A DNA stretch of 63,477 bases, filler included, from Asterionella formosa (Eukaryota): the NCBI GenBank assembly GCA_002256025.1. It is 17 parts of 17 records of this genome, joined end to end, with 100 filler letters (N's around TTAATTAATTAA, not from the genome) between each part and the next. Parts side by side here need not be neighbours in the genome. Positions count along the whole stretch, not along the records: positions 24,041 to 45,177 come from NKIB01003091.1; 16 more parts are not named here. The stretch is one strand, 5' to 3'. The notes below the pieces were generated by a model. It made no database searches, was not told the origin of the DNA, and saw only the letters and a list, made by a program, of their open reading frames with translations. The position numbers were made by a program, and so were the translations under genes. This document shows, piece by piece, positions 1 to 63,477 of the stretch (positions are counted from its first letter, which is position 1; every line of letters begins with the position of its first letter).

Positions 1-420
1 ATGTGAAGGTGATCACATAATATAGTGATGATCAGGAATGCATGCATGATACTTTGATCAAATATTTAACGTGATGTATTCAGATAATATATAGACATGT
101 TCAACTACGTATTTTGATGTATTCAACTAATTCATGTGATGCATTCAAAATCAACTAGGCTTATTTACGTGATGGTCACTTCACGTAATACGCGGCTTAG
201 ATGTAGGTTAGACGAGTGATGCACAATTCAAAACAACGAAGTTACGACGAGATTTAGCACTTTCACAGTATGGTACTCTCTACACTACGGCAATCTGTAG
301 TTCGAACTAATTTTTAAAATTCTCTTTATATAATCATATCAATTAATAGTCCATTGACATTTTCAAAATGACTCTTTTGCTTACTATGATTAGTACTGAT
401 CCAGTTGATGACTAACTTAT

Positions 421-518
421 GACTAGAAAATCTACTGACAACAACTGGAAGTTGCTGAAAACGACTAGAATTATCAGACAATAACTAGAAATTGCTGACT
501 AGGAGTAGAAGTTACTGA
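421..518. repeat. Degenerate ~21-bp tandem repeat, about 5 units
   Basis: Units such as ACTAGAAAATCTACTGACAAC, ACTGGAAGTTGCTGAAAACG, ACTAGAAATTGCTGACTAGG recur in tandem. Confidence 0.6.
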
Positions 519-1222
519 TTGGTGAATTCCATTAGTAGGCATGGGACGAGTCATTGGGAATGAGTCGAAACTGAACAAGTGCGCGTAAAACGTACGCTAC
601 CGGTACTGGTACTAGTACTCTCGTACTTGGTTCCAGGGTACCTGGTACCAGGTACTTGGTACCAGGCACGATACCAGCATCGATTTGCGTGCTGTAGGGT
701 ATACATGTGTACGTCGGGTATCATGATGCCTGCCTGAAGAAATGCTTACCAGGTATACTACCGATACACAGCGGGCACTACAAGTTTTAATAATGGTACC
801 TGGTACCTGGTACTAGGGACTGGTACCAGGTACCACAATATGTCCGATGATGCATATGCTTTTCACAGCAGGCGTCAATTTAGTAAGTACCCGGTATGCT
901 CGTTGTTTTGAAGTTTGAATTTTGTCTTTGGTGACGTTGCAACCAGGTAGGGGTACCAGGTTCCAGATACCCTGGTACGCACCAGGAGTTGCTGGCTAGC
1001 TGGTAACATACCAATACAGCCCAGGGCGGCTGGCCCGTTTTTTCTGTTCGGCATGATTACCCCCTTCAATTCGTTCCCATCATCATCGCTCGCTCACATG
1101 ATACATGGAAGCCCCAGCCAAGAGAGTAGGTTACCGGTATGTCTGATGCATATGGTTTTCAGTCGCCATGATCAGTGCCATTACGACCTCTTTATGAAAT
1201 TAGAATTGCAAGAATAAGCAAG

Positions 1223-3697
1223 ATGCAAACGGACAAGCAACAAGATCATTCATCGGCGGGAGAGAAAGCACTCTCAAACGTGCACATACTTGATGCAGCA
1301 TCCGAAAGAATCCAATCCAACAATGAAATTCCGCAGGAGCTGACGGCTGATTCAGTCTACGATTTCTACGTAAACCAACTCTACCCAGCCATTAAGGCTT
1401 CCCTTCCCCTTCTGCTGCATCGGGTATCGGCTGATCTTAAAGCTGTGCTGGCAGCTGCCTCCACGAAAGCAATGTATTTCTTGCTTCCAAACACGCAACA
1501 TGCTTGGTCGACTCCAACTCTGCAAGATCTCCTCGATCAAGCGATGGAATCATCATCTAACTCGACGGTGGCGGAGTTCATGCTTCGGTATTTTGATACC
1601 AACAAGGACGGTCATATTAGTCCAGCCGAGCTTCTCAACATGACAGAGATTCTGCCAAGGATACGATCGCATTATCCTCAAACATGGTTTCAATGGTTTT
1701 ACAGATCCTGGCCATTGATGGATTGGCAAGTAGGTGTATTTCTGTGGCAAACTTGCGGTGGACTTCTGCTTCTTATTGCGTTTGCAACACTCTTGCCCGG
1801 GCGGCTACACGGGGTTCTCGGAAAAATTCTCAGATGGCCTGTTCTTGGGTTGACTTACTTTCTGATTGGCGTGGAACTCATCGTCTACATTATTATCAGA
1901 TTATTCATTCGGATTGTCGAGGCCATCTTTGCGAGTCCGAAGCATCGCGCATTGAGGCGCAAGATTCGACATGCAAAGTCATATGATGAATGGTATGCGT
2001 TGGCATCTGAGCTCGACATTTCTCAAGGCAGAGACAAATGGAAGCGAGTAATAAACGATGATACATCGTACCGCTATAACTGGTCCTTTATCAAGTCGTT
2101 GATTATAGATATGAGGAAGGCGCGATCAAAACACGATTCGTTGATGGTGCTTGCTGTGCTGCAACAGTGTACTCGAAAAAACGTTGGAGGAATAATGAGC
2201 GAAGAAAGCTTCTCCTTTACCAATACAGGAGAACCAAAACTTATTGTGCGAGAGTTTGTTGAGGAAGTCGTAGCTACAATACGTTGGGTTACTGAAGAGG
2301 CGCTGAAGAATGCTGATGATGAAGGGTGGCATTCTCCTGAGGATATCAGAGAACATGATAAGCGCAGCTACGACGAGCGTTTGCGGCGAAAGGCAATGCA
2401 AGAAAAACAAAAAGTTTGGGCTTCCTTAGTTTCCTGGGCAACGCTCAATTTGATGGATGATAAAAGCGAGAGACCAATGCCACAAACTTCATTGCGAGAA
2501 GTCAAAGGCATTAAACCATCAAGCGATGAGACCAGCTCTGGGTCAAACACTCCGACAACAGGAGCTTCATTGAACGGGTTAATTCAGCTGTCGGAACTCC
2601 CAGCTTTTCATAGGGAGAAGGTCCGGAATTTTCTCAAACGTGCAAGAGAAGCATATGGAAGAACTGCCCTCTGCTTGAGTGGTGGTGCTATGATGGGATT
2701 ATATCATTTTGGAATCGTCAAAGCGCTATTAGACAAGAAATGCTTACCAAAAATCATTTCTGGGACTTCAGCCGGTGCTGTTATAGCTGCAATTGTCTGC
2801 ACAAGAACAGACGAAGAACTTCGGAGGGACTTGGAACCTGAAACTCTGTCAAAACAGATGACATGCTTTGCCCTTCCTTGGTCAGAACGAATGAAGAACC
2901 TTGCGAAGAATGGACACATGTTCAACTATTCAGACTGGCGTGAGCTTATTTCTTGGATGACATGTGGAGATATGACGTTTGAGGAGGCCTATAACAAGAC
3001 TGGCCGCATCTTTTGCATCACGTTGTCGGCCACAACAAAGAAAGCTCCTCCAATCCTTCTCAATTATATTTCAGCGCCCAATGTTGTTGTTGCCACAGCT
3101 GTAATAGCCAGCGCTGCCGTCCCAGGATTCATTCCCCCAGTTCGTTTGCAAATTAAAGAAAACGGTGTCATACGAGATCAAGGAAGCCAGGATGAGCTCT
3201 ATTGGGATGGTAGCATTGAGCAAGACATCCCGACATCCGGCTTGGCAGAAATGCTCAATTGCCAGTTTTTTATTGCCGCTCAATGCAATCCTCATATTGT
3301 CCCATTCTTCTACAATTGCAAAGGAGGAGTTGGAAGGCCAACACGGTGGTCTAGTGGTGATCGTGAAGATGCCTGGAGGGGAGGATTTTTGTTGAGCGCT
3401 TTGGAGCTTTATTTAAAATCTGATATGAAAGCTAAATTCCAGTTTCTGAACGATATCGAGTCGGCTGTTGGCTTCACGTCAACACTCTTTACCCAGCATT
3501 ACGAGGGATCCACAACCATTGTACCTCAAGTGGGCTTCATTGACTACACCAAGCTTTTTTCAGATCCTAACCTAAGTGACATTCATCGTTGCATCCAAGT
3601 GGGGTCGATCGCTGCTTACGAGCACAAGGAAATGATCGAATTGCACCAGCTGCTTGCGAACGAGCTCGACCGATGTATCGTTCTACTAGAAGACTAA
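1223..3697 (+). CDS. Patatin-family triacylglycerol lipase (SDP1/Tgl4-like) with N-terminal EF-hand and hydrophobic segments
   Basis: Oxyanion motif LSGGAMMG, nucleophile GTSAG, catalytic WDG; DUF3336-like region (AKSYDEWYALASELD); EF-hand DTNKDGHISPAE. First ATG at 1223 (ORF track starts at GTG 1175). Confidence 0.9.
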   Translation: MQTDKQQDHSSAGEKALSNVHILDAASERIQSNNEIPQELTADSVYDFYVNQLYPAIKASLPLLLHRVSADLKAVLAAASTKAMYFLLPNTQHAWSTPTLQDLLDQAMESSSNSTVAEFMLRYFDTNKDGHISPAELLNMTEILPRIRSHYPQTWFQWFYRSWPLMDWQVGVFLWQTCGGLLLLIAFATLLPGRLHGVLGKILRWPVLGLTYFLIGVELIVYIIIRLFIRIVEAIFASPKHRALRRKIRHAKSYDEWYALASELDISQGRDKWKRVINDDTSYRYNWSFIKSLIIDMRKARSKHDSLMVLAVLQQCTRKNVGGIMSEESFSFTNTGEPKLIVREFVEEVVATIRWVTEEALKNADDEGWHSPEDIREHDKRSYDERLRRKAMQEKQKVWASLVSWATLNLMDDKSERPMPQTSLREVKGIKPSSDETSSGSNTPTTGASLNGLIQLSELPAFHREKVRNFLKRAREAYGRTALCLSGGAMMGLYHFGIVKALLDKKCLPKIISGTSAGAVIAAIVCTRTDEELRRDLEPETLSKQMTCFALPWSERMKNLAKNGHMFNYSDWRELISWMTCGDMTFEEAYNKTGRIFCITLSATTKKAPPILLNYISAPNVVVATAVIASAAVPGFIPPVRLQIKENGVIRDQGSQDELYWDGSIEQDIPTSGLAEMLNCQFFIAAQCNPHIVPFFYNCKGGVGRPTRWSSGDREDAWRGGFLLSALELYLKSDMKAKFQFLNDIESAVGFTSTLFTQHYEGSTTIVPQVGFIDYTKLFSDPNLSDIHRCIQVGSIAAYEHKEMIELHQLLANELDRCIVLLED

Positions 3698-3809
3698 TAG
3701 CTATAATTGATTCAGTTTTCGATGGAATGGAAACTGATCATCGAAAACACCAGCAGAGTAACTGCTTCCAGTCAACGCAATAACAATATGGCTAATAATA
3801 ACTGAAAAA

Positions 3810-6800
3810 CTAAAGAAGTTCATCCCAGTCTATCGCGTCAATCTTTGAATAATGCTTCCCGTCAATGCCTTCCTCTCGTCTGATTTGATAGTATTTTTCT
3901 GGCATGCTGAACCCAGTGTGAGTAGATAGCTCCGTTTTCATCATGGAAACAAACTCTTCGTCATGAGTAATTGCAACAAGCTGAAAGTTCCTCTGCTTGG
4001 ACCGAGAAGCAATGATCTGAGCTAGTGCGATTGCGAGACCGCGCTTGTTGGCATAGTCTAGATTGACTGCAGGTTAATTCAAAGTTAGCATATTCTTTCA
4101 GGATACGTACAAGTCTTGTGTAATACGACAGGTCACCAGCAGCCTTAACAACGAACACTCACCTGTGGGTTCATCCAGAGCAATACAGCCGAAGTTGACA
4201 CAAAATGTTTCAGCTAGAGCGAGACGGATCACAAGACTAGCCAACACACGTTGGCCAGCGCTGCAACGACCGCGCATATCAAGTTGAGTTGTGCCCTTGA
4301 CCATGACCACCCTGTAGTTGTATGACTTTGCAGTGCCCTTTTCTTCTCCAGACTAGACCACACTTGGTGAGAGATGACTAAGAGAAAGTTGAAGATGCAA
4401 TTGCACTGAGATTTTCACGTACCACAATTTCAATGTTGTTGATATCCTCTCCCTGATATTCAAATAGTTATGAGTGAGTTTGATTGGTAATGCGGCCAAC
4501 ATATGAGTGAACAGTAAGATATTACCTTGTATGTCAGGGTCCAGAGCTCGCGAATAATCTTGTTGATTTCTCCGATTTTAATTCCATGATAGCGAATGAG
4601 AGCCTTGTCAAGGGCATTGTGATATTTTTCAAGGTCAGAACATGCAATCACCGTTGTTTCTTGCTTGATTCTTGCCTGGCGATGTCGCTCATCAATGTCT
4701 TTGTACTCGGGCTGTGTTAATTTGCGCTGACCAAGAAGAAATGATGGCTGTGAGGTTGGTGATTGAAGAGTGGCTCAAATAAGCAGGCGCGATCAGCTTA
4801 CCTTCAACGTGCGAATTTGTTCAATCGAACCACTGCGGCGTCCCTCTTTGCGTGCCTTCTTGTCAAGAAGGTCAACAATGCGAGCAGAGGCCTCGTCCAA
4901 CTCTTTAGCTGCCGTATCGTACCCTTCAATCTTTTCTTTCTCGTTCTCAAAACTTTCGATTTCTTTCTTCAGATCTTCGATTCGATGAGTTGCCTCAAGT
5001 AGACTTATGTTCTCCTGGATTAGTTTTCGATGGCGCTCTTGGTCCTCAATACTCCGGTTGAGACTTTCGAGTTCTGGCTCAAGCTCCTGAAGTTGAGACC
5101 GTTTTTCTGCCACGCGACCCTTGAGCTTGTCGATTTCTTCGTTGAGGGCTTCGAGACTGTTGCTGTCAATGCAACGCTTAGCATTTCGAATGATTTCAGT
5201 GTTCAAAGACCGGAGATCAGATACGTCATTGTTGAAGTTGATCAGTATTCCACTGAGACGATCTTCTTCATCCTTTGCAAGGTCGCGATGTTTCTGTTTT
5301 TCGTTTTCCTTTTTCTTTATGACAGGCTTTAGTTTCAAGATATTTTCGTGCAACTCCTTGTCAAGCTCGCCGCACCTTGAGATTATTTCCTGGAGTTCAT
5401 CCTTTCGCTCCTGGGCCTTTCGCTCTTCAGCATACTTGATTTCTTTTTCTCTCACTCGCTGCTCTGTATTGGCAGCCTAGAGCATATTAGTTAGCAAATG
5501 AGTACCGGTAAGCGTATTTGGGGCAAAAATTATTTTTTACAGGGGAATACATACCTGAGTGGAGATGTTACCGATGTTGGTGTTGATGGCGGACATCTCC
5601 TTGTTGAGGCGATTAATCTTATTCATAAGATTGTCTTTTTCTTCCATCTTGCTTTCAACATCGCGTTCAACCGTGCGTAAATTACGATTATTCGTATTCG
5701 AAACTGAAGTCATAGAAAGGGAAAGATCTGTATTCTTTTGACTGATTCGCATTTTCTTGCCTGCAATTTTACCCGCTTCGTCCAACCATCGTTTGGTTAA
5801 TTCGACCAGACTTCTAAAGTCGTTGAATTGAATCTGAGTGGCAGCGTGCTCCTCATTCAGTGTGTCGAGCTGGGACTGGTGAGACAAAACCGACGCGGTC
5901 ATTTCACTTATTGTTGCCTCCAAACTTCCCAATTCTGCTGTGATACGTGCGTGTTCCATCAATTCTGGTATTATTTCATTAATAGAGTTGCGCCAAGTCT
6001 GATAGTTCTTTTTCGCTGCACGGACCCTGTTGGCATTTTCCTTGTTCAACTGCAAAAGTGGCGAGCGCTCTTTGTCACCAAAACCAGCCATGGTATCTTG
6101 AAAAATCTTGATAGAGTCCATATCTTTATTGAAACTTCTTGTGCAGCAAGGGCAAATCACATCTTGCAACTCTCCGTGATCGTCCATAATTTTCGCCTTC
6201 GTTGGAGATATTAGACTAAACAACATTGAGAAACAACCACATTTACTCGCAATCTTACCAGTTTTTTGATCTGCTTGAATAACTTGAACAAAACATCGCC
6301 TGTCAGGCCTTCAACTGATTGTTCGTTGATATTCTCAAGTTGAGCGGTAATATGATTGATCGCGCTTTGAGGATCATTTTCATCAATGGTTGTTGAAAAA
6401 CCGTTTTCCAGCTCAAATCTCTTGATAGTTTTGATTATCCGTTGGTATTTTCCATAGCTTCCGTTTTCGCTGTTCATGACCTTAATCTTGATGGCTAGAC
6501 TTTCAAAAGTCTGATGGTTATGAGTTAGCAAGGCTGACTTTTGTGAAACAATCTGCTGCTTGGAGGTAATGTCACCCGCCGTTTTGGATAGAGTGTTGCT
6601 AGCATCATCAAACCTATCGGAGACGAAAGAAGCTAGCTTCTCCAACTTCTCAACAAGCACCTCACCGGCTTCATCGTCTTCTGAAATCTGAATTGGATCT
6701 GGGATCTGGATATTGTATTTCTGAAAGTCAAATGAATTGTCGCGAATGAAATCTCGCAAATTATCAATATCTTTTGTGCTCTGATCTTTAAGGACTTCAA

Positions 6801-8786
6801 TTTCGTTGTGGGCGTCGGCGCAACGGCGTAGGTCACGAAGTACCTGCTGGTCATCATCGATCAACCGCTTGAGCTTGTCTATCTTCTCATCAAGGCTTCG
6901 AATTTCTAGCGGAATTTCAGTCTTTCTTGGATCATTGTTGGCCTCATCACGACGTTTTGCTGCGAAAATGTGAGAACGTGAGATCTGGCCTGGTCCAATC
7001 AACAAGGCAAACTAGATCGATACATACCAAAACTCTCAGCCTGGCGACGAATTTCCTCGATATCGCTTTTTCGAATACGAGAAACGCTAGAGTGCTGCGA
7101 GTTCAGGTTTGACAGCTCTTGCCGAGCGCTTTGCTGCTCCTTCGCATTCTTTTCGCAGTCTGCATCGAATTTGAGAAACAGTTAGCATAGTATGATCGAA
7201 AATTGTACCAAACGGTAAATCGAGTATTTGGACTCACCGCTTTCAATCGCCTTTTGCTTGGCGAGTAAGTCGCTCAATGACACGGTCATTCTATCTTCAT
7301 CGAATTGGGCTTGGGACTTGTGATTTTTGAGGCTATCGCTAAAATCAGTTTCCTTCCTCCTAACGGCATTCATAAATGCTTCCATATCCTCTTCAGATAT
7401 AGAGATAACGCTATTCTGTGTTCCTCCGCTGGCAACGGTATCACTTGTGGATGTTCCCTGGGTCCCACTCATTGTAGGAGCATTTTGTGTCTGCGTCACA
7501 GCCAATTCGATGCCATAAATGTCAGCGATTTTCTCCATTTTGGCAAGGCGTTGCTTGACTCTATACTCGTGCTGTTCGCGCTCCGCAACAACTTTTCCAA
7601 TCGTCCCCTGTAGTTTGCTCTCTTCCTTGTAGAATCCTTCAATGTCGCCTTTTAGTCGTTTGCATGCATTAGCCAAGTCGTCTTTGCGGACGACCTGATT
7701 TCGCATCTCGTCATCAAAGTCGCCAAGCATTTCTTTGAGTTCTCGGTGCGTATGCTTCCCTGTAAGGTCATCCTTTCCGAGCATCGACTTTTGTTTTGTC
7801 ATAACCATCATCTCCGCGTCAAGAGAAGTCTGTGCATCTTCGATTTCGTTGGTAACTTCTTCGATTTGGTCCAGGACCTTGGTGGCATCCGCTTTCTTTT
7901 GTTCCGCCAGTTTCATCGCTTCTCGGTTCTTGGCGAGTTCCTCCTCAAATTCTTCCAGCTCCTCCTGTAGCTCATCAAGCTCGTGGCGAAACCCCTTGGC
8001 AGCATGTTGATGACCAGCCAATAGCGCAACATCAGCTTTCAAATCCTTGGCCTTCGAGACGTATTCCTTCTTTATATCCATAATGTGCTTGAGAGCCTTT
8101 GCGTACCGAGTCGAATCAAAAATATCGTCGAATTTCTTCTTCACGTCGCTTGACTGCTGAAGAGGCCAACTCGAATCTTCTTGGTGGCAAAACACCACGT
8201 GCTCCAAAATCGGGCTGGTAACCCCGAGTAGCAACGGAAGCTGCCGATCCATTTCCGAACATTTGTGCGACATGCTGATGCGCTCCCCAGTGTCCGGATT
8301 AGTGGTACGAAGCACGCCATCTAGAGCCTTGAAGGTCAACGTCGACTTCTTCTGGGTCACTTCCATGGAACGTACCATCACCATGGAGTTTCCGGCGCGG
8401 TTTGTGAAGCGGAGTTTAATGTTTGCTTTGACGTTTGCTTGACCGATGGACTGTGGATCGTGGATGAACGATTGTCCAGCTTTTGCACCGGGGGGTAAGG
8501 ACCCAGTCACAGCGTACTTGAGACACTCGATCACGGTTGTTCTGTCAATGACAAGGGTCAGACAAGAACGACACGATGCGCAATGATGCAGAGTTAGCAG
8601 GAAAAGCAACGAATAGCGGAACACGGAATACAATCAAGCATGGTTGTCAACTGATCCGACTCACTTGCCACAGCCATTCGCCCCAACAATGATGGTGAAC
8701 GGAAACATGAACTCGATGACTTGCTCGTCGTCTTCCGGCGAGAAAGCTCGCACTCCTCGAATAGAAAGTTTGTTGATTGATGCCAT
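3810..8786 (-). CDS. RAD50: DNA repair protein RAD50, multi-exon
   Basis: Starts [17 protein letters not shown]; Walker A GANGCGK/TT split by a GT-AG intron (8664-8542); Q-loop VFCHQED; coiled coils; zinc hook CPCC; signature [10 protein letters not shown]; Walker B ALDEPT; H-loop ITHDEEF; stop TAG at 3812-3810. Confidence 0.97.
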
Positions 8787-9793
8787 GATTCTCGAGTACC
8801 GTACCGGTACGTCTATTCAATAGGAAAACGTCAATGCACAGTGACCTTGCAAGGTATCTTTGGCTATCTCCAGCGTTGCGTTCCTGTTGAGATTTTCCCC
8901 TGGCTGGTTATGACGACAGTCAGTACAACTGCTCGTCTCGTTATCAATCAGAAATGAATACCGGTACCTGGTAGAGTACATTCGTGCCTCAACATAAATA
9001 TGATCATGGGTGATGCAGGCGAAAGTAACAACATGATTTATTTCGGCTGCCGGTACCTGGTATGGTACGTATCCACATCAGGATACGATGCATTTTTAAA
9101 TACTCATATATGAATATATACATCTACTTATAATACCAGATGCGAATACCGATACCGGTATGTATGATGGTTGACACGCACATGAACCGACTTGACACCA
9201 TTTTATTTCTAATGTGTATTATTTAGTACAAGTACAAGTACCGGCATGCTCAGGAGTATAACATACCGTTCTCCAATTATAAATATTTATTATTTTATAG
9301 AAGGTCCACAATGATGGCGCTGGCTGGTGGCAGACAAGGAAAAAAGTAGCCAGCACAAGCAGCGCGAAAACTGTCAGGTATTTATTTCCTCTGTCCAGAA
9401 TTTCTTGCTGGCACGATTTTCTCCAACTCAATGCCTATTGTGAGGCAAGCCCCAAGTTACAGATCCATGCATTGTATGATATAAATATACATGTGGAAAG
9501 ATCAAATTGGTAAGTAGCTCTACATTTGAAGAAACATGTAAGTAGCTCTGCAAAGATTTGAGCATTTTCAGGATTTTTGTATCTTGCCAGAAAGGTAGAT
9601 ACACAAATATGTACTACTACTGTTGATATCGACTCTCAGGAAGCTGAAACAGAGAGTTACATAGTTTACTATTTGAATGACGAAAGGGAAACAATTTTGA
9701 AACAAATTGATAAAGGAGTGGTAGGTTAAAATTTAAATTGTTCTGCTTTGCTGAAGCTCATGTCCTATACTCATGGTTGAAAATACTTTCATT

Positions 9794-10732
9794 TCAGCAT
9801 GGTTCGGCAGACTGGCTGGTATCGACCTCATCTAGGTCTGCTCTAGCATTCGCCGCACGACGCCACCAAAAAATTCCGACCGCAATTGCAAAAATGCCAC
9901 CAGCAGACGAAGCACCTGCAATCACGTAGGCGGGTTTTGAGCTAGATGACGTATATTTTGGTGTGTCTCCCTTGTCGCTACTGGAATCACCATTAATGTC
10001 TCCAATTGTCAAAACGGACGGAGTGAAGTCTGAGTTGGGGATTTGAATCGGGCTTGAAGTAGGGGCAACAGTGGGCTTCACAGGCCTTTCAGTTTGTGTC
10101 ACAACAGTCTGAGTCGACGTTGGGTTAGATGTCGCGGTAGCTGGAGATAGGATGGGGTTCCCTGTTATTATCATATCAATGGAGAAACACGAAGGGGTTT
10201 GCGATTGGATGAGACCACCTGTTGGGGCAGTTGAAGGGGTCTCAGACTGGGCGGTGGAAGGACTGATGGAAAGATCGGCAGTTGGTAGACTAGATGGTCC
10301 CACAGAAGGCACTTCAGTAGGAGTCTTCGATGGTGTCGATGATGGCGAATGAGAAGGGGGCTGTGTGGGTGGAATTTTCCAGATGCACTTGCGCGTTCCA
10401 ATGAAACTGATTGTAGCACAAACTTCTGAAGTGAGGGCAAGTGGACATATCTTGTCATCTCCGGAGCTGGTAGCAACCGATTCGCACTTGTTGTTCTCCC
10501 AGAGACATGGCAGCTGGGTAAAGATTGATGAGGTGCGACACTTCTGTTCAGTGTTGACATTTGCACATAGTTGGCTCTGGTCCATGTCCAAAGGAAAACC
10601 GCAATATGGAGTAAGGAAGATGAGATCACGACGAGTGTTATCATCGTTGGTGATGGCAGCAGCTCGCAGGTTTAGAGCGACAGCCTGCGACAGCAGGGTG
10701 GAGATCAAAAGGAGGAGTGCACAAGAAACCAT
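9794..10732 (-). CDS. Type I membrane / cell-surface protein with Cys-rich head and Pro/Ser/Thr-rich stalk
   Basis: Signal peptide MVSCALLLLISTLLSQAVA; two C..C..CxW modules; PSxxPS/PT repeats; TM helix YVIAGASSAGGIFAIAVGIFWW followed by RR and a short tail. Confidence 0.8.
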   Translation of the reverse strand: MVSCALLLLISTLLSQAVALNLRAAAITNDDNTRRDLIFLTPYCGFPLDMDQSQLCANVNTEQKCRTSSIFTQLPCLWENNKCESVATSSGDDKICPLALTSEVCATISFIGTRKCIWKIPPTQPPSHSPSSTPSKTPTEVPSVGPSSLPTADLSISPSTAQSETPSTAPTGGLIQSQTPSCFSIDMIITGNPILSPATATSNPTSTQTVVTQTERPVKPTVAPTSSPIQIPNSDFTPSVLTIGDINGDSSSDKGDTPKYTSSSSKPAYVIAGASSAGGIFAIAVGIFWWRRAANARADLDEVDTSQSAEPC

Positions 10733-11808
10733 ATTACTGTAAGTTAGGATGAAATTGGTTTCAGTGTCAACGATTGAGAATTATGTGCAAACAGATAACA
10801 ATCTTTCAGGATGTAGAATGAATGTGTTGCACAAATCTGACAGGTAACGATCAAACGACCTGACCGGCAGTTTCACCTGTCGCTCCTTTCCCATCTGAAG
10901 CCTCATGTCATGGAAACCGCTCTGGTGCGAGAGCCTCTGTGATGCATTTGGAAAGGATTAAATCAGAGAGTGGTGAGACGACTGATGGAGGTAGTTTTTC
11001 TTAATCATAGAAGGCCAGTTCGTCGATGATGAATCGATGCCATGAGAATGAAACTCCAAGAAACAGGTTGTAGGTCGTTTATGTGAGATTTCGTGGTCTA
11101 TGCATGTCTGCAAGTTGCGGTCATTTTGCTTACTTAAATGAACAATTAAATATTGGATAAAGATAGCTATATATTTAGCTTCATTACAAACATCGCAACC
11201 TGCTGGTACGGAGTTCATATGCAAGTAGCTTTTTATCAAACCCTCCTCATCCTCCTGGGGATTTAACATACTGGTAGCTAAATTTCTCTTTTACCGCCAC
11301 TTGCTGGTAGCTAATTGATGCCTACATCTAATTCATCCATAAAATGGCAGCCATAATTTGATATACCGGTAATCACTACATACATACTGGTGCCATACTG
11401 GTACCTGTTACCACCTGATGACCTTCTATCGGAATACTGTACCAGGTACCAGGTACCCTGGTACTGTATCCGGGATTACCTCTACATACTGGTAATGATA
11501 TGAATTTATTTTATCGCACACCATACGATAGCCACCCACAACTTATGATGGCTGGTATTTTAATATTTTGTTATTGGTTTTTAAACCATACTTCCGGTGC
11601 CTATTAATTAATGTGTGTGATTAATTTTTGCTTGTTTATTTATTTATTTACATGAATCGCCGGAGTTTCCTGATCGCACCTGTTGCTTCTTCCAACCGAA
11701 ACTGTTAAGTATAGCGACGAGTAGAAGCAAGCACTTACCAGTATATTGAATAAGAAAAGGAGTAGGTAACCCTTCTTACATTCCGGTAGTTTCTCTTTAT
11801 CTCCAACA

Positions 11809-14466
11809 ATGGCAAGGCATCAGAGGATCAGTGCCGCTATTTCACAGGTTCCTCGCCTCACACGGAAGGGCTCGTTTCAGGGAAATCGTCTGCTATCAAT
11901 GTATCGCTTAAATGACATTGCGACTTTCCAGCAAACCCTTCCGTCGATTGCTCGGTTCTCGACATTCATGGAGGATCACAGTAAATTGGACGAATCGCAA
12001 CAGCAGAGCGCGAGAATTCAAAAAATGCAAGACAAAACTCTTCAATTGGTACAGATGCCAGTGGGCCAATGGACTTCGGTTGAGATTTCAACAGCCAATA
12101 CCGTCATTGATCAATGGCTCGCACTAGATGATCATTCCCGACAAAAAACAGGTAGAGCTACTCAGGTTTTTCGACGATGGCTGATCGAGCTTGAAGAGGG
12201 GAATCCTCTCGTTAGACAACCGAATGTCGTGGATATTTTGCATCGAATACTTTATGCTTGCATATCTGTTACCAACGACCAGAATTTTAAGAACTCGAGG
12301 CGATTGGTGGAAACACTTGAGAGGCTCAGTGTAAAGCATGGAAATAAGTCCCTCTTGCCCGGCGACAAAGCGTATTCCATGCTTATGCAGATCTTAGCTC
12401 AAACACATGGAACCGAACCAGAAACATGCAACAGGGCAGAAAAGTTGTTGGAGCAGCGCCTGAGTTACGCTGGAAAACAAGGGTGTGACTTGATAATGTG
12501 GAATGCTGTGCTGCAAGTATTGGCAGAGAACAGTCCGTACAACAATGAAGCGTCCGAGAAAGCTGAGAAGATACTGAGAGCCATGTCAGTTAAACCCAAT
12601 GAGATCACTTTCTCGATGGTCCTGAATTCACTCGCGAGAAGTAAGAACCCAAACGCAGCTTATAGAGCTCATGGTCTCCTTGAAAATATGCTTGAAAACA
12701 ACTCTATCAAAGTTAGCGCTTGGTGTTTCAACGTTGTCATCAATGCCTTATCAACCCTTGGAACTCCTGAAGCGGCAGAAGCAGCTGAAGATCTGTTGTG
12801 GAAGATGGTTCAACTCACCAAGGAAGGAAGGCGTGAATGTGAGCCAAATACTTATACGTTTTGTTCTACGATCCACTGCTGGGCAAAATGTGGGGCCCGT
12901 TTCGGTCCTGAACGGGCTGAAAGAATTATGCGACTGGTACCAGAATTAGCAAACGAGTTTGGTTGGGATATCAAACTCGATCAGCACTCGTATCATGCTA
13001 CGATTGACGCTTGGGCAAGCAGTGGGCTACCAGATGCCGTTCGCCGTGCAGAAGATCTGTTCTATGAAATGGAACGGGCGTACCGTGATGGCGACGCCTC
13101 CCTTCACCCGAACGAATATACCTTCACAACCATTATCAAAGCAATTTCACGTTCAGGAGAAAAGGGTGCGGGAGAGCGAGCTGAGAATATTCTATCCAGG
13201 ATGGAAGATCTCGCGAAAAGTGGTAACAACCAAATCCGGTTAGGTTCCATTTGCTACGCTGCAACCATAAACGCATGGGCCAAAAGTCGCGAAGTAGGTG
13301 CTCCAGATCGAGCCCTAGCAATCCTTCGTAGGATGCAAAAGTGCAATGAAGAAGGAAACGAAGACATCGTACCAAGTACAACTGCTTACAACTCAGCAAT
13401 CGCTGCATTTGCAAATATTGGTGATTCTGAGACTGCAATATCACTCATGGATGAAATGATTGATCAAACGGCACGTGGCTTTAAGGGTGTTGCCCCAAGT
13501 CTACATACTTACTCGTCGGTTCTCAATGCTTTGGCGAAATCTCGGGTACCATTGTCAGCTCCCAAGGCAATGGAAATATTGGAAAAATTGGAGGGTCTCT
13601 GCGCAGCTGGGGACAAGGAAATGTGCCCAAATCAAGTTGTCTATAGTGTCGCGATAAATTGCTTGGGAAACAGTACAGACTCCGATGCGGCTGAGCAAGC
13701 GGAAGCTATCTTTTGGAAGATGCAAAGCTTCTATGAGAAAGGCCACGATAGATGCAGACCGAATGCTCACACTCTCTCTGCTGTATTAAATACATATTTG
13801 GCGTCTACCGAGAAACGGAAGGAAGAAATTCCTGCTCGTGCCAGCTCCATTATAGAGTGGGCCGAACAGGAAGCCCAGCGAGGCAACAAAGGTGTATTGC
13901 CGAATCGAATCTGTTACAATATTCTAGTTGGAATTTGGGCAAAATCTGGGTTGCGTAATGCCTCGGCGGAAATTGTTTCCATTGTGAGGAAAATGAAAAA
14001 TCATTCAGATCCACGTTTTGCACCTGATGTCACAACCTACAATTGGATGATGACTGCAATCGTTGTTGCAAAACATCCTGATGCGGCAATGCAATGTCAC
14101 AGAATTCTCAGAAATATGCAACTGCTCTTTGACAATGGAAAGGGAAATCAGGAAGTCAAACCCACTCGTCGTTGCTTTCACTGTGTTCTTGAAGCCTGTT
14201 TGCTTCCCAACCAGTCTGATGATTCAAGAACCTTCATTCTTCGTGACATGGCCGAACAAATTTTAAATTTCAGGTATTGGAAACCTTCATCAAACACATT
14301 CGTTCTCTTCTTCCGTGGGTTGGCAAGTATCAGCGGTAAACCAGATATGCTTTTGCCACGAAAAGTGATGCAACAAGCTATCAATCTGGATCTTGTTGAC
14401 GGATTGGTTCAGGAAGCCTTCGATCAGCTAGAATCACGAACTCTGTCGTGGTCATCAAAAAATTGA
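11809..14466 (+). CDS. Pentatricopeptide-repeat (PPR) protein, probably organellar
   Basis: Repeated PPR helices (PNEITFSMVLNSLARS, PNTYTFCSTIHCWAK, PNEYTFTTIIKAISRS, PDVTTYNWMMTA); basic transit-peptide-like N-terminus. Confidence 0.9.
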   Translation: MARHQRISAAISQVPRLTRKGSFQGNRLLSMYRLNDIATFQQTLPSIARFSTFMEDHSKLDESQQQSARIQKMQDKTLQLVQMPVGQWTSVEISTANTVIDQWLALDDHSRQKTGRATQVFRRWLIELEEGNPLVRQPNVVDILHRILYACISVTNDQNFKNSRRLVETLERLSVKHGNKSLLPGDKAYSMLMQILAQTHGTEPETCNRAEKLLEQRLSYAGKQGCDLIMWNAVLQVLAENSPYNNEASEKAEKILRAMSVKPNEITFSMVLNSLARSKNPNAAYRAHGLLENMLENNSIKVSAWCFNVVINALSTLGTPEAAEAAEDLLWKMVQLTKEGRRECEPNTYTFCSTIHCWAKCGARFGPERAERIMRLVPELANEFGWDIKLDQHSYHATIDAWASSGLPDAVRRAEDLFYEMERAYRDGDASLHPNEYTFTTIIKAISRSGEKGAGERAENILSRMEDLAKSGNNQIRLGSICYAATINAWAKSREVGAPDRALAILRRMQKCNEEGNEDIVPSTTAYNSAIAAFANIGDSETAISLMDEMIDQTARGFKGVAPSLHTYSSVLNALAKSRVPLSAPKAMEILEKLEGLCAAGDKEMCPNQVVYSVAINCLGNSTDSDAAEQAEAIFWKMQSFYEKGHDRCRPNAHTLSAVLNTYLASTEKRKEEIPARASSIIEWAEQEAQRGNKGVLPNRICYNILVGIWAKSGLRNASAEIVSIVRKMKNHSDPRFAPDVTTYNWMMTAIVVAKHPDAAMQCHRILRNMQLLFDNGKGNQEVKPTRRCFHCVLEACLLPNQSDDSRTFILRDMAEQILNFRYWKPSSNTFVLFFRGLASISGKPDMLLPRKVMQQAINLDLVDGLVQEAFDQLESRTLSWSSKN

Positions 14467-14562
14467 ATCATGTATGGAATATTTTTTCTAGAATTATCTA
14501 GTTTCTATCTAGCAAGCTCGTCGTAGAACAGCGACCTTAGCGGCAGCCAAAATACATAATAT

Positions 14563-16677
14563 TCAAAGTCTAGATGCTGTAAACTTCCCGGCCCCGTCCT
14601 TGATTAGTTTGCGGAGATGTGGTTCATAACCAGGTCCAGGTTCAATTTGATTGAGAGGGTCTCGCATCGCAGCCTTCATAAGTGCAGGATAGACATCACC
14701 ATCGAAACGTCCTAAAGCACTCTTCAATCGGAAATCTGAGAAGTCTCTTGCGTCGACCAAGGCAACTGCATTGGGTCTGACAATGCCCAAAAGCTTGAGC
14801 ACATTGGATCGAACCCAACTAGCTTTCTTTGCAGAAAGGTATCCATCCTCCAGAAAGTCACCAATATCCTTTTCCATCCAATAAGACCCGAAAAGGCGAG
14901 CCAAATCACCTAGAACTTCAACTTCTTGTGGTCCAATTATCCCGACTTCTTTCTCCTCTTTGATGCCCTCCACGAAATTGTTTAGGAGCAACAAAAGAGC
15001 ATATCCTCGTGACGCACGTGACATCTGAATAAGGGCATCGTTCCAAGCTTGCTGTGTAGTCTTTCCATTCAAGACATCTGATTGAATTTGCTGAGCGCAT
15101 TCAGCCAAAAGTCTGGCAGCTCTGTGGCGGAACGCACTAAGTAGGACAGTGAGATCCATTAGATTGCTCGCTGATTGAGCTGGACATCGTATTACATGGC
15201 CATTTTTTATGGAATGTAATGAGGAAATTAGGTGCTGTGCATCACAGGAATTGTAGGATGAAAGATCCTCGTTGTTTTGCACTGATTGGACCAACTTAAG
15301 GAGAACTTTGATTACTTGTTGAGGAAGCATTTGATTGTCACCCTCTACAGTTGGGTTTTGTAAATAAGTGGTAAGGAGCTCAGGTAAACCTGAACATGTT
15401 AAGAAGCCATGGCCACCGCAAGCCTTTCGGCAATCTTCAATGCCATCGGAGGCAACAGTGGTCGTGAAAGACTTGAGACTGGAGGTTGATGCATGAATGT
15501 CCGCAACCTCCATCTTACTTACAGTACCGTTGTTGACCAATCTTTGTTCGATTTCAAGCAGGCGCTTCAACACCAATTTTCCAGTAAAGAAGAAACAATA
15601 GGATGCTGATAAAAGCGGAAAGATACGATGCTGTTGTTGTTTGTAATCCAAAACTTGAACTTCAGTGGTACCACTCTCGTCGTATCCTTGCCGACGTACA
15701 GCAGAGTACCGCGTGGCAATAGTGCATGCCATGGATAGATTTTTCCCGGCTTCATTTACAATATAAGCGCGAACTTGCATCATGGTAATGTAGGCCACCT
15801 TAGAGGCAGCCTCAGACACTGATTTTTTGCTGTATACTCCATTCACGTCGACTTGAGAAAAACGCATAGCCATGTTTCGTCGAGGAATCTTGACATTATC
15901 GAAGCGCGCAAAGCCATTGTCCATTGTGTTATACCCAATCTTGGGTCCAATATCTCCAGTTGTGACTCCGGGCAAGAGCTTGTGATCATTCAATGATCGA
16001 AGAGGGACAAGAAAGTTGTGAACCCCACGATCAACGCCGGTACCATCAATCAATCGAGCGATCACCATGGCATGATTCGCTGTGCGACCAAGTGTTCCGG
16101 GCCAAAACTTGGCACTAGTGAGAGTAGGAGAGTTGATGATCCAGCTCCCACCAATTTCGCCACCACGAGATTCTGGCAGGAAGGTAGCCGTCGTTTCCAG
16201 AGCACGAACGTTTGATCCATGACCAATCTCAGTCTGAGCATAACAACCGATCATTCGCCAATCACGACACATGGGCAACCATAGGGCTTGCTGTTCGTCA
16301 TCACAAAGACTGCGAATGTTTGGAACAAACATAACCCAGTGCAGGCTTGTGGGAAGATCATCGGCTAGAGCCGCAATGACAGTGGGAAAGTCCTTATCCA
16401 GAACAATCTCCCCGCCAGTGTCGTTTCCAATTCCGATCTTTCTGCAGATTTCAACCATACGGACATGCTTGGCTAGAGCGCGTACATGTCGGTCTGTGCG
16501 ATGCAAATATGAGTTTTCGTCGTTGGAGAATACCCCTGTCGGTTCGTGTAGAATGATAGCTTCGATTTGACGCCGCCTCGCTGTCTTTGCTTCGCCACCG
16601 TCAAGAAGATTGGTCAATTTCTCCACCTGGAAGGTTGCCTTGAGCCTCTCCCCCTTCAGATCTGCATTTGGTGCCAT
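14563..16677 (-). CDS. Peroxisomal acyl-CoA oxidase (ACX1-like)
   Basis: GCYAQTEIGHGSNV, KFWPG, YSAVRRQG, CRKACGGHGF, catalytic TVEGDN, SALGRFDGDVY; C-terminal PTS1 SRL. Confidence 0.95.
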   Translation of the reverse strand: MAPNADLKGERLKATFQVEKLTNLLDGGEAKTARRRQIEAIILHEPTGVFSNDENSYLHRTDRHVRALAKHVRMVEICRKIGIGNDTGGEIVLDKDFPTVIAALADDLPTSLHWVMFVPNIRSLCDDEQQALWLPMCRDWRMIGCYAQTEIGHGSNVRALETTATFLPESRGGEIGGSWIINSPTLTSAKFWPGTLGRTANHAMVIARLIDGTGVDRGVHNFLVPLRSLNDHKLLPGVTTGDIGPKIGYNTMDNGFARFDNVKIPRRNMAMRFSQVDVNGVYSKKSVSEAASKVAYITMMQVRAYIVNEAGKNLSMACTIATRYSAVRRQGYDESGTTEVQVLDYKQQQHRIFPLLSASYCFFFTGKLVLKRLLEIEQRLVNNGTVSKMEVADIHASTSSLKSFTTTVASDGIEDCRKACGGHGFLTCSGLPELLTTYLQNPTVEGDNQMLPQQVIKVLLKLVQSVQNNEDLSSYNSCDAQHLISSLHSIKNGHVIRCPAQSASNLMDLTVLLSAFRHRAARLLAECAQQIQSDVLNGKTTQQAWNDALIQMSRASRGYALLLLLNNFVEGIKEEKEVGIIGPQEVEVLGDLARLFGSYWMEKDIGDFLEDGYLSAKKASWVRSNVLKLLGIVRPNAVALVDARDFSDFRLKSALGRFDGDVYPALMKAAMRDPLNQIEPGPGYEPHLRKLIKDGAGKFTASRL

Positions 16678-17637
16678 GATGCTCTGTCGCCGTTAAATGA
16701 TGATTTCTTCTGCCAAACGAGAAGTATTGACGGTACTGTAGTCGTTTGAAGTGTGATGGATCGATGAAGCACCCCTGAAGCTGCAAAGGCTGATGATGAC
16801 ACACTTCTCATTTGTGCTCAATACCGGTATATCATTTCGATCTGAAGGCACATCCTATCATGCACCTTTCTTTGCCTGCTGACGACGAAGCATGGCTGAT
16901 GATTAATTAAGGTTGCTGCATTTGAACCCCTAGCTCGAGGTAGGGTTAAAAAGGTAATATTGAGTCAGACTAATCAAACACATACTTTCCACGTATAAAG
17001 ACTCGGAAATTCGGGGGAAATCTGTCTATTTGGCATAAAGGTAGTAAAAAAACCGAAGTTCCTTTCTGCACTTTCTCGCCAGAAGTTATATACTGATGCT
17101 ATTTCAAACTTACCTATGTACCGGTATCTAAATTGCCTTCAGACCCAGCCAACGTTGAGCTATCGTTGTCCAAAAATTCGACTAAATCGGCCTTTTCTAC
17201 AGTCGCCAAAATATCGGAATCAGAATTACCATGAGCCGAAACGTCATCATCGGAATAGTAGTCATGTGCCGGAATTTTTAGTCCTAAAATCTCCTGTCCA
17301 ACAAATTCCATTGTAAGTGACCACTTCCACATATACAATATGATTGGTCAACATGAATTACTTATGTCCATTTGATTTGCCTGATGATGTGCAGGGCGTT
17401 GCAAACTTACGCCAACCACCGCACTGGATGCACATGTAGCTAATACCAATACCGGTACTATGATTTGTTTTGCATTGAAAGAATGGACAGAGTGTGCTGC
17501 TTTTTCTCTGATGATTTGTTGTGGCCTCCTGCTGATCTTGGTCTTCTACTAATAAAGCCACCCCAGAGCTGTAAGTCTTTCCAGTTTTATTGTCGTGCCT
17601 TCCTTGTTTGACAGCTTCAAATCATGCAGCATGAATT

Positions 17638-17700
17638 TTTTCGTTTCGTTTCGTTTCGTTTCCTTTCCTTTCCTTTTCATTCCTTTCCTTTCCTTTTCCG
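17638..17700. repeat. (TTTCG)n/(TTTCC)n pentanucleotide microsatellite
   Basis: tttcgtttcgtttcgtttcgtttcctttcctttcc... read directly. Confidence 0.85.
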
Positions 17701-19645
17701 ATTGAATTGCGCTTTGTAGGATGCACTATTGTTATGTCCCTTTTCCTTCTGATTCCAGAAGAATTCTTGCAGTTGGGACATTTTCATTCCACATCGTTTG
17801 TATACATCTTCATTGTATTTTGTGACTCCTTGTGTTTGTTGTCCGGCAACTGATGCCACTCTGTATTTTAGACCACCAGATCCTGAAAACACTTTGTTCT
17901 TTGGACATCGTCGTGACACTGCATTGTTCATTCCCTCATTCATCTGTGTATCAAAGGGATGATACAATGAAAGGAGCTTTTCTCCTTCGACTTTTGTTGC
18001 CACTTTTTTCTTTAACCATTTGTATAATTTCGTTTCCTTTTCCTTGTCATGATATTTTCCGTTACTAACACTTTTTCCAGACTTTACAGGACACCATGAC
18101 TCAGAGCAGTAGTAATGCTGGCAACCAAACAAGTGGTTGATTGGTGCTTTGGAGGACTCCGTGAATTCGGTTAGAGAGAGGTTCCGGGTTTTTTTAATCC
18201 ATGCTCCATAATATATCTTTAGTCAGAGACAATCTGCTTTGGAAGGTCGCTCTACACAGACTGGGCCATTGGATTTTAGAAAGGCAGGGCGGAGAAGAAT
18301 GCGGATCCTGCGCGAGGATGGATCAGAAAGAATCCTTGGTTCTGGAATGTGTAGTGGTGGAATTCATCCTTTGTCGGGTTTTTTACCATTTAATGTCCTT
18401 GGCCATTGAAAGTCAGACCGTAGATTTGATAATTCCTTATAGGACCATTCTTTGGAGACAGCTCGAATTGTAGAATCATCATCACAGATGATTGTAGAGT
18501 AGATAACATTGTATTTAGTAATGGCATCAACCAATGCACCCGCATCTGGTTCCATTGCCTTCGAACTTCCAGTTACGAGCAAACATGATGTTTGATAGGT
18601 TTCTTGTGCGTACTGTATAGCCCTGTTGCACACATTACAGAACTTTGATTTTACTCAATAGTCTAGAATCTTTCTCGTGTAGCCACCAATACAGAATGCA
18701 TGGCCACTTACGGAGTTGTATTTATTCCCACTGGATCGCTGCTGCCATCATCCCATATCATAAGTAATGGTGAGTCGCGGCATATTGAGTACAGACATGT
18801 GTTCTGTAACAGGTAGACTATTCCACCACTGGAAATTTCGTCCTTTGTCAGCCCAATCGCCGCGTTCACGCACATTCAGTGTTTGATATATTTCCTCCCG
18901 ACAAGCCCCTTCCATAGCAACAAGAGCTGTTGTTGCCACTTCCGCCTCACCAACTTTCACTTCTACCGCAGTGAAATTACCTTGGTTTGACCAAAATCCA
19001 ACTGCAAGAGGTAAGTTCCTTCATTGCGGAACAAACAATGTCAGCGTCACCAGGTCCCAATCCAGCTTCGTGACAACCAAGAATAAACTGCTGGTTGATT
19101 GCAAACTGTTTTGCTTCTTTTTTCTTTATCTCACCATGGTCTTCATCTTCGTTGTTGCAGCTTCTTGCAGATTCGAGTTTAGCAACCTGTTTTTGGCAGG
19201 TCAAACATGTTATTTTGACGGCACTTGCCAACCCGTAGGTCTCCGATGACACGACAATCAACGGTTGCATTACTGATTTTTCTAACAAGGTTTGTTCCAA
19301 GAAAGAATCACATTTCTCTGCCATGGTAATGTGGTAGGCACTATTGTTTTGTAGGTAAGTTACAAAGGCACAAACAGTTTGTTTACTATATTCGTCAACA
19401 AATGTACTAATACATGTTCTGCAAAACACATTTTCCTGTAGCAATGTCGACAATGAAGGATAATCGATGACTTGATTCCTGCTTTGCTGAAAAGCTGGTT
19501 GAATGGTAGATGTGATTGTTACAGGAGGAGGTTGTTTGATTGTAGGACACCACCGATTCTTATTTTCGTCATTGACTATGTTCCAACGTCCATGACCACC
19601 AACTCCAATTTCTGCTAAAAGACGGCCACCACTGGAGCACGGCAT
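17677..19645 (-). pseudogene. DDD/E transposase with frameshifts and stops
   Basis: Motifs across ORF fragments: CRTC...GLASAVKITCLTC, YDMG*WQQRSSG..YNSVSGH, CNVC, GSSKAME, IICDDDS, TQMNEGMN..VSRRCPK. Confidence 0.8.
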
Positions 19646-19776
19646 GTTGCTTTAGTTGCCTATGTTGTTTGTTGTTATGCATTACTGCTGATGTGGTAAA
19701 TTAAAAAATTATAGAACAACGTTAGCAAAATAATATAGAAAACAAGACGAGTACCACATGCCACCTCACTTCTAGA

Positions 19777-20198
19777 TGATGAGTTTAAAACAACATACGT
19801 ACTAGGTGCAATGATGTAAAATATTCTATTGAAGCAAGTGAACTAATCACTATTAGATTTAGAACATTTAGAAACAGGTTTGAAGCCAGTGTACTCTTCG
19901 TTTCGGTCCTTGCTTTTCAATAGGGATCGAACCCCCTTCAAACAACAGTCAGGAAGTTCCATGCGAACACCTTTTCCCAATGATGAGTTTAAAACAACAT
20001 ACTTACTAGGTGCATTGATGTCAAATATTCTATTGAAGTGAATGAAAATAATAAAATAAACTAATCACTACTAGATTTTGAACGTTTAGAAACTGGTTTG
20101 AAGCCAGTGTACTCTTCGTTTCGGTCCTTGCTTTTCAATTGGGATCGAACCCCCTTCAAAAAACAGTCAGGAAGTTCCATGCGAACACCTTTTCCCAA
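19777..20198. repeat. Diverged tandem duplication (19777-19980 and 19981-20198)
   Basis: Both units run tgatgagtttaaaacaacatac...gcgaacaccttttcccaa. Confidence 0.92.
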
Positions 20199-20464
20199 TG
20201 GTCCACAGTAAACTCTCATTATAACCTTGTAGAGAAGGTTGCGGGCTCTTGACGCCGTAATCTCTTCATCCTTCAGTTTGCTTTTATGATTGAATTTTCT
20301 ATGTCGTGTTCGATACATGTACCAAACAGTAAAGCGTCCTTCTCAACTTCCGTAGAGATTTCCGCTATTTCGTCATGGTCATGGCTGAGAAGACATGATG
20401 CAGGATGCTGCAGATGATCACAAGAACTACACTGTATTGTTTTGTATGTACAAAAGATTCGCAT
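20061..20464 (-). pseudogene. KolX / P2X7 C-terminal 'ballast'-like accessory protein, split by a frameshift
   Basis: CSSCDH..HPASC upstream, then RARNLLY...GPLGKGVRMELPDCFLKGVR...EEYTGFK, fitting the R..Y...LG.G.R..(I/L)P.C....R......YTGF pattern. Confidence 0.7.
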
Positions 20465-21140
20465 GATCTTAGCTAAATAATTATTTACTTGCGTTTACGA
20501 GGTCTACCTAGGTTACCCTGAACATGAACCCAGCCATACTTTTTGTCCTTAAATCTATCTACCGGTATTACTGGTAGTTGAAGGGTGGTAAAAGTAGATG
20601 TCCTCATGTTAGTCTCGTACAACACTGCAGACTGCGCCAGCATTTTTTGCATTCATTTTCCGGGAGTCTGGTACATGATTGTATTAGGAAATGAGCACAA
20701 TTTTCCCCGCCCATATTTATAAAGTACAATAAAACTGTATACCGGAACTCTAGTATGATCAAGATACTCATTGTGCACCACGCAGCACATAATTGTAAAA
20801 TCATGCTGTAAGCATGGAAAACCGCATTGAGGATGATGTCCTCTGCATGGTAAGTTTGATGCATTTGATGCATACTCTGAGCTTCTTCTTCTTACATCCC
20901 TTCCTTCTTTTAAATTTAATCCTATCAGGAAAGAAATTTCATGATTCTATTATGAATGAGGTTAACGTTTTGATGTTGGTGCTTTTCGTTTTGGAATGTT
21001 TTTTGTAATCTTGTTTTTTTGTCTTGCCTTTTGGTCATTCTTGCCAACACTAACACAAGTGATCTACCTTGTTCTACAGAATTGAAAATTATGCGTGGAA
21101 GCTCAGATAAATGAGGTAAGGACGGCCAACCAATATTGTT

Positions 21141-21240
21141 NNNNNNNNNNNNNNNNNNNNNNNNNNNNNNNNNNNNNNNNNNNNTTAATTAATTAANNNN
21201 NNNNNNNNNNNNNNNNNNNNNNNNNNNNNNNNNNNNNNNN
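21141..21240. other. Artificial contig spacer, first of 16 (others start at 22532, 23941, 45178, 46587, 47996, 49404, 50812, 52220, 53628, 55036, 56443, 57850, 59257, 60664, 62071)
   Basis: Identical N44-TTAATTAATTAA-N44 blocks with stops in all six frames. Confidence 0.98.
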
Positions 21241-22531
21241 TGAATCTGTAATTTCCAACACTGATTGGATTTCAGACAAGCCAATTGGATATAGTGTACT
21301 CAATCAATATCAATCAGCCATCCTAGATTTGCATGCACAACAACGGGATGGAGGATGCAACAACATACCCAATGAAGTACTAATGTCTGGCCGTGTCAAA
21401 AGATTGCTGAAGACAGTAAAAATGAGAAAGACACAAATTGCGAAATTGACAAGTGAATTCACGCCATACACTGCTGCTCAAGATATACCAAGACTTGAAG
21501 ATTTTTTCTTTAAAAAAAATTCGTTATCATCCATTTATTCAGTGGCATCTTTACGTGATCGATATTGTCTTTTGATGACAACAAATGGGATCTTAAGAGG
21601 CGAATCACTCTTTAAGTGCGAACTTAGTGATCTTTGTTCCTTGTTACACAAGGATAAAAATAGTCTAGAGGATATTTTAATTCATGTGATGCGCATTGCT
21701 ACTGGGAAACAAATGGTTTAAAGCCTCTTTATGGACGTTGTATTCGACATCGTAATGTCAATGAGTGTGCTATTGGTGCTCTTGGATTTTATTTAATGGC
21801 AAGATTTATGCAGAGTGGGGGAGAAGTAGAATCATTTGATTTTACTTCAAACAAAGCCTGGTTCAATATTAAGCTGTTGACAGATTCTCGGGGATTCGAC
21901 AACACTATTTCAGTAACTGATCAGGATATGCGAGTAACACAAAGAATGCTTGCAGACACCTTGGCATTATTTCAAAACATTTCATGCATTTTGGTCGATC
22001 GGCTGGTTCAGTCAAAGCAGAACTGGATGAACTTGATGGCTATAACATCAATGACCTTGGAAATTGGAATGTGGATACTCGACGTGATGTTTATTCAGCT
22101 AAACTGCCAATGAAAGCCATGCGTGTTATGGCTGGCCATCCAGATGAAAAAGGAAGTTTTTTTTGCCACGAGATCACATCAAACCTTCAATGACCCTGCA
22201 ACAAACAATCTTTCCATTTATTGAAAAAGAAATTGAATCTGTTGATGCAGCTACCAATTCTACCGCCTATGCTTTTCTTAATTTGCTCTCTTGCCTCCGT
22301 GTCATCATTCTGCAAGATGCAGCAACAATGATATTGAATGGTCGGGGTCATTTTTTTTCACATTGGATGTGTTTAACGGTGAAGAGTTCAAAGAATTTTT
22401 AAAGAATATGAGTCATCATCTGAATTTGGTTCAGGATCCAGTGGATCTTAGAATTGACTCTATTTTACCTGGTGTCAGAGATCGATTTACAAATTTGCAT
22501 TCTGAAATGAGAGCAAACTTTTCACAGTTGA
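21241..22531 (+). mobile_element. Crypton-like tyrosine-recombinase transposon fragment (Ndc10 domain II-like), frameshifted
   Basis: YR catalytic set ILRGE, TGK, HFGR, LGNW, DVYS; Ndc10-II-like RHRNVNECAIGALGFYLMARF, LPMKAMRVMAG, IFPFIE, LRVIILQDAA. Confidence 0.82.
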
Positions 22532-22776
22532 NNNNNNNNNNNNNNNNNNNNNNNNNNNNNNNNNNNNNNNNNNNNTTAATTAATTAANNNNNNNNNNNNN
22601 NNNNNNNNNNNNNNNNNNNNNNNNNNNNNNNTGCTATGCTGAGACATCCGGCAATTTCTCTGCTTACAATATAAGGGAACGAGCTTGCCATACTGAGGAG
22701 CTGAACAGAAGATATGCTGCTGCAAGAGAAGAAAATGTTCATCTACCTTATGAACATTACCTTACTACGGGTAGTA

Positions 22777-23940
22777 TGTTGGAGGCTATAAAGACTCCGG
22801 GTGACGTTGAGAGTCTGATGAGTCAAGTCGTGAAATGTTTCATGGGACTGACAGTGGGATCAAAATTAGTTGGAGTAGAAGTCTTGAATTGTATTTGGTA
22901 AGATTGAATTTGACAGGATTAAGTTTGGCAGGACCAGTTGGCAGGATTGAAGGTTTAGATATAATTACAATTAGTTCACAATCTGAGAAACCTTGCTGAC
23001 TTGAATACTAAGGTACTAGTCTTTGGAGCCCTTCAACATACTTCGAAGTATAAAGGTTAGGACCCAGAGGCTGATTGTCGGTGAAAGAAAGAAAACAAAA
23101 GTTTGTACTAAGTCACAATGGATGGATCCAAGGAGCGATAGTGACAAGATGAGTGTGAGACTTCCAATGTTTGATGGAGACCAGCCACAAGAAATTTCAA
23201 ATGTGGAATACTCGATTTAGAGCATTTGCCACTGTTAGCAGATTTGCTGAGGCATTAGCTCCACAGGCTATGATGCCAGCAAGAGAAGATGAGTTGATTG
23301 ATGAAACAACTGATGATGGCAGGTTGAAAGCATTGGCTGGCCATCAGGAGAAATGGTGTAGCTATGGCTAATTTGTCAATGGCTTTCACATCTGAAGGAA
23401 CAATGGGATTGGTGTACAAGGCGATGACTCCAGAGTGGCCAGGTGGGCTTGCTTATTTAGTAATGGAAGCTCTGAACAAGAAGTATCGACCTCAAGACAC
23501 AATTACAAGAGTTGAGCTCAGGCAGAAGCAAGCTCAATAAAGTGGCCATGAAGAAAAACCAAGACCCTGCTACATTGTTTGAGCAAGTGAGTAGTATTGA
23601 GAATCAATACAATGCTCCAGGGGTCAAGATAGCTAGATGAAGGTGATTTGATTGCTGTCATACTTGATGCAGCACCAGAAGAATATCATGCAGTACTTAC
23701 ATTGGAACAGAGACTTCGCGGTGATAAGCTAACTTTAAATGATTTAGAGACTGCGATGAATCAATTTTGGAGGCAAGGAAGAAAATTAACATAAAAGGCC
23801 AGAGGGTTTTAAATCCAGAAGTGCAGAAACTGCAGCATCGGCAGTTGATAATGGATCAAGAGTTGAATTTCTATTGTGTGGAATGACATTTCCTACTGAT
23901 CAAGCAATATTGATGGATCCAAATGTGTGGATTGCAGATA
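22777..23940 (+). mobile_element. 5' part of a Ty1/copia element: LTR 22777-23038, PBS-like site, decayed gag, start of protease
   Basis: TGTTGGAGGCT...AGCCCTTCAACA termini; GGTTAGGACCCAG at 23055-23067 resembles the copia PBS GGTTATGGGCCCAG; gag-like LPMFDG...WPGGLAYLVMEALNKKYRPQD; VWIAD at contig end. Confidence 0.8.
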
Positions 23941-24040
23941 NNNNNNNNNNNNNNNNNNNNNNNNNNNNNNNNNNNNNNNNNNNNTTAATTAATTAANNNN
24001 NNNNNNNNNNNNNNNNNNNNNNNNNNNNNNNNNNNNNNNN

Positions 24041-25063
24041 ACCCCTTATCGCTCTGGCCTGGTCTATGACCGCATTGTGCCTGATGGTGCTGAACTTTCC
24101 CCCAAAGCTCGCGCGGCCATTATTACACAATACCAGTCACTCATTGGGGCTCTCAATTGGCTGGCTGTCAGCACACGTCCTGATGTCTCTGTGGCCCTCA
24201 CTCTCCTGGCTCAGCACAACTCCTATGCCACCCCTGCTCACCTTTTAGGTGCCAAGTATGTGTTACGATACCTGGCTGGCTCTGCCGATCATGGCATTGC
24301 CTTTACCTCGCAATTTGCTTCCTCATACCTCTCCACCACCTTTGGCTGGCCCAAGGACACTCCCACTCTCACCACTTACACCGATGCCAACTGGGGCCCC
24401 CAAGATGCTTCCAAACCCAACCCCACCGACATCATCTCTCTTGCCGAGTGTTGCTCCCTTCTTGGTTCCATCAGTACACGTACAGGTGGCCCCATTGCCT
24501 GGCATGTCATTCGTGAACCTCGTGTGAGCCGCAGTACCTGCGAATCTGAAATCAAATCTGCAGATGAGGGCACCAAGGTTACCCAATTCATCCGCCATAT
24601 CCTTAGTGACCTCCACATGCCTGATGTCACTCTCCCCACCCCTCTTTGGAATGACAACCGAGGTGCTGTGGACTGGTCCCACAACTGTGCTAACAAAAAG
24701 ATGCGGCATATTAATATCCGCAACATGGCTGTGCGCGACGCTCACCGTTTTTCCGAAATCTTTGTCACCCACCTCCCAGGGGATACCAATGTTGCTGATC
24801 TGTTCACCAAAGAACATAAAGATGATGCCCATTTTCTCCGCCTCCGCAATATTATTGTCCCGTCTCATGGGAATTTTCTCACTTGAGGGGGGTGTTGGTA
24901 CCATATACCGGTTACTCCGTATATCCTACCAAGATTCCTGTAAGTGCTTAATTCCCGTGAGTACTGGTCCCTCTACAGCTAGTTAAATACTACTTTAGAA
25001 TCTCAGTTCCTTGTTAATGTAGCTGCCGCTGGCATCCGTTGCAAGCGTTTCTCCCTCTCAACA
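24041..25063 (+). mobile_element. 3' end of a Ty1/copia element: RT thumb/RNase H, PPT and 171-bp LTR (24893-25063)
   Basis: YQSLIGALNWL..TRPDV, YTDANW, STCESE, NDNRGA, RHINIR, NVADLFTK; GAGGGGGG tract directly before TGTTG...CAACA. Confidence 0.88.
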
Positions 25064-25365
25064 CACACACCGGTATCTTTTATTGCAGTGGCCACTGTAT
25101 GCTGTTATATAATAGATGAGCTTTTTTCGCTATTATATACTTTACTACCAGTACATGTGATGTCATTGGTCCGGTCATTCTGTGTCTTCAAAAATGTCAT
25201 ATTTTTCAAACGAGGACGATACTATACCGGCATCGACAATAGTATAGTACTTGCTACATACACCGGTATCATATGGTATCGTATGTAGTAATGCATAAAC
25301 AGCCTATAACATATCGTGCCTGATGATGATGGGTAAATTAAAATCAGTTCTTGGAACCAACAACC

Positions 25366-26439
25366 ATGAGGACTTTCACAGTTCTTGCGATTCTCGCCGC
25401 ACCCTTGTTGCTCCACTTTGTCTCTTCTTCCGACCAAGACTATGAGGATTTTCCAGAAGCGTGGATAGAAGAGTGGGAAGGAACGGACGAGGAAACGCGC
25501 CTTGAGGAACACTACAAATTGTTTGGGTGGCCGCCGAAAATCATTCCAGATACCGACGGATGGAAGAGGATTATGGAGAAGCGAATGAGTCAAACTCGTC
25601 ATTTGGAGGATATCGGGAAGAAGTATGATGCTTGGATTCAAGTTATGACTTCAGCTGTCACACAGCCCAATTTTACGGAATTCGGGTGGGGACTGACGCG
25701 AGCACCTCAGGAGTTGGCGGACACCTTGCGTGAGGCGGTCCGCAATGGATTGGACACTGCTGGAAGCGAAGGAGAAGTTGATGTCATAGATGGACTAGCA
25801 CCCATATTTATTGATAGACCTGATTTGACAAATCGTGTTCTGGAGGAGCTCTTGCCAATTCATGAAGCTTGGAGTCACGAAAAGCTACACCCTTTTATTG
25901 CTTACGGCTTTCGCCTTTATCGCAATCAATCATCTCTGTTGATGCACGTTGACCAGGCAAATACACACATCATTTCATGCATTTTTCACATTGACTCAAG
26001 TGATGATGCTGAGCCTTGGCCCATTCTCATTGAAGACTTTAACGGAAATACCCATGAGGTCATTCTTACTCCAGGTGATATGTTGCTGTACGAATCCTCC
26101 AAATGCTTTCACGGTCGTCCTCAGCGCTTCAATGGAAGCTGGTACTCTTCCATTTTTGTTCACTATTATCCGGTCAAGGAAGAGTGGACATCAGTAAATC
26201 ACGAGTTCATTCCACACTATGCTTTGCCGGAAAATTGGGATGTGATACCAGATGAGGAGCCAGAATTTCCGACCTTAATCATGCGAGGAACATCCATGCG
26301 AGAACCAGAATGTGAGCATGGATGGTGTGAGATGGCACAAAACAAGACGATCAAGTGGCACGGACCAGCAGAAGAGCATTATGTTTTGACTTCTGGGGGC
26401 AACAAATATCATCTCTATGGTGGAGATGACGAACTCTAG
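25366..26439 (+). CDS. Secretory-pathway 2OG-Fe(II) dioxygenase (prolyl-hydroxylase-like)
   Basis: Signal peptide MRTFTVLAILAAPLLLHFVSS; HVD...HGRP iron ligands; GDMLLYES; C-terminal DDEL. Confidence 0.8.
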   Translation: MRTFTVLAILAAPLLLHFVSSSDQDYEDFPEAWIEEWEGTDEETRLEEHYKLFGWPPKIIPDTDGWKRIMEKRMSQTRHLEDIGKKYDAWIQVMTSAVTQPNFTEFGWGLTRAPQELADTLREAVRNGLDTAGSEGEVDVIDGLAPIFIDRPDLTNRVLEELLPIHEAWSHEKLHPFIAYGFRLYRNQSSLLMHVDQANTHIISCIFHIDSSDDAEPWPILIEDFNGNTHEVILTPGDMLLYESSKCFHGRPQRFNGSWYSSIFVHYYPVKEEWTSVNHEFIPHYALPENWDVIPDEEPEFPTLIMRGTSMREPECEHGWCEMAQNKTIKWHGPAEEHYVLTSGGNKYHLYGGDDEL

Positions 26440-26766
26440 TGCGTAGAGTTTTTGTGTACGTTTATTTCGATATTGAAGTAGGATTTATCAGATTACCGAG
26501 GCTCATGAAAGTGGACAACAACAACAAGAGAAAGAATATTACTTTCTATGAATCCAAGAGTAAGACCTGAGATGAATGCACCAATGGATGGTCAACTTGC
26601 TTCATTCTCAGCATGAATTACTATACAATACAAGGGTATTTTCCAGTAGGATTGTGTTAAAGTATTACCTTTTAGATAGATGTATCATTAGACAAAGAAG
26701 GCTATAGATAGAGATGTTCATCTAAAATAGGTTTTCAATGTTAACTGAGAGGGCAATGTAGTGGCG

Positions 26767-26992
26767 AAAAGCGCGCCGATAGCTAGTTTGTGAATTGCCT
26801 AGATAATACCCTACTCGGGAGGAGTCTACCTACTCGTAATCTTGTGTACTCGGCTTGGGAGGCCCTCGCAGGTCGACCTTCTCGCAGCGCCGGGGGCGCC
26901 ACTCGTTCGGTCAACCTACTCGCGCCGCCCAAGCCTCGAACACAAGAATACTTGCAGGCAGTCTCCACCCTCGGTCGCGTACTACCTTCAGT
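26767..26992 (-). ncRNA. Candidate structured non-coding RNA, family unassigned
   Basis: GC-rich island in AT-rich spacer; nested helices with G-U pairs only on the minus strand; ends in TTTT. Confidence 0.6.
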
Positions 26993-27259
26993 AATTATTA
27001 TTATTGTTATTACGTGCATGATACCCTTAGATTTATGATCGAATGATACGTAATACATATATCTTATGTACCGGTATGATACCTCTACATTTAGCGTACA
27101 CCACTGTCCATACAACTAATACTGTACCTGGTACTGTAAATTACACCCTGACAATACATGAAGCAAGAGGACGACAACAACGACCACGTTAAACTTGAAT
27201 TAATGGCGATCATCAAAAAATAAGCACAGACTAAGCACGAAAGAAGAGCCCCTCCCTGA

Positions 27260-28795
27260 ATGGTTTTCAGGCGTTCAATACCATGGACCTTCAATACTCT
27301 CGCGGGACGACAGCATGCTTCGTTCGCAATACGGTCAACGTTGTCGATGCGGATGTCAGTTTCTGCGCGGCTCGCGACTCCTTCCCGACCTTTCCAACGA
27401 AGAACGATATGTCAAGGGGGTGTTCCATTTAACAAGGCACATCCACTGATATCGGATGACGTAGTAAACGACGAGGAGGAGTTTGATTTTTTTGGGGATG
27501 AGGAATACACCGAGAGCGACTTGGAATCACTTGATCTAAAAATGATCCATGAAGACAGAAATGGCGAAAAATCTTCAATTTTCCCAGCTGGGGTTCAAGA
27601 TGGTTTTTATATCGTCATGCAGTATTCTGTCCCTGCAAGATTTCAACTTGCCAACAACCCGCAACTCGCCGCAACCGATATTCAACGTTTGAAGGTTGCT
27701 CCAGACAATACTACATTACCTGTTGCATTGCTGCTGTTGGATCCTGAGGAGTACCCGACACTATCACGCGCGCGTAGAGCTTGCCGTAAAGGCAGCATTG
27801 TCATTCACCGAGGCGCACTGCCTGCTCACGGTGTAATTTTAGATAGTACCATGTGGGCACGGGCCAATGTCGGGGATCGGGTCTATCCCGGAGATGTCAT
27901 TGGGAAACAGGTCCGAACGAGTCATGGATCCTATTCGGAACTTCTGAGCTATAGTTCGAGGCCATCCTTCCACCTGCCAGTCATTTATGAGGACGATCAC
28001 TGTGCCATTGTGAACAAACCATCAGGTGTATTGATGTATTCGCCACGAGACATTCACCAAGGCCGACACAACCTTCGATTTGCTCTCCCTTATTTTGTCT
28101 CACCTCCAAAGAAGAGCACACGCTCTGTTCTCATACGTCCCACATGCTGTCACCGCATAGACAAACCCACGAGTGGGTTAGTGGTAGTCGCCAAGACCAT
28201 GCCTGCCCTAGTGGATATCACTCGTCAGTTTGAAGTCCGTCAAGTGAAAAAGACTTACACTGCCATTGTCAACGGAATGATACATGGTACACCTGCAAAT
28301 TTCCTCTCGTCCCGTGAGGCGCGAGACATGGGCGTGGACGTGGATGCCGACGACGATAGTCAGTGGCAACTCACAAAGACATTACTGAACGATAAAGAAG
28401 CTGTCACTATATGGAGGAAACTCGAATCCTTCAATTCGTCAAAAGCTAGAGATCAATGTGTCACTTTGGTGGAGCTTAAACCAAAGACAGGACGATTTCA
28501 TCAACTTCGTCGTCAAATGGCTGACCTGAACTCACCCATAATAGGAGACACAACGTATGGTACTCCCCTCGACAACCTACGTTGGGGACGAGGGCTCATG
28601 CTGTGTTCCAACAAAGTCACGTTACAACATCCCTATTTCAACACTGAGGAGGGACGAATCGAATGGGAACAGCTGGACCACGAAACAAAGTATAAATCCG
28701 GCATGTTAGGCATGTGTGAGGATAACGATTCTGTACTTGTCAACGTCTCAATTGATTTGCCAAAAAAGTTCCATCGGGTTCTAGCTAGAGTTTGA
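27260..28795 (+). CDS. RluA/RluD-family RNA pseudouridine synthase, probably organellar
   Basis: IYEDDH..IVNKPSG, HRIDKPTSG (catalytic Asp), KTYTAIV, PKTGRFHQLR, PIIGDTTYG. Confidence 0.92.
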   Translation: MVFRRSIPWTFNTLAGRQHASFAIRSTLSMRMSVSARLATPSRPFQRRTICQGGVPFNKAHPLISDDVVNDEEEFDFFGDEEYTESDLESLDLKMIHEDRNGEKSSIFPAGVQDGFYIVMQYSVPARFQLANNPQLAATDIQRLKVAPDNTTLPVALLLLDPEEYPTLSRARRACRKGSIVIHRGALPAHGVILDSTMWARANVGDRVYPGDVIGKQVRTSHGSYSELLSYSSRPSFHLPVIYEDDHCAIVNKPSGVLMYSPRDIHQGRHNLRFALPYFVSPPKKSTRSVLIRPTCCHRIDKPTSGLVVVAKTMPALVDITRQFEVRQVKKTYTAIVNGMIHGTPANFLSSREARDMGVDVDADDDSQWQLTKTLLNDKEAVTIWRKLESFNSSKARDQCVTLVELKPKTGRFHQLRRQMADLNSPIIGDTTYGTPLDNLRWGRGLMLCSNKVTLQHPYFNTEEGRIEWEQLDHETKYKSGMLGMCEDNDSVLVNVSIDLPKKFHRVLARV

Positions 28796-29036
28796 CCCTT
28801 CTCGTTGTTTTGTAAAACAACATGCCACGACGGCGAAACACAAGAATACAAATAACGCAAGATACATTGTCTTTCGAGAAAAACATCATGCTATATTCGA
28901 CGCACATTAAGACAGCTAAATGAGAGCAGATAAAATGATTCCTTATATTGTTTTGCGAAGAACACAATGTAAATATGCGATACTGCACCAAGAACGACGA
29001 CCGCATTAGGCGTCACACTGTATGTGTGTGCGCTGC

Positions 29037-30677
29037 CTATTGATCATTCAACAACATTTTGCTCATGTAGGGACCATCCAGTTCATATCCCAGTTTTCGA
29101 TAGTAGTGACGGGTTCCAACTCCAGAGATTACCAGCAGCTTCTCAGATCCATGCTCATCCCTTGCTATTCGTTCAGCTTCCTCCAACAGCAGCATGCCGA
29201 ATCCCTGATGTTGAAATCTCGTTGGATCTCTGGCATTCACAGCGACCGCTGTCCCATATACATGCAACTCCCTAATTATACTGCTCTGAAAAGGAGCAAT
29301 TTCTTCTCGAAAGGCTCCAGAACTGCATTTGCGCAATCTCAATAATCCAATCAAAATATCTTGATGAGGATCTTCATAGGCCAAAAAGGTTTCCCATCCA
29401 CCATTTGCAACATAGTCTCGTCGAACTAATTCCACTTGCTCCGGTGTCACTTGTGAATGTATCTGCTTCATACCAACTTCCCTTGTTCGAATGTCCATAC
29501 AGGGCAAATTCCAATCCTTGAGCTTGGCAGTAGCCAATTCCCTCAAATTTCCATGCTCCACTCCCGAGCTTACTAGGGGCATGGGAATGTCTCGTTGAAT
29601 TCGATACAATCTCGTCCATGGTGGAACAAGTGCTAAAATATGTGCCGTTAACTCCACCAGCTGATCAGGAGTATAATTTTGATATCTTCCTGTTTTCCAT
29701 AATTCATACAATCCAGTCCCACGAATGACCAAGGTGGGATATACTTTCATCCCATCGGACCGAAAGGCAGGATTTTCAAAATATTCTTTCATTCCCTCCA
29801 AATCCCGTTCCCATCCCATATTTGGCAAATCTGGCATCATGTGTGTGACAACCTTGAATCCACAATCCTTGGCCAAATGAAACGAGTGACTGACCGCCGC
29901 CACTGTATGCCCACGGTTTGTTTCCCGGGCCACACTTTCATAAATTGATTGCACGCCCACTTCAATCCGAGTGCATCCGTACGATAACATTTCTTCCAAG
30001 TGCGGCTTCAAGCAATAGTCAGGTCTGGTCTCAATGGTAATTCCAATGCACTTGGTGGTGGACTGTTCAGAGTACAAGATTGCTTCTTGTACAGTTTGTG
30101 AGGAATGTCCTGACAGAGCATCGTGCAAATTGCGAATGAAGTAATCTTTGTATTCTCTGTCTAAACTTAGAAACGTTCCACCCATGACAATGTACTCCAC
30201 CTTATCCACTGTGTGTCCAATGCTTCGCAATTGTGCCACGCGTCCTTTGGCTTGAGAGTATGGGTCGTACCGCGCCCGGATCGCCCGCATGGACGTGGGT
30301 TCATATCCAGTATAGGCTTGAGTGCTGTATTCAAAATCCGAATCCGGTCCCCCGGGGCAGTACACACACACATTGCCGGTCATGGCAATGTGCGGACACC
30401 TATGAGGCTTGGCCATGACTGCCACGACGGCGACACCGGACGCGGTCCGGACTGGTTTCGTCTTGAGGAAGGGCCACAAGTCCTGTCGATGTTCCATGGG
30501 AATGGCGTGAAGGAGGTCTGCCATTTTCGGAATTCCTTGTATTTTGTACTTTCGTGCCGCATCTGATTTGAGTTTGGTGAAGTTGAGGCTTTCGCCGGCT
30601 TGGTAGGACTTGATGAGTTCTGACACAATGAAGGACACCGCGAGGGCGTAATTGGATTTCGCGCTGTCAACGGCCAT
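29037..30677 (-). CDS. ELP3: Elongator complex protein 3 (radical SAM + acetyltransferase)
   Basis: [72 protein letters not shown] at 30677 (MAVDS). Confidence 0.97.
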
Positions 30678-31635
30678 TATTTCCTTGGGTTTATATTTTG
30701 TCTGCAGTCGTGTGCGAGATGTCTGTGTGTGTTTGTTTGTTTCTCTGTGTGCGCGTGTGTATGTATGATGTGAAACCAATGGGAGCTGATATCATCGACC
30801 AGCAGTGAGAGTTTCCGGCGTCGTTTGGGTTTATCAATTATTTACCGGTACTCCGAGTACCGGTAGGATGGAAGAAACTTGATGAATCGAAAAAAGTAAA
30901 ATCGTTTGAGCGTCTTTCATTATACATGTGGTCATATATGCAACAAAGATAAAAGTTATATACGCTGCCGATAGATAGATTTAGCTTATATAAATATTAA
31001 ACAAACATGAATAAAGGTATCATTTGCTACCTCAAAACACTCACAATGACGATTACCGGTACCAGGTACCGGTATTCAGCTCCACACATTTTTGTGCCAA
31101 CCACAGCCATGCCATTGGCTGGCTCATTCATCTTTACCGGGAAGGTCTGCAAGTCGCCGTAATTTTGCTGAAACTAAAGATTTAGCTATCTTTATCTTAG
31201 ATCAAAATGTTAGTTTAAGCAAAATGACCGCAACTTGCTGGTACAATTGAGAATTTTATCATCATCGTTTTCCTCAAAGTTCAAACCGTCCTTCACATCT
31301 TAGCACCTTCTGGAATCAATTTCCAATGAATGTGTACCAGTACAAACGTGGAGTATCACCTGTACATACGCAACTATGAGTATTAATATGGACTGTACAC
31401 CAGGTAGAGATATACCGGTAATGTTATTGCGAATAGCTATCATTCTACCGGTATACAAGAAAAGCTGACCTTGTTCTGGAGATCCTCCCCTGTTGCTCAC
31501 CAGGTCTGTTGGTTAGACAAGACGACTTCAGAAGGAACAAATTCGTCAGGCTTTCTTTGTTGTCAATCGAGGTGCGCTCTTCTCCACTCACTGCATTTAC
31601 CCTTCAATAAAATAGAACGAAAGAACGAAAGAAAT

Positions 31636-32964
31636 ATGGGCTCACGACAACAACGAACGAGGAGGGGTGGTATCCCCATCCCTTCATTTGCGATCAGTGA
31701 GGTTCCTGTCTCTCCTGTCAAGACAATGCGAGCTGCACCTTGGAACCCTCAAATCATCAAACAAGTTGTAGCTGCACTTCAGATCAGACGCATCACCAAA
31801 TCTATCAAAGTTGCGGACTTTTACCAAGCAGTTCAGCATGTGACGGTCACTGACCACGACTCGACTCACGCAACGGAACATTGCTTGGGCAAGGGCGAAC
31901 GCCTCTTGCTAGAACTTCTGTGTGCAACTTCTCCGAACTTACACAAATGGGGAGAAAAGGAAGGGACTTTAGAAGTAGTCCATTTCACTGGGAATAGGCT
32001 GGTGGAGCTGCAGAGACTTTTAAGTGAACCACAGATGTTGATCACCAAATACGATCAATGCCTGAAGCAAGTATTGGGCCACCGAGCCAGCATCAACTAT
32101 CCGCTGCCCATGATCACGTCAACGGAAGAGAAACCAGTGCAACACGAAAAGCTATCCATGATGCCCCAACTTCGACCCGACATGTCACTAGAAGAGCGTG
32201 TCCGAGCCCGCGCCGCTGCCCGGGAGGAACGACAACTAGACGCCAGCGCTTCAACTAGCAGTTCTGTGGATCAATCTGCAATGCTGAGACTCGCTGATGC
32301 GCTCTGGTCTCATTCCAGACACATTCTACTTAGGCAATCTCAGATACAAGCCATGAGCCCCGTCCGACGTGGGAATACAGCCCCAAAGGCTTGTGTCATG
32401 ACAGTAAAGGATATTGTCACAACTTTTGCTAGCTCGTTTGCACCTAGTCAAGAATCAACAACTCATGTTTCCAGGACTGAAAAGGCAACACGAAAGCAAA
32501 TTATTGAAGCTGTCCAGGAACTGCATCGGTTAGCTCCAGATTGGATTTCCTGTTCAGACACGGAACTCACCAAGTCCACAACAATATGGATCAAGCCCGT
32601 TAATTACCAAACGATTCGCGCCAAACTCGGCGCTCCCACCAAAGTGCCCGATCAACTTCAGACTCCAGTCCCTTGCAAACGTTCCCTAGATGTTGACAAA
32701 GCTGTTGTGACACACTCGGCGGGTCCAAAAAGGGCCTGCTCCCCTATCCTCCCTGCCAAGCGGCAGCGCCTCGAAGTGAAGGCACCGCTACTGTCTCCGG
32801 TCGATTCATCTCCTGCCAGCAGGCATACTGTTCTTCGAATCAATCCCAATTTAATTCTAACAGATGCCGACTATGATGGTGGCATGGTGATACAACCGTC
32901 GGAGGAAAGTCCAAGAGGACTCAAACGTATGTTTACGCATATGAATGCGGGGAGACGAATTTGA
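31636..32964 (+). CDS. Divergent CDT1-like replication licensing factor (tentative)
   Basis: SLEERVRAR...MLRLADALW...VQELHRLAPDWI...IWIK...IRAKL resembles the Cdt1 C-terminal winged helix; many SP/TP sites. Confidence 0.55.
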   Translation: MGSRQQRTRRGGIPIPSFAISEVPVSPVKTMRAAPWNPQIIKQVVAALQIRRITKSIKVADFYQAVQHVTVTDHDSTHATEHCLGKGERLLLELLCATSPNLHKWGEKEGTLEVVHFTGNRLVELQRLLSEPQMLITKYDQCLKQVLGHRASINYPLPMITSTEEKPVQHEKLSMMPQLRPDMSLEERVRARAAAREERQLDASASTSSSVDQSAMLRLADALWSHSRHILLRQSQIQAMSPVRRGNTAPKACVMTVKDIVTTFASSFAPSQESTTHVSRTEKATRKQIIEAVQELHRLAPDWISCSDTELTKSTTIWIKPVNYQTIRAKLGAPTKVPDQLQTPVPCKRSLDVDKAVVTHSAGPKRACSPILPAKRQRLEVKAPLLSPVDSSPASRHTVLRINPNLILTDADYDGGMVIQPSEESPRGLKRMFTHMNAGRRI

Positions 32965-33140
32965 AATCCCTCATCGCTGGGAGAACAAAATAGTAACAGG
33001 ATGAACTATTGGTAAGAAAGTAGCAAGAATCAAGCTTTCTTTGGTAAGGAACTAAAGGATAGTATAATATGATGCTGTTACAGAAATCGATCTCAGGGAG
33101 CCTTTCAGAGCATTTCTATATATACAGAATTGATTAATAG

Positions 33141-34199
33141 CTACCTGTACTTTAGTCGTTCGCCATCCAAGGACGCAAAGAGCGTAACTTTCACGGCGCG
33201 CAATATCTCTTCATAGGTAAGAAAAGTAAAGGCCGACGTCAAAACAGTTTGTAAAAGCTTTGCCTTCATTCCAGTAAACAAGGCTCGTAGTCCATGTCCA
33301 CTGTAGAGCTTCACAAGACAGTCCAGGGTCCCATCGTACTTGCACGATGTGGTGCTACCTTTGTTTGACTGCTGTAATCGTAGCAATACTTGAGTCAGTT
33401 GCAACGGATATGTAAGTAGTGTAGCAACACCCTTGGCTAGAGCTCCCATGAAAAATGCCTCTGTCGGTGAAATAGTGCATCGTCGTTTGCGGTGTCGACT
33501 TATGGCAATTGTCTTCAGCTGCTCATAAAGAAAGAATTGAATGACTGGATTGGAGACTAACATGAGCGACGCGTATGTTCCATTCCACAAACTTGGCAGG
33601 CCTTCGGTTTTCATAATTCGTCTCATTTCCTGAATGAGCGATGTGGTGGTATTGTTGGTTGTATTATTCTGTCCCTGAACCATGATTCGAATATTGGCCA
33701 CCCACAATGGATTCGTCACCAAAACGTTGACAACTCCTGCCAGAGTCGATGCCAGGAGGGAACGAATCAACGACCGGTGTTGGAGCATTCGCTTGATTGT
33801 TTCGTGTGCGTAGAAAAACACGAAATTGGAAAGAGCCAGAGTTGTGATAACAGGTGCAACTCCTCGGTAGAGCTCCTTCTGTTTCTCCAGGCGAACAAGG
33901 CAGGTGAGTAGGTCTTCCCTTTTAGTAGCAGAATGATGTGCATCTGTCCCAGAATCCACACTAGATTGAAGCGAACTACTGCAGGTTGTTTCCCAAGAAT
34001 CCGAGGAGGAGCTTTCGCTCAAGATGGCTGCGTCGTTGTTGTTGTCATTGTCATTGCCGGATTCTACCACATGGGCTTGAAGTTCAGTTCTGGCGCGTTC
34101 CAGAGGATAAAACAAAAGCAACGCCAGTGCTGACCCTATCGATCCACCAATAGCGTGTCCCAACGGAGGAACAGAAAATTCATTTCCATCTGTCGCCAT
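33141..34199 (-). CDS. SLC25 carrier, peroxisomal PMP34/SLC25A17/PXN-like
   Basis: Three carrier repeats (YPLERAR, NPLWVAN, YPLQLTQ); LVSNPVIQFFLYEQLK; KLLQTVLTSAF. Confidence 0.85.
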   Translation of the reverse strand: MATDGNEFSVPPLGHAIGGSIGSALALLLFYPLERARTELQAHVVESGNDNDNNNDAAILSESSSSDSWETTCSSSLQSSVDSGTDAHHSATKREDLLTCLVRLEKQKELYRGVAPVITTLALSNFVFFYAHETIKRMLQHRSLIRSLLASTLAGVVNVLVTNPLWVANIRIMVQGQNNTTNNTTTSLIQEMRRIMKTEGLPSLWNGTYASLMLVSNPVIQFFLYEQLKTIAISRHRKRRCTISPTEAFFMGALAKGVATLLTYPLQLTQVLLRLQQSNKGSTTSCKYDGTLDCLVKLYSGHGLRALFTGMKAKLLQTVLTSAFTFLTYEEILRAVKVTLFASLDGERLKYR

Positions 34200-34802
34200 T
34201 GCCCGTGTGGTGCGGTAATTTGTTGTGCTTTTTTATTGTGGAATGTTGGCGGATGGATGATGATGAGAAACAAATCAGCATCAAAGGACAGGACGATGAA
34301 AATGAGAAAGAGGACGGGGACGAGGGGGATTTCCGGTACATGCAACATTCCGGTATGGTATGATATGCAAGCCAGCTGGCAGTCGTAGTAGCTATATTTT
34401 TGGAATCGGACAATGTACCGGTAGTACAACATATATACGTTTGGATAAGATTTCTACCGGTACTCGGGTCATGCAAACATATACCGGTATGTATGGGAGT
34501 ATATTTATTTTTGAATCAAACCGAAACACAGCATACGCACCGGTAGCTATGCATAATACGCACATGGGAATATACATCATCATGGAATGAAACAGATACC
34601 GGTACCCCGGTATGTATGATAGTAAATCAAAGTATCGGTACATGAACAATACTCCTTCATCGGAACCAGGCACACCTTGACGACGTCCAGCATCATTATC
34701 CTTTCAAGTGATGTCTGTATGAATATGCATCAGCATGATTATTTGAACCATGAAACATAGAACAAATCCCTCAAGAACAGCAAAAGAATCCTCAACAATT
34801 CC

Positions 34803-36012
34803 ATGAAGAGCTACAATAAAACGAATGGAAGGTCGATGTCAGCACCAAAACAAGCTCGTTGTCGTGCCATCACGATCATCATTCTAGTAGCTGCGTTTAC
34901 ATGGGCTTTCGTAGTGATTACATGGGCCTACTCATTGATGATTAAGCCATCAGCACCTGTTGCTGATAAGCAAATGATGGACGTGAAAGTGCAACGGCGA
35001 ACAAGCATTGACTTATCGCCCGACGATACACAACACCCAGCATTCATGGAAACGATCAAGAGCTGCGACCCAAACAAAAATGCCAAGTGCATGACCTTTG
35101 TTCCCGAAGGAGCACAAGGGGATCGTATTGCCGTTCTTTATCCTCCTGGAGCATTGGGGTATTTGTTTGAAACGTTTATTTTGGAAGTGGTGCAGTTGCA
35201 TGAACCAAAAAACTTGAATGCTACCCAAATTGAACTTATTCAATCAAGCCATGTCCCTCCAGTAAGTCCACACAAGCAACATACATCAAAAGTTATGGTG
35301 CCTCCTTCACTTCTAACCTTTGCTGTTTCATCTATTCTAGTATGGATATGGTAAAACACATGGACTCACAAAAATTATAAGACTGTTAGTGGCACCTTTG
35401 CAGTTAGCAGCTGCTGACCTGGTTTTGGGACGAATTAACAAGGGTGAAGTCAACCTGGAAGATGTTCGATACACTGATATTCAACAGTCGATGAGACAGA
35501 TTGTTAGATGGCATTGCCGACTATCCCATGTGGCAGCTCATACATCACTCATGACAATAACTTTGGAACAATTGATGAGTGATCCCTGGGGTCAAGAGTA
35601 TTTTGTTGCTCAGTTTTTGAACTTTCAACCGAAAGAATTTCTAATCCAACAACACTTAATGATGGAACAACATATTGATGAAGATGCATTGGAAGAATCT
35701 CTTGAACAAATTTTGCTGTATGAAAATGACTTGTTATTGCGAATAGAAGAGGCAGAAAAGTTACCAGATCAAATTGAACACCTTCTTGATGAAGTAGTTA
35801 ACCAGGAACTCGAATTAACACACAGCTTAAAGGATTGGCCATGTTTATCATTTTGGAATGCAGGAGATCAATCAAATCCAACTGAAATGAATGTAATCGC
35901 CAAACTTAATGCTCAAGACTTTGCTCCTAATTGTGATGGAGAGTTTTCGAGCTGCTTTGTGGCTCAAGACAAATGTGAAGCCAAGGGTGATGCTATTTGC
36001 AGGGACAAATAG
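34803..36012 (+). CDS. Hypothetical type II membrane protein, two exons (intron 35262-35340)
   Basis: N-terminal TM helix; GTAAGT...CTAG intron joins two ORFs in frame (HVPP|YGYGKTHG); Cys-rich C-terminus. Confidence 0.75.
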
Positions 36013-37101
36013 TCATAGCTACATCCGTTATCACATGATAATATAAGAACTCTGCAAGTCACATCACTATTATGTAAATTACTAATCAGAATAGTTTACT
36101 GGTAGTCTCCATTCCCTATACTGTACCAAACACAAATGCAATCATGCAAATGTTACAGATTATACTTGTGTTGTAGTAGGAGTGCAGTAAGTCACAGTAT
36201 CGCATGGAAAAATATCTGGCAGACTTAACTGCAAATTCGAGTTTCTGTTACAAACTATATGCACTCAAATCTAGATGTAGATCATTTTGTACCCATGTGA
36301 CTCTTCAAGCAATGGCAGTTGTGATACCAAATATGTAACATCTTAAGCGCCCATATGAAGTTTGATGTATCATCTTGGATCTATATAGATACTGGACTGG
36401 CTTCTCAATATACTTGGTGTTTTGATAAGCTAGTACTTGGAAACTGCATATTTGTTTTATGAATTAGATGGAATGATGATATGCTTATAAAATGATGGAT
36501 GTGGCTGTCATTGGTGCATTACCCCAAACAGAAATGCAAATGATGAATGATGTTTTATTTAATAATAGGGTGACATGATACAGTTGCCATCTTCAGCACC
36601 ACAACATATACCCTCTTTGGGTCTTGTGTAAAGGTTTGTGTCATTTTTGCTCCCAAGGCCCATCCTAGTATATATCAAAAGTCACACTAGTTTCTTGCAG
36701 ATACATGTGTATATAGGGCTAGGGTTATAACAAGGACTCCATCAGAACTCGATTACCAGGTACCGGCAGCATCCTCGACTGCATAGCTAACACCTAGCAG
36801 TGGTACTGGTGTGATGATTGAATACGACTTTGATTTCACCAACGCAAAACATAAGATATGTTCGGGTAAATAGTTGTATGTATATTCAATAAATACACAA
36901 TATACCGGTACTTCTTCTAGTTAGATACCGGTACCCTGGTACCTGGTACCAGTATTTCAACCGCTATAAGCATCATAGAATATATTTCATACATGTGCTA
37001 CCGGGTAACAGGTAGCAGGTACTCCGTACTATACATACATACTAAACTATATTATGCATACATATCTATCCATTTATGTTACATGCATACCGGTACAATA
37101 T

Positions 37102-37518
37102 TGTTGAAATGGTCCGTACTCCTTCCCGCGGGCTGGGTCTCTCTTCACGTAGGCTCTTACGTGCTCGTAGTACTACCTCGTACCACTTACTTTCTCTCTC
37201 GCCTCTGCTTCTACCGGTAGCCTTCCTGATAGATACCGGTAGACTAATTGACCTTCCTGTCAATTAACACACTGTTTCCTTGGTTGATAATTTAAACTCA
37301 AATTAAATTATAAGCTAAACTAAATGTTTCCTTTCCGTGCATCTTTGCTTCCCGCAAAGTCGTTCTAAGACTCTCTTCGAGTTTCCACTTGACATTTCCA
37401 TAGAAATCTTCAATCTTTGATCTTGTTAGACAGCTGATTGACGTGGCAATCCAATGTTCGACTCGTTCGATTACAATCGAGTCCACAATCCTTGTGACTC
37501 GGGCTAATATTCTTGACA
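37102..37518 (-). mobile_element. Solo LTR of the Copia family seen at 59357-60536
   Basis: Reverse complement aligns end to end with 60131-60536 (TGTCAAGAAT...TTTCAACA); no internal sequence; imperfect flanking repeat CAATAT/CAATTT. Confidence 0.92.
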
Positions 37519-37691
37519 CAATTTATCATCGAGTCCGAGGTGAACAAATCCTTCCTTCGCTCAACTTGTTCGTTTGACTTCTCGGATACCGGTAATAATA
37601 TATTCTTTTCCTTTTCATACTTTTGCGTCTCAATTTTCTCATCCCGCGAAACGGAACAGAACAACAATCATCCCTTAGAGTCGACAAGCGA

Positions 37692-38231
37692 ATGGGTCGA
37701 ACGTGCAGCTCGTGCAATTGCTACTTGGACAGGGCCGACTTTAGTCGAAACCAGTGGATGAAAGGCGATGGTTACTCTCGATGCACCGACTGTGTGGATG
37801 CGTACACACCAGTGCGGGCACCTGTGTACCAATGTGTAATTTGTTACCGTGAGTTCAACAATCAAAATGAGTTGAAAATGCATCAGCAAGTTCATCGACC
37901 GCGAGATGTCTCCTGTCCTGTTTGTGGTGACCGTCGGTTTCGTTCTGGAGCCAACGCTGTTCAGCACATTGAAGCTGGGTCTTGCCGTGGTTGTCGTGGC
38001 AGTGACAATGCTAGACAGCAGATTTACAAATTTGCTTCTCAGCAAACCCAAATGCGCCATTTTTTGACGGAGGTGCCCATGTTGACCTATGGAGGCTACG
38101 AGAACAATACGGTTCCAGACTTCCCATATGAGTGTCGTGATTGTCAAAAGGCCTTTCGCCAACTCAGTCAGCTCTTGCAGCACCAGGATCAAAAGCACGG
38201 AATTCCCAGCACCCGATATATTTCCTACTGA
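37692..38231 (+). CDS. Small zinc-finger protein (Stc1-like C4 module plus C2H2 fingers)
   Basis: CSSC...FSRNQW...RCTDC; YQCVICYREF..QNELKMHQQVH; CPVC..RF...AVQHIE; YECRDCQKAF..LSQLLQHQDQKH. Confidence 0.82.
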   Translation: MGRTCSSCNCYLDRADFSRNQWMKGDGYSRCTDCVDAYTPVRAPVYQCVICYREFNNQNELKMHQQVHRPRDVSCPVCGDRRFRSGANAVQHIEAGSCRGCRGSDNARQQIYKFASQQTQMRHFLTEVPMLTYGGYENNTVPDFPYECRDCQKAFRQLSQLLQHQDQKHGIPSTRYISY

Positions 38232-38888
38232 TCAACACCATAGCATAATAAAATGTTTTCTGTAGCCAGTTTATATATGCTGCTGTTCCAATAGCATCTT
38301 ATTTATCTGCCTGAATAGGAACTAACAACGTTCCTAGGACAAACTCAAATTAGTAAACTTTTTTGTTGCCTGGTCTCATCATAGTATGATTGCAATTTTA
38401 TCAGTTGCATTTTTCTCAAAAGGTCTACTGGTATATTTATTTAATAAATAGAATCACACTGAGAAGTCTTGGTTTTTATTTCACTTTGTGTCACTCCATC
38501 ACTTTGCCTTCCAATCAAACAGAAGTTGGGAGAATACCGAACCTATTGTTGTAATTAAGGCTATCAAAGGGAAGACCACAAATTAAAATCACAAATATCC
38601 AACACAACCTGATGTTGCATGGGAAACCTTGAAATAGAGTGCAGTATTCCAGACAAGAAAGGGGGGGAGGGTCAAATGCTACGGTAATCCTACGGAGGGC
38701 TTGTACCAGTCGCCCGCCTGTCCATGAACAGTCATTGCAGGATTCCCACCTAGATCGGTTCTCCCCGTTGAGCGTGCTCCTTCCCAGGAGCGCGTAGTAC
38801 CAGGTATAATGTGTACCGAGAAAGTACAACACTACTATCAAGGAACGATTGTGTGTACCTGTAGTAATAGATTGTTAGATAACAAAAG

Positions 38889-40844
38889 ATGAACGATTCT
38901 CATAATGATCGAGGAAATGGGAAAAGAAGAGGCTCAATGTTGGTGCTGGGATATTGCGGAAGAAAAAGGACCAGATGTCAAGCAAAGGTATCACACCTTT
39001 TCGCTCTAGTTTTCTGCTTCCAAAGTGCAGATACCTTCACCACAACAACACCCTTCGGTGTGTCGGTTCCTGTGCAGAAATTCAGATTCGCTCGTCGACC
39101 AATTCATCAAGCGAAACGTAAACCAGTGATATCACAGTCGCAGTACCCTCCCTCCCATTCAAACCAAACCATTGATTTACTCTTGGAAGACCTGGGATAT
39201 GGAGAAGATATTGACGAACATAGGTATTTCGATGACGAGAATTCAGACGCTCAAGCCGGCGACGAAAGGACTGACTTGGGTGAGGAGGACAGTGAAGTTT
39301 CAGAAGTTTCTTCTATTTTATCGAATCTAACCTTGGCAGTGATAACGCCTGAAGCCAAAGCACGAGACGACGATGATACCTTCTCTGATCTTGAGGCACT
39401 CCTGGCGAACTTGAATCTAACGATAGCTCCGGCCGAAACCAATGATGTTTACTCGTCAGTTCTGACGTTGGAGAGCTTGAGCAAAATAGCCAACTCTTCC
39501 GACATCGCATACTTCTACCTACAAAATGAGCTTAAAATACCCAGCGAAGATATGTGGAAAATTACCAATGAAGCTGGATCCATTCTTGGCTTGACCGCAA
39601 GGACGCTTCGACACAAGGTTGAACTACTGAGACGGACGATGGACCTCAGCGACGAAGATATTAGAACAATGATGAAGAGACATCCATCCGTTTTACAGCT
39701 CAGCGCGGACAAGAACCTCGCTCCGACAATTCTCTTCTTACAACGAGCCCTTGATTTGAGTCGCGAGGACCTTCGGGCGTTGATTGTTCCTTTTCCTTCT
39801 ATTCTATGTTATTCCATGACAACTCTGAAGGAAAAGATTAACGTATTTACCAAAATATTGGGATTCTCGATTGATGAATGCCGATCCCTATTTGTGAACC
39901 AACCTAAGCTACTCACTGCAGGCGTTAAGACTGGCTTGCTTCCTAGAGTTAAGTTCATGTTGGGAGAAATGGAAATGCCGATAGACGAGTTTCGAACCCT
40001 GATAAAAAAAAATCCACTTATTTTGCTTTATAGTCTTGAGCATAACCTCCGACCGAAACTCATCTTCTTCTTCATCATGACACTCCACATGGACACCCGA
40101 CACTTATCAAAATTGCTTCTCAAATACCCTCAAGTCATCGACTACAACCTTGAAAATCACATGCTTCCCATTTTTCGCTACTTCATTATTGACTTGGAAT
40201 TCTCTCCCACGGAAGTTCGTCAAATTCTCCTCAAATTTCCGCGCCTAATGACATGGTCGCTCTTGAAGATAAAACATGTTGTTGGCTACTTCCGATACGA
40301 GCTAGGGATGGATGCATCACAAGTCAAGCGCATCTTGTACCAGGCTCCCCAAATCATCGGTTTGAGTGAAGCGACTATGAGGCGTAAAGTCCATGACTTG
40401 CAGGAGACATTCTCATTAAAAGACGAAGAGCTCCGTAGCTTTTTTGGTGGCATGCCCACGCTCATCATATGTTCCTATGAGGCCAACTTGTATCCAAAGA
40501 TTGAATTTCTACGAGGTATCTTGGGGGACAGAGAATTACGAGAAGCTGTACTTTTACAGCCCTCTCTTCTTGCCTACTCACTAGACAAGCGAATTCAGCC
40601 AAGAATGCAAGCAATTCTCGGTATCGGAGCCCATCCTCGAGCTATTACGGTCGGAATTTCAATGAAAGACGATGCATTTCGTCTTTGGTTGAATGGGCGG
40701 CGTTCCAGACTCGCACAAGACCCTGGTTACGATCGTGTTAACAAAAAAAGTGGTGAAGTTGACTTGTTGCCAATAGCTACTCCAAAGGTCGAAGCAGTAG
40801 ATCGAAGCAAGCGAATTGTACATTGGAATAGAACAGTCGAATAG
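38889..40844 (+). CDS. mTERF-family protein, organellar
   Basis: Repeated P.(I/V)L.YS.E..L.PK..F units (HPSVLQLSADKNLAPTILFL, NPLILLYSLEHNLRPKLIFF, QPSLLAYSLDKRIQPR). Confidence 0.9.
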   Translation: MNDSHNDRGNGKRRGSMLVLGYCGRKRTRCQAKVSHLFALVFCFQSADTFTTTTPFGVSVPVQKFRFARRPIHQAKRKPVISQSQYPPSHSNQTIDLLLEDLGYGEDIDEHRYFDDENSDAQAGDERTDLGEEDSEVSEVSSILSNLTLAVITPEAKARDDDDTFSDLEALLANLNLTIAPAETNDVYSSVLTLESLSKIANSSDIAYFYLQNELKIPSEDMWKITNEAGSILGLTARTLRHKVELLRRTMDLSDEDIRTMMKRHPSVLQLSADKNLAPTILFLQRALDLSREDLRALIVPFPSILCYSMTTLKEKINVFTKILGFSIDECRSLFVNQPKLLTAGVKTGLLPRVKFMLGEMEMPIDEFRTLIKKNPLILLYSLEHNLRPKLIFFFIMTLHMDTRHLSKLLLKYPQVIDYNLENHMLPIFRYFIIDLEFSPTEVRQILLKFPRLMTWSLLKIKHVVGYFRYELGMDASQVKRILYQAPQIIGLSEATMRRKVHDLQETFSLKDEELRSFFGGMPTLIICSYEANLYPKIEFLRGILGDRELREAVLLQPSLLAYSLDKRIQPRMQAILGIGAHPRAITVGISMKDDAFRLWLNGRRSRLAQDPGYDRVNKKSGEVDLLPIATPKVEAVDRSKRIVHWNRTVE

Positions 40845-40914
40845 TTCAATATTAAGAAATGACTCGAGTGTGCATATCATTCGAGTGGTAGAGTAGAAGT
40901 ACATTATCTTCGCA

Positions 40915-43900
40915 TTAAAACGTATCGCTCGTCCATCGATGGGCAGTTAAAGCAGCAACCACCGAACGTCTAGCGACGTCAGATCCCATCAGCGAGAGAA
41001 ATAGCGTTTCGTCATCCGATCTAAAGTATAGCATGTTTGTTATCCCTCCAGTTTCGAGAGACCCCATTTCAACCAGTAGACACAACAGACGGTTACCCGA
41101 TAAAGTCATGAATGCCCATCCCTTCGTGCTCCAACCAAAAGTCCCGATTGGCTCCAAGACTGTAACAACTGAGCTATCAGCAACAGATGACGCATATTCA
41201 TCCTTCGTCACTCCTATACTCCGTGGAACAACAGGCAAGAGCATCATTTCGGGCAACCTGTGTGGCATTTGATACCACAGGAACCGGAAAACATCAATAT
41301 CGCCCCGCCCATCCCTAAAGAAAACAAGTGGACAAGGGTGCATTCCAACCATTGGAGATAATCTCACTGGCTCTCCTTGAAAGACAATATCCATGTTATC
41401 ATCATCGACGCCTACAATAGTATCGTCTCCGAGTGAGCCATCTCGTGACATCCCAGGATCAGTTTCTTCGTCGTCATCACCGCTATTCTTCGATTCGGAA
41501 CCCTTCATTTCGTGTTGAACTTCCTGCTCAATCATTTTTGGAGCTGGATGCTCAGATTCCATTTCTCGGAATGTTACTGAAGGGTGGAGCTCAATCGTTC
41601 CCGATGGCGGCCAATTATCCACGGTGACCTCCCAGGTTACGTGATCTCCTGGCTTTATTTCTTGTTTATAGATAGCTTGGGTAGAACAAAGAATATGACC
41701 TTCACTGCCTTTTCCACCTGCAATAGCAAAGGCGCTTCGCTGTTGCATAATATTCAGATCCATTCGGACACCTTGAGCAATCCCTACTGCAGTGACATTG
41801 TACACACGCATGGTAACCACAAGCCTGTATTCAGGTTCACAATCGTATCTGGGACAACGCCGGACCGAGTATGCCAATACAAACGAGACAGGATCTGAAC
41901 CCCCTGACAATGTTTGGATAGCTCCGCTGGTAGAAACTCGAGCACTTTTGGAAGTTCCGGCTTTTGGCAATCGATTCAAAGGTAGCGGTGGCGGCGCAAG
42001 TCGAAGCCAGTTACGGGAATGTATCAATAGTGGAGGTGAAACTCCACGAGACAACGCTGCTATTGGTGCGGTTTGAATTGATGCGTCAATCCTAGAACTC
42101 ACAACCTGTTTACAATACTGAGTGAAATATGCATAATGGGCTGAGTCGTTGATGACTAGGGGAGCATCAATCACAAAATCTGTCAAAATAAATGGGGACC
42201 GTCGAACGTCAGTGAAATGAAGGTCAGTGCTTCCTTTTTGAATCTGAGACGATGCTCGTCGATTGAAATCTCTCGCCGCGGTTGTCACCAGAAGTGAGAA
42301 GATTGATGGACTTTCTATTAAATCTTCAATTCGCTTCACGGCTTCCGAGCAAATTCGTAGCATAGGTGGACCCAGGCGGTCACCTTGGTCACTGTCATTG
42401 CCTTCCTTTAAATTTCCACCTTCAAGTGCTGCTAGAGCCACAGACACAATATATTTTGAATTGTCTAAATCACCCCCCTCATTGCCAGCACAATCTGCAG
42501 CAGTCAAGGCAATATTTTCGACGGCTGCAACACAAACATCTATATATTTGAGATGGCCTTGCCCAGAGCCTACAATTAGGTTCAACTCTCTGGTCAAAGA
42601 AGAAATTTCTTCCGAAAGAACCGTCAACAACTCCCTGGCATTCATTTCGTTCATATTCTGCGCCAAGGATTGTTCGTTCGAAAAAATAGAATGGACCCAA
42701 TGGTCAGACAGCAATGATATTAAAGAAATCCTAATATGTCTTGATGGAACGCCCTCACGAAATCTGTTTTCAAGAAATTGGTCTGCCAAGGCCCACAGAT
42801 CTTTTTGATAATAGTCTAAGCCTTCAATTTGCCGAAACCTTGCTAGCGCGGAATTAGCAACGGCCAAGTCTTCTAGCAAAAGGATTCTTTCTGGACTTGC
42901 CAGCGGTAGTAAGTGAAGCGAGACGGATGATGCCGGCGAAAGCGACCCAGTGATGTAGAAAATTTGATGAAAGAGACGGATATAGCTTGCTTGACATGCA
43001 GTTAGCATTGAGAAAAGGGTGCGTGAATCGATGTCCTCGTTTGGAAGGGGCGAATCCAAAGTGCGGGAATGCCAATTCACACACCAACTCAAATTAGTTA
43101 ATATCACAATCGAAGAAGAAACCCAATCTTCTAGTTCCTTCGATAATATCCCGCATTCAAGGTATCTTTCTCCCATTTCGCATGCAACGCTGCAGAAAGC
43201 CAGTACCAACTCTTCTGCGACATGTGTTGCAACAAATTCTTCAGTAGGCGTGGGGCCACCTGGAGCTCGGGTGCCACCAGACGATTGATCGTGCCCTTGA
43301 CTAGAAGTGGATTGATTAGAAGCCCAATTGTGCACTTGCTTCTTTCTGATAGAACGAGAGCTGATAAGAGCCTTGGCTTCTGGAGATTGGAAGAAAAGTT
43401 CGATTTGTTCTGCTCTGGAAGTATCCGAAGGGCCGTCTATTAAGAACGACAAGGCCAACTCAGTTAGAAATCCAACCCGAGCTGGGCGTCTGTAAAAACC
43501 ACCAACAAATAATCCTGGACTAGTTACTCCTGAAGGAGCTATTGTTGTGGAAGGCAAGAAACGAACTTCATTAGCAACAACCATTAGTGGTGTGGTTCGT
43601 TCATCCAACGGAAGGCCTCGTAGCGCCACCATCAATGTAGCAATCACCGCCATTTTGTGCTCCAATACGTCCATTGCAGCCAGTTGCTCTTGTAAGACTA
43701 CCACCGCCCACCGACAGACATCTCCCACCCAGCTGGTATGAGGACAAACATGAGCCAATCGAAGCGCGCTGAGAGTTGATGCATGTGCCAAATCACTTCC
43801 ATTCCCTTGTTGCATAGCTGGCAAGAGCATGGAAATCACAACGTCATGAACGATTCCCAATGCATCAACTTCGATCCACCGCTTGGCGTAACTCACTCGA

Positions 43901-44733
43901 TCCATCCCAAAGGTATTGCTAGGGGACGTCTTGACCAAGTGGACTAAACACCCAGTTAGAAAAGGCAATACCCGCATAATGTGGTTCGTCGAGTCGTAAT
44001 GCGAAATCCGTCGCACTAGTCTCCACAATCTAGGAGAGAGCACATTTTCATAAACTCTACATTGTAATTCCATTTGCGCGATGGCCGGGTCTTCGTCCGA
44101 CAGAGTTGCCAACGTGGGAGAAAACGGAGACGGCCTGGCATGGGCAATGGCATCGACTTGACGGAGCAATTCATCGTCCACAATCGATCCCACCATGGCC
44201 GAGGTAGATACTGTCAACATCCCAAGAGCTTCCACAGCGCATGCCGAAACCCCGTCGTCAATGTCCTCCAAAGCCACCATACACAGAGCTACCGGCACAT
44301 CTGTTCCCAGCTCGTCCTCCAGTCTGTTGAGTGTTCCATCGCGAATGGTACAGAGCAACGGCGAATGCCGCAGCCGGGCGTATGCAGATCTGGCCACGAT
44401 AGCCAAGGTCTTGGCTCCCATCATTCTACATCGCCGATCTTCGTGACACTGCGCGCATTCAGTGACGGCAGTCAGAATGGAAGAAATCAACTTGACGTAG
44501 GTGGCATCATGCCAGAGCGATTGTTCCGCGCCGGCAAATTGATTGATGTGAAGGCAGGAGCGAGCCACGGCTGGATAGGTCGATCGGTTGTCTGCCAATG
44601 ACGATAGGTGCGATAGGGGGTTGACGACATCGACAGGGAAAGTGAGGACTGGTACAGAGTCAGTTACAAATGTGGAAACCTTGCGCACCGTTTTTGATCT
44701 TTGCGGAGCGTCGACCTCCGATTTACTGGACAT
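40915..44733 (-). CDS. Large helical-repeat protein with beta-COP/TPLATE-like appendage
   Basis: 1272-aa uninterrupted ORF; HEAT-like N-terminal part; QTLSGGSDPV...MRVYNVT and FRFLWYQMP resemble the LTG.SDP...N.T and F(F)R.W motifs of TPLATE/beta-COP appendages. Confidence 0.55.
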   Translation of the reverse strand: MSSKSEVDAPQRSKTVRKVSTFVTDSVPVLTFPVDVVNPLSHLSSLADNRSTYPAVARSCLHINQFAGAEQSLWHDATYVKLISSILTAVTECAQCHEDRRCRMMGAKTLAIVARSAYARLRHSPLLCTIRDGTLNRLEDELGTDVPVALCMVALEDIDDGVSACAVEALGMLTVSTSAMVGSIVDDELLRQVDAIAHARPSPFSPTLATLSDEDPAIAQMELQCRVYENVLSPRLWRLVRRISHYDSTNHIMRVLPFLTGCLVHLVKTSPSNTFGMDRVSYAKRWIEVDALGIVHDVVISMLLPAMQQGNGSDLAHASTLSALRLAHVCPHTSWVGDVCRWAVVVLQEQLAAMDVLEHKMAVIATLMVALRGLPLDERTTPLMVVANEVRFLPSTTIAPSGVTSPGLFVGGFYRRPARVGFLTELALSFLIDGPSDTSRAEQIELFFQSPEAKALISSRSIRKKQVHNWASNQSTSSQGHDQSSGGTRAPGGPTPTEEFVATHVAEELVLAFCSVACEMGERYLECGILSKELEDWVSSSIVILTNLSWCVNWHSRTLDSPLPNEDIDSRTLFSMLTACQASYIRLFHQIFYITGSLSPASSVSLHLLPLASPERILLLEDLAVANSALARFRQIEGLDYYQKDLWALADQFLENRFREGVPSRHIRISLISLLSDHWVHSIFSNEQSLAQNMNEMNARELLTVLSEEISSLTRELNLIVGSGQGHLKYIDVCVAAVENIALTAADCAGNEGGDLDNSKYIVSVALAALEGGNLKEGNDSDQGDRLGPPMLRICSEAVKRIEDLIESPSIFSLLVTTAARDFNRRASSQIQKGSTDLHFTDVRRSPFILTDFVIDAPLVINDSAHYAYFTQYCKQVVSSRIDASIQTAPIAALSRGVSPPLLIHSRNWLRLAPPPLPLNRLPKAGTSKSARVSTSGAIQTLSGGSDPVSFVLAYSVRRCPRYDCEPEYRLVVTMRVYNVTAVGIAQGVRMDLNIMQQRSAFAIAGGKGSEGHILCSTQAIYKQEIKPGDHVTWEVTVDNWPPSGTIELHPSVTFREMESEHPAPKMIEQEVQHEMKGSESKNSGDDDEETDPGMSRDGSLGDDTIVGVDDDNMDIVFQGEPVRLSPMVGMHPCPLVFFRDGRGDIDVFRFLWYQMPHRLPEMMLLPVVPRSIGVTKDEYASSVADSSVVTVLEPIGTFGWSTKGWAFMTLSGNRLLCLLVEMGSLETGGITNMLYFRSDDETLFLSLMGSDVARRSVVAALTAHRWTSDTF

Positions 44734-45120
44734 TACTTTGGAACTGGATTAATAGGGAGATACATATAGATGGCGCTTGCAAAATGCGAGCGAAACAGAG
44801 TTAAACGCCAGTAGAAGAAACAAGTTTAGTCGATGACCAGATTATGGTTGGTAGTGTTGCTTATCAACATGAAAATCGAATGTGATACCAGTATAAATAG
44901 ACAATGATTGATTCCTTAGGATTAATATACAGATATATATTCTTTTTTGTATTCTTTTTATGTTCTATACTATTTACAGCATGGTGACTTCGTCTGCTGG
45001 CGTGCGGGGATCAGTACCTGGTACCGTCGTTGTCCGCACTTCACAACAGGGACATGTCTTTCTAATTCATTAGCCACACTCCTAGAACCCTAGTAGGGAC
45101 ACCATGAATAGAAAGACAGG

Positions 45121-45177
45121 TGAAGAATGCAGGAATCAAACCTATGAAGGCGTGCTAACCAACTGAGCAATCCCCCC
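45121..45177 (-). pseudogene. tRNA-derived sequence lacking the anticodon arm
   Basis: GGGGGGATTGCTCAGTTGGTTAGCACGCC-TTCATAGGTTTGATTCCTGCATTCTTCA: A-box/D-arm, B-box/T-arm and acceptor-like ends in only 57 nt. Confidence 0.6.
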
Positions 45178-45277
45178 NNNNNNNNNNNNNNNNNNNNNNN
45201 NNNNNNNNNNNNNNNNNNNNNTTAATTAATTAANNNNNNNNNNNNNNNNNNNNNNNNNNNNNNNNNNNNNNNNNNNN

Positions 45278-46586
45278 CCATGGCAAACAGCATAGCCTGG
45301 TTGTAAAGGTACCGGTCGGGTTGGTGCTTGGCGATGCGGAAGGATTGGACAATCAGTGTGGGAGGATTAAATATTACCTGAAAACTTTTCGTCTCTGTCG
45401 GGAATGTGATTGTTCATACGACAAATTAGATAAACCATCAATCAAATGAAAAGTATTCTTCCCATTCATGATCCTTGGGACTTCGTCATGTTGTGGCGTT
45501 CTACCCCCTGCTCCATAACCACAGCCACCCTGTCGCGGGCCGTTGCAACGCACGATAATGGGTGATGCACCAAATTTTTCCGGTATAATAAGGGGGGAAG
45601 GGGGGGCAGCGCTTTGACTTTCACAGCCTCTCTACAGAGCTGCGACAGAAAATAATAGGGAAAAACATAGTACCACTATTACCGTACATGGCAGCCTCTA
45701 CAGAGCTGCGACAGACCATGGCAAACAGCATAGCCTGGTTGTAAAGGTACCGGTCGGGTTGGTGCTTGGCGATGCGGAAGGATTGGACAATCAGTGTGGG
45801 AGGATTAAATATTACCTGAAAACTTTTCGTCTCTGTCGGGAATGTGATTGTTCATACGACAAATTAGATAAACCATCAATCAAATGCTCTCCAGTAGGGC
45901 AAGTGGGTTATGCTGCCCTATTAGGAATGAACGACAAAACACTAATGGATGCCGTGTCACAACGTTTTATTACACCTTGCTGGTATGCGCTGGATTTTGG
46001 TGGAGATCCATTGGGAATCAATGGCCATTGCCCTCCTGAAAAGTTGCACTCAATACATGAGGGAATGATGCGTTATCTCATTCTTCTGTTCTCGGTAAAG
46101 TTCGGCACTGTTACCTCTGCTCAGGGGTTGAAAAATAGAACCGCTTTTGATACATTATTCATAAAAGTGTCAAAGATGATGCAACATCAAAGCGATCGGG
46201 ATATGCCAAGGTGCAATTTTCATGGTGGATTCCATGGATGTTTTCCAAAGATAACAGGAAATGAAACCGTTGGAGTAATGCTTGTTGCTTGTTTGGTAAT
46301 GGCTACAGACGCCGGAATCAAGCTTTGCAAGGATAAGGTTGGAATGTCAATGCAGGAAATAAAAGACATCCAAATAATTTTCGAGGGCATGGTTTGTTAT
46401 AATTCCTGGTTCAGCCAAGAAAGTTATGACGTACATCGATTGATGGAAATTGATTGTCGATCCATTGTCAAGTACTACACAAAATTAGTCAAGATTTTCC
46501 CAAGAGAAACGACAGAGCAAGGCTGGAAAATGACAAAGTTTCATCAGCAGATGCATACTGTCCGAAATATCGAACGGTTTGGCAGT
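45278..46586 (+). mobile_element. Plavaka/EnSpm(CMC)-like transposase fragment with a 171-bp duplication (45278-45448 = 45716-45886)
   Basis: VLGDAEGLDNQCGR..CRECDC, PPEKLHSIHEG, WKMTKFHQQMH...IERFGS; duplication read directly. Confidence 0.65.
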
Positions 46587-46686
46587 NNNNNNNNNNNNNN
46601 NNNNNNNNNNNNNNNNNNNNNNNNNNNNNNTTAATTAATTAANNNNNNNNNNNNNNNNNNNNNNNNNNNNNNNNNNNNNNNNNNNN

Positions 46687-47995
46687 ACAGCCAGAACAGT
46701 TTTTATTGTAGCATCACTTGCAACAGGAGCGAATGTTTCAGTAAAATCAACTCCCGGGATCTGTTCATATCCCTTTACAACCAACCGTGCCTTGTATACT
46801 GTCTTTCCAGTTATCACGTCCTCCTTAATACGGAAGACCCATCTTGTCTTAAGAGCTCTCTTGTTCACGTCATTTCTCTTAACTATTGTCCACACTCCTC
46901 TTGCTTGGAAGTTTTCAAATTCTTTCTTTATAGCTTTCATCCACTCTTTGCGATCAGGTCTTATCATTGCCTCATCATAACTATTTGGTAAACCTGGGTC
47001 CGATGCAAGACTTGCATTGAATACGAAATTTACTTCAGTTTCCTTATTCGAAGAAGCTTCCTCCTCAATCACATTTGGTAGTGAAGTGTCTGGAGGGAAT
47101 TTAACATTTTTAGTTGGATTGTACGATGAGTCCAACTTTTTCATTTCTCGTTCCAACTTTGCCTGTTGCTTCAAAACATTTCTCTTTTCTAGGTCAGAAA
47201 TTTCATCACTCCTTGAGGTAGATTTTCCTTTTTCAGTGTCTGCGGTTGATTTATCCTTGTCGTCATCATCTTCCTTGTTGTCTGAACCTTCTGGTAGTAA
47301 ATCTTCATTGTAGAAATCATCATCTAATCCATCATTATTGACTTCAGCTTCTGGTTGAACTGTTACTTTCTCTTTAGCATTGTCCTTGTAGATTTTTCCT
47401 AGTCCGTCCGTAGGTGCGTTTGTTCCATGCCACTCACTCCACTTAACATCGCGTGTATTGATTACAGTGTTAGTCTCATGATTATACATACGATACGTAT
47501 CTTGGGAGTGGTCCTCCGAATAACCCAAAAAGACACACTTGAAAGAACGTGCGTCTAATTTCTTGATGCTGTGTCTTGCAGTAACCCATCCTACGCGCCC
47601 AAATTGCTTGTATAACTTGTAGGGCCTTCTTGGATTCATTTCGCCGTAGAACATGTCGTCGGGACTTCTTTTAGTTACTGAGTTAACTGTACTATTTGTT
47701 AAACGTGTAGCTGTATGTACCGCCTCTGCCCATAATAGCCCTTGGTACTCATCTGTTAGTTTCGCACTTAGCATCATTGCTAGTGCCCTCTGTCGCACAA
47801 TGACAAAACCGCGTTCCGCTACACCATTGTGTTGTGGAGTGTGCGGGGCAGTAAATTCCATTTTTATACCGCGATTTTCACATACCTTTCTCAATTGTTT
47901 AGTATTCTCGCCTGCGTCATCGCAACGGACATACTTTGTCTTGTGACCGGCTCCGGCTAAACTTGATAGTAAAACTTCAATGACTGTTCCGATAT
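46687..47995 (-). mobile_element. Ty1/copia pol fragment: integrase core and start of RT
   Basis: VRCDDAGE, TAPHTPQHNGVAER, LWAEAVHTA, FLGYS, AIKKEFEN, TRWVFRIK, YKARLVVKGYEQIPGVDFTETFAPV. Confidence 0.93.
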
Positions 47996-48127
47996 NNNNN
48001 NNNNNNNNNNNNNNNNNNNNNNNNNNNNNNNNNNNNNNNTTAATTAATTAANNNNNNNNNNNNNNNNNNNNNNNNNNNNNNNNNNNNNNNNNNNNTTCTG
48101 GTAGACGATCACTTTCCCGCTTGACTT

Positions 48128-48272
48128 TAGGGTTCTACAGAAATATCCTCTATCATGTTCGAATATCGCCCTCCCGGTTGTCTAAAGGGTTCTGAAGAGA
48201 TAGCCATTGATTTTTCATTATTTATGTCTGGTTCTTGTTAGGGTTCTATAGAGATAGCCATTGATTTTTCAT
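48128..48272. repeat. Three ~55-bp-spaced sub-repeats (AGGGTTCT..AGA.ATA.CC)
   Basis: tagggttctacagaaatatcc, aagggttctgaagagatagccattgatttttcat, tagggttctatagagatagccattgatttttcat. Confidence 0.6.
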
Positions 48273-49503
48273 GACGTCGTGACTGTGATATCCACATTAA
48301 TATCTTTCGCCGCAAAAAGTTTGAAGTATTCATGTTTTGTCGTCCATTGAGAAATGATGTATAGCTACAATAAAACTGGAAAATCGGCGGGATCGCCAGT
48401 TAATTAGGAAGAAGAAGTGCTTTTTCACAACGTAAATGGTCACAATTTATGCTGCGACAGTTGTGGACAGAACCACGGAGATGACAGTGTCTGTATTGAT
48501 CAATTGGTTTGAAAGGCCAACAATGAGAATGTGAATATTGCTCACCTAGAATTCTCGCCATGAGTTTTTGTTGCCAACCAATATTACCCTTCGGAAGTTG
48601 TGGTAGACGACGGAACTTACTACGAAGGAAACCCTGCTGCCTAGTCATTGTTTTCGGATTTACCGCAACTTGACCTGCCACTCCTCAGGGATAACTTTTA
48701 CTCTACCTGTGCTACCAAGTGAGCGATCTTGCGCATCAATACAGATGTATATAGGGTTAGTGTTATATCATATATGTATAAGAACTCAATAATGAGAGAA
48801 CTCGACTAACCCTCATTGTACACTTTGGTGTCGACTTGGAGAACGAGTTACACACAAGGATTAACAAATAAGCTCATATATTCAACAAATACTACTACTT
48901 CTAGTTAGATACTTCACTTTGAATTCAAAAAGAGTCCAATTAGAATTAATATTGTTGATGTCCTCTCAAGTTCCAGTGGTCCCATTGATGAAGGATAACA
49001 ACATACTGTATCCTTACAAGCCAGGTCGACATTTCGAGTCTTACAGCAAAGATATGATCAATTGACGCTCAGGGGAAGCTTGTTTATTGATTTCAGTAAA
49101 TCCTGTGATATGGCTAACACATATATCTTCAGTCCAGCAGATTCCTTGCTTGTTCACCTACTGCTACAAAAGATGACTCATAGATATCGTCCTGTCTGAC
49201 TGGATGAGCGTTGCAATACACTCAGATGCTCAGTCCCACCATAACAGTCTCAACAAGAAAGTCATAGTGATGTGGCTGGAAGATTACCTTCTTCATGATA
49301 TCTCTGAGAGTCAATAACAGTGGCTGGATGCCATGATATTACTCAATAAAACATTTCAACATGTTTATAATCGACTTCGTTGCCTGTCTCAAGACCTTAA
49401 AGANNNNNNNNNNNNNNNNNNNNNNNNNNNNNNNNNNNNNNNNNNNNTTAATTAATTAANNNNNNNNNNNNNNNNNNNNNNNNNNNNNNNNNNNNNNNNN
49501 NNN

Positions 49504-50811
49504 CGATTAGCAATTGAGTACTCCGCCACCTGTATGGGGTATGATTGCTTCATATCCTTAAGTGCAACCCAAGTGGTACTCCCGTCCCTCCATTGGCACA
49601 GGAGTTGCCACCCTTGAGTCGTCTGTCTCCACCGCTTGACACCGTTAGACATTGTGATGAACGCGTCCTCTTTGTTGAGTGCTGTCGCATTCCGCCTATG
49701 ATCGATAATGTCGTCAAGAAGTACGTGTCATTCGCCCTCCTCGTCTATCTGTGAAAACAAATTCTGAGCAATAAGGTTAGAGGACAATGCCTCCGAGTGT
49801 CCGTCTATGAACTCGACCTCATACTCTCTCGTGTCAAGCAAAGGATTTTCGTGAGCCTTGCCGATAGGTCTACCATCAGCGTCGCGCAATCTCTTGGTGA
49901 CTCTGCCAAATTGAACACCGTCCAAAGGATTTTCGTGAGCCTTGCCGATAGGTCTACCATCGGCGTCGCGCAATCTCTTGGTGACTCTGCCAAATTGAAC
50001 ACCGTCATTGTCATCACCAACGCCCCTCGCTATCGCTATCTCTTTGTTGAGGTATGTATCCTCGAAAATATCGGGCGTGAAAGTGTCATCGGCATTTGGT
50101 ATTTGGTGATCGCTCACAACAATTTTTATCTCTTCGCCGAATACTGAATCGTCCTGCAGATCCGAGTATTCCTCCCAATCCTGCAATTGTTGCTCCTCCT
50201 CGTCGCCTGCATTTTGGTGGTTGTCGTCACGCATGATTTCCTTTATCCTCTCATTGTACTCCTTGCATCTGTCGTTGACCTCGCTAGTTGTCAGTTCAAG
50301 GTGATTGATATGCTGCACTGTAGTGCGTGAGATAACGCGACAAGCAATGGTTAGAATCCAATACGACAATAGGTTACCAACTCGGTGAGACACACCAAGC
50401 CAGCGCCCGAACATGTTTTCGCCAACCCCTGCATTATCCTTGTACCACACCCAATCGTAGAACCCGAAATCCAAGCATTCGGATATGTTGGGTGTCTCGC
50501 CTGTGATCTGCTCTATAGGAGTCCGACCTTCCAGCGCAAATGATGAGTTAGCAGTGAGAGACATTATTTCACACACCCACACAATTCCGTAATCCCACAA
50601 ACGCTTCGGAACCCGACGCTTCATCATTTGTCGAAACCATCGCTTTTTCACTTCACGAATGACTGACTCCGCTCGATTCTGTCGATGCTGTTTAGTTTCG
50701 CTCACGTGATGTTCAATCCCATACTTCCTTACGTTCTTAATGAATTCCGTTTCCGGTCCAGTCTGTTCCGACGCCCCGTCAGACGTGAGGTACTCAGGTG
50801 CTCCGTAATCA
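49504..50811 (-). mobile_element. Diatom-type Copia pol fragment: integrase with chromo-like C-terminal region, one in-frame stop
   Basis: QNRAESVIREVK, RLWDYGI, GRTPIEQITGETP, GRWLGVSHRVG, TREYEVEF.DG, TTQGWQLLCQWRDGSTTWV.LKDMK; 84-bp tandem duplication 49839-50006. Confidence 0.85.
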
Positions 50812-50911
50812 NNNNNNNNNNNNNNNNNNNNNNNNNNNNNNNNNNNNNNNNNNNNTTAATTAATTAANNNNNNNNNNNNNNNNNNNNNNNNNNNNNNNNN
50901 NNNNNNNNNNN

Positions 50912-51589
50912 CGTCTGTCCATCCTGACTTAGCAATGGACGTAACCTGTGAATAGAGGCCGCAAAACTTTGTCACATCTTGATTGATTGTTCCCCATCGA
51001 GCAGTGCACGCTGTTGAGGTGCGATCCTTCCCATCTGGGATAAGCTCAACATAAATCTCGAATACCCTGCTCCAAAACTTGCTTGCTTTCTGACCAGTCC
51101 CAGTGATTGCGTCTTCACTTGCAGCTACCCAGGCCCGAGAGAGTGCTTCGTCCTCTTCCTTCTCCCACGTGACACCGGAACCCATCCTGACAATGATGAT
51201 TGTTGTTTTATGATGTTGACTCAATATGATGTATACACCACACCAGGATCACATTGGCCTATAGAGTTCTACATGAAGAGACAATAGTGAATGTACTGTG
51301 ATTATGTATGCACTCATTGAACTATAAACGTTAGCTTGCCGGCGCGAGCCACAATCTAAACCAATAGAAATGCTCCTTTTTATTTGGCTACGGTCGGAGT
51401 CTAATCGACCAACTACCTGATATTTGGTCGATAAGGGGGTCATCCTCGATCAAGACCAAAGCATATTTGGTATTGGTCGATGCGGTGGCTAGAATATTTT
51501 TGCTTTTTCGACCAACACAACGCATCATGACGTGTAATGACCCGCAACTTCAATTGGATTGGTATTTGGTCGATGCGGTGGCGATGCTC
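50912..51589 (-). mobile_element. PIF/Harbinger transposon end with Myb/SANT-like ORF (ATG 51185)
   Basis: WEKEEDEALSRAWV..SEDAITGTGQK..KFW...ARW..IN..VTKFCG...SGW; terminus GAGCATCGCCACC (minus strand) flanked by TTA at 51590-51592. Confidence 0.82.
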
Positions 51590-52319
51590 TTATAGCGGTA
51601 CATAACTGAAAGCCTTTTGTAGTTTTACCATACGCAAATCCTAGAAAAGTTAGACTTCTAGTAGTAGGTACAGTACTTGCAGATATATATCCTCAGTCAC
51701 ACATCCTAAATGTCATTAATGCTCATTGCATCCAACTCCCGGAATGCAACAAATGTCCATACCGGGACCGGTAGGTTGTTTGTTGAATGATTGCGCGGTA
51801 CCGGCATAACTCCCAAGCTGGTGGTAGGTCACGACACAACAACGAATCGAATGGATTGCTTTGAAAATTGTTAATAGGAATATACCACACACCACTTGTG
51901 ATTTCCCCGCTTAGAAATGGAATGATGATTAGTTCGCATCATGGTTTCTAAATGTATGTACCGGTATATGTATTGAGTGAACTGACTTACGGGTACTAAC
52001 TGGGAGGTACTTAGTGTTACGGTATATCCTTTAACATTTATGAATAGTCCACAGCTGCACAGTCTACCGGTATATGCATATTCTTCTAAATAGCCAACCT
52101 AATGCCATAAATGGAGGAAGTGACCACGTACATAGGGCGACTCGGACATAAAACAAGCTCTGGTCATCGTGACATTTACGTATGCTTGTACATAGAAATA
52201 CATTTTTGGACTACCGGTANNNNNNNNNNNNNNNNNNNNNNNNNNNNNNNNNNNNNNNNNNNNTTAATTAATTAANNNNNNNNNNNNNNNNNNNNNNNNN
52301 NNNNNNNNNNNNNNNNNNN

Positions 52320-53627
52320 GGATATGAATACAATTCACAATGTTATCACAAAACCCGAATACATTAGCGCATACAACACTCACAAGAAAACATTGCGCGA
52401 ATCCCTAGAATTAGCTTGGAGACAACATAACCTACAAACATTGCAATCAGAAATATCAAGGCAGGCATTGTCAGAAGAAGAAAGAAAAGTAGTCGCAACA
52501 GCAACCCCACACCACCAGGGGAAGACACTGCAACCAAGACAAGTTCCTGAACAACAATATGCAAGCAATAACAATGTTGAGCCTGACCCAGAGGAACCAC
52601 TTTCCAAGAACTTTGACGCTGCATTATATGCACAATCTGTAGCTATGAGGAACCTAACAAATCCTAGTGGCTATAAACCAACGGTAATTACGAAAGAACA
52701 GCGAGTATTGCCGCGGACAGGTTTTAGTTCGAAAATTCGATGGAATGGACAAAGGGAAACGTTTGCAAGTTTTCAAGTTGCCTTTGAAGGCCAACTGTAT
52801 ATGTCGCAATGCGGGTATGCAATATCACCATCCTTTGTTCAAGCATATGTGTCAAAAAAAGAATCATGTTTAGATGACTTCCCCGAGATAGGAATACACC
52901 TTCAACAACTAAAAGCAGACAGTGCATACATATTTGGAGCAATAATGACTTCGTGTAATGGCGCAGCAATAACACATCGGATGCTAGAACGTCATAGAAC
53001 TACACAAGATGGGATACTGGCTTGGCATGAATGTGTAAATACATATATGTTGGGAGGAACAAAGAAATTACAAATGGCAGCACATGAACAAGTTATCCAA
53101 ACTAAGTATTACCCTGGTTATCATAATGGCATTGTGGGTTTTGTTGACGACTACCGGGGCGCATTCAATGGACTTTTTGGTTTGCAACGCATTTATACAG
53201 ATGCAGAAATGACAAATAAATTGCTTAACAACCTTTGGACACCAGAGCTTAGTACCATCATTGATACATGCACAAGCAAAGGATTCAGTTTCACAGAAAC
53301 CTGTAACCATATACAAGACTACGGAATAAGGGTTGCAGCTTTTGAAGCTATGAATAGTGCATCAATGGCACAAACAGTGGTATCATCTGATCGACGCACC
53401 TTCGATACAACAAGTGATATGACAGTCAGACAATTGTTAAACACTATGGTACAACGACGACAGAACCGTAATCCCAACCAGTACCCAGATGACCTTATGA
53501 TACCCCGTACCATATGGCGACAGTTGACCCCAAGTGCAAGAAGTGAAATTCAACACGTAAGAGATACTATCATGTCATCCAACAGTATCCCACCATCAGG
53601 AAGTTCCATTACCAATGATACTACTAC
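52320..53627 (+). mobile_element. Probable gag-like ORF of an LTR retrotransposon (partial)
   Basis: Open frame across the whole repeat-sized contig; WNG..ETF..F..AFEG and QDGILAW segments resemble Copia gag. Family call is inference. Confidence 0.5.
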
Positions 53628-53727
53628 NNNNNNNNNNNNNNNNNNNNNNNNNNNNNNNNNNNNNNNNNNNNTTAATTAATTAANNNNNNNNNNNNNNNNN
53701 NNNNNNNNNNNNNNNNNNNNNNNNNNN

Positions 53728-55035
53728 GAGACCGCATCACTCAAGTGGATGTGAAGTCAAATATGGGGTGAAAATCCCCAGGACGGTAGGAGAAGCTATT
53801 GCCCTGGACAAGCTTAATGGTGATGACCTGTGGCACCAGGCAATAAAGAAGGAAATTGGTGCTCTCATGGAGATGCAAACCTTCAACATTCTTGGACCGG
53901 ACGAATCTAAATCCTTCAAACGGGATGGATTTCAGTACGCTCGACTGATGATGATATTTGACGTCAAGCAGGATTTACGGAGAAAGGCCCGACTGGTTCT
54001 AGGAGGTCACATGATCGATGCCTCGGGACACGATACATACGCGACCAACATGAAAGGAATCAGTGCCAGAATCCTCATGCTTATTGCAAGTGCAAACGAA
54101 CTCAGGGTATTAACAGGAGATATAGGGAATGCGTATTTGTATGCCAGCACAAATGAAAAGATATTCTGCAGGCTAGGAGAAGAGTTCAGCATAGCAGGGC
54201 ATGGGGCAACTGGAATGATTGCAGTGCTTGAAAAGGCACTGTATGGCACCAAGAGCGCAGCAAACCGATGGCATGCACACCTAGCAGACACCCTACGATG
54301 TATGGGTTTTGCAACAAGCAGATATGATGCAGACATTTGGTACCAAGCACGTAATGATGGCTCTGGCTATGATTACATCGGGACACATACTGATGACCTG
54401 ATGATAGTGGCAAAGAACCCGGAAAGGTACTTTGAGGTGTTACAGGAGAAGTACACGATAAAGAAGATTGGCCCACCTACATTTCACTTGGGATGTGATT
54501 ACGTAAGGGGACCAGATGGCAGATGGAGCATAGGAACAGAAACCTACGTCAAGGAAACCTTGGAGAGAGTGAAAACCATGCTAGGCCGGAAGGACCTTGG
54601 CAAGGATGACACACCAATCTCACCAACATTCCATCCAGAGCTAGACAATTCACAACTATTAGATGTCGACCAACACAGGTTATACCAGCAACTAGTTGGA
54701 ATAGCCCAGTGGTTGATAACATGTGGTAGGCTTGATCTTTGCTATGCCATTTCGTCTTTAAGTCGATTCAGCTCTGCACCGCGGATAAAACATCTAAATG
54801 CACTGGAGCGAGTATTCAAGTATATCAACAAGAATAGAGCACTGGCGATTAAGATAAATCCGGAAAACTATATCTTACCAAAGCATGACATCATGTACGA
54901 GGGCGCAGATTGGACTGAGCAGTACCCGGGGGCAATCGAAGAAATGGATGAGAAATTCCCTACTCCACTAGGAAAGGAACTTAGCACAACCATATACTTT
55001 GATTCAGACCATGCCCATGATCAGAAAACGAGACG
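53728..55035 (+). mobile_element. Diatom-type Copia reverse transcriptase and start of RNase H
   Basis: KYGVKIPRTV, MIFDVKQDLRRKARLV, GDIGNAYL, KALYG, HTDDLM, YQQLVG, YFDSDHAHD. Confidence 0.92.
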
Positions 55036-55135
55036 NNNNNNNNNNNNNNNNNNNNNNNNNNNNNNNNNNNNNNNNNNNNTTAATTAATTAANNNNNNNNN
55101 NNNNNNNNNNNNNNNNNNNNNNNNNNNNNNNNNNN

Positions 55136-55623
55136 ATTCTGATTAGAACGCATTTCATTTTCATATCGCTCGCTCGTTTCTGCATTTGGCATACTGTACT
55201 TGAATTAACTATTGAACTTGTCCGCATCTTTGATACCATCAAGAGAGCGAAAGCAAGTGGCTTTTTTCTTTGTTGTTTGCTCGTAGGAAGAATTTGATAT
55301 CTGTATCATCATTTGCTTGTTGGAATTGTCCGTTGCGTCAAACTTGCTTGGCGTGCTGTGCGTGCACACACTATCGACTTGTTTTCAATGGTATGTTGTT
55401 CTTGTATTCACTGTTGAACTTGTCCGCATCTTTGTTACCATCAATAGAGCGACGCAGACGAAGTGGGTCTCTTCATTGTTGTTTGCTCCTGGAAAAGTCG
55501 GTGTCCGTGTCCCTGTCCGTGTCATCCTCATCAATAGAGAGACAAGTTCTTTCGTTGGAAAAATTGGTACTCCTGGTATCATCATTCGCTCGTTGGAACC
55601 ACTGTCCATTGCCTCAAACCTGA
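55136..55623 (+). repeat. Dispersed repeat with internal sub-repeats; inverted copy at ~60764-61128
   Basis: tcgctcgctcgtttctgcatttggcatactgtac... matches the reverse complement near 61128; tgaacttgtccgcatctttg.taccatcaa occurs twice per copy. Confidence 0.8.
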
Positions 55624-56270
55624 TTAGCGTTTGAGTACCGGTACCCGGTATGTGCACTCTCGACTTTAGTACATTACAGGCGGAGTGACTTCGCTACTAA
55701 ATTGCGTGATATAATAATATACCCTGTAGCACGATGCAGAATACAGTTGCTTCCCAATCATCTCATTATGATTGATAAGATCATACTGTGATATCATGAT
55801 AAGGTTACATCGATACATACATCACCAAAGTATGATACGTAATATTGAATAAAGTACATCACATAGCTATGATACATTGATCATAGAACTATGATAATTT
55901 TATAAAATGTTTATGATATAATTTTGATCAAAATATGATCATGTAAAAATAGTACAATGACAATAAAATACGATAAAATATGTATGCAAGTGTTATCGAT
56001 ACATCACAGAATATAAATCAAGCAATCATAAAGTATGTTAATTAATATATATGTTTGTCGTTTAATATATACAGTTAAAGTCAACAGTTAATATGATAGT
56101 ATTATACAGTGGATAGGATCTAAGTATACGGATGCGTTGATATGTACATCACTATAATATGATTTGTGACATGATGGATTGATGCATATCACATACCGGT
56201 ATCCACACAACCAGCTATCACGTTCATTGTCGTGTCGTCTTTCCTTGTTTTAGCTATACCGGTATATATG

Positions 56271-56441
56271 CTCAGATCCGTTCCATTGCAAATCTTCCTT
56301 CAATAGGTCAAACTCGTCATCCTTGAGCATTTGCCTTCCAGTGGCATCGTAGGACTGAAGCGCGTCCAGAAAGATACGCTCCTTTTCGGCTACTGTGAGA
56401 CGAATGAGTTCCCCACTTTCCGGATCGACGACACAGTATTC
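56271..56441 (-). pseudogene. PGRL1: PGRL1 (PGR5-like 1) gene fragment
   Basis: Translates as EYCVVDPESGELIRLTVAEKERIFLDALQSYDATGRQMLKDDEFDLLKEDLQWNGSE, matching the PGRL1 N-terminal pattern; similarity ends and a stop follows. Not in the ORF track. Confidence 0.75.
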
Positions 56442-56987
56442 CNNNNNNNNNNNNNNNNNNNNNNNNNNNNNNNNNNNNNNNNNNNNTTAATTAATTAANN
56501 NNNNNNNNNNNNNNNNNNNNNNNNNNNNNNNNNNNNNNNNNNTCAGTAAGGCACTGCCTCGCACACAATTCAGAACAGAGGAAGAAAGAGCGAGAAAGGA
56601 ATATACATTGAGACAAGTGGAGAGGTGAGAAACATTCCTCGGCTAGCTGTCGAAACAGAAATATCATTGTTAAATTTGATAGTTAAATTAAGATCTGTTC
56701 CAATCCTTTTTTAACAATCCTTGTAATTAGAAATATGATCATGTTTAAGATAGATATACGATGAAACAATTCAAAAGATAGCATAAAGTTTAGCTGATTT
56801 TAGGATATGTTGTAGTTATAATTTACAACGGGCGATCACGAGAAGTGAAAATAATATGAGAATGTTTATGATATTGACGAGAAATGTTGTTGATCAGTTT
56901 ATATACATTGTGTGATGATAATGCTCTTATTATCATAATACTTCAAGGTCGGTAAAATATTAATAAATCATCATAGATACAAGTTAC

Positions 56988-57066
56988 CTTGATCATATTT
57001 TTGATCCAAAAATTATCATATATACGAAAATCCTGTGCCACTTAGCGTACAATACCCTTGATCCTA
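56988..57066 (+). repeat. Dispersed repeat end shared with ~58821-58896
   Basis: ttgatcatatttttgatccaaa...aaaatcctgtgccacttagcgt.caatacccttgatccta in both contigs. Confidence 0.8.
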
Positions 57067-57067
57067 T

Positions 57068-57849
57068 ATGCATGATACTTTTTATTTGCTGACGCCCTAC
57101 TATGGCATTGGAAGAGACAAGCATTGGACCCGAAATGTTGGTCAATTGGTCAAACTTGATTTTTTTCCAAAAGTCAAGTTTATCACAGGTTATATTGACC
57201 TTGATGAAAGGGGACCAACTAGTCTGGCACTAAAATTTCGTGCTCACTTCCCAAGCCTATTCATGGGAACTGATAAGGACTTCGAGTCAATTTGGCAGAC
57301 ATACAAGAATGATATTAATAAAGTGATGTCTGAGAAAAGAAATGCCGTCGTTACCACTCTCAAACATGCCTTTGCTAGTAAGAAAACAACTTGACTTGGT
57401 ATGCCTGATTTGTTCTTGACTTGTTAAACATACTCATTGTTTACTACTAAAAAATCATTCCATTCCAATCTACAAAACTTCAGGACTTTTTTGTGATGGT
57501 ATGCACATTCATCTGAATAAGCATACCATCTCCAACAGCCGTTCTGTTTCTATTCAGGACACAGCTGATGGAGAAGGAGCCAAGAATCATCCTTTCTTCT
57601 TCCTTCTAGTTGAGTACTTATATTCCAGGGTTAGGCGAAAGCTGTCTTGGAAACGACAGTGTGCTAAGAAGCATGTCAGTGACATTGTAAGTGTTTCTGA
57701 CGAGGTTTTTTCATTGTTGGTCTTGGAGAATTGTTGGGATGTCTGGTTGCATAAGGCAATGATGAAAGGTCATGAAGATGATACTACTCCTGCACCAAAA
57801 TACGTTTATACCGGTTCTGGAGGACAGGGAAAGAGATATGGGGACTGGG
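57068..57849 (+). pseudogene. Probable transposon-associated accessory ORF fragments
   Basis: FFPKVKFI and VSVSDEVFSLLVLENCW...PKY...YGDW segments, separated by a possible intron, next to a dispersed repeat. Confidence 0.4.
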
Positions 57850-59356
57850 NNNNNNNNNNNNNNNNNNNNNNNNNNNNNNNNNNNNNNNNNNNNTTAATTA
57901 ATTAANNNNNNNNNNNNNNNNNNNNNNNNNNNNNNNNNNNNNNNNNNNNGCCAGGATGATCAATTGCTGGGATTACAAATATGGAATGACTCGTCCCCTT
58001 TCAGTGATTCAATAGCTCCTTTTCGATTTGGTGGCTGGCCAACCATCAATGTGGACAAAAGAAATCGGTAAGTGCTGCCTATCAGCCATCTTTGGATCAA
58101 TCCACAACTGTTAGAAAAACTGACACATATGTGTTGCTTCTTTCAGGATAATGGTAGACAAACAGTATTTGTAAGTTACAAACATCAGTGTTGGAGCCCA
58201 TCTATTGATTGATACTTTGCTTCTCATTCAATCTTCAACTGACACATTCTTTTACAGAACTATGCATCAGTTACTTCCTCAATTTGTGGTAAGTGAAGAT
58301 AGAAGCAAAATGCACGTTGTTGTGGAAGCAAAACATGAACAGCTAACAATGAATTGCTTCTCTTTGTTAGTATCATGGCTGATTGGAACAACGAAACGGA
58401 TTCAATAGTGCGTGAATGCAAACTCAGAACCCTCAGGAGTAAATGGAACAAAGCAGGGAAACAACGGCAAGGCAACCAGTACAACAACCTTCAGAATTGG
58501 ATTGGGGGGAATGTGGAAGTGAAAGCTAAATCACCTATCACTGCGATGAGAGCATTGTAGAAAATTCTGTAGCCACTCAAGATATAGAAACATAAAACCA
58601 TTCTTAAATATAGCTCTAAATTTCGATCAATTTCATCCTATTTTAGACAGTGATATCGACGAGAATTACGATCATAGTAAGATAGATGTATGACAAAAGT
58701 ATACACATCATATGACCATGTTTAACTAATTTTATGATGCAATGGTATTATAACTATTATAGTATCATCATACTTCAAGCTAGGTAAAAGTTTGCTGCAT
58801 GATCATAATTATATGATTCATTGATCATATTTTTGATCCAAACTATCATATATGTAAAAATCCTGTGCCACTTAGCGTCCAATACCCTTGATCCTAACTT
58901 AATTCATGATAATTTTTATTTACAGACAAGTAATACATACTAAAGTATTCAAGAAAGTGTTAGTCGAGTTCTCTCCTGATAGAGTTCTGATAAATCTATG
59001 TAAACCTAACCTTTTAGGTATATCTGTAGTTGAGCGAGATCGCTCACTGTCGTCCCACACCAAGGAAAACCTTTCACCTATGAAAAGGTTTGAAATGACG
59101 AATATTAATTCGTTCAGTAGTAGGTATATTTCAGTGATATCATGCATGGGATACATGAATCCTGCTATGCAATTGGAATATCCCACATTACAGAAAATGG
59201 GCGGTATCCAGACTGTAATTATCCTGTAAATAACAAATGATATCCACTTGATGACTNNNNNNNNNNNNNNNNNNNNNNNNNNNNNNNNNNNNNNNNNNNN
59301 TTAATTAATTAANNNNNNNNNNNNNNNNNNNNNNNNNNNNNNNNNNNNNNNNNNNN

Positions 59357-60536
59357 AATTAAGTCGTACGCAACGCCGGGTGTACCAGGAAAGACATTGA
59401 ACAAGAATGACGGTGAAGTCATTATGGAAGGAGAATATCGAAAAATTGTGGGCAAGTTACTATGGTCTACAAAGAAGGATTCGCCGGACTGTGCGAATGC
59501 GGTTCGGGAACTATCGGCTCAGTTAAGTTGCCCAGGTGAAGAACAATGGCATGCAGTGGCAAGAGTCATTGGTTACCTATCCAAGATGGAGGATAGAGGT
59601 CTCAAGTTGCGTAAGCCAAAAGAGTTAAGAGTCATTGCCTACGTGGACAGTGACTGGGCTGCTAATAAGGTTAACAGGAAGAGCACGACTGGCTATCTTG
59701 TTACTATTGGCGGGGCACTTATCAGTTGGCAGTCGAAGGGACAACAAACGGTTACGCTGTCCAGTACGGAAGCCGAGTATGTGGCGATGTCCCAGTGTGG
59801 ACAAGAGATCAAGTTTATAGCAATGCTACTGAATGAGGTTACTGGTGGTAAGGTCATGTTACCAAGTATCCTACGAGAAGACAATACAGGAGCTATTTTT
59901 ATCGCGAAGAATCAGCAAATCGGAACCAGGACAAAACATATTGATATTAAGTATCATCATGTAAAGGACATGATTGAGGATGAAGAATTGGAAGTCATTT
60001 TTATAAGGTCGGAAGATAATTTTGCGGACATTATGACCAAGAACGTGAAGGAACAGATTCATACGAGATTGTCCGAACCAGTTCAGAGTGGAACGATGTT
60101 ACAGCCTCTTGAGCGTGGCAATGGGGAGGATGTCAAGAATATTAGCCAGAGTCACAAGGATTGTGGACTCGATTGTAATCGAACGAGTCGAATATTGCAT
60201 TGCCACGTCAATCAGCTGTCTAACGAGATCAGAGATTGAAGATTTCTATGGAAATGTTAAGTGGAAACTCGAAGAGAGTCTTAGAATGACTTTGCAGGAA
60301 GCAAAGATGCATGGAAAGGAAACATTTAGTTTAGCTTATAATTTAATTTGAGATTTAGATTATCAACCGAGGAAACAGTGTGTTAATTGACAGGAAGGTC
60401 AATTAGTCTATCTAGCAGGAAGGCTAGAAGCAGAGACAAGAGAGAAAGTGAGTGGTACTAGGTAGTACTACGATCACGTAAGAGTCTACGTGAAGAGAGA
60501 CCCAACCCGCGGGAAGGAGTACGGACCATTTCAACA
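59357..60536 (+). mobile_element. 3' end of a Ty1/copia element: RNase H, PPT and 406-bp LTR (60131-60536)
   Basis: YRKIVGKLLW, YVDSDWA, RKSTTG, LSSTEAEY, EDNTGA, RTKHIDIKYH, ADIMTK; GGGGAGGA then TGTCAAG...TCAACA. Confidence 0.93.
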
Positions 60537-61211
60537 TGGTACCTGGTACTCTACCAGGTTGAGTTCTATAACGGTAGACCATGCTACCAGTATATGAATT
60601 GCTTTGCTGGCTATAACCGGTTCATATTTTTTGGTCACCACATTAGCACTGCTCGTCTTTGCTNNNNNNNNNNNNNNNNNNNNNNNNNNNNNNNNNNNNN
60701 NNNNNNNTTAATTAATTAANNNNNNNNNNNNNNNNNNNNNNNNNNNNNNNNNNNNNNNNNNNNGAAAGAACTTGTCTCTCTATTGATGAGGATGACACGG
60801 ACACCGACTTTTCCAGGAGCAAACAACAATGAAGAAACCCACTTGTCGCTCTATTGATGGTAACAAAGATGCGGACAAGCTCAACAGTGAATACAAGAAC
60901 AACATACCATTGAAAACAAGTCGACAGTGTGTGCACGCACGCGCCAAGCAGGTTTGAGGCAACGGACAATTCCAACAAGCAAATGACAATACAGATATCA
61001 AATTTTTCCTATGGGCAAACAACAATAAAAAGAGCCACTTGCTTTTGCTCTCTTGATGGTATCAAAGATGCGGACAAGTTCAATAGTTAATTCAAGTACA
61101 GTATGCCAAATGCAGAAACGAGCGAGCGATGACTTTGTTCCTTACAGTTGTACGGAAAATCTCAAGAGAAAACAAAACTGGCTGCATGGTGAATGGTGAA
61201 TTTAGAATTTT

Positions 61212-62010
61212 CTACAGTATGTGTTCTATCAATGAAAAACACAAGAGGGACGAGAAAATCATTGGGTTGAATGCACAGGCAGTTGTGAGCGTCAATCCAC
61301 CAACTCCCGGTGTGTAATTCTGAATGGACATCAGACGGTTTTGGAGCCTTGCAGGGATCAGAAAAATCAAATGAAACATTATTGGGATGTAAGCTCTTGA
61401 TTGCAACAAGAAATCAAAGCAAACAACGTCCACACTTCTACCACAGTGGAGGGTGACTGCCTCAACACATGGTTTTTGGTCTTCCATCTCAAACCGGGTA
61501 AACAGATCTTTCAGATATGTGTTTCGACATTGAGTAACAGCTTCTAAAATCGTCATTCCTGCCATTTGAGAAGAAATATACCATTTAAGAATTGCATCAT
61601 AAATATATAATGGTGACCTACTACCAAGTAAAATGCTAAGTAGCTCCGTTTTTACAACATCCTTTTGTGTGTAGGCTGTACCTGGATCTTCTTGGCAAAA
61701 TCGGAAGTTGGTAGGGTTTAAAATGTCGTTTATTTCTCCGTTCTGAATGATTGGACCATTAATAGCAGCAGCATCATGATCTACTAAACTGACCATTAAT
61801 AGCAGCAGCATCATGATCTACTAAACTATCAAGGACTAAACCATTATCATAGTCATCGGCATCAAAACAAACTGTTTGAACGAAATCAATGGCTGCTGGC
61901 GATTGTTTCAGGAATTTTGCAAGTGGGTCTTGAGAGTGGTGTCGTCCATCTCTTGGAGAAGTCGCTACCATTGATGATGTCTGCGATGCTTGAATCTGAG
62001 ATTGAATCAT
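61212..62010 (-). pseudogene. Decayed ORF, possibly the N-terminal part of a Plavaka/EnSpm-like transposase
   Basis: LLSILL..RSPLYIYDAILKW...VDVVCFDF; a 37-bp tandem duplication (61754-61790/61791-61827) shifts the frame. Confidence 0.4.
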
Positions 62011-62170
62011 ATATTGTTGCCCACACGAGGGGCTGTGTCTGTGATGACCACGAATTGATTTAAAATGACCNNNNNNNNNNNNNNNNNNNNNNNNNNNNNN
62101 NNNNNNNNNNNNNNTTAATTAATTAANNNNNNNNNNNNNNNNNNNNNNNNNNNNNNNNNNNNNNNNNNNN

Positions 62171-62562
62171 GCCTTGGATCCGTCAAAACCAATTGAATTC
62201 CAACTGAGATCAAGTTTAGTCAAGACAGCATTGTCCTTGAGAGCCTCGGCAATGGCCTTGGCTCCGTCAGCACCCATTGAATTATTAGAGAGATCAAGTG
62301 CAGTCAAGACAGTATTGACCTTGAGAGCCTCTGCAATGGCCTTGGTTCCATCATTACCAATTGAATTATCAAAGAGAGAAAGTTCAGTCAAGACAGTATT
62401 GACCTTGAGAGCCTCTGCAATGGCCTTGGCTCCGTCATCATCAATTGAATTAATTAAATTACCTTTGAGATCAACTGTGGTCAAATTTGGATCATTCGCT
62501 TTCAACCGTTTGACATATTTTTCCAATTCTGTTTCCTTTTTCCAACCAAATGCTCTTAGCAT
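62171..62562 (-). CDS. RNI-type leucine-rich-repeat protein (NLRC3/tropomodulin-like repeats), truncated by gap
   Basis: RLKANDPNLTTVDL then 28-aa repeats NSIG.DGAKAIAEALKVNTVLT.LDL. Confidence 0.8.
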
Positions 62563-63155
62563 TGTCAATGTCGTCTTGAATGTAATGAGAGTTGTCTATT
62601 GTTTATTCGAGATACTTCTTTGGTTTATTCGAGCGACTTTCTTGTTCGTGTTAAAGCTCTTTTTCTTGTCGTCGCGGTGATTGAAAAGTTATAGTGTCTC
62701 TACCACTTGCTTGTCGTAGAACTCTACGCAACTCATTCCTCCTATTACTAGGTGTCATGTTAGTCTAGCATTCTTACGTGCGTCTATTCTATGTACCAAT
62801 AGTTATCTCGTAGCATAAATAGCTGCAGGTACATAATGCAATATGTACTATGGGCTAGTATATAGCATCACGTACTAATCATGATCAATCCCGTGTACAT
62901 GTATGTGTACTACATATGGGTACCATGAAAGGGTACACCTTTCATTAGGGTTGACGTGGTATACATACACAGTGTGTATTGTGTAAATCTCTTTTTTGAG
63001 AGTAAACAAGTACCGGTATACAGGACTTATACGATCTAATATACCGGTATGAATAACATTATAATGTATATCATTCTTACATGGCCATCACTCTGGTAAG
63101 TACAACACAGTGCACTTCTACATATTGATTTCAAAAGACAAACAACCGGTACTAA

Positions 63156-63477
63156 GAGCATCGCCACCGCATCGACCAAATACCAAGCCAATTGAAGTTG
63201 CGGGTCATTACACGTCATGATGCGTTGTGTTGGTCGAAAAAGCAAAAGTGTTTTAGCCACCGCATCGACCAAGACCAAATATGCTTTGGTCTTGATCGAG
63301 GATGACCCCCTTATCGACCAAATATCAGGTGTTTGGTCGATTAGACTCCGACTGTAGCCAAATAAAAGGAGCATTTCTATTGGTTTAGATTGTGGCAAGC
63401 GCCGGCAACATAACATCAACTGTTTAATTGATCCACAAACGCTTACAATACACATTTACCTTACTCTCTTGATGTAG
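63156..63477 (+). mobile_element. Second copy of the Harbinger terminus
   Basis: TAA|GAGCATCGCCACCGCATCGACCAAATA...; about 250 bp matches the reverse complement of 51339-51589. Confidence 0.85.

Follow-up and report, generated by a model that had tools for sequence, protein, structure and literature searches.

Short units built on the palindrome TACCGGTA have been gained by insertion at TA dinucleotides in the window, by which we mean the whole stretch of 63,477 nucleotides from Asterionella formosa that was analysed; where formerly a single TA stood, two TAs now enclose the inserted bases, as found in a pair of LTRs and at three columns (1383, 1660 and 1716) of a haplotype alignment from a related diatom. 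We suggest that the units are, on balance, probably the scars of a TA-duplicating transposon with CCAG...CTGG ends, and that a 90-bp MITE found among them is a PIF/Harbinger-like element that targets the 9-base form of the scar. The initial annotation had noticed the motif and read it as an excision footprint; its observation is real, and excision scarring is the best-supported mechanism.

Two unit gains in a solo LTR

A solo LTR on the minus strand (37102..37518) is 92.3% identical over 418 columns to a sister LTR on the plus strand (60131..60536, with TACCTGGTA at 60540, immediately outside it). When the two regions are aligned (37060-37620(-) against 60090-60663(+)), the only two 6-base gaps within the shared LTR are CCGGTA units at TA, each consisting of CCGG and the duplicated TA; the resulting copies of TACCGGTA lie at 37212..37219 and 37234..37241, 22 bases apart in otherwise plain sequence and more than 100 bases from any further unit. 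The sister LTR has a plain TA at both sites, and reads AGTCTATCTA at 60405-60414 and GGCTAGAAG at 60422-60430.

Contigs from four sequencing runs of four studies (X2, X7, X9 and X18) were aligned to 25178-45177. In the X9 contig of the LTR, six letters are missing at 37214 and 2+4 letters at 37233-37236, with a depth of 282 of 282-286; the loose ends of the LTR in X7 and X18 read ...GCTTCTAGCCTTCCTGCTAGA, and the units are absent there as well. Since the sister LTR and the X9, X7 and X18 copies are all without the units, both indels are polarised as gains in the solo LTR, as the initial annotation had proposed from the sister LTR, and the two TACCGGTA motifs were not already part of the LTR family. 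At 7.7% divergence, 2 of the 28 TA sites in the LTR have gained a unit. No CCGGTA indels were found in the aligned parts of three other repeat comparisons (51336-51599/63145-63408, 55165-55553/60764-61130 and the tandem copy at 19776-20200). In run X2, each variant site of the solo-LTR family (36517-37850) draws 29-39 different contigs, so that the family is high-copy in this genome.

The motif itself is present in the independent sequencing runs: single-copy contigs of X2 have the scars with few differences, and one of them over 31217-36127, a region with six copies of the 8-mer, has 14 differences and 6 gap letters. As the same stretches recur in independent runs, the motif is no assembly artefact. 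Contigs of X2 and X7 are also 6 letters shorter than the window (over 31217-36127 and 31209-33312, respectively), and an X2 contig is 12 letters longer across 37492-45169; these length differences could be scar polymorphisms.

Forms and distribution of the units in the window

Exact TACCGGTA occurs 36 times in the window, against a mean of 0.26 and a largest value of 2 in 100 dinucleotide-preserving shuffles, and is the top-enriched 8-mer of the window. The initial annotation had counted roughly 30 or more copies by eye with about one expected, and all 13 positions that it listed are among the 36. Further forms are the 9-mer TACCWGGTA (17 copies), the CpG-decayed forms TACTGGTA and TACCAGTA (13 copies) and seven other sequences of the type TACC-N1-2-GGTA, so that all forms sum to 73 matches; TACCATGGTA does not occur in the window. 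Units are also joined into tandem arrays, eight in all, for example TACCGGTACCAGGTACCGGTA. Units with at most one mismatch cover 923 of the 30,130 non-coding bases (~3%), compared to ~144 in shuffles. Not one of the 73 matches lies inside a long ORF (ATG-trimmed, at least 150 aa), in line with the earlier impression that the motif is missing from host exons. Such ORFs take up half of the window (31,939 of 62,069 non-N bases) and contain 1,345 of its 3,522 TA sites.

The enrichment is limited to one register. Of 142 CCGG sites, 36 are TA-flanked on both sides, and CCGG in other registers is found almost exclusively within TA-registered arrays. Between TACC and GGTA, the units of the window have no inner base (36 cases), A/T (17), C/G (3), CT (3) or CC (1); in the 12 metagenome loci scanned for this the corresponding numbers are 21 for no base, 57 for A/T, 1 for G, and 0 for both CT and CC. 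Of the 60 window units with up to two inner bases, 53 have CCGG or CCWGG as their core, which is consistent with the ends that we infer for the element. This near-fixed series fits fixed terminal bases and not random filler, and the TA-flanked, register-specific and fixed-sequence form of the units fits transposon excision scars. The commonest one-mismatch variant of TACCGGTA is the CpG transition (13 observed, 2.3 expected), an excess that fits neutral decay of scars.

Most copies are found upstream of genes or between divergent genes, with others in LTRs, MITEs, one intron and retroelement debris (positions are given without strand). At 598..977, an upstream intergenic tract rich in scars and decayed scars has an 8-mer at 598, arrays at 639-654 and 797-812, and further members at 747, 824, 888 and 968. 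The copy at 5503..5510 lies in a GT...AG intron of a RAD50-like gene with an AAA_23 domain, as the initial annotation had it, and a cluster upstream of the same gene (8802..9160) has members at 8802, 8959-8973, 9054 and 9153. Downstream of the MITE copies at 11110-11304 described below, an 8-mer at 11364 is followed by a three-unit array at 11440-11463 (together 11364..11463), and three isolated copies of TACCGGTA lie upstream of the acyl-CoA oxidase gene (16822..17457). Between the ELP3 gene and the next gene (30843..31074), there are scars at 30843 and 30858 and the array TACCGGTACCAGGTACCGGTA at 31054-31074; two copies of TACCGGTA (31413..31453) lie ~200 bases upstream of an ATG at 31636. 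Two divergent genes have four 8-mers between them (34416..34612), one of these within a two-unit array. Scars and a three-unit array (36926-36948) adjoin the solo LTR at 36754..37095. The retroelement-rich parts contain three copies of TACCGGTA at 51959..52219, and a two-unit array with two 8-mers at 55636..56264. Two more copies, 31 bases apart, are found at 63011..63049.

The window is gene-dense with few introns, and encodes PPR, mTERF, ELP3 and acyl-CoA oxidase proteins as well as Copia-type reverse transcriptases. Its ELP3 is 83-86% identical to the proteins of Asterionellopsis, Pseudo-nitzschia, Fragilariopsis and Seminavis, and near-identical DNA was found in 20 runs of 16 studies among the matches listed, mostly freshwater or lake metagenomes; the diatom-like ELP3 and these runs together indicate a freshwater diatom. 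The window also has 32 N runs, each exactly 44 letters long, which enclose TTAATTAATTAA in pairs and are spaced at about every 1,408 bases (21141-24040 and 45178-62170). They are restricted to retroelement-rich parts, where they bound several apparent ORFs, and look like inserted masks or stop cassettes and not like biology. An apparent excess of TTAATTAA is spurious, as 32 of its 36 matches lie in these cassettes; the copy of TACCGGTA at 52212 abuts such a block.

Two further observations concern other repeats. Within the masked repeat region, 21664-22190 (+) has a weak NDC10_II-like match (E 1.1e-4), and may be a Crypton- or DIRS-type tyrosine-recombinase element. A GC-rich repeat of ~210 bases (26720-26931) varies in internal length in each of the four runs, where its summed depth is very high; no scars flank it.

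Units in the genomes of related diatoms

A metagenome scan with the terminal inverted repeat (TIR) of the MITE gave 25 loci, of which 17 have MITE-like copies and 8 are unrelated. The 17 MITE-bearing loci, on contigs under several different record-name prefixes, hold 26 8-mers and 75 9-mers in 25,930 bases, whereas the 8 unrelated loci (22,450 bases) have neither. The scars thus extend to other diatoms beyond the organism of the window. The 8-mers outnumber the 9-mers in the window (36 vs 17) and the order is reversed in the metagenome loci, a shift which suggests lineage differences in element ends or repair. A separate metagenome scan with the neighbouring lineage-specific protein gave 42 pattern matches, none of them confirmed, and thus neither a relative nor orthologous loci of the window; viral contigs had no match for the MITE TIR and none for a GGTACCW array.

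Three of these contigs (L024, L011 and L006) are haplotypes of one locus from a related diatom, 94-97% identical to one another. L011 alone has TACCGGTA where the others have TA (column 1383 of the alignment); at column 1660 the haplotypes differ in which of two TAs, 4 bases apart, holds the CCGGTA unit; at column 1716 a 13-base insertion, CCAGGTA+CCGGTA (7+6), is found at a TA within the MITE; and at columns 1597 and 1816 arrays vary by 7-base steps. Another MITE copy, in L003, contains three nested units at one TA. CCGGTA-type indels are therefore seen in a second repeat family besides the LTR, as the 13-base and three-unit insertions both lie at TA inside MITE copies. The alignment of the pair L007/L022 has no CCGGTA indels.

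L024 and L011 differ by 55 substitutions in 1,766 aligned positions (3.1%); across 141 TA sites, at least 7 differences in scar units separate them. These figures and those from the LTR place the rate of gain per TA site at about the order of the substitution rate per base. Such a rate is high, yet not extraordinary for an active transposon, and the jumping "at very high frequency" that had been proposed at the outset is not needed.

The alignment of L024, L011 and L006 also contains six indels of exactly 5 bases (columns 145, 205, 649, 742, 776 and 1403), of which at least two are clear tandem duplications (GTAGA and CATCT). They may represent a second scar class, a bare 5-base target duplication without insert.

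Origin of the units and comparison with known systems

In our preferred reading, the 6- and 7-base insertions would be scars left at donor sites by a cut-and-paste DNA transposon whose insertion duplicates TA and whose ends read 5'-CCAG...CTGG-3'. On excision, the transposase would cut a few bases inside each end, so that each flank retains TA and 2 to 4 terminal bases. End joining could then give the 8-mer (TA-CC+GG-TA), the 9-mers (TA-CCA+GG-TA or TA-CC+TGG-TA) and, rarely, a 10-mer (TA-CC+CTGG-TA). As each scar offers two TAs, repeated hits on them would build (GGTACCW)n arrays, and the central CpG would decay to TG or CA. Scars would persist in promoters, introns, LTRs and MITEs, and be absent from exons. 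The 90-bp MITE would be a second element, with the preferred target TAC|CWG|GTA (the 9-base scar) and duplication of CWG. The maker of the scars may be low-copy, because the rate of gain per TA is only about that of point substitution.

The initial annotation had attributed the footprints to a TA element with CC...GG termini, and suggested a search for such an element with its transposase. The form of the units and the direction of change fit this attribution; the element and a Tc1/mariner transposase were not found. When the window (62,069 non-N bases) and the 17 MITE-bearing loci were scanned for TA-CC...GG-TA elements in which 13 or more of 16 terminal bases match, no element was found, as every match derived from an array. 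Pfam domains of Tc1/mariner or PIF transposases are absent from 77 distinct ORF translations, and no site among the haplotypes compared was filled in one and scarred in another. The window does contain a decayed Mutator-like transposase, in pieces, at 17677-19651 (-), with PF20700 matches at 18367-18654 (E 1.2e-9) and 18977-19651 (E 4.4e-5).

The MITE is present in the window on the plus strand at 31149..31238 (TIR GCAAGTYGCSGTMATTTTGC; TIRs GCAAGTCGCCGTAATTTTGC / GCAAAATGACCGCAACTTGC, with CTG direct-repeat flanks), where many run contigs diverge precisely at its ends, and at 11110..11203 (TIR GCAAGTTGCGGTCATTTTGC, flanks CTG...CTG); a degenerate second copy follows the latter, after 11203 and up to 11304. 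Its usual context is TA-CCW-GCAAGT...ACTTGC-WGG-TA. A solo MITE TIR is found at L020:512-560 and L010:880-919, directly upstream of ...AAAATGGAACGC... at an ORF start, and in L020 the ORF continues downstream into what by eye is an LRR-like repeat; a MITE end may here have been co-opted into a 5' leader or promoter. The ORFs adjoining the solo TIR matches in L020 and L007 encode no transposase, and a PIF-type transposase with a Myb-like ORF1 partner was found neither in the window nor among the listed ORFs of these two loci.

The foremost alternative is that the MITE family and an unseen autonomous partner are themselves the scar maker. The element would then be CCW-GCAAGT...ACTTGC-WGG, TA would be duplicated in a Stowaway-like (Tc1/mariner-type) manner, exit would leave TACC(W)GGTA, and short local hops would give the 7-base arrays. 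The MITE is indeed the sole repeated element seen with the usual flanks TA-CCW...WGG-TA, and its first four bases in this reading, CCAG, are those of the ends inferred from the 8-, 9- and 10-mer series. Five of the seven haplotype scar-unit differences lie inside the MITE or within ~120 bases of it, and the array abutting a MITE end varies by exactly one 7-base unit. The loose ends in X9 also lean towards complementary bases, with at least 16 CCA vs at least 8 CCT on the left and at least 20 TGG vs at least 11 AGG on the right, numbers that count contigs and not copies.

The flanks of nine independent complete copies speak against this. W is the same base on both sides in eight of the nine, where a perfect inverted repeat needs complementary bases (one of nine), and is uncoupled from the orientation of the element (T,T and A,A in four copies each, T,A in one). 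TA is intact on both sides in only two of the nine copies, so that a Stowaway-like arrangement is not what the MITE displays, and TACC is missing on one side in both window copies, L002 and L019. Immobile copies with damaged ends may, however, be over-represented among those that persist, and we regard a MITE that makes the scars as unlikely, though still deserving of attention.

We believe instead that the MITE more likely targets the 9-base scar than makes the scars. As W is equal on both sides, the flanking repeat is direct and not inverted; CWG/CWG is perfect in four of the nine copies, has one mismatch in four and fails in one. Where TACC is missing on one side, both window copies nonetheless keep a perfect CTG/CTG; L002 has CTG/CAG, and only one end of L019 is visible. 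At least 10 of ~25 MITE ends read TACCW, while TACCWGGTA accounts for only 17 of the 1,845 CWG sites of the window; the MITE thus has an extended target preference of ~9 bp, provided that the TACC flank is target and not element. A 3-base repeat together with a 9-base target is known for PIF/Harbinger, and we therefore read the MITE as a PIF-like element that targets the 9-base scar. That a second element should target exactly the 9-base scar of a first is a striking coincidence, and counts against our main reading.

A different possibility, a form of which the initial annotation had also raised, is that no resident transposon takes part and that TA sites acquire CCGG or CCWGG through TA-directed break and repair, for example through a domesticated transposase or nuclease, or by polymerase-theta-type templated insertion from nearby GGTACC arrays. 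This would be in keeping with the failure to find either a source element or a transposase in the window, the 17 loci and the 77 ORFs, and new units do cluster near existing ones, as templated insertions would. Templated repair should, however, use any microhomology register, and only the TA register is enriched; moreover, the two gains in the solo LTR lie in plain sequence, far from any other unit. An exact TA duplication around a fixed palindromic core is the textbook scar of a TA-duplicating transposon (PMC5224488), and we consider break-and-repair improbable.

Still less credible is that TACCGGTA serves diatom promoters as a cis-regulatory palindrome under selection, so that its excess would be due to selection and not mutation. 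The location of most copies, upstream of genes or between divergent genes, would agree with this. However, copies arise by 6-base insertion and not by point changes, they also lie in LTRs, MITEs, an intron and retroelement debris, haplotypes place them at alternative TAs 4 bases apart, and they decay by CpG transition. A later co-option of some units as regulatory elements is possible. Finally, an assembly, adapter or masking artefact, which the artificial N44-TTAATTAATTAA-N44 blocks might bring to mind, can in practice be dismissed, as the same scars recur, with few differences, in contigs of four runs from four studies, and the 26 8-mers and 75 9-mers of the MITE-bearing loci stand against none in the unrelated ones.

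As a rule, excision scars are few and untidy, and k-mer statistics do not reveal them. The scars described here are uniform enough to count and polymorphic between close haplotypes; they would document the activity of DNA transposons in diatoms directly and in a datable way, supply promoters with 6- and 7-base variation, and possibly serve as a marker system for diatom populations. We tentatively put forward a two-layer economy, in which a low-copy, TA-duplicating transposon writes uniform palindromic scars, the 9-base form of which serves a specialised PIF-like MITE as a harmless landing pad. If true, scars arising at a rate per TA similar to that of point substitution would lengthen and rewrite promoters and build GGTACCW arrays, and this would be the first case of a transposon targeting the excision footprint of another. 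A MITE that targets scars would amount to a new kind of transposon safe-site strategy.

The literature search (subscription journals and closed supplements lay outside its scope) gave no paper that describes such motifs, arrays or scars for diatoms. Searches combining diatoms with excision footprints, MITE, mariner or ACCGGT gave nothing relevant; matches to the motif strings were primer, barcode and construct papers only, among the matches listed, and the two array strings were found in no paper. The mechanism of excision scarring is known; what appears to be new is the scale and uniformity of the scars, the building of arrays, and a MITE apparently living in the scars of another element.

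An over-represented 8-base palindrome is also known from cyanobacteria, where HIP1 (GCGATCGC) is tens of times more common than expected (PMC4390886). The likeness is an analogy only, as the units here belong to a eukaryotic nuclear genome, are found in non-coding DNA only, and arise by 6-base insertion at TA.

The closest parallel is to Tc1/mariner footprints. Excision of Sleeping Beauty leaves a canonical "cag" or "ctg" between the TA duplications (PMC5224488), and the footprints of a rice Stowaway element after its excision in yeast measured 6, 9 or 12 bp (PMC2836001). As in these footprints (Sleeping Beauty TA-C(A/T)G-TA; Stowaway/Osmar), a TA duplication here brackets a few fixed terminal bases, the central A or T would be set by the retained end, and the additions are small and of in-frame size, such as 6 bp. 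In contrast, the units have CC(W)GG as their core and their putative element is unseen, and the scars are uniform, provide the most enriched 8-mer of the window and form tandem arrays. Such uniformity is unusual when set against rice, where a plain duplication was left by only 8 of 94 excisions, and deletions or filler by the other 86 (PMC4423477).

The MITE for its part resembles PIF/Harbinger elements and Tourist-like MITEs such as mPing. PIF/Harbinger elements duplicate 3 bp, prefer an extended 9-bp target and excise precisely (PMC2836001); the MITE has TIRs, a 3-base flanking direct repeat, and a preferred 9-base target made up of the repeat and 3 bases on each side. It differs from them in that its triplet is CWG and not TWA, and in that the preferred 9-mer would be the scar of another transposon. 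A CWG duplication within a palindromic target is a feature of the zebrafish Harbinger3_DR.
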